From contig SVSU01000003.1 in the NCBI GenBank assembly GCA_015064135.1, positions 1 to 42,621 on the forward strand: a stretch of DNA of 42,621 nt, in the 5' to 3' direction. Positions within the stretch are counted from its first letter, which is position 1; every line of letters starts with the position of its first letter. The stretch is from Oscillospiraceae bacterium (GTDB taxonomy: Bacteria > Bacillota > Clostridia > Oscillospirales > CAG-272). Positions 1 through 42,621 of this stretch are shown here, piece after piece. A program made the position numbers and the translations under genes. The notes beneath the pieces are model-generated. The model was given only the letters and a program-made list of their open reading frames with translations, did not search any database and was not told the origin of the DNA.

Positions 1-2610
1 CAGTTTGGGGTCACGGTAGGAGTAGAATACAGCGGCACCCAGATCGTTTGAGAAGCCGCATCCGCAGCCGTAAGCGCCCCCCTTCACTCGAATCTGCTGA
101 TAGAGATAATCGATGTTTACGGCGGTTCTGACAACCTGCAGTGCACCTGTGTAGGGGAGACCTGCCTCGGCGAAGCTGCCTGCTCTTGCGGCGTACTGCA
201 CCTGGGATGCTATCATAATGCCCTCGTTCTTCTTTACGGGGACTATGGGCTTGTATTCTCCGAGGGAGCCGTGGTCGATGGTGTCAAGCTCTGCGGCAAA
301 AACAGGGAGAGTTTCCGTGAAAGCGCGGTATCCACCCTCGTCTGCGGCAATGGAGAACATCATGCGCTCCCCGGCAAAAATGTAGTTTGTGACAGCACGG
401 AGCTTTGATGCGAGGTCAGCCGCGTACTTGTCAAAATTGTCTGTAAGGTCGGTGAGGAAGCGGTAGTAGTCAATGCCGTCGATGCGCTCAAGGTAAGCAT
501 CCGCAGCCGAGAAGTAGGAGCGTGCGCGCTGTGTTGCCACTGCATGGCCGGAGTTGAGTATCCCGTCCTGCTTGTCCGCTTTCAGCTCGCCGATTCTTTC
601 CTTCAACCTCTTTGTGTCCTCGAATTTGGAGGTCTTGATGATCTCCGGGAGGATGTTGAGAACATACGGTACCTTGTCCCCAAGTACGCGGAAGAAAATA
701 CCGAACATGGCCTTGTAGCTGCCCTCTTTGCTCTTGAGACGGTAGGTTGCAGGATGGAAGGAGAGGGAGCCCGTGTTCATTTTTATGTCAATGTACAGGT
801 CGGCAAAGGAGCGCTTCGCTGTGTCCAGTTTTCCGAGAAGAGAACCGAGAATTCCCACATAGGGCAGATATTCTTCGGGGATGCTTCCGATATCAAACAG
901 CAGCGCGCCGTAGGTGATGCCGTTTGTTTCGATATCGTGGTAAAGACCCTTGATACCGCCTATCTCACGTTCTTCATTTGAGAAGGGCTGTGTTGTTCTG
1001 GGTATATCCTCTCTCTCAAGGGTGGGGATGCAGTTTGTTTCCTCCTCCGTTGGCTCCATACTCTGATACTCCCTGAGGTGGGCGGTGTCGGCAGCAATGG
1101 CGCTGATCTCCTCCGGGGAGAGGGAAGCCTTGTATGACGCCAGTTTTTTTGCCAATTCTTCGTTTTGCTTTTCCACCAGTCCGCGCTCGGCTTCAAGGAG
1201 AACGAGAACACTGTGGTCGGAGTCAAGGAATTGGGTTTTGATGAGATTTTCGTAATATCCCGTGCCGATTTTCGCTTTCAGGTCGGCGAAAACATCGAGA
1301 ATGTGCAGATAGGAGAAGGCGGCACTGTCGTCGTAAAGCCAGCTGAGAAGCATATTTGTGGCATAGTCAAGCCCACGGGGAAAACTGCCGTAGTCCGCTT
1401 CACGGAAAGCAAATTCACGGCGGTTCAGCGCGGCAAGGAGCGCCTTTTCGCTGATACCGTTTGTCACCTGCTCCGCAAGCACTTCACGGACGATGGTGTG
1501 GAATCGGTCAAGGTCCTCGCTTGCGGCTTCCTTTGCGGTGACGTAAAAGGCGTTTTCCAGCATATGTGTTTCATATCCGCCGCCGATATCACTGCCGATC
1601 CCTGCGTCAAAGAGAGCCTGCTTGATGGGGGCACCCTCGGAATAGATGAGCACCTCGCTGAGGATATCCCATGCGGTTGCCTCGGTGACGTTCAGCGCGG
1701 AATTGCACAGTGCGCCGTATGCCAGGTAAGATTTTCCGTCCACCTCGTCCGTTGAGGAAACGGAGTATTTTTCCTTGATCCTGCGAGGCTCCGATTCACC
1801 GAATCGAACGACGGGGGAAATCTCGGTGTGGGGGTCGATGGCATCAAAGGCTGAGAGATAATTCTCATCCATGAAACGAAGTCTTTCGTCCATGTCGCAG
1901 TCACCGTAGATGAAGATGTAGCTGTTGGAGGGGTGATAGTGGCTTCGGTGGAAGTCGAGGAATTGTTCGTATGAAAGCTCGGGAATGGCGGCAGGGTCTC
2001 CTCCCGAATTTTTGCCGTAGGGGGAGTCGGGGAACAGGCCCTTCATCATGGTGTCATTGAGGAAGGCGGCAGGCGCGGAAACGGCTCCCTTCATTTCGTT
2101 GTACACGACACCGTTGATGGTCAGCTCATCCTCGGGGGATTCCAGTTCGTAGTGCCAGCCCTCCTGCATAAAGATCTCGGGACGACTGTAAATGTTTGGA
2201 TAGAATACAGCATCCAGGTAAACGTGCATGAGATTTTTGAAATCCTTGTCGTTGCAGGACGCCACGGGGTAGAGTGTCTTGTCAATATAGGTCATGGCGT
2301 TGAGAAAGGTGTTGAGGGAGCCCTTCACAAGCTGCATGAAAGGGTCACGGGAGGGGAAATTTTTTGAGCCGTTGAGAACGGAGTGTTCGATAATGTGGGG
2401 CACACCTGTGTCGTTACCAACGGGGGTGCGGAATGCGGCACAGAACATCTTGTTCTCATCATTGTTGGAGAGCACGCACACTCTCGCTCCCGATTTTTTG
2501 TGGCGGAGGATGATGCCTGCGGTTTTGATGTCGTCCAGATATTCCTCGTACTCAAGAGCGTATGCGGAATTGGGCGCGAGGTCAGCGTAGGTTTTTATAT
2601 TAACAGCCAT
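1..2610 (-). CDS. Insulinase-family (M16C, PreP-like) zinc metallopeptidase, 3' end outside the window
   Basis: Not in the ORF track because it is open at the edge. Manual translation from the ATG at 2610 (RBS GAAAGGA) gives MAVNIKTYADL...FRTPVGNDTGVPHIIEHSVLNGSKNFPSRDPFMQLVKGSLNTFLNAMTY..., which has the inverted HxxEH zinc motif and the SLNTFLNAMTY PreP signature. Confidence 0.95.
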   Translation of the reverse strand, partial: MAVNIKTYADLAPNSAYALEYEEYLDDIKTAGIILRHKKSGARVCVLSNNDENKMFCAAFRTPVGNDTGVPHIIEHSVLNGSKNFPSRDPFMQLVKGSLNTFLNAMTYIDKTLYPVASCNDKDFKNLMHVYLDAVFYPNIYSRPEIFMQEGWHYELESPEDELTINGVVYNEMKGAVSAPAAFLNDTMMKGLFPDSPYGKNSGGDPAAIPELSYEQFLDFHRSHYHPSNSYIFIYGDCDMDERLRFMDENYLSAFDAIDPHTEISPVVRFGESEPRRIKEKYSVSSTDEVDGKSYLAYGALCNSALNVTEATAWDILSEVLIYSEGAPIKQALFDAGIGSDIGGGYETHMLENAFYVTAKEAASEDLDRFHTIVREVLAEQVTNGISEKALLAALNRREFAFREADYGSFPRGLDYATNMLLSWLYDDSAAFSYLHILDVFADLKAKIGTGYYENLIKTQFLDSDHSVLVLLEAERGLVEKQNEELAKKLASYKASLSPEEISAIAADTAHLREYQSMEPTEEETNCIPTLEREDIPRTTQPFSNEEREIGGIKGLYHDIETNGITYGALLFDIGSIPEEYLPYVGILGSLLGKLDTAKRSFADLYIDIKMNTGSLSFHPATYRLKSKEGSYKAMFGIFFRVLGDKVPYVLNILPEIIKTSKFEDTKRLKERIGELKADKQDGILNSGHAVATQRARSYFSAADAYLERIDGIDYYRFLTDLTDNFDKYAADLASKLRAVTNYIFAGERMMFSIAADEGGYRAFTETLPVFAAELDTIDHGSLGEYKPIVPVKKNEGIMIASQVQYAARAGSFAEAGLPYTGALQVVRTAVNIDYLYQQIRVKGGAYGCGCGFSNDLGAAVFYSYRDPKL

Positions 2611-2646
2611 TGTTGTATCCTTTCGTGTGGTGGTTGTTCTTTAATT

Positions 2647-2675
2647 ATTATACCAGTTTCGGACTGATTTGGCAA
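2647..2675 (-). promoter_or_regulatory. Sigma-A promoter for the M16C peptidase
   Basis: Minus strand TTGCCA-17 bp-TATAAT with an extended -10 TG. Confidence 0.7.
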
Positions 2676-2724
2676 GCGGAAAGCGCAATTCTGCTCCGTG
2701 CACTGCAATTTTTCCCCGAATCTC

Positions 2725-2784
2725 TTGACAAAAAACAAAAAATATGGTAAATTATATCGCAGACACTTTATGCAAGCGTTTGCA
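2725..2784 (+). promoter_or_regulatory. Sigma-A promoter plus LacI/CcpA-type operator for the EamA gene
   Basis: TTGACA(2725)-17 bp-TAAATT, followed by the CG-centred near-palindrome TGCAAGCGTTTGCA (2771-2784), which fits the cre/LacI-family consensus. Confidence 0.6.
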
Positions 2785-2812
2785 CAATTCTATGAACGGA
2801 GTGAAAAAATCC

Positions 2813-3724
2813 ATGATGAATGTAGCCTTGCTGATAGTGTCGATTCTCATGAATCTGGTAGCAAGCAGCATATTAAAAAATGACTTCTGCAAAAAAGAAG
2901 TAAAGAATAACGGAGACCTGTATGCGTTCAATGCGCTGACCAGCGTGCTTTCGGTGGTAACACTTGGCATTATGGCAGTGGTAATGGGCAGCCTTACTTC
3001 CGTTTCCATGTATACCGTACTTCTCGGTATCCTTTTTGGTATTGTCACAGCACTGGCGGCAATTTTCAATATGAAAGCCCTTGAGTGCGGCCCCATGTCC
3101 TATACATCGGTGATCATCTCATGCTCACTTGTGATCCCGTCCTTCTCGGGGCTGGTGCTTTACGGTGAGCCCATCGCTCCGCTGCAGTATATCGGAGTTG
3201 TGTGTATGCTTGCTTCCTTCGTTTGCGCTATGGATAAGAAGAACGACAAGGCAGGGGTTTCCGTGAAGTGGTTCCTCTACTGTATGGTATCTTTCCTTTT
3301 CAACGGAAGTATTGGTGTTATGCAGAAGATCCATCAGAACTCTTCACACAAGGATGAGCTTTCCGTGTTCCTTCTTATGGCATTCCTTGTTTCAACGGTG
3401 TTCTCCGCAATTATGATTCCCGTTTCTCTCCGTTCCCGAAAGGGCGGAGCAGAGAGCAGACTGACTGTAACCGCAAAGGAAAAGGTGAAGAAATACCTTG
3501 TGGTGGGCATCATCTGCGGTGTGTTCATCGCCTTCTGCAACCAGATCAATATGTACCTCTCCGGTGAGATGGACTCCGTAGTTTTCTTCCCCGTGGTAAA
3601 CGGCGCGTATATGATTCTGACCGCCATTGTGGGAGTGCTGTTCCTGAAGGAGCGCTTCTCCGTAAAGCAGTGGATCGGTCTGGTCCTCGGCACTGCGGCG
3701 ATTTTTCTCCTTTGTATGGCATAA
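2813..3724 (+). CDS. EamA/DMT-family membrane transporter
   Basis: About 10 hydrophobic segments in two repeats, with GPMSYTSVI, YGEPI and LFLKERFSVKQWIG motifs. Start moved to ATG 2813, after the GGAGTG RBS. Confidence 0.85.
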   Translation: MMNVALLIVSILMNLVASSILKNDFCKKEVKNNGDLYAFNALTSVLSVVTLGIMAVVMGSLTSVSMYTVLLGILFGIVTALAAIFNMKALECGPMSYTSVIISCSLVIPSFSGLVLYGEPIAPLQYIGVVCMLASFVCAMDKKNDKAGVSVKWFLYCMVSFLFNGSIGVMQKIHQNSSHKDELSVFLLMAFLVSTVFSAIMIPVSLRSRKGGAESRLTVTAKEKVKKYLVVGIICGVFIAFCNQINMYLSGEMDSVVFFPVVNGAYMILTAIVGVLFLKERFSVKQWIGLVLGTAAIFLLCMA

Positions 3725-3734
3725 TCGAATACAT

Positions 3735-3782
3735 AAAAAAGGACTGTGTGCGGTCGTCTGACCCATACAGTCCGTATTTTTG
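3735..3782. terminator. Bidirectional intrinsic terminator
   Basis: A-tract, GGACTGTGTG...CATACAGTCC stem and T-tract, between convergent genes. Confidence 0.7.
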
Positions 3783-3795
3783 TTCTGAGTTTCAA

Positions 3796-4458
3796 TTATG
3801 GGTTGATCCAGAGAAGCATGGGGGCGGTGTCCATGTACTTCCCGAGGTCGTCAATGGTGAGTTTGCCGTCTGCAAGAACATAGAGCTTGATCGCCGCGCT
3901 GCCTTTCTTGCCCATTTTTGAGTCCTCGGCAGAGATGGCAAAGGATACAGAATCGCTCTTCAGCGCAAGGGAATAACGATCCTCAAAGAAGGCGGTCAGC
4001 TCGTTTACGAGGGTGAATTCCGTATCGGGGGTGACTCCGAGACCCTTCACGCTGAACTTGCCGTTTCGGTTCGCCTTGAGGAGAATGTCAAACTTACCCG
4101 TTGCATCGAAGGAAACGGCGATACCGTCTGCCTTTTCCTTTACACGGATGAATTCCGCAACAGGCTTGCCGCAGATGCCGTCGATCTTCTCATCGGTTGC
4201 AGACAGGTCAACGATTTCCGCACCGCCGAGAAGTGCGGTTTCCAGCTTGTTGAGATACTTGGGGAACATACGCCATCTGACGCCGCCCTCTCTGCACTCG
4301 TCTGCGATTCGGGCGATGGATTCCTCGCCCTCGGAGACGATTTTTGCGAAAACCTCGTTCTTTTCAAGATAAAAAACACCGATGTGCTTGAATTTGTCGT
4401 AGTTCTGGTCGATGGTGCGCTTGATGGAGATGATGTTTCTTTCCGTTCTCTGTGCCAT
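3796..4458 (-). CDS. Hypothetical protein (220 aa)
   Basis: Long ORF with a GAAAGG RBS, an upstream TATAAT and native-looking codon usage. No family recognised. Confidence 0.75.
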   Translation of the reverse strand: MAQRTERNIISIKRTIDQNYDKFKHIGVFYLEKNEVFAKIVSEGEESIARIADECREGGVRWRMFPKYLNKLETALLGGAEIVDLSATDEKIDGICGKPVAEFIRVKEKADGIAVSFDATGKFDILLKANRNGKFSVKGLGVTPDTEFTLVNELTAFFEDRYSLALKSDSVSFAISAEDSKMGKKGSAAIKLYVLADGKLTIDDLGKYMDTAPMLLWINP

Positions 4459-4563
4459 TTTATGTCAATGCCTTTCTTTCGATATTTTATCAGTATAATT
4501 ATATCAGAAAACCCGTCGCTTTACAAGGGGGATGAGGGAATTTATGGCGGAGAAAAAAAGCGA

Positions 4564-4611
4564 GGGACACTTTTTGAAAAAAGTATCCCCCGCGCCCCCA
4601 TCAAAAACATT
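4564..4611. repeat. Short palindromic intergenic element (REP/MITE-like), copy A
   Basis: GGGACACTTTTTGAAAAAAGTATCCCC-n-CCCCCATCAAAAACATT; same layout as 25280-25332. Confidence 0.5.
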
Positions 4612-4614
4612 TCG

Positions 4615-4661
4615 TAAAAAAGGAGCCTCGGCAACAGCTTTTTTGCGCCGAAACTCCTTTT
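4615..4661 (-). terminator. Intrinsic terminator of the transketolase operon
   Basis: AAAAAAGGAG..TCGGC...GCCGA..CTCCTTTT hairpin just past the stop at 4684. Confidence 0.6.
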
Positions 4662-4683
4662 GGTTTGTTATATTACACGCGAA

Positions 4684-5625
4684 TTACTTCTTCAGTGCAA
4701 CGGCAGCCTTTGCCTTTTCAGCAATGGAAGCCGCGTCCAGGTGGAAGTATGTTACAAGCTCCTTTGCGGGGCCGCTTCTGCCGAATTCGTCGTTCACGCC
4801 TACGCGGAGCATGGGTGTGGGGCACTTTTCAGCCAGAACTTCCGCAACAGCAGAGCCCAGACCGCCGATGATGGAGTGCTCTTCACAGGTAACAACAGCG
4901 CCGCAGGCCTTTGCTTCCGCAATGATGATCTCCTCGTCCAGGGGCTTGATGGTTGCCATGTTGATAACGGAAGCGGAGATTCCCTCAGCCGCCAGCAGCT
5001 CGCGAGCCGCCAGTGCCTGCTCAACCTCGATACCTGTTGCGATGAGGGCAACATCGGTGCCTTCCGCCAGCTTCACGCCCTTGCCGATCTCGAACTTGTA
5101 GTCGTCGCCGAAGATGGTGGGAACAGCCATTCTGCCGAAACGGAGGTAAACGGGGCCGTTGTGCTCGATTGCAGCCTTAACAGCCAGTCTTGCCTCGGTT
5201 GCATCTGCAGGATTCAGGATAACCATGCCGGGGATGGTACGCATGAGAGCGATGTCCTCGTTGCACTGGTGAGTTGCGCCGTCCTCACCAACGGTGATAC
5301 CTGCGTGAGTTGCGCCGATCTTTACATTGTTGTGGGGGTAGCCGATTGCATTACGAACCTGCTCAAAGCTTCTGCCTGCCGCGAACATGGCGAAGGAGGA
5401 AGCGAAGGGGATCTTTCCGCAAAGGGACATACCGACAGCCGCACCGATCATGTTGTTTTCGGCAATTCCGCAGTCGAAGAAACGGTCAGGGAATGCCTTC
5501 TTGAATGTGCCTGTCTTGGTTGCTGCGGCAAGGTCAGCATCAAGAACCACAAGATTATCATATTCAGCGCCGAATTCCGCGAGAGCCTTGCCGTATGCCT
5601 CACGGGTAGCGATTTTTTCTGCCAT
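4684..5625 (-). CDS. Transketolase, C-terminal subunit
   Basis: DRFFDCGIAENNM, GEDGATHQ and EEHSIIGGLGSAV motifs. Confidence 0.95.
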   Translation of the reverse strand: MAEKIATREAYGKALAEFGAEYDNLVVLDADLAAATKTGTFKKAFPDRFFDCGIAENNMIGAAVGMSLCGKIPFASSFAMFAAGRSFEQVRNAIGYPHNNVKIGATHAGITVGEDGATHQCNEDIALMRTIPGMVILNPADATEARLAVKAAIEHNGPVYLRFGRMAVPTIFGDDYKFEIGKGVKLAEGTDVALIATGIEVEQALAARELLAAEGISASVINMATIKPLDEEIIIAEAKACGAVVTCEEHSIIGGLGSAVAEVLAEKCPTPMLRVGVNDEFGRSGPAKELVTYFHLDAASIAEKAKAAVALKK

Positions 5626-5657
5626 ATCTATTTATTCCTTTCCACTCATCGGCTCAA

Positions 5658-6482
5658 TTAAAGAGCGCCGAGATCCTTCATAGCAATTTCATACTGTTCC
5701 GCGTTGGGAGCCGCACCGTGCCATGCAACGTTGTTTTCCATGTAGGAAACGCCTTTGCCCTTGGTGCTGTGGGAGATGATGACGGTGGGCTTGTCAGCGC
5801 ACGCCTTTGCAGCGGCATAAGCCTTTTCGATGGAATCGAAATCGTGTGCATCACATTCAACCACGTTCCAGCCGAATGCTTCAAACTTCTTGTCGTAGGG
5901 AGTGGGGTTCATAACGTCTGTGATGGCACCGTCGATCTGGAGACCGTTGAAGTCAACAAGCCAGCAGAGGTTGGAGAGCTTGTAGTGAGCCGCGAACATT
6001 GCAGCTTCCCAAACTTCGCCTTCCTGTGTTTCGCCGTCGCCCAGGATGGCATATACACGGTAGGGAGCGTTGTCGATCTTGCCTGCCAGCGCCATGCCGC
6101 AGGAAACGGATGTGCCCTGACCGAGAGAACCGGAGGACATATCAACGCCGGGGGTGTGCTTCATGTCGGGGTGACCCTGAAGATAGCTGTCCGTCTTACG
6201 GAAGGTCTTGAGATCCTCCACGGGAATGAAGCCTCTCTGAGCCAGTGCGGAATAGAGACCGGGAGCGCAGTGACCCTTGGAGAGCACCAGTCTGTCGCGG
6301 TTCTCCATTTTGGGGTTTGCCGGGTCAACATTCATTTCTTCAAAATACAGATATGCCAGTACATCTGCAATAGACAGACTTCCTCCGGGATGTCCGCTGT
6401 TTGCGGAGTATACGGCATCGATAATTCCAATACGGATCTGGCGCGCAATTTCGCAAAGCTCGCCTTTTCTCTGTGCGTCCAT
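5658..6482 (-). CDS. Transketolase, N-terminal subunit
   Basis: SGHPGGSLS, RDRLVLSKGH, LQGHP and the TPP-binding GDGETQEG motif. Confidence 0.95.
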   Translation of the reverse strand: MDAQRKGELCEIARQIRIGIIDAVYSANSGHPGGSLSIADVLAYLYFEEMNVDPANPKMENRDRLVLSKGHCAPGLYSALAQRGFIPVEDLKTFRKTDSYLQGHPDMKHTPGVDMSSGSLGQGTSVSCGMALAGKIDNAPYRVYAILGDGETQEGEVWEAAMFAAHYKLSNLCWLVDFNGLQIDGAITDVMNPTPYDKKFEAFGWNVVECDAHDFDSIEKAYAAAKACADKPTVIISHSTKGKGVSYMENNVAWHGAAPNAEQYEIAMKDLGAL

Positions 6483-6632
6483 AGTAAGACCGCCTTTCTT
6501 TAAATAATCAATATATATTGTAAACTATTTCTTGTTTTTTGTCAATCTTTCTGCGAGAAATTCCCATGAGAATTCGGGGAAAAAACCATCATTTGCGTTT
6601 TCAAGGCTAAAAACACGTTTTACTCCAACAAG

Positions 6633-7163
6633 CTATTGCTGTGTTTGTCTCCCTCGGTATTCCAGACGAAGAATTTCCGCCATCTCTTCCGGTGTCTCCG
6701 CACATCCCCCCTCAAGCCAGAGACGCACGATGGCGTTGACACCACATCGGAAGAACTCTCTGTGATATTTAAGATGCTCCTTGCCGAATTCCTCCTCGGC
6801 ACGGGGGAGGCTGTAAAGCAGGAGACGGTGTCCGCCGTCGGTGCTCAGCTTGAAATAGGTTTGGTAGAAGCTTTGGTTTTCTCTGATATGGGTGAACAGA
6901 CGCAGGGCACTGTCCGTGTCTCCGGTGGGGTCAAAATCCGAAAACAATTCCGCGAATTTGGCCTCTAACTTGAGCCGCAGTTTGTCGGCGAGATCGTATA
7001 TATCCACGAAATTGGCGTAAAATGTGCTTCGGTTCAGCCCACATCCCTGGCAGATGTCCGCGACGGAGATCTCCTTCAGCGGTTTTTCCTGAAGAAGTTC
7101 GATGAAAGTCTTTTCGATTTTCCTGACGGAGTCGCGCCGTCTTTTGTTGTTTGGTGTGTTCAT
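6633..7163 (-). CDS. TetR/AcrR-family transcriptional regulator
   Basis: N-terminal HTH ISVADICQGCGLNRSTFYANF; C-terminal WLEGGCAETPEEMA. Start taken at MNTPNNK. Confidence 0.9.
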   Translation of the reverse strand: MNTPNNKRRRDSVRKIEKTFIELLQEKPLKEISVADICQGCGLNRSTFYANFVDIYDLADKLRLKLEAKFAELFSDFDPTGDTDSALRLFTHIRENQSFYQTYFKLSTDGGHRLLLYSLPRAEEEFGKEHLKYHREFFRCGVNAIVRLWLEGGCAETPEEMAEILRLEYRGRQTQQ

Positions 7164-7367
7164 TTTATTATCCCGATATGTGTTGGATTGACGTTTTGGT
7201 GTTATTATACCACACAAACGAAGGAAAAACAAGTGTTGGGTTAATGGGATTTGTTGGGGAGAAAATCAATGATGACGGAAATATTGAGAGCAGTGGAAGT
7301 GAGGTGCTGTAAATACAAGGCTCGGAATGCGTATTCGGGGTGGTAATCCGCTTCTGAAAAGGTAAAA

Positions 7368-8801
7368 TTATTTCACGATGTAGTCTTTTTTTGCTCCGTG
7401 TGAGCCGAAGATTTTCCATTCCCCCACCCCAAGCCTTTGCAGGATCGCCGTTCTTTCTTCACCGCACAGCTTTGGGTCGGTATCAACAGAGATCATGAGG
7501 ATGGGGGCGTACTGATTGTACTCAGCCTGTTCTGCGGTCAGCCCGTGGAGGTTGATGTAGATATCTCCCGTGAAAGCGAGCTTGTGGGTGTAATCAATGA
7601 GAACGATCTCACCTGCCAGATGTCCGCCCTTTCCCTCATATACTTCAAAATGAAGATCCTCAAAATCGAAGAATCCTATTTGCGAAAGGGGCTCGCGGGG
7701 AGATTCAATATCCTGCCATGGCGTGATCAGCTTATCGGGCAGGGGAGGGCGATACGCTGTGAGTATCTTGCAAATATTGATGTACGGCTTGTGGATGGGA
7801 TTCTGCTCTCTGAAGCCGTCCTTTCCTTCATGTTCGCGTATCAGACAGTCGGCGGTTTTCTTGCTCGCAATGATCTCGTCAAACAGATCAAGCAGTCCGC
7901 AGTGATCTACATCGGCATGGGTCACAAGAATACTTTTCGGAATATGATCGAACTCGGGTACAGCGGTGCGCAGCAGGTTGAGCATTTCCGTTTTGTAGCA
8001 GGCATAACCGCTGTCGATGACGAGAAGCTTTCTGCTGCTTTTGAGGATGGCGGTGTTGCTTCCGCAGGGCGGCTCAATGAGAATAAGCTCAGTTTTTTCG
8101 GAGATTTGATGTGTGCTGAGCCTGGGAACGAAGCCGTCTCCCACGGATTTTGCCAGCAGCTCCGCGAATTTGCTGATGCTGTCAAAGGTTCGATAGGGAG
8201 ACAGCCCTTGTTCATCCAGCGTCTGCATGGCAAGATTGGATGAAACGAGCAGCCTCTGCTTTTGCTCGTCGGAAAGCTCCAGCATTTGCGAAATACCTCT
8301 GACGAAGGCGTGATAAAAGATGCTGTTGTCATATGCTCTCCCGGAGCTGTTGTAGTCAATGACCCTTACTCGGCAGATTTTTTCAGCCTGTGCAATGAAT
8401 TCGGTGATTTTTTCGGGACACTCCACATAAAGCCCCATCTTAAAGTGTTGGAAATCCGTGCCGTTTTCCTGGGAGTTTATATATGAGATATTGAAACTGA
8501 ATTCGTTTATGAGCTCCAGAATGTGGGTAACGCTTCCCGGAATATCTCTGAGATGGAATTCCAGCAAAACGACGCCGGAGTTGCTGCTGTTGTTCTGAAG
8601 ATAGCCTAACTTTTCAAGCTCAGCATCTGCCTCTCGAAGTTGTTCTTCGGTCCCCTCAACATCCAAAAACAGCATATGTGAATCCACAGCCTTGTCATAA
8701 CTGACACGGGTGATGTTTATGCCGAGAGTTGAAAAGCACTTGCTTGCTTTCAGAAAGGCGCCTATATGATTGGGCATAGATGTTGCATATGTTTTTTTCA
8801 T
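7368..8801 (-). CDS. Tandem ACT domains fused to a metallo-beta-lactamase-fold hydrolase
   Basis: Two ACT-like starts (MPNHIGAFLKA...GINI; RDIPGSVTHI...FNI) and MBL motifs THADVDHCG, GGH, TGD and a terminal H. Confidence 0.85.
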   Translation of the reverse strand: MKKTYATSMPNHIGAFLKASKCFSTLGINITRVSYDKAVDSHMLFLDVEGTEEQLREADAELEKLGYLQNNSSNSGVVLLEFHLRDIPGSVTHILELINEFSFNISYINSQENGTDFQHFKMGLYVECPEKITEFIAQAEKICRVRVIDYNSSGRAYDNSIFYHAFVRGISQMLELSDEQKQRLLVSSNLAMQTLDEQGLSPYRTFDSISKFAELLAKSVGDGFVPRLSTHQISEKTELILIEPPCGSNTAILKSSRKLLVIDSGYACYKTEMLNLLRTAVPEFDHIPKSILVTHADVDHCGLLDLFDEIIASKKTADCLIREHEGKDGFREQNPIHKPYINICKILTAYRPPLPDKLITPWQDIESPREPLSQIGFFDFEDLHFEVYEGKGGHLAGEIVLIDYTHKLAFTGDIYINLHGLTAEQAEYNQYAPILMISVDTDPKLCGEERTAILQRLGVGEWKIFGSHGAKKDYIVK

Positions 8802-8825
8802 TTTTTCACTTTTTTCTTTTTTAAA

Positions 8826-8912
8826 ATCGATTCTTTGTATGGCACATCCGGTACACAGCATATTGCAGCTGCGACGATTTGTGCAGCGGTTCTATGAATT
8901 GATATGATGAAA
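8826..8912 (-). pseudogene. Possible decayed C-terminal 4Fe-4S ferredoxin motif
   Basis: Translates as FHHINS*NRCTNRRSCNMLCTGCAIQRI. Single-base changes (TAG>CAG, CGT>TGT, CGC>GGC, ACC>CCC) would restore CxxCGxCxxxCPxxAI. Confidence 0.4.
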
Positions 8913-8920
8913 TTGAGAGA

Positions 8921-10027
8921 TCAACATATAAACATGGCATCACCGAAGGAGAAAAACCTATACTCTTCCTCTACCGCTGTTTTGTATGCGTTCATGATCT
9001 TTTCCCTGCCGCAGAGTGCAGAGACCAGCATCAAAAGGGTACTCTCGGGCAGATGGAAGTTGGTGATAAGCGCGTCCACCATCTTAAATCGGTAGCCGGG
9101 GTAGATGAAGATTCCCGTATCGGTGCTGACGGGGTGAAGGATTCCATTCTCGTCCGACGCACTTTCGAGAACGCGGCAGGATGTGGTGCCTACGGCAATC
9201 ACACGGCCGCCGTTTTTCTTCCGTTCGTTGATGAGCGCGGCACTTTCTTCCGTGACACAGATGAATTCCGAGTGCATCTCGTGGTCGGCGATCTTCTCTT
9301 CCTTCACGGGACGGAATGTGCCCAGTCCCACATGGAGAAGGACGGGGGCAATGGCAACACCCTTCGCGCGGATGGCATCAAGAAGTTCGTTTGTGAAGTG
9401 GAGTCCTGCCGTGGGTGCCGCCGCCGAGCCGTTGGTTTTGGAGTAGACCGTCTGATACCGCTCCTGATTTTCCAGCTTTTCCGTGATATAGGGGGGGAGG
9501 GGCATGGTTCCGAGAAGGTTCAGTGCTTCCATGACATTTGCCGCAGATTCGGGGTTCACTTCAAATCGTACCACGCGGCATCCCCCTTCGATGACATCTT
9601 CGATGTGGCCGCGCATGACACCGTCGCCGAAATCGAGAATGTCCCCCGGTTTTGCCCGCTTTCCTGGGCCTGCCAGCGCTTCCCATACATTGTGCTCTCT
9701 CTGTTTCAGGAGAAGGAGCTCCACTGACGCTTCACTTCCTGTCTCAACGAGGGTGCCCGTCTCGCTGTCCCATCTGTGGGAGCGAGTGCCGATGATCCTT
9801 GCAGGAATCACTCGGGTGTCGTTGATGACGAGAACATCCTCGGGGTTAAGATAATCGATGATGTCGCGGAATATTTTGTGTTCAATTTCGCCGCTGTCAC
9901 GGGAAAGAAGCATGAGTCGGGACGAATCGCGGGGCTCAAGGGGAGTCTGGGCGATCCTCTCCTCCGGCAGATCATAAAAAAAGTCTTTCAATGTGAGGTT
10001 TGTTTCGGGGAGATGGTTTTTTATCAT
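8921..10027 (-). CDS. queA: S-adenosylmethionine:tRNA ribosyltransferase-isomerase
   Basis: [53 protein letters not shown] and [10 protein letters not shown] motifs. Confidence 0.98.
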
Positions 10028-10066
10028 TTTTTACTCCGTTAAAGTAAGATTTATTGTGTCAGGTGA

Positions 10067-10095
10067 TTGACAAGTTGATATATATGTGTTATTAT
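10067..10095 (+). promoter_or_regulatory. Sigma-A promoter for the lysine riboswitch/dapA transcript
   Basis: TTGACA-17 bp-TATTAT with an extended -10 TG. Confidence 0.7.
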
Positions 10096-10148
10096 ATTAA
10101 CAAGCGGATTTTTCCGCTGTATCGAAGGTATTGTTCGATGCATAAAAT

Positions 10149-10341
10149 AAGATAGAGGAGCACAGCCGAAAAGTATGCATGGCAGAGGTCGCCGCAGACC
10201 GCCCGATGTTATGCCGAAAGGCGAGTTGTGCCGAAGATATGCCGGGACGAGAGGTCAGGTCGTCAAGCGGATGCGGTGTATCTGGTCCGTCTCCCGAAAG
10301 CGAACGGACTGTCTCTGATACTCTCAGAGGGGTGCTATCTG
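10149..10341 (+). ncRNA. lysine riboswitch: Lysine riboswitch (L-box) aptamer
   Basis: 5' AGATAGAGGAGC, internal AGTA, GAAAGG, GCCGAA and GACTGTC, and a 3' GGGTGCTATCT that closes P1. Sits upstream of dapA. Confidence 0.9.
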
Positions 10342-10375
10342 TGTTGTTATAGTCAGGCGAATTGCCGACAGCTAT

Positions 10376-10404
10376 ATTATATTACACAGATCGCCGGTTT
10401 TCAA
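10376..10404 (-). promoter_or_regulatory. Sigma-A promoter pointing leftward through the riboswitch toward queA
   Basis: Minus strand TTGAAA(10404-10399)-17 bp-TATAAT(10381-10376). Confidence 0.6.
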
Positions 10405-10413
10405 CCGGTTTTT
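10394..10413 (+). terminator. Candidate riboswitch expression-platform terminator
   Basis: CCGGTT-ttc-AACCGG followed by TTTTT, downstream of the aptamer. The stem is short. Confidence 0.5.
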
Positions 10414-10514
10414 GTTATTATAACATTTTTTTAATACTTTTTTGTCTGATCAATGGCTTTTTGCCGATCAAAGTTTTTCGATCTGGGAAGGTTTTTGATC
10501 AAGTGGAGGTACAT

Positions 10515-11414
10515 ATGGGTACATTTAACAAGGAAATCATTTTCAACGGTGCGGCAACTGCCCTCATAACCCCTTTCGATAAGAACAACGGCGTGGATTA
10601 CGATGCGTTTGCCTCTCTCATCGAATTTCAGATCAAGGGCGGAATCGACGGTCTGGTTATCTGCGGAACAACAGGTGAGGGCTCAACCCTTACCGACGAG
10701 GAGCACAAGGAATGCATTCGTTTTGCCGTGGAAAAGGTGGCAGGCAGAGTTCCCGTTATTGCAGGAACAGGCTCCAACGACACGGATTACGCAAATTCCC
10801 TTTCAAAGTATGCCTGCGAGGTGGGTGCGGATGCGCTTCTGCTCGTTTCTCCCTACTACAACAAGGCAACACCCAAGGGACTCATTAAGAGCTTCCTTTC
10901 TACAGCGGAGGCGACAGATAAGCCCATCATCCTTTATAACGTTCCTTCCCGTACAGGAGTCAACATCCCCCTCTCCGTTTATAGGGAGCTGGCGAAGCAC
11001 GAGCGTATCGTTGCTGTCAAGGAAGCATCGGGCAATATGAGCCAGGTTGCGGAAATCGCGGCTGAATGCGGTGATGACCTCGCAATATACAGCGGAAATG
11101 ACGACCAGATCGTTCCCGTTATGTCACTGGGCGGCCGCGGTGTTATCTCCGTTCTCTCCAACATTCTCCCCCGTGAGACACACGATATCTGCGAGAAGTT
11201 CGTGAAGGGTGACACAGCAGGCTCACTGAAGCTGCAGCTTGAATATCTGGAGCTTATCAACAACCTGTTCATTGAGGTAAACCCAATTCCCGTAAAGACA
11301 GCCTGCGGTCTCATGGGCCTTTGCAGTGCGGATATGAGACTGCCCCTTTGCGAAATGGACGAGGGAAATCTCGCAAAACTGGCGGCATCCATGAAGAAGC
11401 ATGGACTGATCTGA
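10515..11414 (+). CDS. dapA: 4-hydroxy-tetrahydrodipicolinate synthase
   Basis: ALITPF, GTTGE, PYYNK, YNVPSRTG, KEASG and NPIPVK motifs. GGAGG RBS before ATG 10515; preceded by the L-box. Confidence 0.96.
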   Translation: MGTFNKEIIFNGAATALITPFDKNNGVDYDAFASLIEFQIKGGIDGLVICGTTGEGSTLTDEEHKECIRFAVEKVAGRVPVIAGTGSNDTDYANSLSKYACEVGADALLLVSPYYNKATPKGLIKSFLSTAEATDKPIILYNVPSRTGVNIPLSVYRELAKHERIVAVKEASGNMSQVAEIAAECGDDLAIYSGNDDQIVPVMSLGGRGVISVLSNILPRETHDICEKFVKGDTAGSLKLQLEYLELINNLFIEVNPIPVKTACGLMGLCSADMRLPLCEMDEGNLAKLAASMKKHGLI

Positions 11415-11460
11415 GAAGCACTTGTTTTGATGTCACGGTTTGATTTTAAATAAAAAAACA

Positions 11461-11517
11461 GGAGGATGCGCTGCGGAAAACCCTTTCTTTGATACGGGGA
11501 TCTGCCGCATCCTCTCG
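11461..11517. other. Intergenic imperfect hairpin between dapA and the inserted lipoprotein gene
   Basis: GAGGATGCG...GGAAAACCCTTTCTTTGATACGGGGATCT...CGCATCCTC inverted repeat. Confidence 0.45.
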
Positions 11518-11595
11518 GATATTCAGCCTCTTTTTTCACAGGAAAGCAGAACTCTTATGGAAAAGCTGTTTTCTGCCGAAGGGGAGGAAAGGAGT

Positions 11596-13824
11596 ATGAA
11601 AATGCTGCGGAAATTGATTTTGCTCTGTATGCTTTCGCTTTTGTTTTGTGCCTGCACCAATGATTTTTCGGGAAACCCGGATATTTCTGCAGAACTTAGC
11701 GAAACGGAGCATAATAATACTATGACAGATGTTGCAAAGGAGCTGAAAACTCCCTGTATCGTTCCAACGCTGTATGAAACCGAGGATATTGTGATCGCCG
11801 ATGTGATTGCTACACAAGCGCCCTATCTTGCAGATGCTACGGGAGAGTCGGACAGCACCGAAGCCATTCGTCGGGCGCTGAATGCCTGCGAGGAGAGGGG
11901 CGGCGGTACGGTGTACCTTCCTGTGGGGGTATATATGATTACGGAATCCATCCAAATTCCGCCCTTTGTTACGCTGCGCGGAGATTGGCAGGATCCCGAC
12001 AAAGGAACCGAATACGGAACGGTCATCAAAGCCTGTGTTGAATCATCGGATGATGAGGAAAGCGGACTGTTTCTCCTCGGCGGCTCCGGAGGTGTGGTCG
12101 GATTGACCGTGTTTTATCCCGAACAGGGTGTGGGTGAGGATTGCAAGCCCTACCCATTTACCTTCTACACCAACGGCTCGGGGCACAATTATATGCTGTC
12201 TGCCATCAAGAACGTCACGGTACTGAACGGTTACAGAGGGATCGGTGCCTGCCTGACGGATGGGGGCCCTGCCCATGAGCAGCTGACGGTGGAAAACTTC
12301 AAGGGCACATTTCTCCACTGCGGCGCCGAGGTATATAATCAAGCCGATGTGGGTACATGGCAGGGTGTAAGTGTCAGCCCGAAGTATTGGCGCGAGATTC
12401 CCGAGGATTCGTGGATGAAAACGCCTGCGGATGGGGAAATCGACTCCTTTGTGGGAGAGGCTGCCGTGGGATTGATTCTCGGCGACCTTGAATGGACGGA
12501 GTTTAAAGACCTCAACATCGACGGATGCCGTGTGGGTATCCATATCGTGAAAGGGAAGCGGATCGAGTTTGCAGGGTCACTGTACGACATCTCCGTTACT
12601 GACTGCAAAAACGGTTTGCTCATTGATTCCATCGATGAACGGTGGGGCATGGTGATTGCCGACGGTTATATCGAGGGCGGTGTTACCAATAATACCTGCG
12701 GTCTCCTTCGCATGACGGATGTGGAGATCAAGGGCGAGATCATGGGCGTGTGTGACGACGAAAACCGCACGGTTAAGACGTACAGCATCGACGAGCTTGA
12801 CTGCCCCCATATTGAGCTGAACAACGAATACGATATCAGCGACAAGAACTTCGACCATACAAGATCCTATGTAAAGCCCACGGACAAGCTTTATGTTTTT
12901 GACGGAGTAAAGGACGGCACGGCAGACATCAGTAAAGAGCTGCAGAGCCTCCTTGACGATGCAGGCATTACGGGCGGCGTGGTGTATCTGCCTTCCGGAA
13001 TGTACCGTCTGGACGCTCCTGTTTCCGTTCCTGCGGCAGTTGAACTTCGCGGTTCGTCCTCTGTCCCTACCAGAGATCAGAACGGCTTGAGCCGGGGCAC
13101 GGTCCTGCTCTGCTATTACGGGGATGATGCGGTGAACAGCGAAGCGGATCAGGCGCTCATTACACTGAATGGGGAGAATGCCGGGCTGAACGGCCTGCGC
13201 ATCGCATATCCTCAAAACGGGCCCTATGACGACGATCTGAACAGTACATATGCTGTCCGAGGCACAGCAAGGGGTGTGTATATCACCAACTGTGCCATCA
13301 TTGCATCCGCTTACGGCGTGGATTTCAGCGGCTGTGACGATCATTTTATCAAAAAGGTTTCCACCTGCTGTTATTATAACGCATATTTGCTCGGTGGGGT
13401 GAACGGCTATATGTCGGGATGCCTGCAGAATGCCACGGTCATCGTTCGCCACGGCAACAGCTATTATGAGAACTGGCTGGCGGAGGGGAATGTGTTTACC
13501 GATCTGTTTGACCCCATTCTCAGAATGCTGTGCGACTACATTATTGTGGACGGTGCGGAGAATCAGATCATATCAAATACCTTTGCTTACGGCACTGCCA
13601 CATTCCTGACAAACATAAACAGCGAAAACACCCTTCTTGTTAATGTAGGCTCGGATAATTTGGGAAGCGGTTCTCCGCAGATCATAGCCGACAGCGGTTC
13701 ATTGACGGGAATCAACGTCATGCGCTGGAACGGGATTTCCTTTGAGCATTACGACGGGTTGTTGAATTTATTCAACAGAATCACCATCGGCGACAAGACG
13801 GAGGATGCGGTGACGGAGGAATGA
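11596..13824 (+). CDS. Lipoprotein with two pectin-lyase-fold beta-helix domains (GH55-like tandem architecture), putative glycosidase or lyase
   Basis: GAAAGGAG RBS and lipobox LFCAC. Two Pectate_lyase_3-type caps: DATGESDSTEAIRRAL..GGGTVYLPVGVY and DGTADISKELQSLL..GGVVYLPSGMY. Confidence 0.75.
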   Translation: MKMLRKLILLCMLSLLFCACTNDFSGNPDISAELSETEHNNTMTDVAKELKTPCIVPTLYETEDIVIADVIATQAPYLADATGESDSTEAIRRALNACEERGGGTVYLPVGVYMITESIQIPPFVTLRGDWQDPDKGTEYGTVIKACVESSDDEESGLFLLGGSGGVVGLTVFYPEQGVGEDCKPYPFTFYTNGSGHNYMLSAIKNVTVLNGYRGIGACLTDGGPAHEQLTVENFKGTFLHCGAEVYNQADVGTWQGVSVSPKYWREIPEDSWMKTPADGEIDSFVGEAAVGLILGDLEWTEFKDLNIDGCRVGIHIVKGKRIEFAGSLYDISVTDCKNGLLIDSIDERWGMVIADGYIEGGVTNNTCGLLRMTDVEIKGEIMGVCDDENRTVKTYSIDELDCPHIELNNEYDISDKNFDHTRSYVKPTDKLYVFDGVKDGTADISKELQSLLDDAGITGGVVYLPSGMYRLDAPVSVPAAVELRGSSSVPTRDQNGLSRGTVLLCYYGDDAVNSEADQALITLNGENAGLNGLRIAYPQNGPYDDDLNSTYAVRGTARGVYITNCAIIASAYGVDFSGCDDHFIKKVSTCCYYNAYLLGGVNGYMSGCLQNATVIVRHGNSYYENWLAEGNVFTDLFDPILRMLCDYIIVDGAENQIISNTFAYGTATFLTNINSENTLLVNVGSDNLGSGSPQIIADSGSLTGINVMRWNGISFEHYDGLLNLFNRITIGDKTEDAVTEE

Positions 13825-13896
13825 ACTTTGGATGAGGTACAGAACCGTATTTCGGTGAGATAATAAAAAATACATAAAAAAGGAAAACAGAAAACA

Positions 13897-14664
13897 ATGG
13901 AAAAAACAAGAATCATACTCTCGGGTGCCTCAGGCAGACTTTGCAGTGTTATCGCTCGGATGTGCGACGGGCGAGATGACTGCGAGGTGGTCTGCGGCGT
14001 GGATGTTGCGGCAGGCGGCAATTCCCCGTTCCCCATTTACACCGATTTCAGCGAAATTACCGAGGCGGCGGATGTTATCATCGACTGCTCTCACCATTCC
14101 GTTATCGGAAAAATCATGGATTACGCAAAAGCAAATAATACAGCGGTGGTGGTCTGTACGACGGGACATACCGACGACGAGGACGACCTGATCCGTAAGT
14201 CGGGCGCTGACATTCCGGTGCTGAAGTCGAGAAATATGTCCCTCGGCATCAATCTGCTGTCCGAGCTTGTGAAAAAGGCGGCGGCGGCTCTCGGTGAGGA
14301 CTTCGATATCGAGATCGTGGAGGCGCATCATAATAAGAAGCTGGATGCTCCAAGCGGCACGGCTCTTATGCTTGCGGATGCGGCGGCAGAGGTGCGCGAG
14401 GAAAGCGAGTATGTGTACGACCGCCACAGCGTGAGAAAGCAGCGTGAAAAGCGTGAGATCGGCTTCTCCAGCATCCGCGGCGGCACCATCGTGGGCGAGC
14501 ACAGCGTAATTTTCGCCGGACAGGACGAGGTTATCACCCTCTCTCACAGTGCCGGAAGCCGTGACCTCTTTGCCCAGGGAGCCATCCGTGCGGCGCTCTG
14601 GCTGGCTGTGCAGGGGAAGGGCTTTTACACCATGGCGGATGTGATCACCTCTTCATTGGGATGA
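13897..14664 (+). CDS. dapB: 4-hydroxy-tetrahydrodipicolinate reductase
   Basis: GASGRL, CTTG, NMSLGIN, EAHHNKKLDAPSGTA and RGGTIVGEH motifs. Confidence 0.97.
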   Translation: MEKTRIILSGASGRLCSVIARMCDGRDDCEVVCGVDVAAGGNSPFPIYTDFSEITEAADVIIDCSHHSVIGKIMDYAKANNTAVVVCTTGHTDDEDDLIRKSGADIPVLKSRNMSLGINLLSELVKKAAAALGEDFDIEIVEAHHNKKLDAPSGTALMLADAAAEVREESEYVYDRHSVRKQREKREIGFSSIRGGTIVGEHSVIFAGQDEVITLSHSAGSRDLFAQGAIRAALWLAVQGKGFYTMADVITSSLG

Positions 14665-14684
14665 TTGCGGTATATCTGATAATG

Positions 14685-14733
14685 CAAAAAAGGCTATTGT
14701 ATGACACAATAAAGTCATGCGATAGCCTTTTTG
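14685..14733. terminator. Bidirectional intrinsic terminator
   Basis: CAAAAAAGGCTATTGTATGAC...GTCATGCGATAGCCTTTTTG between convergent genes. Confidence 0.85.
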
Positions 14734-14749
14734 TAGTTCGGGCAGAGTC

Positions 14750-16246
14750 TTAATCCAACTTAAAATCCTGTATCAGCGAATTCATGGCGGCGGATTCCGC
14801 ATCGAAGAACCGTTCCTTTAGGTCGTTGTTCCGCGCCGCTTCTCTGATGAGGCCGTAGGTGCCTGCCGCAACATCCGGGTAGGAGTTTCCGAATGCCAGA
14901 GCAAAATCAAAAGCCGCGGAGTCGAGGATCAAGTCAAGCATATTGGCGGAATCGTTGTCTCTCAGAACAAAAGCCATGTTGTACGCCACATATTCGTCAT
15001 AGAGATAGCCGTAGGAGCCTGCGTTCAGGGCGGAGAGAATGACTGATGCCATCTCCGCATTGGTGTGGTTGACGGGGACAGAGAAAATTAGCTCCGTATT
15101 GGCAACAAGGGTGCGGAATTCGTCTCCCTCATTTTCGGTGGGGAGGGGAAGGACACCCCAGTTGGCAGAGGCATCGGACAACTGCGGCATAACGGACAGA
15201 TAGTCAATAAGGAAAAAGCTGTCCCCGTTTGCAAAGCCGTTCACGGCATCCGATGAGGCGTCAATGACTGCGTTGGGGTCGGTAAGGAGCCTGTGGGCGG
15301 TCTCTGTGGAATATGCCGCGGTGTCTTGTGTGAAGGCGATCTTTGGAATGTTCTTTTTCGCTGCGTTCACATAAGTGTTTCCGCATGAAACAAAAACGAG
15401 ATCTGCCAGTCGGGATGCGTTGCTTTGTACAGCCAAGGTATTAAGGGGCTCCCCTCCGGTTTCGTTAAGGGCAGAAACTGCTTGCGTGTATTCAAAGAAT
15501 GTGTCCCATGTCCATTTCTTTTCCGTCACCGAGGAGTAGGGCATCTCAAGTCCTGTTTTCTCCGTGATATCCCGATTGAAGAACACAGCGGAGAATGCGG
15601 AAGGGTCAAGGGTGGCAGAGCCTGCGGCACCGTATGTTTCATAGCCTGCCGAGGTCATGTTAACGGATTCGCTGTTGAAATAGGGAGCATCCAGATCGAT
15701 AAAGGGCAGGGAACGAAGATTCATCAATACCTTCGATATGCGGAACTGACCCGTCATGTATAAGGGGAGCATCAGAAGATCGGAATAATAGGAGTCCGAT
15801 GCCACAGCCTGCTCCATTTCACGAAGAATCGTGTCCCCGTTTTTCACGGAAGAGAGCAGAACGATGTCGTAGGTCTCCTCGATCAGACGGTTTCGCTCAT
15901 ACACCATCCGCGATACATTGTTGTCCGTGTTGTCGGGGTCGATGTAATCTGAGGATGGGGTCGTTATAAAGAAAACAGCACCGTCGTAATCACGGGAGGG
16001 CAGCTCACTGAGATAGTGCTCCGCCATGTCCGTTCCGCTGTCCTTTCCCTCGTATGGAGTGTACTCTGTGGGGGTGAAGGCGGAATCCGATTCAAAAAAA
16101 TTTTTTTCGACATCAGTATTCGACACATTATTCGACGATACATCGTTTATAATAATAATACCGCATCCGGTCAATGGAAAAATAAGGGATAACGCGGTGA
16201 TAAGCGTGACGGCTGACTTTATGTGAGCCTGAAATTTCAAATTCAT
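14750..16246 (-). CDS. Lipoprotein, extracellular solute-binding protein (family 1-like)
   Basis: Lipobox LTGC; VFFNRDI, KKWTWD and WGVLPLP motifs typical of carbohydrate SBPs. No permease genes adjacent. Confidence 0.7.
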   Translation of the reverse strand: MNLKFQAHIKSAVTLITALSLIFPLTGCGIIIINDVSSNNVSNTDVEKNFFESDSAFTPTEYTPYEGKDSGTDMAEHYLSELPSRDYDGAVFFITTPSSDYIDPDNTDNNVSRMVYERNRLIEETYDIVLLSSVKNGDTILREMEQAVASDSYYSDLLMLPLYMTGQFRISKVLMNLRSLPFIDLDAPYFNSESVNMTSAGYETYGAAGSATLDPSAFSAVFFNRDITEKTGLEMPYSSVTEKKWTWDTFFEYTQAVSALNETGGEPLNTLAVQSNASRLADLVFVSCGNTYVNAAKKNIPKIAFTQDTAAYSTETAHRLLTDPNAVIDASSDAVNGFANGDSFFLIDYLSVMPQLSDASANWGVLPLPTENEGDEFRTLVANTELIFSVPVNHTNAEMASVILSALNAGSYGYLYDEYVAYNMAFVLRDNDSANMLDLILDSAAFDFALAFGNSYPDVAAGTYGLIREAARNNDLKERFFDAESAAMNSLIQDFKLD

Positions 16247-16542
16247 TGTGATCCTCCAACGCAGGCTTTTTGGTCCTGCGGCAAAAAAGTTGTGAAAGCA
16301 GTTAAGTTACCACCGCACAATTTACGGCTGAAGCCTTGGCGGTGCATATGCGGCAAAGGGCAAAGTGTTGCCGTTTTTTTCAAACCGCACACTGGTAAAA
16401 TATGGTTCAGTTTCCATGTAATATATTACCTGTTAAAAACATGGGGAAAGTGTGTTATAATAGAGACGGCGATAGGATATGACAAAACAGATAAGAACTA
16501 CATAGCGCCCCATAGAATTGCAAGAAAGGAAAGGTTATAACA

Positions 16543-17367
16543 ATGAGAAAACTGAAGAAATATGCAGCAGCGCTGATGGCAGGACTGATCGTTGCCATAA
16601 CCGGCGCTGTAAATACGGGAGCTGCCGAAGTTGCGGTATTCACCGATGGAGTGCGGTATGAGGGGGAGGTCAGACTGGTGAACAGGAATGCCTACGTTTC
16701 CCTCAGAGAGTTTGCCTGTGCGGTGGACAACTCCGTGGTATCATGGGATTCACGGACTCACACCGCCCATGTATCAACCGACTCACTCAGTCTGAGTGCT
16801 GAAATGGGAGGGGAGTATCTGGTGGCAAACGGAAGATATCTCTGGTGCAGTGAGGGTATCTTTACGGATAACGGCGTGCTGTACGTTCCTCTCCGTCAGG
16901 CGGCAGAGGCATTCGGTTTCAGCAGCCGTTGGATAGGTGCGGAGAATACCACTTATTTGAGCCGCAGAACGGGTTCCATTGTTTCTGCCGAGAATTATTA
17001 CAACAGCGACGATGTGTACTGGCTTTCCAGAATCATCCATGCAGAGGCTCAGGGCGAGCCCTTTCTCGGAAAGCTGGCGGTGGGAACCGTTATTATGAAC
17101 CGTATGGCGGACGATGAATTCCCCGATGAGCTGTATGATGTGATCTTCGATAACGATAACGGTGTTCAGTTTACCCCTACCGTAAACGGGCAGATCGAAA
17201 ACACACCGGGGGAGGAGTCCGTAATTGCGGCGAAGCTCTGCCTTGACGGATACAGATTCTCCGACTCCATTCTGTACTTTTTAAATCCCGAGCTGGCAAG
17301 CAGCCTGTGGGTGCCGCAGAATTGTACCTTTGTGGCAAGCATCGGCGGCCATGATTTCTATGCCTGA
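16543..17367 (+). CDS. Cell-wall hydrolase (SleB/Hydrolase_2) with N-terminal copper-amine-oxidase-N-like domain
   Basis: Signal peptide; YVSLR and LYVPLR repeats; LSRIIHAEAQGE...VIMNR, QFTP, LYFLNP and IGGHDF motifs. Confidence 0.9.
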   Translation: MRKLKKYAAALMAGLIVAITGAVNTGAAEVAVFTDGVRYEGEVRLVNRNAYVSLREFACAVDNSVVSWDSRTHTAHVSTDSLSLSAEMGGEYLVANGRYLWCSEGIFTDNGVLYVPLRQAAEAFGFSSRWIGAENTTYLSRRTGSIVSAENYYNSDDVYWLSRIIHAEAQGEPFLGKLAVGTVIMNRMADDEFPDELYDVIFDNDNGVQFTPTVNGQIENTPGEESVIAAKLCLDGYRFSDSILYFLNPELASSLWVPQNCTFVASIGGHDFYA

Positions 17368-17370
17368 GGA

Positions 17371-18117
17371 TTATTTGAACCTTTGAGAAACCTGCTTTTT
17401 GATTCTCGCTACATCGCGGAGCATACGAATGCTGTCTCCCGCGAGGTGGATTTTGGATTCCCTGTGATTGATGATCTTCACGGGGAATTCTTTTATTTTG
17501 TAGCCCAGCTTCTGGGCGGTCATGAGGATCTCCAGATCAAATGCCCAGCCGTTGACGGTGCCGTAGGAGAACACCTTGCGTGCAGCATCTCCGCGGAATG
17601 CCTTGAAGCCGCACTGGGAGTCGCTCAGCTTGAAGCCTGCGATGGTGCACAGGACTTTGATGTAGCACTTTGAGGCAACCTTGCGGAGGAAAGTGTACCC
17701 CTCATAGCCGTCTGCGCGGAGATTTCTCGAGCCGATGAGCACATCACCGTCAAAATCGGGTGCGGTCATGGTGAGATATGCCTCCGTGATCACATCCACA
17801 CCGTAGGCAAGGTCGCAGTCTGTGTAGAGAACAACATCTCCCGTGGAATGACCCACAGCGAGGCGGATGGCGTGTCCTTTGCCCATGTTTTTCTCGGCTG
17901 TGACTACCTTTACAACACCGTTTTTCAGTTCAAGTGAAGCTGCTGTGTCACGGGCGATCTTTCCGCATCCGTCGGCGGAACCGTCATCGGAGAAGAGGAT
18001 TTCATATTCAAAATTATGAAGTGCAGCCGAGTCCTCCAGCTTGTCGGTGAGAGCGCGAACAGCATCGCTGACAATTTCGGCTTCGTTGTACATTGGAATG
18101 CATACAGTAAGTTTCAT
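17371..18117 (-). CDS. GT2 glycosyltransferase (polyprenol-phosphate glycosyltransferase-like)
   Basis: IPMYNE, DDGSAD, NMGKGHA, DCD, DSQCGFKAF and FDLEIL motifs. Confidence 0.92.
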   Translation of the reverse strand: MKLTVCIPMYNEAEIVSDAVRALTDKLEDSAALHNFEYEILFSDDGSADGCGKIARDTAASLELKNGVVKVVTAEKNMGKGHAIRLAVGHSTGDVVLYTDCDLAYGVDVITEAYLTMTAPDFDGDVLIGSRNLRADGYEGYTFLRKVASKCYIKVLCTIAGFKLSDSQCGFKAFRGDAARKVFSYGTVNGWAFDLEILMTAQKLGYKIKEFPVKIINHRESKIHLAGDSIRMLRDVARIKKQVSQRFK

Positions 18118-18130
18118 TAGGTCGTCTCCG

Positions 18131-19039
18131 TTATTTAATCTGTTTTTTTCTGTAAACCGTGTAGGTTACTTCTACGGTGATATCAAGGGAATCTTTTGCG
18201 AAAAGGCGAGCTTTTCCGGATTCCGTTGTTTTGTAGCAGAACGGTGTCATCATGAATAAATCGGCGATGGCTTCCTTGTCGGGGAGCGTCACCGTATACC
18301 GCAGAGCGTGCTTTGCCGTTTCCCCGAAGCCCTCGGTGGGGGAGATGGTGTCATCGGAGAGATGGACATCGCTGTAAATAAGCCGGCGCATCTCGATAAG
18401 ATGGTCTCTGCCCGAGGAGACAACGATGAGGATTCCGTCGTCGGAAAGGATTCTTGCCGCTTCATCCCATGCCACGGGTGCAAACATACTGAGCGCGGCG
18501 GACACGGATGAATCCTTCAGCGGTGTGTGGAAAATATTCGCAGGGAGAAAGTATGCGCCGCATCTTCCCTCATGGGGAGCACCGATGCCGTCCTTTGGCA
18601 TCAGCCCCATCCTTCGGGACAGCTTTGATGCCTTGTCCCCTGCGTGTTTTGATGCATCGAAACCGAGGAGGACGGTATCCTTCCCCGTAAGCGCCCCTGT
18701 CCTCTCGGCGATCCTGCAGGAGTGCCACCCCTCACCCGAGCCCATGTCGCATATGGAGACGGTATTCCCCTTTGGTACGGCATATTCTGCAAGAAGGTCG
18801 GCGGTTTTGTCGGAAATGTTGTTGTAAAAACCGCGGCAAAGGAAATTCACTCTCGCTTCCACCATGCCTCGGTCGTCCCCCGTGTGAGCATTTTTCCCTT
18901 TTCCCGGGGGCAGAAGATTCACATATCCGCTTTTGGCAAGGTCGAAGGTGTGCCCTTTTCGGCAGACCAGACTTTTGCCAACACGACCGAGTCCTTCGCC
19001 GCAGGTCGGGCAGAGGAGATAATTCAATATATCTGTCAT
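18131..19039 (-). CDS. rlmA: 23S rRNA m1G745/748 methyltransferase (RlmA-type)
   Basis: Zinc finger CPTC...C..GHTFDLAKSGYVNLL, GDD..MV.AR..FL, SAM motif DMGSGEG and MMTP. Confidence 0.85.
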   Translation of the reverse strand: MTDILNYLLCPTCGEGLGRVGKSLVCRKGHTFDLAKSGYVNLLPPGKGKNAHTGDDRGMVEARVNFLCRGFYNNISDKTADLLAEYAVPKGNTVSICDMGSGEGWHSCRIAERTGALTGKDTVLLGFDASKHAGDKASKLSRRMGLMPKDGIGAPHEGRCGAYFLPANIFHTPLKDSSVSAALSMFAPVAWDEAARILSDDGILIVVSSGRDHLIEMRRLIYSDVHLSDDTISPTEGFGETAKHALRYTVTLPDKEAIADLFMMTPFCYKTTESGKARLFAKDSLDITVEVTYTVYRKKQIK

Positions 19040-19055
19040 GTCTTTGTGTCCTCCG

Positions 19056-20135
19056 TCAGTCCGAGATGACCTGTATCAATCGTGCGTGGAGGGCGTAGCG
19101 CTGTGTGTAATAGCCGTTTGTGCAGGTGGAGAGGGTCAGGAGACGGTCATTTTCCCCAAAGACGATGTCTTTTTCGGTGGCTGCCGTGTTGCCCTTTATC
19201 TCCTCGGCAAAGGTGAGAAATTCTTCTTCCGTTGCAAACTGCGTTTTGAAGTAGTTGTAATCAAAGCGGGATTCGTAGAAGGAAAAGGGCTCGTAGATGA
19301 ACACACCGTCGTTGGTGTAGACGTAGATGAGGTTGTCTGCCATGTAGTCATCACGGGCAAATTTGGTTACATCGTGGAACATTCCGCCCGTTCTCAGATT
19401 GTGACCGTAGAATACAGTGTTGAGGTTTTCGTCAATGGCAGGATCATTGCGGTAGTCGACGAAGATGGAGCCCTCGGGAAGAAATTCTCCCGTATAGGCG
19501 TGATTCAGGTAAAAATCGTTATCCTCACCCTGTACAAGCGGGTAGTTGATCTGCGTTCCCTCCACGGTGATCCAGCCGTATATGTCGGGGTTGATTCTGG
19601 CAAGGGAGGCAAGTCCGGCGCGCATTTTCTCAAGCTCCTCGTTGTATTCTTTTCTGCTTTCGTCGTTTGCGGAGTTTTCTCTGTCCATGCTTTCAGACCA
19701 GGTGGGCAGAGCATTGTTTTCAGAATCGGCCAAAAGACGTTTAACCGCACCGTTGTCCGCTTCATTCCCATCGGAGATATTGAAATCAAAGCCTGCGCTG
19801 AAAAATTCCTCCTCCAATTTGCCGTAAATCTCGGCGGCCTTTTGTTTGGAGAGTGCATCTTTTACGAGGAGCAGGCAGCTTACCGCAAAGGTAAGGGAGA
19901 AAACACCAAGGAGAATCCGTCGGGGAAGATCCCCGTTTTTCTTTTTTGGAGCCATGTTTGGGGGGAGTTCAATATCCTCTTCGCTGAGCTGATCCACGGA
20001 GTTAAGAAACCGCCCGTTTTCGCAGATGCTTTCAGTCTCCGCAAGGGACAGCTCAAATTCCGAATTCTCATTGATTCCCTCCGTCTCCTCCTCATCCCGT
20101 GGGGAAAATCTATTTATAAAATCTTTAAACTTCAT
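19056..20135 (-). CDS. srtB: Class B sortase
   Basis: N-terminal TM anchor; INPDIYGWI, INYPLVQ, DNDFYL, YGHN, and catalytic TLSTC...R. Confidence 0.92.
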   Translation of the reverse strand: MKFKDFINRFSPRDEEETEGINENSEFELSLAETESICENGRFLNSVDQLSEEDIELPPNMAPKKKNGDLPRRILLGVFSLTFAVSCLLLVKDALSKQKAAEIYGKLEEEFFSAGFDFNISDGNEADNGAVKRLLADSENNALPTWSESMDRENSANDESRKEYNEELEKMRAGLASLARINPDIYGWITVEGTQINYPLVQGEDNDFYLNHAYTGEFLPEGSIFVDYRNDPAIDENLNTVFYGHNLRTGGMFHDVTKFARDDYMADNLIYVYTNDGVFIYEPFSFYESRFDYNYFKTQFATEEEFLTFAEEIKGNTAATEKDIVFGENDRLLTLSTCTNGYYTQRYALHARLIQVISD

Positions 20136-20348
20136 GATTACCTCTGAGCGCGGCAAAAAACCGCATAATACCGGATAATAATATTATATAACAATTTTTT
20201 CGTTTTACAAGAGGGCTTTGCAATAACTTGATGAAAATTTATTGTCTGTTTACATTTTCCCCGACAGGCATAATTTTTTTTTCGCCGCAAATAATAAAAA
20301 AGCGTTTTGCAAAGAAATTCGGAGCATATGAAAGGGAAGGTGTCATTT

Positions 20349-20795
20349 ATGAACAAAAAGAAAAACACGGAAGAATTGCTGTCCGAGGTATACAAAAACG
20401 TGACCATGGGCAGCGAGAATCTGGGGAACATGGTTCCTATGATAAAGGACAGATTTATGATGACAAACGTGACCTGCCAAATGGAGAAATACTCATCCTT
20501 CACCCGTCAGGCGGACAGCTTGCTGAAACGGCAGGCGGTCAAGCCGGAGAAACTTTCCCCCATGAAGAAAGCAATGGCGCGTGCAGGAGCGTCCCTGAAC
20601 ACCCTCTTTGATTCTTCCGATGGGCATATCGCGGATATGATCGTAAAAGGAACGAAAATGGGGGCAGATTCCCTTGAGAGAACCCTGTGCCGTATTGAGG
20701 AGCAGGGGGCAGAGGAAGATGCTGTTGCTCTCGCCCGAGCCGTGGTGGCGTTTGAACGTGAGGAATCGGAAAAAATGAAGGATTTCGGGCATTGA
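20349..20795 (+). CDS. Conserved clostridial helical protein (ferritin-like, possibly sporulation-related)
   Basis: GGAAGG RBS; LLSEVYKNVTMG and DSSDGHIADMIVKGTKMG motifs. Function uncertain. Confidence 0.6.
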   Translation: MNKKKNTEELLSEVYKNVTMGSENLGNMVPMIKDRFMMTNVTCQMEKYSSFTRQADSLLKRQAVKPEKLSPMKKAMARAGASLNTLFDSSDGHIADMIVKGTKMGADSLERTLCRIEEQGAEEDAVALARAVVAFEREESEKMKDFGH

Positions 20796-20853
20796 CCGCG
20801 CCTTGTGCCATTCGGCTGTTTTTGTTTTGCAGGCAAAATGAGAGGGCGGTATT

Positions 20854-21513
20854 TCACAACAGCCTGAAGCGATTCTTTTCGCTTTCGAGAATCCCTTCCT
20901 TCCGCAGTTTGCCGATCTCTGCCGACAGTCCGCTGCGGTCTACCTCAAGATAATCAGCAAGCTCCTGACGGTCAAAGGGAATCTCAAACTCAGGTTTTCC
21001 TTCCTTCTTCGCGCAGAACATCAGGTAAGTCATCAGCTTATCCCTTGTTGTTTTCTGTGAAGTTATTTCAAGTTTACGGTGAAACAGGATGGTCTTTGAG
21101 GCTAAATCTTTCATAAGATTAAAGATAAGCTGTTGGTGGAAGCCGCAGTTGTTTTTGCAGGTGTGCAGAATGTGGCCGCAGTCGATGAGCATGACCTGCG
21201 AAGGTTCGTTTGCTATCACGGAAACGGGAAGGGCGGAAACCTCGGCGCAGGCAAAAGCTTCGGCAAACACCTCGGATTCTCTTATTTCGGCAAGAAGGCT
21301 TCTGTTGCCGTAGTAATCGTTCCGCACAATCTGTGCCTTCCCCGACAGCATAATGCCGATATATCGCGCCTTTGTTCCTTCCGTGAGAATGGTGTATTTT
21401 TTGTCAAAGTTTTCTACTCTCGCCCCAAGGCAGACCAGCATCTTCAGCAGGTCGCAGTCCTCAATACAGGAAAATAAGGGGCATTGGCGCAGTACCGGCA
21501 GGTATTTTTCCAT
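20854..21513 (-). CDS. Crp/Fnr-family regulator (HcpR-like)
   Basis: cNMP-type domain (FAEAFAC, CKNNCGFH) and HTH RQELADYLEVDRSGLS. Confidence 0.92.
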   Translation of the reverse strand: MEKYLPVLRQCPLFSCIEDCDLLKMLVCLGARVENFDKKYTILTEGTKARYIGIMLSGKAQIVRNDYYGNRSLLAEIRESEVFAEAFACAEVSALPVSVIANEPSQVMLIDCGHILHTCKNNCGFHQQLIFNLMKDLASKTILFHRKLEITSQKTTRDKLMTYLMFCAKKEGKPEFEIPFDRQELADYLEVDRSGLSAEIGKLRKEGILESEKNRFRLL

Positions 21514-21537
21514 TTTTAATCCTCAAAAAAACTTTTT

Positions 21538-21580
21538 TGTTGAAAATTCAACATACATTATGGAAGTATTATACTATAAT
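21538..21580 (+). promoter_or_regulatory. Crp/Fnr-type palindrome and -10 of the ldhA operon promoter
   Basis: TGTTGAAAATTCAACA (21538-21553), centred about -41.5 relative to the start implied by TATAAT (21575-21580). Poor -35, consistent with class II activation geometry. Confidence 0.7.
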
Positions 21581-21608
21581 ATAACCATAAAAGCAAGGAG
21601 GAAACGGA

Positions 21609-22664
21609 ATGAAAGTCGCTTTTTTTGATACAAAGCCATATGATGTACCCGGATTTGAGAAATACGGCGAGAAGTATGGCATAGAATATAAATTTTTTGA
21701 AACAAAACTGAACGAGGACACAGTAGAGCTGGCGGCAGGTGCGCAAGCGGTATGTGTGTTCGTCAACGACACTGTAAATGCGGCAGTGATCGACAGACTG
21801 GCAGGGCTGGGTGTGAAGGCAGTGGCTCTGCGGTGCGCAGGATACAACAATGTGGATATGCAGTACGCCTTCCGTAAAATCCGTGTGGTGCGAGTGCCTG
21901 CTTACTCTCCGTATGCTGTGGCTGAACACGCAATGGCAATGCTGCTCACCTCTGTCAGACGGATCCACAAGGCGTTCATTCGCACAAGGGACTACAACTT
22001 CAGCCTTGCCGGAATGACGGGCTTTGACCTTCACGGAAAAACGGTAGGCGTTGTGGGAACGGGCAAGATCGGACGAGTATTCATTGATATATGCCGCGGA
22101 TTCGGAATGAAGGTGCTTGCATACGACAAATACCCGACGGAGGGATTGGATAACGGCGATACGGTAAGGTATGTTTCATTTGATGAGCTTCTGGAGAAGA
22201 GCGATATTATATCTCTGCACTGTCCCCTGACGGATGATACATACCATCTTATAGATGAAAAAGCGCTGGAAAAATGCAGAAAGGGCGTGGTGCTCATCAA
22301 CACCTCAAGAGGTGCGCTTGTGGATGGCTCCGCACTCCTTGAAGGAATAAAATCGAGAAAGGTCGGAGCCGCCTGCCTTGATGTTTACGAGGAGGAATCG
22401 GATATCTTTTTCGAGGACAACTCGGGACACATCCTTGATGACGACACTTTGGCGCGGCTTATTTCCATGCCCAACGTGATCGTCACATCCCATCAGGCAT
22501 TTCTCACCGAGGAAGCCCTTCAGAATATTGCCGAGACGACGGTGAATAATCTTTGCGACATTGCTCGGAATGATCGGTGCGTGAATGAGATATGCTACCG
22601 ATGCAGCTGCGCTGAAAACGGATGCGGAAAAGACGGATGCTGCAGAAAATCACAGAATGGATAA
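21609..22664 (+). CDS. ldhA: D-lactate dehydrogenase / D-2-hydroxyacid dehydrogenase
   Basis: ALRCAGYNNVD, RVPAYSPYAVAEH, GTGKIG, INTSRG, LDVYEEE and HQAFLT motifs. Confidence 0.9.
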   Translation: MKVAFFDTKPYDVPGFEKYGEKYGIEYKFFETKLNEDTVELAAGAQAVCVFVNDTVNAAVIDRLAGLGVKAVALRCAGYNNVDMQYAFRKIRVVRVPAYSPYAVAEHAMAMLLTSVRRIHKAFIRTRDYNFSLAGMTGFDLHGKTVGVVGTGKIGRVFIDICRGFGMKVLAYDKYPTEGLDNGDTVRYVSFDELLEKSDIISLHCPLTDDTYHLIDEKALEKCRKGVVLINTSRGALVDGSALLEGIKSRKVGAACLDVYEEESDIFFEDNSGHILDDDTLARLISMPNVIVTSHQAFLTEEALQNIAETTVNNLCDIARNDRCVNEICYRCSCAENGCGKDGCCRKSQNG

Positions 22665-22675
22665 AGGAGGCAGAC

Positions 22676-23392
22676 ATGAAAAGAAGGATTATCACCATAG
22701 ATGAAGAAAAGTGCAATGGATGCGGTGCCTGTGCGGCAGCCTGCCACGAGGGAGCCATTGAAATGGTAAACGGAAAAGCGAAGCTGACAAGGGAAGATTA
22801 CTGCGACGGGCTTGGGGATTGCCTCCCTGCCTGTCCAACGGATGCCATTCGCTTTGAGATGCGCGAGGCGCCGGCATATGATGAAGCGGCTGTGATGGCG
22901 GCAAAGGCGAAAAAGACGGGGCAGGGGTTGAAGGAAGGCATGAAGCCCCCATGCGGCTGTCCCGGCACTCAATCAAAGACCATAAAGAGAGAACAGCCGC
23001 CCGTTACGGCGAGACCGCAGTTGATGGTAAGCCAGCTTCAGCAGTGGCCCTGCCAGATCAAGCTGGTGCCCGTCAATGCGCCGTACTTCGACGGAGCAAA
23101 CCTGCTTATTGCGGCAGACTGCACAGCGTATGCCTACGGAAACTTCCACAACGATTTCATAAGGAATCACATTACCTTAATCGGCTGTCCCAAACTTGAC
23201 GAGGGGGATTATGCGGAAAAACTCACCGCAATCATCAGCAACAACGATATCAAAAGCGTGAAAATCGTCCGAATGGAGGTTCCCTGCTGCGGCGGAATTG
23301 AAAATGCGGTAAAGCGCGCCCTTCGTGACAGCGGAAAGTTTATCCCGTGGCAGGTTGTGACCATTACCACAGATGGAAAAATTTTGGAATAA
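22676..23392 (+). CDS. 2x[4Fe-4S] ferredoxin-domain protein (type usually found next to hcp)
   Basis: CNGCGACAAACHEGAI, CDGLGDCLPACP, CGCPG, QWPCQIKL, GCPKLD and MEVPCC motifs. AAGGAGG RBS. Confidence 0.88.
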   Translation: MKRRIITIDEEKCNGCGACAAACHEGAIEMVNGKAKLTREDYCDGLGDCLPACPTDAIRFEMREAPAYDEAAVMAAKAKKTGQGLKEGMKPPCGCPGTQSKTIKREQPPVTARPQLMVSQLQQWPCQIKLVPVNAPYFDGANLLIAADCTAYAYGNFHNDFIRNHITLIGCPKLDEGDYAEKLTAIISNNDIKSVKIVRMEVPCCGGIENAVKRALRDSGKFIPWQVVTITTDGKILE

Positions 23393-23406
23393 GTCACGAA
23401 TATGTA

Positions 23407-23435
23407 TTGAATTTTACAAATAAAACCATTATACT
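23407..23435 (+). promoter_or_regulatory. Sigma-A promoter for the flavodiiron gene
   Basis: TTGAAT-17 bp-TATACT. Confidence 0.65.
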
Positions 23436-23478
23436 TATAGTAAGATAAATTACATTAAAGCAAAAAACGGAGGCAATC

Positions 23479-25269
23479 ATGTTTATTACGGATACCATCA
23501 AATACATCGGCGTCAATGACCGCAAGGTAGACCTGTTCGAGGGGCAGTATAAGGTGCCGAACGGAATCTCCTACAATTCCTATGTTATCATGGACGAGAA
23601 GATCGCCGTCATGGATACCGCAGACGCCAATTTCACCCATGAATGGCTGGATAATCTCCAGAATGTGCTCGGCAGCAGAAAGCCCGACTATCTGGTAATT
23701 CAGCATATGGAACCCGACCATGCGGCGAATATCCACACCTTTGCAAAGGCATATCCCGATGCCGTCATCGTCTCCTCCGCCAAGGCATTTTCCATGATGA
23801 AGAATTTCTTCGGAACGGAATATGAGGACAGAAGGCTGGTAGTAAAGGAAGGAGATACTCTCCCCCTCGGATATCACACCCTGACCTTTGTGACCGCCCC
23901 CATGGTGCACTGGCCCGAGGTTATCGTAACCTACGACATGACGGAAAAGGTGCTCTTCTCCGCGGACGGCTTCGGAAAATTCGGTGCATTGGATACGGAT
24001 GAGCCCTGGGAGGATGAAGCCAGACGGTATTATATCGGTATTGTCGGCAAGTACGGCGCGCAGGTTCAGCATCTTCTGAAAAAGGCGGCAGGACTGGATA
24101 TTTCCATGATCTGTCCCCTCCACGGTCCCGTGCTGAAGGAGAACCTCGGACATTATCTGAGCCTCTATAACACCTGGTCAAGCTACCAGCCCGAGGAGGA
24201 AGGTATCCTGATTGCATATACCTCCATCTACGGCAATACCAAAAAAGCAGTTCAGAAGCTGGCGGAAAAGCTGGCGGCAAACGGATGCCCCAAGGTCGTT
24301 GTCCATGATCTTGCAAGATGCGATATGTCGGAGGCTGTGTCGGAAGCGTTCCGTCTCAGCAAGCTGGTGCTCGCCACCACCACCTATAATGCGGAGATAT
24401 TCCCTCCCATGCGCGAGTTTATCAATCACCTGACCGAACGGAATTTCCAGAACCGCACCGTGGGTCTCATCGAAAACGGAGGCTGGGCGCCCCTGGCTGC
24501 AAAGGTGATGCGCGAGCTTCTTGAGAAGAGCAGCAATCTGACCTTTACCGATACCACGGTGAAGATCCTCTCCGCAATGAACGATGAAAGTGCCGCACAG
24601 CTTGACGCACTGGCTGAGGAACTGTGCAGAGAGTACCTGGCACAGCAGGATGCCACAGCGAACAAGAACGATCTTACCGCACTGTTCAACATCGGCTACG
24701 GACTTTATGTGGTAACATCCAACGACGGCAAGAAGGACAACGGATTGATCGTAAACACGGTCACACAGGTGACAAACACCCCCAACCGTATTGCTGTCAC
24801 CATCAATAAGGAAAGCTATTCTCATCATGTTATCAAGCAGACGGGGAAGATGAACATCAATTTCCTGACAGAGGATGCCCCCTTCGCAGTATTTGAGCAG
24901 TTCGGCTTCAAGAGTGGAAGAAATACGGATAAATTTGCGGAATGCGAGCCTCTCCGTTCCGACAACGGACTGGTGTTCCTCCCTCGTTATATCAATTCCT
25001 TTATGTCCCTTGTGGTGGAGCAGTATATTGACCTTGATACTCACGGTATGTTCATCTGCTCCGTGACCGAGGCGAGAGTTCTTTCCGACAGACCTTCCAT
25101 GACATACGCCTACTATCACAGCAATGTGAAGCCCAAGCCCGAAACGGAAGGAAAGAAGGGCTATGTGTGCAAGATCTGCGGCTATGTGTACGAAGGCGAT
25201 GTCCTTCCCGACGATTTCATCTGCCCCCTGTGCAAGCACGGCGCGGCTGATTTTGAACCCATTCAATAA
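23479..25269 (+). CDS. fprA: Flavodiiron protein fused to flavin-reductase and rubredoxin domains
   Basis: HMEPDH, HWPE, SADGFG and PLHGP di-iron ligands; flavodoxin TSIYGNT; flavin reductase GYGLYVV...FGFKSGR..DKF...HGMF; rubredoxin CKICGY...CPLC. Confidence 0.92.
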   Translation: MFITDTIKYIGVNDRKVDLFEGQYKVPNGISYNSYVIMDEKIAVMDTADANFTHEWLDNLQNVLGSRKPDYLVIQHMEPDHAANIHTFAKAYPDAVIVSSAKAFSMMKNFFGTEYEDRRLVVKEGDTLPLGYHTLTFVTAPMVHWPEVIVTYDMTEKVLFSADGFGKFGALDTDEPWEDEARRYYIGIVGKYGAQVQHLLKKAAGLDISMICPLHGPVLKENLGHYLSLYNTWSSYQPEEEGILIAYTSIYGNTKKAVQKLAEKLAANGCPKVVVHDLARCDMSEAVSEAFRLSKLVLATTTYNAEIFPPMREFINHLTERNFQNRTVGLIENGGWAPLAAKVMRELLEKSSNLTFTDTTVKILSAMNDESAAQLDALAEELCREYLAQQDATANKNDLTALFNIGYGLYVVTSNDGKKDNGLIVNTVTQVTNTPNRIAVTINKESYSHHVIKQTGKMNINFLTEDAPFAVFEQFGFKSGRNTDKFAECEPLRSDNGLVFLPRYINSFMSLVVEQYIDLDTHGMFICSVTEARVLSDRPSMTYAYYHSNVKPKPETEGKKGYVCKICGYVYEGDVLPDDFICPLCKHGAADFEPIQ

Positions 25270-25279
25270 GGGGAAGGAT

Positions 25280-25332
25280 GGGGAAAACTTTTTTTAAAAG
25301 AGGTTTTCCCCAAACCCCTTTTAAAAAACTTT
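25280..25332. repeat. Short palindromic intergenic element (REP/MITE-like), copy B
   Basis: GGGGAAAACTTTTTTTAAAAGAGGTTTTCCCC-AAA-CCCCTTTTAAAAAACTTT. Confidence 0.5.
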
Positions 25333-25359
25333 ATATATGCATAAATGGAGGATTCGATT

Positions 25360-25872
25360 ATGATGAATGCAAAGGTTCGTGAATTGCTGAACGATCAGAT
25401 CAACAAGGAATTATATTCCGCTTATCTTTACCTTTCCTTTTCCAATTATTTTGAAGAAAAAGGGCTTGACGGATTCGCCAACTGGTATATGATCCAGGCG
25501 CAGGAGGAACGCGACCATGCCATGTTGTTCTATACATACCTGCAGAACAACAACGAAAAGGTAACACTGGGCGCCATCGACAAGCCCACAGAGGAGTTCG
25601 AGAGCAATATGGCGGTTCTTGAGGCCGGGCTTAACCACGAGATCTATGTCACATCCCTCATCAACGATATTTACGCGGCGGCATATGAGGTGAAGGATTT
25701 CCGTACCATGCAGTTCCTTGACTGGTTCGTAAAGGAGCAGGGCGAGGAGGAGACAAACGCCAACGACCTGATCTCCAAAATGGAGCTGTTCGGCTCCGAT
25801 CCGAAGAGTCTGTATATGCTGAATCAGGAGCTGGGCGCAAGGGTATACACCGCACCGTCTCTGGTTCTGTAA
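25360..25872 (+). CDS. ftnA: Non-haem ferritin
   Basis: LNDQINKELYSAYLY, QAQEERDHA and FLDWFVKEQGEEE ferroxidase residues. Confidence 0.95.
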   Translation: MMNAKVRELLNDQINKELYSAYLYLSFSNYFEEKGLDGFANWYMIQAQEERDHAMLFYTYLQNNNEKVTLGAIDKPTEEFESNMAVLEAGLNHEIYVTSLINDIYAAAYEVKDFRTMQFLDWFVKEQGEEETNANDLISKMELFGSDPKSLYMLNQELGARVYTAPSLVL

Positions 25873-25884
25873 GAGGTATTGGCA

Positions 25885-26094
25885 ATGAAAGAAAACTACA
25901 TGGTATGCAACTGCAAAAAGGTCAGCTTTTACGATATTGCAGATGCCCTGCACGAAAACAAATCATTTGACGATGTGCTGATGGCATTCGAGGACGTGAA
26001 GAAAGTTACTCATTGCTCAACGGGATGCGGCGGATGCCACGACAAGGTTCTGAAGGTGATCTCCGACATTCTGATGGGTTACGAGAATGTGTAA
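25885..26094 (+). CDS. BFD-like [2Fe-2S] protein
   Basis: VCNCKKV...CSTGCGGC; directly after ferritin. Confidence 0.88.
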   Translation: MKENYMVCNCKKVSFYDIADALHENKSFDDVLMAFEDVKKVTHCSTGCGGCHDKVLKVISDILMGYENV

Positions 26095-26111
26095 CGGCTT
26101 GATTTGAATAA

Positions 26112-26180
26112 TAAAAAGAGGGTCTGTACCGCAGAGCTCCTTCCAAAAATGGGAGGCTCGGGGAACAGACCCGTTTTTTC
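26112..26180. terminator. Bidirectional terminator with nested hairpin
   Basis: AAAAAGAGAGGGTCTGT...ACAGACCCGTTTTTT enclosing an inner GAGCTCCTTCC/GGGAGGCTC stem. Confidence 0.7.
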
Positions 26181-26266
26181 GATGTTTTTTTCGCCAAAAA
26201 GATTGACAGCGCGCCTATGGATTGATTATACTATTATCATAATCGGACATAGGGCACGGAAACGCC

Positions 26267-27208
26267 TCAGCGAATAAGTTTTCTCATTTCCTCAGCCAAA
26301 AGCTCCATCTGACGGATGCAGAGCACATTATACTCCGTAAGGTCAGCGGCAGGACGCTTTCTTGTGAAAATGTCGGAGAGGGGCAGACCGATGATCTCCT
26401 TCAGATGGTACTTTGCGGTTACAGGATAAGCGAGGGCTTCGGTGAATGCTGCCATGGAAAGGGCAGACTGAAGCACATCGGCCTTCTCGGGCTCCTTTTC
26501 AAAGTTTTCGCACAGCCATACATACAGATCGGGATGGAAGTTGCACATAACACCGCAGTAACCCGAAGCGCCGCTTCTGACAGTTTCAAGAAGGGTCTGG
26601 GCGTTGGCGTTGTACAGCTTCATGGGGGTGCCCTCAATGAGCTTTACGCGGTGTGCCATCAGTGCGGCATCGCAGCAGGTGTCCTTCATGTAATAGAAAC
26701 GGCCGCTGTCTGCACAGAATGTCAGCATTTTGTCAGACATGAGACGCTTGTAGGGGGAAGGACATTCGTAAACGCCCAGGGGCATATCGGGCAGAGCGTC
26801 CATGAGACGGGTGGTGTCCGCAATCCATGCTTCGTCGCCTGTGTTTGCGATATCCATGCGGTTGGAGATGAGTATAAGAGTGTCGATACCCACAGCATTG
26901 ATGGACTGAAGCTCGTATACCTGATCCTCAAAGGAGTCGGAAATGTGTCCGGAGGCAACAACGGTCAGCCTCGGCTTGTCGGGATGGAGGGAAGAGAGCT
27001 CCGCTGCCCTGTCAACCACGGTTTTTGTGAGCTTTACACGCTCTGCTACGGTGAGATTGAAAATTTCGCTTGACTGGCAGGTGGCAAAGATACCGCCGCA
27101 GCCCTTTTCGTGATACCAGTCAACCATTGCCCGTGCAGCGCCGTAGTCAACGCTTCCGTCACGGTTGAAGGGCGTTACCATTGTAGGAAATGCCTGTGCT
27201 TTTGACAT
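26267..27208 (-). CDS. DHDPS/N-acetylneuraminate-lyase-family aldolase (not true DapA)
   Basis: MVTPF, CQSSE in place of GTTGE, YECPSPYKR and Schiff-base KDTCCD. Confidence 0.85.
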   Translation of the reverse strand: MSKAQAFPTMVTPFNRDGSVDYGAARAMVDWYHEKGCGGIFATCQSSEIFNLTVAERVKLTKTVVDRAAELSSLHPDKPRLTVVASGHISDSFEDQVYELQSINAVGIDTLILISNRMDIANTGDEAWIADTTRLMDALPDMPLGVYECPSPYKRLMSDKMLTFCADSGRFYYMKDTCCDAALMAHRVKLIEGTPMKLYNANAQTLLETVRSGASGYCGVMCNFHPDLYVWLCENFEKEPEKADVLQSALSMAAFTEALAYPVTAKYHLKEIIGLPLSDIFTRKRPAADLTEYNVLCIRQMELLAEEMRKLIR

Positions 27209-27250
27209 GATTGTATATACCTTTCTTTATGTTTTAATATTACCATCAGT

Positions 27251-27318
27251 ATTATACCACCGATTTGTTTCGAGGGCAATATCAAACGGAGACAAAAACA
27301 TATCAATTTCAGACAAAA
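27251..27318 (-). promoter_or_regulatory. Promoter of the aldolase gene with tandem AraC-type half-sites
   Basis: Minus strand TTGCCC-17 bp-TATAAT (27279-27251), abutted by a 21-bp-period direct repeat TATCAAnnnnAGACAAAA at 27280 and 27301. Confidence 0.7.
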
Positions 27319-27336
27319 TCGCGAAGGAGAAATCCC

Positions 27337-28230
27337 ATGAAGCAGACGAAAGCTCACCCTCGCCGCAGGAGTGCAATGAATAAGCTGAAGATTCCTGCCA
27401 TCACCTCACCAATGGAAGCCGAGATTCTGTGGCTTCAGATGCAGTATCGGCATCTTGATGACCACAGGGTTTCCAAAAAGCTGCATCGCCACACCTTTTA
27501 CGAGATCCACTTCCAGCGAAAGGACCATACCGTTTATCAAATAGCAGAGTGGGGTGAGGTGACACTTTCCGAAGGTGAATATTTGCTTTTTCCGCCGGGG
27601 ACAGAGCACGTTATGAGCAGTGGAGGGGCGGAATATGAACGTCTGTCCCTGACCTTTGTGCTGAATGGTGGAGAGGATAATCCTGTTTACGCCGCTTTTC
27701 CCAAAAACGTGACCCACGGAAAGATCACGGAGGGGATGGAGGCCGCCATCCGCATTGCCCTGTCTGCTGAGGGTTGTCCGAGGGCAGTAATCCCGTATCT
27801 GATCAGGGAATCCGTGTGCGCTCTGCTCCTGATGCTTTCCTCCTCTCCGAAGGAGAAAAGCGGCTTTGCGGAGAGAGGGGTCAGTCGGGCGGAAGCCTCT
27901 GATGATGGAGAGGACGTTCGCCTGATCCATGCGCGGAAATTTATCGAGGACAACAGCACCCGACCTCTTTCGGTAACGGAAGCGGCTCAGGTGGTGCATC
28001 TGTCAGACAGGCAGCTTAACAGATTATTCAATGAAGCGGAAGGGGTATCGGTTGGCGAATACATCCGAAAGGCGCGCTGCGAGAGGATGAAGGAGCTTTT
28101 GACGGGGACAGAGCTGACCATCCGTGAGATCGCGGAGGCTTTGGGCTTCTCCAACGAGTACAACTGCATCCGCTTTTTTGAATCGGCGGAGGGTGTCAGC
28201 CCGGGACAGTATCGCAGACTGGCTCAGTAG
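27337..28230 (+). CDS. AraC-family transcriptional regulator
   Basis: Cupin LHRHTFYEIH...PPGTEH and a C-terminal double HTH (LSDRQLNRLF; IAEALGF...FF...GVSPGQYR). Alternative start at 27376. Confidence 0.92.
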   Translation: MKQTKAHPRRRSAMNKLKIPAITSPMEAEILWLQMQYRHLDDHRVSKKLHRHTFYEIHFQRKDHTVYQIAEWGEVTLSEGEYLLFPPGTEHVMSSGGAEYERLSLTFVLNGGEDNPVYAAFPKNVTHGKITEGMEAAIRIALSAEGCPRAVIPYLIRESVCALLLMLSSSPKEKSGFAERGVSRAEASDDGEDVRLIHARKFIEDNSTRPLSVTEAAQVVHLSDRQLNRLFNEAEGVSVGEYIRKARCERMKELLTGTELTIREIAEALGFSNEYNCIRFFESAEGVSPGQYRRLAQ

Positions 28231-28534
28231 AAGGAGAGAGTGGCAAAAGAGAATCATGCACACAACAATAAATAAAAAATACCGGGACAGATTTCACGAA
28301 AACGTGAGTCTGTCCCGGCTGTTGTTTGGTTTATGCAAGGGGATATACATCAGGCAGCATACTGTACTGGAACAGCAGGAGCGCGTCGCTGATGTCAGTT
28401 GTGCCGTCCTTTGTGAAGTCGGTGGAGCCGATGTAGGGAATGGGGTATACATCGGGAAGCATACTGAACTGGAAGAGCGCCAGCGCGTCTGAGATATCAA
28501 CGGTTTCGTCATGGTTGATGTCACCGAGGATTTC
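28164..28534. repeat. 371-bp direct repeat, copy 1 (araC 3' end + terminator + dockerin coding sequence)
   Basis: Aligns without gaps to 36997-37367 at an offset of 8,833 bp; 7 substitutions counted by eye. Confidence 0.97.
28282..28318. terminator. Bidirectional terminator between araC and the LRR gene
   Basis: CCGGGACAGATTTCACG-aaaa-CGTGAGTCTGTCCCGG flanked by A- and T-rich tracts. Confidence 0.8.
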
Positions 28535-31500
28535 TGTAGGTTCTGTGCCGGGCTTGGTTTCGGGCTCGGTTTCGGGCTCGGTTTCGGGCTCAGTCTCGGG
28601 TTCAGTTTCGGGCTCAGTCTCGGGCTCGGTTTCGGGCTCGGTTTCGGGCTCAGTCTCAGGCTCGGTTTCGGGAACGTTCTCGGCGACATCCCAATAGAGA
28701 GAGCAGTATGCACTGTTGTTTGTTAAATAATAGTCCTCAGGTTCCGGAACAAATTCTACAAAAACACGCGTTATAGACTTGTCTGTGAGTTCGAGCGTGT
28801 TGTGCAGTTTTTCGCCCGGTTCCAAAGTAATATCCTTAGTGAAAATAACCTCTCCATCTGTGTCATCACGCTTGATTATAAGTGTTCCGCTTCCGCTGAC
28901 AGATCCATTGTTGCGCGTGAGTGCATCTAAGAGTGGATCTTTCGAAACATAATACACTGATGCTTTTACAGAAATATCCGCAAAACGAACTGTGACAGAC
29001 TCAGTATCGGTTAAACCGTTTTCGTCGGTTACGGTAACAGATATGTCATTTTCTCCGTCGACAAACGTACAATTGAATGTGACAACAGTATTTTCTCCCG
29101 GAAGTATTTCGTTGTCAAACTCCTGTACGGATCCATCTTTTGCATACAGCGTAAACCCGGATGCTGCAGAGGTTCCGTTGTTCCTGATTTGTACCTTCAA
29201 CGAAACGAAATTATCCCCAAAGAGATCTGACGAGTTGTAATCGAGATAATCAATACCAAGGGAGGCAGCAGGTGCTTTATACGAGGAATACAGCGAGCTT
29301 TGTGTCTGCATATCGCTTTCAGATAAGGAGACATCTGTCTGACGGAACACGGTGAGCAAGTTTCCATCGAGAACAACCGTATCGAAACTGTCTATATATC
29401 CTTCGGATTTGATGAAACTGATGGGGTTTGACAAAACATTTCCGTTAAGAATATAACAGTAGATGTCACAGTTTCCGCTTTCTTCTTTTTCTTCTTCGCT
29501 GTAAACTCTGAGGAAGAAATACGTTGTCTCACCGTCGGTAACTACCTCGAAGTCATTGGAACTTCCAAAAGGCAGTGACTTGATAACGGTTTTTGTTTTC
29601 TTGGTGGATTTCATGCAAACGAGCTTGTTGTTTTCAATCCAGTAAGCATGATTGCCGCTGAATGTAATACTATTTGAAGCTCTGCCGGAGGCGATACACA
29701 TGGTTTGACCGTTTGTGTATGCCACGATGGAATTGTCCCCGACCGTGCTGAAATCGTTGTCCGTGTCATGTGCGACTACAACAACAGCGTTTTCTCCGTC
29801 AAATGAGCCGACAGCCAGAGCTGAGACTGCATCGGCATCTTCGCAAAGAACAGTGGGTTCGGTCCACGCACCGTCAATGAAATTGCTTGTGTAAAGGGTG
29901 TTGTTGCCGGTCATACCGAAGAGGTGGTTGTCATTGTTGCTTACCCATGCGGCAACAGGCACACCGTTCACGATGGTCATATCCGGCAGCAAATCAAATG
30001 TATTGTCTGCTGTAAGGAGAACGGGTTTATCAAATGTGCCGGATTCCCAATCGTATTTTGCAGCAGCAACTTCCATGGCACCTGCAATATCATAAGTATC
30101 ATCTGCATCGGATAAAGCTCTGTTTGCTTGGAGATATACAATCCAAATATCATTGCCGTCGGAGCAGAGCTTGAACATGGAGTCCGCGAGAGCGTTGCTG
30201 TCAACAGGCATGGGCTCACTCCAGGAGTTACCGTCCCAAAGAGAGTAAACCAGCTTTTGTGCATTGTAAATGTCATCGCTGCCGCTGTCGTTGAGGAACG
30301 CCATCATGGTAACGCCGTCCGCTGTTACGATCTGGGGATCCGCACCGTCATATACACCGCTCTGGAGTACACCGTCAGCAACGGATTGCCACTGTGAAGA
30401 GAGAGCAGTGGGGGCGGTTTCTGCGAAGGCATAGCGTTTGACATCGTATAATTCCGGACCCACCAGTGCGGACAGAGCGTTTGCGGAGGAATCTTGACCG
30501 TAGATGTACTTATTCCCCGCGAACAAAGCAACGTCAACCTTTAGCCCTTCAAACAGTCCGGATTTGGCATATAACCCAAACTCACCCATCAATTGGATAT
30601 ATTGCAAGCCTATTTCCGGTATAAGGTTGATACGGAATGCGAGGGAAGGTTTTCCGTAAACACCTGCTGAAAGAACTTTATTTCCAACACCGGCACGACA
30701 TAATGCGGCACCGGTTACAAGCATATCAAGGTTATACTCAGTAGGAAGTCGGAGTTTTCCTGATACTTTATCAATTTCGCATACGTCAATCAGGAGCTCT
30801 CCTTTGATAGTGAAATCGACTTCAAGACGAACCGAAATCGCACCGACAGGAACGGTCAATCCCGTACCGTTTGTATATTCGAGTGTAACAATTAACATAA
30901 TTTCAGGATTGTCGAAGATTCCTTTGTCATCAAATTTCAGAGTCAATCTACCGCCTACCTTAAACTTGAAATCGTGACTCGAAACAGGGTTTCCGGCCTT
31001 TTCCGAAACCTTATTCAGTGCTTTTTGAATATCGGAAAGTTTAGGTTTATTGTTTAATCTGACATTGAGTCCATAGCGAATATCCGAATTACTCAGCCTT
31101 CCCTCGATATCCCAACGCGGGGCCGCTATACTGAATTTCATACCGCCCAAAAAATCAACATCATCCGGAAGAACAAAGTCCCATGCATCCTTAAAGAAGT
31201 TATCAAACTCCACCAACCCCTGCGACACAACAACGATATTCAGTGATTTTGATGTAACCACATTATCCGCAGTATGCATCTCTACCGAAACGGGCTCGCC
31301 GGCTTTGAAGTTGCTGTTGTGTACCTTGAAGTTTGCAAAGCAGTATGTATCGGCAGGGCCGCCTTTGGCTTCACCGAGTACGGTGCTTCCCTGTTTCAGT
31401 ACAATTTTTGTAATATCGAAAAGGGAGGACTTACCCGACACGGAGATTTCCGCTGTCAAATCCGCTTTGTTGTTGATTTGTGAGACCTGGTTTGAAAGTT

Positions 31501-34500
31501 TCTGAGCATTGCAGGTCAGGGGGGTGAGTATTTTTTCATCTTTCGGGCTCATAATGATGACGAAGGTGGAGGAAGGGGAGACATTGAATTCTTCGTAATC
31601 ATCATAATCCGTTTTTTTGGCTGAGATGCTGATGGTTTCGCCGTCAGCGGGCATTTTAAATGTCAGCTCTCCGCTGCTGCCCGTGACGCCGGACTGTTTG
31701 CCGAATTTGACCGTAACGCCGCTGAGAGGAATGAGTTTGGTTTCGGTGAGAGGGTCATCCCATTCGCATACGGAAACGGTGCACACCTGCTCGGGCTCAG
31801 TCTCGGGCGCGGAGGTCTCTGGTGCGGTGGTCTCGGGCGCGGTGGTCTCGGGCTTGTCTTTGGGGACATATTCTCCTAAGGATATAAATTTTGATTTGCA
31901 ATACGCATTATTAAAACACATCTGCTCATTAACATAATAAGCTTCTCTGTGGATCCTAGTATGATGCCAAAACTCATCTTCTGCCTTAGAGTCGGAGAAT
32001 CCATACACTGTAACGGAGTTGATGGGGACTTCTCCTTCACAGCCAAACTCCCAAAGGTCAAGATATACCGTTGGATTGAGAATCGTTACACTTTTCACAT
32101 TGGTACAGCCGGCGAAGGCCTCATCGTCAAGCGAAGTAACATTCTCGGGAATCCTCACGCTTGTGAGCCCTTTGCAGCCGTAAAATGCACTTCCGCCAAT
32201 CGAAGTTACGCTGTCGGGAATGTCAATGGTTGTGAGCGCTGTGCAGTGGCAGAATGCACATTCACCAATAGAGGTAACGCTGTCACCGAGGCTCAAACTC
32301 GTGAGCCCAATGCAGCCGTAGAATGCCTCTTTACCAATCGAAGTAACACCGTCACCAATTATGACGCTTGAAAGCCTTTTGCAGGCCTCGAATGCACTTT
32401 CTCCAATCGAAGTAACACCGTCACCAATTATGACGCTTGAAAGCTCTGCGCAGCCACGGAATTTATAAGAACCAATATAAGTAACGCTGTCTCCTATTGT
32501 TACGCTTGTCAGTTTTTCATAGTCCCTAAAAATAAAGCCGGTAAGGGAAGGTACACCATTGCCGATAATTATGTTTTCCAACCCTGTGCAGCCGGAGAAT
32601 GCATAATAACCAATAGAAGTAACGCTGTCGGGGATATCAATTCTTGTGAGCCCTGTGCAGCCATAGAATGAACTGTCACCAATAGAAGTAACGCTGTCGG
32701 GGATATCAATTCTTGTGAGCCCTGTGCAGCCATAGAATGAACTGTCACCAATCGAAGTAACACTGTCTCCGAAGTCCACGTTTGTCAAAACATTGCAGTT
32801 GAAGAATGAACTGTCACCAATCGAAGTAACGCTGTTGCCGATGTTTATGTTTGCCAAACCTATACAGTCTTGAAAAGCACATTCTCCAATAGAAGTAACG
32901 TTGTCCGGAATTTCAAAGGTTGTGAGCCCTGTGCAGCCGGAAAATGCATAATCACCAATCGAAGTAACGCTGTTGCCGATGACCACGCTCGTGAGCCCTT
33001 TGCAATTGGAAAACGCGCTTTTGCCAATACAAGAGACACCGCTGCCGATAGTCACACTTTTCAAAGAGGTGTAGGAAGAGAATGCCTGTTCACCTATATA
33101 AGTAACACTGTCTCCGATGGTTATGTTTTCCACACTAATGTGTGAGTATGGACTGAATATATTTTTAAAATCCTCAACAAAAATCAAACTGTCGGTGGTC
33201 ACGCTTTTTAGTCCTATGCAATATTCGAATGCATCATGAAAAACCGAGGTAACACTGTTGCCGATGGTTATGTCTGTTAAATTTGTGCAGCGCATGAACG
33301 ATTCTGAGCCAATTGAAGTAACTCCGTCGCCTATGGTCACGTTTTTCAGTCCTGTGCAGCCGTAGAATGCCCAGTTACCAATGGAAGTAACGCTGTCGGG
33401 AATGTCAATGCTTGTGAGGCCAGTGCAGCCGTAAAATGCAGCTGTTCCAATGTCAGTAACACTTTCGGGGATATCAATGCTTGTCAGACTTGTACATCTG
33501 TTGAATGCTCTGGCGCCAATGGAAAACAAGCAGTTACCAAGGATAAATTCACTGTCGCCAAAGGACACACTTTTGAGGCCATAGCAGCCGGAGAATGCAT
33601 ATTCATCAATGTAAGTGACACTGTCGGGAATCTCAATGCTTGTTAAGTTTGAGCAGCCCTCGAATGCCTCTTTTCCTATCGAAGCAACGCTGTCTCCGAA
33701 GTCCACGTTTGTTAAACCACTGCAGCCTGAGAAGGCACTGCCGCCAATGTAAGAAACGCTGTCGCCGAATGTCACACTTTTGAGGCCGGTGCATCCAGAG
33801 AATGCACCCCCGTCAATCGAAGTAACACTGTCGGGAAATTCAATGCTTTTGAGGCTGGTGCATCCGGAGAATGCACCGCCGTCAATCGAAGTAACGCTGT
33901 CGCCAATAATTACATTCTCCAATCCTGTGCAACAATAGAATGATTTTCCACTGATCGACGTAATACTATTGCCAATCGTTATGCTTTTAAGATTTTCGTT
34001 TTCGTTAAAATAGAAGCCATTTAGGTCGGGGACACCATTGCCGATAATTACATTTTCCAAATTCGTGCAAATAAGAAATGCATAATCACCAATAGAGGTA
34101 ACGCCATTGCCGATAGTTACATCTGTTAATTCTTTGCAGCCACTGAATGCACTTTTGCCAATAGAGGTAACGCTGTCACCGATAACAACGCTTTTTAGTT
34201 TTTCATATGTTTTAAAATCAAAGCTGTTAAGGTCAGTCACACCGTTACCAATGGTTATTTTTTCTACATTCGAGCAACCTTTGAATGCATTTTTGCCAAT
34301 AGAGGTAACGCTGTCGGGAATGTCAATGCTTGTGAGGCCAGTGCAGCCGGAGAATGCAGCTGTTTCAATGTCAGTAACGCTGTCGGGAATGTCAATGCTT
34401 GTGAGGCCGGTGCAGCCGGAGAATGCCCCGGAACCAATAGAGGTAACGCTGTCGGGAATGTCAATGCTTGTGAGGCCAGTGCAGCCGGAGAATGCAGCTG

Positions 34501-36850
34501 TTTCAATGTCAGTAACGCTGTCGGGAATGTCAATGCTTGTGAGACCTGTGCAGCCGTAGAATGCCCGTATGCTGATAGAGGTAACGCTGTCGGGAATTTC
34601 AATGCTTGTGAGGCCGGTGCAGCCGTAAAATGTTTCGTCGCCAATCGAAGTAACACTTTCGGGAATGTAAATGCTTGTGAGGCCGGTGCAGCCTTCAAAT
34701 GCAGCTGTTCCAATGTCAGTAACGCTGTCGGGAATGTCAATGCTTGTGAGTCCTGTGCAGCCGGAGAATGCCCGTATGCCGATAGAGGTAACACTGTCGG
34801 GAATGTCAATGCTTGTGAGTCCTGTGCAGCCGTAAAAAGCCGAATTGCCAATGGAGGTAACGCCATTGCCGATGATAATGCTTTTCAGGTTTTCATAGAA
34901 ATAAAAGCTACTAAGACTACTTACACCATTGCCGATGGTTATGTTTTCCAACCCTGTACAGCCGTAAAATGCAGCTGTTCCAATGTAAGTAACGCTGTCG
35001 GGGATATCAATGCTTGTGAGCCCTGTGCAGCCGGAGAATGCAGCTGGTCCAATGTCAGTAACGCTGTCGGGAATGTCAATGCTTGTGAGGCCGGTGCAGC
35101 CGGAGAATGCCTCTCTTCCTATCGAAGTAACGCTGTTGGGAATCACAATACTTGTGAGTCTTGTGCAGCCTTTGAATGCCCAGATGCCAATCTCAGTAAC
35201 GCTGTCGGGAATGTCAATACTTGTGAGGCCGGTGCAGCCGGAGAATGCATAATCACCAATCGAAGTAAAGCTGTCGGGGATATCAATGCTTGTGAGCCCT
35301 GTGCAGCCGGAGAATGCAGCTGTTCCAATGTCAGTAACGCTGTCGGGAATGTCAATGCTTGTGAGCCCTGTGCAGCCTTTGAATGCCCGTATGCCGATAG
35401 AGGTAACACTGTCGGGAATGTCAATGCTTGTGAGTCCTGTGCAGCCGTCGAATGCATCTTCACCAATAGAGGTAACACTGTCGGGAATGTCAATGCTTGT
35501 GAGTCCTGTGCAGCCGTAGAATGCAGAATTACCAATCTCAGTAACGCTATCACCGATGGTTACGTTTGTGAGCGCTTTGCAGCCGTAGAATGCATGATAA
35601 CCAATATAAGTAACGCTGTCTCCTATTGTTACGCTTGTCAGTTTTTCATAGTCCGTAAAACTAAAGCCGTTAAGGTCAGGTACACCATTGCCGATAATTA
35701 TGTTTTCCAACCCGGTGCAGCCGTAAAATGTTTCGTCGCCAATCGAAGTAACGCTGTCGGGAATGTCAATGCTTGTGAGGCCAGTGCAGCCGTAAAATGC
35801 ATAATAACCAATGTAAGTAACGCTGTCGGGAATGTCAATGCTTGTGAGGCCAGTGCAGCCGTAAAATGCATAATAACCAATGTAAGTAACGCTGTCGGGA
35901 ATCTCAATGGTTGTGAGCGCTGTGCAGCCGTAGAATGCCCTGGAACCAATAGAGGTAACACTGTCGGGAATGTCAATGCTTGTGAGACCGGTGCAGTCTT
36001 CGAATGCACTGCCGCCAATCGAAGTAACGCTGTCTCCTATTGTTACGCTTGTGAGCCCTGTGCAGCCGTAAAATGCACTTTCGCCAATCGAAGTTACGCT
36101 GTCGGGAATGTCAATGGTTGTGAGCGCTGTGCAGCGGAGGAATGCAGCTGTTTCAATGTCAGTAACGCTGTCGGGAATGTCAATGGTTGTGAGCGCTGTG
36201 CAACCGTAGAATGTCCTGGAACCAATAGAGGTAACGCTGTTGGGAATAACAATACTTGTGAGGCCGGTGCAGCCGTAGAATGCATAATTGCCAATGGTCG
36301 TAACGCTGTCGGGAATGCCAATGCTTGTGAGGCCAGTGCAGCCGTAGAATGCATCATAACCAATAGAGGTAACGCTGTCGGGAATGTCAATGCTTGTGAG
36401 GCCGATGCAACCGTAGAATGCATAATCACCAATCGAAGTAACGCTGTCGGGAATGTCAATGGTTGTGAGCGCTGTGCAACCGTAGAATGTCCTGGAACCA
36501 ATAGAGGTAACGCTGTTGGGAATAACAATACTTGTGAGGCCGGTGCAGCCGTAGAATGCATAATAACCAATAGAGGTAACGCTGTCGCCGATGGTTACTT
36601 TATTTATGGATGTTCTGTGTGGATACCATGGCGCACCGGTATTGATTTTCCATGCACCCATTTTCCCCACGCCGTCAATCACCAACTCACCGTCGTCATA
36701 CAGTACCCACGTCAGGTTACCGCTGTTCGCACCGCATTCGCCTTCCGCCACGGCCTCTCTTGCACCGGCACCAACCGCGCAGAGCACCATACAAATCGCC
36801 GCAACACCAATGACCAATACCGCGCTTGCTAATTTTCTCATATATTTCAT
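28331..36850 (-). CDS. Giant secreted BspA/TpLRR (LRR_5) surface protein with C-terminal dockerin, 2,839 aa
   Basis: Signal peptide; GECG..NLTWVLYDDGELVIDG...APW cap; roughly 65 23-aa repeats LTSIDIPDSVTSIGxxAFxGCTG; PETTA linker; beta-rich region with propeller-like and CARDB-like segments; (PETE)n linker; twin Ca-loop dockerin GDINHDETVDISDA / DFTKDGTTDISDA. Confidence 0.93.
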   Translation of the reverse strand: MKYMRKLASAVLVIGVAAICMVLCAVGAGAREAVAEGECGANSGNLTWVLYDDGELVIDGVGKMGAWKINTGAPWYPHRTSINKVTIGDSVTSIGYYAFYGCTGLTSIVIPNSVTSIGSRTFYGCTALTTIDIPDSVTSIGDYAFYGCIGLTSIDIPDSVTSIGYDAFYGCTGLTSIGIPDSVTTIGNYAFYGCTGLTSIVIPNSVTSIGSRTFYGCTALTTIDIPDSVTDIETAAFLRCTALTTIDIPDSVTSIGESAFYGCTGLTSVTIGDSVTSIGGSAFEDCTGLTSIDIPDSVTSIGSRAFYGCTALTTIEIPDSVTYIGYYAFYGCTGLTSIDIPDSVTYIGYYAFYGCTGLTSIDIPDSVTSIGDETFYGCTGLENIIIGNGVPDLNGFSFTDYEKLTSVTIGDSVTYIGYHAFYGCKALTNVTIGDSVTEIGNSAFYGCTGLTSIDIPDSVTSIGEDAFDGCTGLTSIDIPDSVTSIGIRAFKGCTGLTSIDIPDSVTDIGTAAFSGCTGLTSIDIPDSFTSIGDYAFSGCTGLTSIDIPDSVTEIGIWAFKGCTRLTSIVIPNSVTSIGREAFSGCTGLTSIDIPDSVTDIGPAAFSGCTGLTSIDIPDSVTYIGTAAFYGCTGLENITIGNGVSSLSSFYFYENLKSIIIGNGVTSIGNSAFYGCTGLTSIDIPDSVTSIGIRAFSGCTGLTSIDIPDSVTDIGTAAFEGCTGLTSIYIPESVTSIGDETFYGCTGLTSIEIPDSVTSISIRAFYGCTGLTSIDIPDSVTDIETAAFSGCTGLTSIDIPDSVTSIGSGAFSGCTGLTSIDIPDSVTDIETAAFSGCTGLTSIDIPDSVTSIGKNAFKGCSNVEKITIGNGVTDLNSFDFKTYEKLKSVVIGDSVTSIGKSAFSGCKELTDVTIGNGVTSIGDYAFLICTNLENVIIGNGVPDLNGFYFNENENLKSITIGNSITSISGKSFYCCTGLENVIIGDSVTSIDGGAFSGCTSLKSIEFPDSVTSIDGGAFSGCTGLKSVTFGDSVSYIGGSAFSGCSGLTNVDFGDSVASIGKEAFEGCSNLTSIEIPDSVTYIDEYAFSGCYGLKSVSFGDSEFILGNCLFSIGARAFNRCTSLTSIDIPESVTDIGTAAFYGCTGLTSIDIPDSVTSIGNWAFYGCTGLKNVTIGDGVTSIGSESFMRCTNLTDITIGNSVTSVFHDAFEYCIGLKSVTTDSLIFVEDFKNIFSPYSHISVENITIGDSVTYIGEQAFSSYTSLKSVTIGSGVSCIGKSAFSNCKGLTSVVIGNSVTSIGDYAFSGCTGLTTFEIPDNVTSIGECAFQDCIGLANINIGNSVTSIGDSSFFNCNVLTNVDFGDSVTSIGDSSFYGCTGLTRIDIPDSVTSIGDSSFYGCTGLTRIDIPDSVTSIGYYAFSGCTGLENIIIGNGVPSLTGFIFRDYEKLTSVTIGDSVTYIGSYKFRGCAELSSVIIGDGVTSIGESAFEACKRLSSVIIGDGVTSIGKEAFYGCIGLTSLSLGDSVTSIGECAFCHCTALTTIDIPDSVTSIGGSAFYGCKGLTSVRIPENVTSLDDEAFAGCTNVKSVTILNPTVYLDLWEFGCEGEVPINSVTVYGFSDSKAEDEFWHHTRIHREAYYVNEQMCFNNAYCKSKFISLGEYVPKDKPETTAPETTAPETSAPETEPEQVCTVSVCEWDDPLTETKLIPLSGVTVKFGKQSGVTGSSGELTFKMPADGETISISAKKTDYDDYEEFNVSPSSTFVIIMSPKDEKILTPLTCNAQKLSNQVSQINNKADLTAEISVSGKSSLFDITKIVLKQGSTVLGEAKGGPADTYCFANFKVHNSNFKAGEPVSVEMHTADNVVTSKSLNIVVVSQGLVEFDNFFKDAWDFVLPDDVDFLGGMKFSIAAPRWDIEGRLSNSDIRYGLNVRLNNKPKLSDIQKALNKVSEKAGNPVSSHDFKFKVGGRLTLKFDDKGIFDNPEIMLIVTLEYTNGTGLTVPVGAISVRLEVDFTIKGELLIDVCEIDKVSGKLRLPTEYNLDMLVTGAALCRAGVGNKVLSAGVYGKPSLAFRINLIPEIGLQYIQLMGEFGLYAKSGLFEGLKVDVALFAGNKYIYGQDSSANALSALVGPELYDVKRYAFAETAPTALSSQWQSVADGVLQSGVYDGADPQIVTADGVTMMAFLNDSGSDDIYNAQKLVYSLWDGNSWSEPMPVDSNALADSMFKLCSDGNDIWIVYLQANRALSDADDTYDIAGAMEVAAAKYDWESGTFDKPVLLTADNTFDLLPDMTIVNGVPVAAWVSNNDNHLFGMTGNNTLYTSNFIDGAWTEPTVLCEDADAVSALAVGSFDGENAVVVVAHDTDNDFSTVGDNSIVAYTNGQTMCIASGRASNSITFSGNHAYWIENNKLVCMKSTKKTKTVIKSLPFGSSNDFEVVTDGETTYFFLRVYSEEEKEESGNCDIYCYILNGNVLSNPISFIKSEGYIDSFDTVVLDGNLLTVFRQTDVSLSESDMQTQSSLYSSYKAPAASLGIDYLDYNSSDLFGDNFVSLKVQIRNNGTSAASGFTLYAKDGSVQEFDNEILPGENTVVTFNCTFVDGENDISVTVTDENGLTDTESVTVRFADISVKASVYYVSKDPLLDALTRNNGSVSGSGTLIIKRDDTDGEVIFTKDITLEPGEKLHNTLELTDKSITRVFVEFVPEPEDYYLTNNSAYCSLYWDVAENVPETEPETEPETEPETEPETEPETEPETEPETEPETEPETKPGTEPTEILGDINHDETVDISDALALFQFSMLPDVYPIPYIGSTDFTKDGTTDISDALLLFQYSMLPDVYPLA
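28555..28672. repeat. 12-bp coding tandem repeat (PETE)x~10 linker
   Basis: Units of GGTTTCGGGCTC with a few synonymous variants. Confidence 0.95.
31796..31855. repeat. 15-bp coding tandem repeat (PETTA/PETSA) linker
   Basis: KPETTAPETTAPETSAPETEPE separates the LRR array from the C-terminal half. Confidence 0.85.
32090..36605. repeat. 69-bp-period LRR-coding tandem array
   Basis: Recurrent GTAACGCTGTCGGGAATGTCAATGCTTGTGAG..TGTGCAGCCG every 69 bp. Confidence 0.97.
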
Positions 36851-36885
36851 GCTGTCTCTCCTTTGTCTGTTTTCCTTACTTCTTC

Positions 36886-36914
36886 ATTATATCATATATT
36901 TATCCGGATTTCAA
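36886..36914 (-). promoter_or_regulatory. Sigma-A promoter of the LRR gene
   Basis: TTGAAA-17 bp-TATAAT with an extended TG; AAAGGAGA RBS downstream. Confidence 0.8.
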
Positions 36915-36997
36915 CCAAAATCCGGTGTATTTCTCCCTAAAAAATTCACACAAAGCTCCTTGACTTGTTTTGTGGAATGACTTGTATAAAAACTATC

Positions 36998-37063
36998 TGC
37001 ATCCGCTTTTTTGAATCGGCGGAGGGAGTCAGCCCCGGGCAGTATCGGAGACTGGCTCAGTAG
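36998..37063 (+). pseudogene. Orphan 3' fragment of araC
   Basis: Encodes CIRFFESAEGVSPGQYRRLAQ*, identical to the AraC C-terminus, with no upstream gene body. Confidence 0.9.
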
Positions 37064-37114
37064 AAGGAGAGAGTGGCAAAAGAGAATCATGCACACAACA
37101 ATAAATAAAAAATA

Positions 37115-37151
37115 CCGGGACAGATTTCACGAAAATGTGAGTCTGTCCCGG
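37115..37151 (-). terminator. Terminator of the scaffoldin gene (duplicated hairpin)
   Basis: Same hairpin as 28282-28318 with one C>T change next to the loop. Confidence 0.75.
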
Positions 37152-37163
37152 CTGTTGTTTGGT

Positions 37164-38504
37164 TTATGCAAGGGGATATACATCAGGCAGCATACTGTAC
37201 TGGAACAGCAGGAGCGCGTCGCTGATGTCTGTTGTGCCGTCCTTTGTGAAGTCGGTGGAGCCGATGTAGGGAATGGGGTATACATCGGGAAGCATACTGA
37301 ACTGGAAGAGCGCCAGCGCGTCTGAAATATCAACGGTTTCGTCATGGTTGATGTCACCGAGGATTTCGTTTCTTACAGTTACTTCAGCAGGTACAGCGCC
37401 GGAGTTGAGAACCTTGGAATTGTTCTTTACAAGGCTCTGCATGGTTACCTCTGTGGTGCAGTCCTCAATTCCTGCCGCAATTTCAAAGCTGAGCGTGAAA
37501 AGGTCGCCTGTGAAAACTTCAGCGGTCTTGAGCCCCAATGTTACAACGCCCTTTTCCGTGTCAAATGCGTTCAGGAAGAACTTGTCCGCAGCGGCTTCGG
37601 TGTCGGAGAAACCAACGAATGTGAGAATGCTCGGGTCATAGCTGAGCTCGAACAGTGCAATGGAGTTGATGGGGTCTGTGCTCTCCGCAGAGATCTTTAC
37701 CTCAATCACCTCGCCGGGCTTGCCGATGGCTTCGTGGAAGGTGAAGATGGTACCGGATGCCGGGATAACTTCGCCGTCTGCCAGCTTAACGCCACAGTCG
37801 AGACAGTGGGTATTGCCTGTGTAGCCGTCCTCGAAGCAGGTGTCGGCCTTTGCATCACGGATCTCGGTTCTGCCTGTGTGGTTGTCGGGGTCGATGGGTG
37901 TGGCAAGATTCTTCAGTTCAACCTCACCCTCCTCATCTGCAAAATAACATTCACATTTTGTGCAATACCATGCTTCAGTCTTTCCTTCATCCACACAGGT
38001 TGCGGCAACGGGAGCAGAATAGGTCATTGCGTGAACATGGTTTACGGTAATGGAGCCTGCAATAACCTCGGATGCGAGAACTTTACTGCCGTTCTTTGCG
38101 AGGGGAGTTGCTGTGATGGGGTAGGTTCCTTCGGGAGCGTCCTCGGCAATGGTGAACTCGAGGCTGCATATGTAGCTTTCAAAAGCGGAGCCGGACATTG
38201 CACCGAGAGTGATAACTTCTTTTGTATCATCGAAGGAATTGAGGAAAAACTTTGAACTGATGCTCGGATCAATGTCGGTGAAACCGTTGAATGTGAAAAG
38301 TTCTGTGTCATATGTGAAATTTGAAAGGGCAAAACTGTTTGCGGGGACGGAGGCATCAACGGAAAGCTCAACCTTGACGGTACATCCGGGATCCTCATTG
38401 GGGTTTGAAAGGGTGAAAGCAACATCGCTGCTTGCCGCACCTGCAAACAGTGCTATGCCGACAGCGCACACCCCTGCAAGTACTGTGGAAATGATTTTTT
38501 TCAT
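37164..38504 (-). CDS. Mini-scaffoldin: signal peptide-cohesin-Cys/His linker-cohesin-dockerin
   Basis: Two ~125-aa beta modules with cohesin hallmarks (PG.TVKVELSV / GKPGEVIEVKIS; FTYDTELFTF / LSYDPSILTF; LEFTIAEDAPEGTYPIT; GSITV) that resemble each other (KFFLN.FD..K.V.TLG, KN.SKVL). C-terminal dockerin. Confidence 0.85.
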   Translation of the reverse strand: MKKIISTVLAGVCAVGIALFAGAASSDVAFTLSNPNEDPGCTVKVELSVDASVPANSFALSNFTYDTELFTFNGFTDIDPSISSKFFLNSFDDTKEVITLGAMSGSAFESYICSLEFTIAEDAPEGTYPITATPLAKNGSKVLASEVIAGSITVNHVHAMTYSAPVAATCVDEGKTEAWYCTKCECYFADEEGEVELKNLATPIDPDNHTGRTEIRDAKADTCFEDGYTGNTHCLDCGVKLADGEVIPASGTIFTFHEAIGKPGEVIEVKISAESTDPINSIALFELSYDPSILTFVGFSDTEAAADKFFLNAFDTEKGVVTLGLKTAEVFTGDLFTLSFEIAAGIEDCTTEVTMQSLVKNNSKVLNSGAVPAEVTVRNEILGDINHDETVDISDALALFQFSMLPDVYPIPYIGSTDFTKDGTTDISDALLLFQYSMLPDVYPLA

Positions 38505-38593
38505 GGAAGTGTCTCCTTTACATAAATATTGTGAATTGTCCTTACTGCTGTTGGAACAAAATTCCGTCGGGAATGGAATATTTATTCAAATCA

Positions 38594-38622
38594 ATTATAT
38601 CATTTGGTGATGATGTTGTCAA
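38594..38622 (-). promoter_or_regulatory. Consensus sigma-A promoter of the scaffoldin gene
   Basis: TTGACA-17 bp-TATAAT with an extended TG. Confidence 0.85.
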
Positions 38623-38723
38623 CACTATGTGTGCAAATACATCATAAAGTGTTTTCCGGAAAGTTTTTCACCCCCTTCCAATTATTTTGCTGTCATGCAC
38701 CGTAGGGGATGACTCTATTCCCA

Positions 38724-38752
38724 TTGACAAATACCCCCATAGGGTATATAAT
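38724..38752 (+). promoter_or_regulatory. csoR-copA promoter with CsoR operator
   Basis: TTGACA-17 bp-TATAAT whose spacer holds ATACCCCCATAGGGTAT, the C/G-tract palindrome typical of CsoR sites. Confidence 0.9.
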
Positions 38753-38783
38753 AAAGTTGTAACATACAACGGAGGGAAGTCAT

Positions 38784-39107
38784 ATGGACAACAACCGTAC
38801 CAAAAACTGTGCACACAGCAAATGTTCCGGCAAAACAAAGGAACGCTCCCCTGAGGAGATGAAAAAATTGCTGAATCGGCTGAATCGAATCGAGGGACAG
38901 ATCAGAGGGATTCGCGGAATGGTGGAGAAAAGCGCTTACTGTACGGATATTCTCACCCAAGTGGCGGCGGCAGGTGCTGCCCTTAACGGATTCAGCAAGG
39001 AACTGCTGGCGGAACACATCAAAACCTGTGTGGCAGAGGATATCCGCCGTGGGAAGGACGAAACCGTGGATGAGCTTGTCTGCACTTTGCAGAAACTGAT
39101 GAAGTAA
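38784..39107 (+). CDS. csoR: Copper-sensing repressor CsoR
   Basis: [21 protein letters not shown] and EHIKTCV (C-H-C ligand set). Confidence 0.93.
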
Positions 39108-39123
39108 AGGAATGGTCGTGGAT

Positions 39124-41637
39124 ATGAAACAATATACAGTAACGGGAATGAGCTGTGCCGCCTGCAGTGCCCGTGTGGAAAAGGCGGTGAGCAAGGTGCC
39201 CGGTGTCACCTCATGCTCGGTGAGCCTGCTTACAAACTCCATGGGGGTGGAAGGCACCGCTTCGGAGGAGGCGGTTATCAAGGCAGTTGTTGATGCAGGA
39301 TACGGTGCGGCGAAAAAGGGAGGGGGGACACGGTCAGCCCCGGCCGCGGAGGATGCCCTTGCTGACAGAGAAACCCCTGCGCTGAGGAGACGCCTCATTG
39401 CATCTCTCGGCTTTCTTGCCGTGCTTATGTATATTTCCATGGGACACGTTATGTGGGGCTGGCCTCTGCCATCATTTTTGGCGGACAATCCCATTGCCAT
39501 TGGTCTGGCTCAGCTTATCCTGTCTGCCGCTGTCATGGTAATCAACCAAAAATTCTTCACAAGCGGCTTCAAAAGTCTATGGAACCGCGCCCCGAATATG
39601 GACACTCTTGTGGCGCTCGGCTCTGCCGCTTCCTTTGTATACAGCACCTACGCTCTCTTTGCCATGACAGCCCATACGGGGGTCGGAGATGCCATGCATC
39701 ATTACTTGCATGAGTTTTATTTTGAATCGGCTGCCATGATTCTCGCGCTCATTACGGTAGGCAAAATGCTGGAGGCGCGCTCCAAGGGGAAAACCACCGA
39801 TGCGCTGAAGGGCTTGATGAAGTTGGCGCCGAAAACCGCTGTCATCCTTGTTGACGGGGAGGAAACAGAGATTCCTGCGGAACAGGTGAAGAGGGGAGAT
39901 GTTTTTGTGGTTCGCCCCGGCTCCGATATTCCCGTGGACGGTGTGGTTGTCGAAGGGGAAAGCGCGGTAAACGAATCTGCACTGACGGGGGAAAGCATAC
40001 CTGTTGACAAACACGAGGGAGACCGGGTGTGGGCGGCAACGCTGAATCAATCGGGATATCTGAAATGCGAGGCAACCGGGGTAGGCGAGGACACGACCCT
40101 TGCCAAGATCATAAAAACAGTCAGCGATGCGGCATCCACCAAAGCGCCTATCGCAAAAGCGGCAGATCGTGTGTCGGGAGTATTCGTTCCTGCGGTGATC
40201 TCGTTCGCTGTCCTTACCACTGTCATATGGCTGCTTGTGGGACAGACGATCGGTTTTGCCATAGCGAGAGGGATCTCGGTTCTTGTTATAAGCTGTCCCT
40301 GTGCCCTGGGACTTGCCACACCGGTTGCCATTATGGTAGGAAACGGCGTGGGAGCGAAAAACGGCATACTGTTTAAAACAGCCTCTGCTCTTGAGGAAAC
40401 AGGGAAGATTCAGATCGTAGCTCTTGACAAAACGGGCACGATCACAAAGGGGGAGCCGACGGTCACCGATATCCGCACAGCAGAGGGGGTCAGCGAAACG
40501 GAACTGCTTACCATGGCGGCTTCCCTGGAGAGGAAAAGCGAGCATCCCCTTGCAAAAGCCATCATTGAGAAAGCGGAAAACGATAGACTCAGCCTGCGCG
40601 ATGTGTCGGAATTCACAGCTCTTCCCGGCAGCGGCTTGACAGCATTCCTTGACGGTGCGGAGCTGTGCGGCGGAAATCTCAGGTATATGGAGACGAAAGC
40701 CGTGGTGGAGGATTGGGCGAGGGATGAGGCTGAAAAACTGGCGGAGGACGGAAAGACCCCCTTGTTCTTTGCAAAAAACGGCAGGCTTCTCGGAATCATG
40801 GCGGCGGCAGACGTAATAAAAGAGGACAGTCCCCGTGCGGTAGAGGAATTGCGGAATATGGGCATCAGGGTGGTCATGCTGACGGGAGATAACGAAAAAA
40901 CCGCCCGTTCCATCGGCAGACAGGCAGGAGTGGATGAGGTGATCGCAGGTGTCCTGCCGGACGGGAAGGAAAAGGTTATCCGTACACTGAAGGCCTCGGG
41001 CAAAACCGCCATGGTGGGCGACGGGATCAACGATGCACCTGCCTTGACTGCGGCGGATATTGGCATCGCCATAGGTGCGGGAACGGATATTGCCATTGAC
41101 GCGGCGGATGTGGTGCTGATGAAAAGCAGACTGTCCGATGTACCTGCCGCAATACGTCTGAGTCGGGCTGCTCTCAGGAATATTCACGAGAACCTTTTCT
41201 GGGCATTTCTTTACAACACGATTGGAATACCCTTGGCGGCAGGGGTGTTTATTCCCGTGCTCGGCTGGCAGCTGAACCCCATGTTCGGGGCTGCTGCCAT
41301 GAGCTTGTCCAGCTTCTGTGTGGTGACAAACGCCCTTCGGCTGAATTTTGTGAATATCCGAAGCTCCTCAAAAGACAAAAAAGCAAAGTCCGCGGCATCG
41401 ATCGGGAAAACCACGGAGCGTGTGCTGCATATTGAGGGAATGATGTGCGGTCACTGCGAGGCATCGGTAAAGGCGGCTCTGGAGAACATCCCCGGTGTGA
41501 CGGCAGCTCGGGCGGATCACAAGTCGGGTACTGCGGTTGTCAGACTGAGGGGCAAGGTGTCCGACAAAGCACTGCGCAAAGCGGTGGAGAAAGAGGGATA
41601 TAAGGTATCGGGAGCAGACAGCGGAGAAAAAGAATAA
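39124..41637 (+). CDS. copA: Cu(I)-translocating P1B-type ATPase with N- and C-terminal HMA domains
   Basis: [47 protein letters not shown] and C-terminal GMMCGHC. Alternative start at 39112. Confidence 0.95.
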
Positions 41638-41642
41638 AGAGA

Positions 41643-41698
41643 AAACAAACGACCGAAATGATCCGTGAAACCGGATATGAATTCGGTCGTTTATTGTT
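41643..41698 (+). terminator. Probable terminator after copA
   Basis: AAACGACCGAA...TTCGGTCGTTT inverted repeat. Confidence 0.65.
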
Positions 41699-41783
41699 GA
41701 TATGAAAAAAGATATAAAAAAGTTTTTGTGGGGCGAAGTGTGTGGTTAGCACATAATGTTGCAATGATATTGCATGAAAACTA

Positions 41784-41812
41784 TTGCATTATTATTCTTT
41801 TTTTGTTATAAT
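41784..41812 (+). promoter_or_regulatory. Sigma-A promoter for the kinase gene
   Basis: TTGCAT-17 bp-TATAAT with an extended TG. Confidence 0.7.
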
Positions 41813-41910
41813 ATACACAGAAACGGATTTTTTTAAATTATATTGTATTTTTTGAAACAAAGCATACAATAGTCCCTGTGACATAATTAAACAAATTAAC
41901 CGAGGTTTTT

Positions 41911-42621
41911 ATGGATTTTTTTGCATTGGAAAAGTCTGCTGTTCTGAAAAACAGGTATGAGATCATTTCTCTGCTTGGAACAGGCGGTTTCTCTGTTATT
42001 TACAAAGCGTTCGACCACGAGCTGAATTCCACGGTTGCAATAAAAGAGTTTTTTCCGAATACGATTGCGGAAAGAATCCCTCTGACAAAGAAGGTTGTCA
42101 CCAGAAATGCGGAGGATGCATCGCGTTTTGCCGATGGTTTGACAGCTTTTAAGCAAGAGGCTCAAAGAATGGCAGAACTGAAGGGAGCTCACAATACGGT
42201 AAATGTTTTAGGTGCCTTTGATGAGAATGATACTGCCTATATCGTAATGGAGCTGCTTGAGGGCATAACCCTTCTCCAATATCTTCGAGGGCTTCCCGGA
42301 GAAAGATTTGAGGATATCGAAGATGCAAAACAGATTATTCGTTCTGTTACCGAAGCCCTTGAGTATGCCCATTCAAAAAAGATACTTCACAGAGATGTCT
42401 CTCCCGACAATATTTTCCTCTGCAGCGACGGAAAGGTGAAATTGATAGACTTCGGTGCGGCGAGAGAGATTACGGATGGAGGAGAGTTTTCCGTTGTCGT
42501 AAAATCGGGATGCACTCCCCCGGAGCAATACAGGAAACGGGGCAAGCAGGGCACATGGACGGATATCTATGCTCTCGGTGCAACCTTTTATCGTATGCTG
42601 ACAGGTGTTTATCCCGAATCG
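41911..42621 (+). CDS. Hanks-type Ser/Thr protein kinase, 3' end outside the window
   Basis: Not in the ORF track because it is open at the edge. Manual translation: MDFFALEK..NRYEIISLLGTGGFSVIYKA..VAIKEFFP..YIVMELLEG..LHRDVSPDNI..KLIDFGAAR..PPEQY..WTDIYALG. Confidence 0.95.
   Translation, partial: MDFFALEKSAVLKNRYEIISLLGTGGFSVIYKAFDHELNSTVAIKEFFPNTIAERIPLTKKVVTRNAEDASRFADGLTAFKQEAQRMAELKGAHNTVNVLGAFDENDTAYIVMELLEGITLLQYLRGLPGERFEDIEDAKQIIRSVTEALEYAHSKKILHRDVSPDNIFLCSDGKVKLIDFGAAREITDGGEFSVVVKSGCTPPEQYRKRGKQGTWTDIYALGATFYRMLTGVYPES

What the first reader, a model, noticed from the sequence alone, without database searches (positions are those of the whole stretch)
28164..37367. LRR gene is an 8,833-bp cassette bracketed by 371-bp direct repeats that contain the whole dockerin
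Seen: 28164-28534 and 36997-37367 align without gaps (7 substitutions). One repeat boundary falls exactly at the first residues of the dockerin (EILGD); the other falls inside the araC tail. One crossover between the copies would cleanly excise a circle holding promoter + LRR gene + dockerin + terminator and leave araC and the scaffoldin intact. Unequal crossover would amplify the cassette. No recombinase is encoded. Inference: the dockerin-terminator block acts as a RecA landing pad for gain, loss or swapping of dockerin-tagged cargo genes.
Basis: partly seen in the sequence, partly recalled or inferred. Interest (0 to 1): 0.75.

Follow-up and report, generated by a model that had tools for sequence, protein, structure and literature searches.

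The report
Duplicated dockerin-terminator block flanking LRR gene
Two neighbouring surface-protein genes of an uncultured gut bacterium end in the same 371-base block, copied once by ordinary recombination; it is a real but fairly ordinary scar, not a demonstrated gene-swapping device.

Summary
28164-28534 and 36997-37367 are ungapped 371-nt direct repeats with 7 substitutions, 8,833 nt apart. Each copy holds the last 22 codons of araC, a strong two-way terminator hairpin and a complete 67-residue dockerin.

All 6 coding differences are synonymous and the seventh lies in the terminator loop. Both dockerin peptides are therefore identical.

The block is not a general landing pad. The MAG has only these two copies. 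Its 14 other matches cover only the dockerin part, at 66-80% identity. Among 16 dockerins this pair is 99% identical in DNA; the next-best pair is 76.6%.

Pfam finds no recombinase among the 30 ORFs scanned. I found no empty site, alternative cargo or circle junction.

In a second strain (run X7), the araC-linked copy carries copy-B letters. Its DHDPS/araC flank is 3.3% diverged, while 687 nt of the LRR gene are identical. Most A/B differences therefore look like a later allelic import, not decay in place.

[quoted passage not shown] Interest is modest.

The parts
28164..28534 (.). Repeat copy A. It holds the araC 3' tail (28164-28230), the intergenic terminator, and the dockerin-coding 3' end of the LRR gene (28331-28534).
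   Evidence: both junctions bridged by Logan contigs of X2 and X1
36997..37367 (.). Repeat copy B. It holds a dead araC tail fragment (36998-37063, 21 codons plus stop, no gene body upstream), the terminator, and the dockerin-coding 3' end of the cohesin-dockerin gene (37164-37367).
27265..28230 (+). AraC-family regulator gene (321 aa). Its last 22 codons lie in copy A.
   Evidence: Pfam HTH_18 1.2e-20; no orthologue in 52 other species of the genus at E<=1e-40
28282..28318 (.). Terminator hairpin of copy A, stable on both strands, with a U-run after it on the minus strand. Substitution 28303 C/T sits at its loop.
   Evidence: fold: -31.6 (+ strand) and -30.5 (- strand) kcal/mol, z about -6.5, 0 of 200 shuffles as good
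37115..37151 (.). Terminator hairpin of copy B. It stands between the cohesin-dockerin gene and the LRR promoter.
   Evidence: fold -28.2 kcal/mol, z -6.2
28331..36850 (-). Gene for a 2839-aa BspA-type LRR_5 protein. It has an (EPET)n linker and a C-terminal dockerin. This is the 'cargo' between the repeats.
   Evidence: Pfam LRR_5 1680 bits in 15 stretches; Dockerin_1 at residues 2775-2829
28515..28694 (-). 12-nt tandem array coding the Glu-Pro-Thr linker. It abuts the right boundary of copy A.
   Evidence: family D4; translation
36886..36914 (-). Promoter-like site of the LRR gene (TTGAAA-17-TATAAT with TG), inside the 146 nt between the LRR start codon and copy B.
   Evidence: 11 of 12 matches
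37164..38504 (-). Gene for a 446-aa cohesin-dockerin protein (adaptor-scaffoldin-like). Its cohesin|dockerin junction (VTVRN|EILGD) is the right boundary of copy B.
   Evidence: Pfam Cohesin 5.4e-13 and Dockerin_1 8e-5; junction colinear with homologues
38594..38622 (-). Promoter-like site of the cohesin-dockerin gene (TTGACA-17-TATAAT with TG).
   Evidence: 12 of 12 matches

Best explanation
The two 371-nt copies are a passive scar of a single rearrangement that needed no recombinase. That event duplicated one stretch of local DNA: the last 67 nt of araC, the shared two-way terminator, and a whole dockerin-coding 3' end. As a result, two adjacent minus-strand genes each own an identical dockerin and terminator. 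These are the giant BspA-type LRR protein and the cohesin-dockerin adaptor.

The araC fragment in copy B shows that the block was copied as DNA from the site next to araC. Two routes fit about equally well. In the first, the 8,462-nt LRR body with its promoter was inserted between araC and a resident cohesin-dockerin gene, duplicating 371 nt of the target. [quoted passage not shown] In the second, a 371-nt patch was copied from behind the LRR gene onto the 3' end of the cohesin gene, replacing an older dockerin and terminator.

Shown: the repeat, its contents, its uniqueness in the genome, the silent nature of all differences, and the absence of recombinase genes. Inferred: the single event and its route. 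Also inferred is that six of the seven differences came later. In that reading, homologous recombination with a strain about 3% diverged replaced the DHDPS-araC flank together with most of copy A.

Today copy A finishes araC, terminates both convergent transcripts and tags the LRR protein. Copy B tags the adaptor and shields the LRR promoter from read-through. Like any direct repeat of this size, the pair can be deleted or amplified through RecA, but nothing shows that this happens or is used.
For: The repeat is real and has sharp edges.

Copy B carries 21 araC codons plus a stop with no gene body upstream.

Only two full copies exist in the MAG. The other 14 matches cover only repeat positions 158-368, at 66-80% identity.

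Among 16 dockerins (120 pairs) this pair is 99.0% identical in DNA. The next-best pair is 76.6% and the median is 66.3%. Other adjacent pairs are 70-71% alike.

Pfam finds no integrase, transposase or other recombinase among the 30 main ORFs scanned on the 42.6-kb contig.

Six of 6 coding differences are synonymous, with P=1.4e-4 under random substitution. The differences crowd into the first 52 nt (4/52 against 3/319, Fisher p=0.009).

In run X7, a contig joins the araC body (28120-28163) to a tail carrying all four copy-B letters. A second X7 contig lies best on copy B. X7's DHDPS/araC flank differs at 31 of 939 nt, but its LRR pieces (28794-29092 and 29274-29661) differ at 0 of 687 nt, P about 1e-10.

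A repeat length of 371 nt falls within the 46-423 nt range listed for insertions with long target duplication in PMC2853133 (passages read).

Each gene has its own promoter-like site, and the hairpin is strong on both strands.
Against: No genome or contig with a single-copy 'empty' site was found, so the defining comparison for an insertion with target duplication is missing.

The direction of the event (insertion or patch) is unresolved. The cohesin|dockerin junction is colinear with the 9 homologues in which that junction aligned, which suits both a native dockerin and an in-register replacement.

The X7 evidence rests on a few contigs at depth 2.4-4. The contig that links the araC body to B-type letters passes a 30-nt stretch shared by both copies, so it could be a chimera of the k=31 graph. 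Only 8 of X7's 78 laid records were shown.

Only copy A's two junctions are bridged by contigs of other assemblies.

Silent-only differences would also fit selection keeping two working dockerins, with occasional gene conversion between them.
Confidence: 0.65

Rival explanations
1. The araC-tail/terminator/dockerin block is a recurrently used RecA landing pad. Dockerin-tagged cargo genes are gained, lost, stacked or swapped between strains by crossovers in this block, and the LRR cassette pops out as a circle or amplifies.
For: The geometry allows clean excision with both flanking proteins unchanged. The boundary between the X7-diverged block and the X7-identical block lies between 28493 and 28794, an interval that contains the right end of copy A (28534). 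That is where a crossover would be forced if the donor strain had no LRR gene behind its dockerin. Furuta et al. proposed a life cycle of insertion with a long repeat, amplification and release for restriction-modification genes (PMC2853133, discussion passage).
Against: The genome has only two copies. The terminator and araC part is found nowhere else, and other dockerins are 66-80% identical, too low for efficient RecA exchange. No alternative allele was seen in 52 other species of the genus, in the JGI metagenome scan, or in two protein-database searches. X7's contigs on the cohesin gene show no listed differences, so the shared block runs past both repeats and is not bounded by them.
Confidence: 0.12
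2. This is concerted evolution. The two dockerin ends are older than they look and are kept alike by repeated gene conversion, under selection for both proteins to bind the same cohesin.
For: The dockerin peptides are identical, with only synonymous differences. The differences are scarcer in the core than at the left edge. Neighbouring genes sharing a dockerin group are known in R. flavefaciens FD-1 (PMC2930009, passage).
Against: Homogenisation would have no reason to carry along a useless araC fragment with a sharp edge. The left-edge differences match a functional araC allele in X7 instead of looking like decay. Other adjacent dockerin pairs in this MAG show no such homogenisation, at 70-71% identity.
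Confidence: 0.1
3. This is an assembly artefact. The MAG contig wrongly strings together two strains or two loci that share a dockerin end.
For: The window is a short-read MAG contig from an assembly of 72% completeness and 152 contigs. The two copies carry letters of two different strain lineages.
Against: The 36996|36997 junction joins the LRR promoter region to a truncated araC tail with no shared sequence on the outer side. A de Bruijn assembler cannot invent such a join. The longest exact run in the repeat is 95 nt, while the MAG's contig-end overlaps are 157-160 nt, so each copy was resolvable by its own letters. B-type letters also occur in an unrelated 2024 run.
Confidence: 0.04

Closest known systems
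Insertion with long target duplication (Nobusato et al. 2000, seen only as a reference entry; Furuta, Abe & Kobayashi 2010, PMC2853133, passages read)
   Same: A gene-sized insert under 20 kb lies between direct repeats far longer than transposase target duplications. The paper's tables list 46-423 nt, and this repeat is 371 nt. There are no mobility genes, the repeat is unique in the genome, and it overlaps the 3' end of a flanking gene so that gene stays whole. The authors also proposed amplification and release through the repeats.
   Different: The cargo is a cellulosome-type LRR surface protein, not a restriction-modification system. The duplicated target supplies the cargo with a working C-terminal domain and terminator, joined in frame. 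The defining empty-site comparison is missing here, and the reverse route (a patch copied onto the neighbour) is not excluded.
Campbell-type single-crossover integration and pop-out (general knowledge, recalled; also named in the earlier scan note e1-2596592)
   Same: A non-replicating circle that shares one homology segment with the chromosome integrates and leaves that segment as direct repeats around the insert. The reverse crossover excises it.
   Different: The circle would already have had to carry the araC tail, terminator and dockerin, so it must have come from the same locus of another cell. The X7-identical block runs beyond copy B into the cohesin gene, which a simple circle integration into a diverged recipient does not predict.
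Neighbouring genes sharing one dockerin group in Ruminococcus flavefaciens FD-1 (PMC2930009, passages; PMC5301203, passages)
   Same: LRR-dockerin and cohesin-dockerin (adaptor) proteins are standard members of ruminococcal cellulosomes. The paper counts 28 LRR modules among dockerin proteins. Genes of one dockerin group often lie side by side.
   Different: Those papers describe likeness at group level in proteins. Here the DNA is 98% identical, and the likeness runs out of the gene through the terminator into a fragment of the next gene, which exposes the copying event itself.
Domain movement or gene conversion between non-orthologous genes (PMC3467074, passages)
   Same: A discrete protein domain is copied between different genes of one genome, with a junction at a short conserved motif (here the EILGD start of the dockerin).
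   Different: Here the tract also carries non-coding DNA and a piece of a third gene, so at least one junction is illegitimate, not motif-guided.

Membership tests
Insertion with long target duplication | Direct repeats longer than 30 bp flank an insert shorter than 20 kb | tested here: met
   371-nt repeats flank 8,462 nt between them; criteria as quoted from PMC2853133
Insertion with long target duplication | No integrase, transposase or other mobile-element gene in or beside the insert | tested here: met
   Pfam on 30 main ORFs of the contig found none. The insert holds one real gene.
Insertion with long target duplication | The repeat is local target DNA, not a dispersed repeat of the genome | tested here: met
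   Two full copies only. The other 14 hits cover only the dockerin part at 66-80% identity; self-BLAST.
[quoted passage not shown]
   No araC orthologue in 52 other species of the genus or in 60 relatives (best 30% identity). The JGI metagenome scan gave one relative at 35%. No near-identical protein variants were found. The Logan contigs are too short to span 371 nt plus both flanks.
Campbell-type integration of a circle | Each repeat copy is a hybrid of donor and recipient alleles, and the recipient flanks on both sides share one lineage | tested here: inconclusive
   Copy A carries letters of one lineage and copy B those of the X7 lineage. But X7 is identical to the window in the cohesin gene while diverged in the araC flank, which does not fit a simple form of the model. 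The data are low-depth contigs.
Integron or other site-specific cassette system | An integrase gene with short structured attachment sites at cassette ends | tested here: not met
   No integrase on the contig. The repeats are 371 nt of ordinary coding and terminator DNA, and no inverted repeats were found in 26000-39500.
Cellulosome-type dockerin proteins (type of the two genes) | A C-terminal dockerin with two Ca-binding repeats, and a partner cohesin encoded in the genome | tested here: met
   Dockerin_1 matched in both proteins (8e-5, above the curated cut-off, in the adaptor; 5.3e-4, just below it, in the LRR protein) and Cohesin in the adjacent gene. There are 16 dockerins of this type in the MAG. 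Binding itself was not tested.

The most novel reading that the evidence does not exclude
The site behind araC is a strain-variable docking bay. Different strains of this species carry different dockerin-tagged genes there, or none. Crossovers inside the araC-tail/terminator/dockerin block stack, swap or drop these genes, and each newcomer receives a ready-made dockerin and terminator in frame. The two lineages of letters in copies A and B, and the X7 mosaic boundary that falls in an interval containing the end of copy A, would be traces of such an exchange.
Probability: 0.12. Interest if true: 0.6.

Novelty: new member of a known kind. Interest (0 to 1): 0.3.

Why it matters
The finding gives a DNA-level snapshot of how a cellulosome-type bacterium can equip a gene with a dockerin. 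A ready block of dockerin plus terminator was copied along with a tell-tale piece of the next gene, so two neighbouring surface proteins now carry exactly the same docking tag.

That is a useful illustration of module shuffling in these systems. It is also one more example, with a different cargo, of recombinase-free insertion or duplication with long repeats, so far described mainly for restriction-modification genes.

It does not reveal a new mechanism. Its practical consequence is only that the giant LRR gene sits between repeats that make it deletable or amplifiable at the low rates expected for any such repeat.

Tried and rejected
Empty site in relatives:
- araC as a protein query gave only AraC-family paralogues, at most 30% identical, in 60 relatives.
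- It gave nothing at E<=1e-40 in 52 other species of the genus.
- The cohesin-dockerin protein gave only domain-level matches.

Synteny through neighbouring genes:
- In G024, the closest dockerin-rich relative, the DHDPS homologue lies beside other cohesin-dockerin genes with no araC.
- G002's DHDPS homologue and four loci of distant araC homologues have no dockerin or cohesin in the stretches held.
- None of these places is comparable with the window's locus.

Other collection searches:
- The JGI metagenome scan with araC matched 136 stretches and yielded 1 relative, at 35% identity.
- The genome-contig scan with CopA yielded 763 relatives at 61-74% identity across many families. The gene is too conserved and mobile to anchor synteny.
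- Protein-database searches with the cohesin-dockerin protein and with the last 300 residues of the LRR protein found no near-identical variants.
- In the exact look-up of clusters, only the cohesin-dockerin protein is on record, as a singleton on 2 contigs. The araC and LRR sequences as I delimited them are not on record.

Reads:
- All four runs are Logan contigs at low depth.
- No contig covers 36878-37096 in any run, so the left junction of copy B was not seen outside the MAG.
- None of the 15 listed joints links 28.1-28.5 kb with 37.0-37.4 kb, but 94 further joints were not shown.
- Depth over the LRR repeats is swamped by other organisms, so copy number could not be judged.

Remaining checks:
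- Composition: the LRR gene has 44-49% GC against 50-53% in the flanks. The difference is too small to argue for foreign origin.
- Microhomology: none was seen at any of the three junctions when reading.
- Earlier scan notes by place and by sequence gave nothing.
- Complex prediction and structure prediction were not used, because no binding claim is made.
Full report
OBSERVATION

The window is the whole of contig C50 of a metagenome-assembled genome: 2.05 Mb, 152 contigs, 72% complete. The repeat finder lists a two-copy direct family at 28164 and 36997 with spacing 8833. An alignment with 100-nt flanks shows identity that begins and ends abruptly, with unrelated sequence outside.

A script confirms 371 nt without gaps and seven substitutions, at repeat positions 31, 40, 43, 52, 140, 234 and 330. 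The longest exact run is 95 nt.

ANATOMY

From left to right, each copy holds three parts:
- The last 67 nt of the AraC-family gene (27265-28230, strand +).
- A 100-nt spacer with a 37-nt hairpin that is stable on both strands: -31.6 and -30.5 kcal/mol, z about -6.5, with 0 of 200 shuffles as good. On the minus strand a U-run follows it.
- 204 nt that encode, on the minus strand, a complete dockerin of 67 residues (EILGD...YPLA) plus the stop codon.

In copy A these parts serve the intact araC gene and the 2839-aa BspA-type LRR_5 protein (28331-36850). In that protein, a Glu-Pro-Thr linker coded by a 12-nt tandem array runs right up to the repeat boundary.

In copy B the dockerin belongs to a 446-aa cohesin-dockerin protein (37164-38504). 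The araC piece there is a dead fragment with no gene body upstream.

Each gene has its own promoter-like site: 36914-36886 for the LRR gene and 38622-38594 for the cohesin gene. Copy B's terminator therefore separates two independent transcription units.

THE SEVEN DIFFERENCES

The four differences in the araC tail are all third-codon synonymous changes. So are the two in the dockerin. The seventh sits at the loop of the terminator hairpin. Both tails translate to the same 21 residues, and both dockerins are identical as peptides.

Only 22.7% of possible single changes in these codons are synonymous. Six silent changes out of six therefore has P=1.4e-4 under random substitution. The differences are also unevenly spread: 4 in the first 52 nt against 3 in the remaining 319 (Fisher p=0.009). 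A decaying pseudo-fragment would not behave this way.

A SECOND STRAIN

Seven public runs hold part of the stretch, with shares of 0.12-0.38. I laid X1, X2, X3 and X7; all are Logan contigs at low depth.

X1 and X2 may include the MAG's own source sample. They carry copy-A letters and bridge both junctions of copy A. X2 has a contig covering 28041-28517 with 0 differences, and X1 has one covering 28192-28578 with 1 difference.

X7, a 2024 gut run, holds another strain:
- Its contigs over DHDPS and araC differ from the window at 31 of 939 nt (3.3%).
- Its two listed contigs in the LRR gene (28794-29092 and 29274-29661) differ at 0 of 687 nt. That has P about 1e-10 if divergence were uniform.
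- No differences are listed for its contigs on the cohesin gene.
- One contig (28120-28284) joins 44 nt of araC body to a tail with exactly the four copy-B letters.
- Another contig (laid at 37097-37344) carries the B letter at 37136, the A letter at 37230 and a private change at 37142. From its placement on copy B, I infer that it also carries the B letter at 37326.

In X7, then, the araC-linked copy looks like the window's copy B. In the window it is copy A, together with the DHDPS-araC flank, that belongs to a diverged lineage.

The simplest reading runs as follows. The duplication arose in an X7-like background and has changed hardly at all since. Six of the seven differences entered later, when homologous recombination with a strain about 3% diverged replaced the left flank and most of copy A. 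This explains why the differences are silent: they are allelic differences between working genes.

Three caveats apply. Depth is only 2.4-4. Only 8 of X7's 78 laid records were shown. And the araC-to-B-type contig crosses a 30-nt stretch shared by both copies, so it could be a chimera of the k=31 graph.

IS IT A GENERAL LANDING PAD?

No evidence says so. In the MAG the 371-nt query finds two full copies. The other 14 matches cover only repeat positions 158-368, which is the dockerin part, at 66-80% identity. Nothing else carries the terminator or the araC part.

Among 16 dockerins of this type (120 pairs), the window pair is 99.0% identical in DNA. The next-best pair is 76.6% and the median is 66.3%. 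The other adjacent pairs, on contigs C148 and C85, are 70-71% alike. Such divergence is too great for efficient RecA exchange (general knowledge).

Pfam on 30 main ORFs of the contig finds no recombinase. The surroundings are housekeeping genes: dapA, dapB, queA, transketolase and sortase.

COMPARISON WITH RELATIVES

The araC gene has no orthologue in 52 other species of the genus at E<=1e-40. Its best match in 60 relatives is 30% identical. The JGI metagenome scan gave one relative, at 35%.

The cohesin-dockerin protein is a singleton in the 5.8-billion-protein collection. Its next full-length relative is 37% identical. The LRR C-terminus has no close variant.

In G024 the DHDPS homologue lies in a different cohesin-dockerin cluster with no araC. 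No empty, multiple or alternative allele was seen, but very little of this species has been sampled.

HOW IT AROSE

The dead araC tail shows that the block was copied as DNA from the site next to araC. Two routes each need one junction at the dockerin start and one illegitimate junction at 36996|36997.

- Route 1: the LRR body with its promoter (28535-36996) entered between araC and a resident cohesin-dockerin gene, and 371 nt of the target were duplicated. This is the pattern called insertion with long target duplication. Furuta et al. list repeats of 46-423 nt, no mobility genes, and repeats that overlap the 3' end of a neighbour. They also proposed later amplification and release through the repeats (PMC2853133, passages).
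- Route 2: a 371-nt patch was copied from behind the LRR gene onto the cohesin gene. This is a domain movement in the sense of PMC3467074 (passages).

The cohesin|dockerin junction (VTVRN|EILGD) has no linker and is colinear with the 9 homologues in which that junction aligned. This fits a native dockerin under route 1, but it also fits an in-register replacement under route 2. I see no microhomology at the junctions. I rate the two routes about equal.

ARTEFACT?

This is unlikely. The 36996|36997 junction joins unrelated sequences, and a de Bruijn assembler cannot invent such a join. The longest exact run in the repeat (95 nt) is shorter than the MAG's contig-end overlaps of 157-160 nt, so the two copies were resolvable by their own letters. 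B-type letters also occur in an unrelated run.

WHAT IS KNOWN

LRR-dockerin and cohesin-dockerin adaptor proteins are ordinary parts of ruminococcal cellulosomes, and neighbouring genes often share a dockerin group (PMC2930009 and PMC5301203, passages). My two full-text searches for dockerin literature, one of which included the term 'gene conversion', listed no paper describing a duplicated dockerin-terminator block. That is a limited search, not proof that nothing is in print.

Earlier notes of this scan describe the same pattern, a gene-end-plus-terminator repeat around a cassette, in other genomes. Some of those cases had empty sites. The notes pointed me to the literature on long target duplication.

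VERDICT

It is best filed as a new member of the known class of recombinase-free rearrangements that leave long direct repeats.

Its pleasing twist is that the repeat supplies a whole protein docking domain and a terminator to both genes. The 'landing pad' idea remains an untested possibility, at about 0.12. Interest 0.3.

Noticed in passing
window 28515-28694: A 12-nt tandem array (10 registers listed) codes the (E/T/P)-rich linker of the LRR protein and abuts the right edge of repeat copy A. It is slippage-prone DNA directly at the junction.
   Followed up: partly
window 32036-36623: The LRR gene is built of 69-nt (23-residue) units. The repeat finder lists 48 registers at 60-84% identity. 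Logan contigs show many internal joints there, but those may come from other organisms' LRR genes.
   Followed up: no
G000 contig C85:19773-21956 and proteins P0003-P0008: The closest relatives of the window's cohesin-dockerin module (47-60% identity) sit in single proteins that also carry LRR_5 repeats (LRR-cohesin-dockerin). LRR and this cohesin-dockerin unit therefore recur together, fused elsewhere and adjacent here.
   Followed up: partly
G000 contigs C35/C9, C35/C70, C36/C64, C28/C63: Contig ends overlap by 157-160 nt at about 99.4% identity, so these MAG contigs could probably be joined. The C35-C70 join would unite two pieces of a cohesin-rich scaffoldin gene.
   Followed up: no
window 27265-28230: The AraC-family gene has no orthologue in 52 other species of the genus. 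The whole araC-LRR-cohesin stretch between DHDPS and csoR-copA may therefore be accessory DNA of this species.
   Followed up: partly
L144 (G024:C49:1-12909): In a related species the DHDPS homologue is flanked by a cluster of four dockerin genes, three of them with cohesins, plus CotH and a nucleoside hydrolase. This is a different scaffoldin neighbourhood beside the same anchor gene.
   Followed up: partly
window 10362-14664: A 794-aa ORF with a pectate-lyase-like (RHGA/epimerase) fold lies between dapA and dapB, which are commonly adjacent.
   Followed up: no
window 36904-36925: An 8-bp-stem hairpin (CCGGATTT...AAATCCGG) overlaps the -35 box of the LRR promoter. It could be a regulator-binding palindrome.
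   Followed up: no
window 38715-38752 and 38594-38622: Two perfect 12-of-12 promoter-like sites face away from each other between the cohesin gene and csoR-copA.
   Followed up: no
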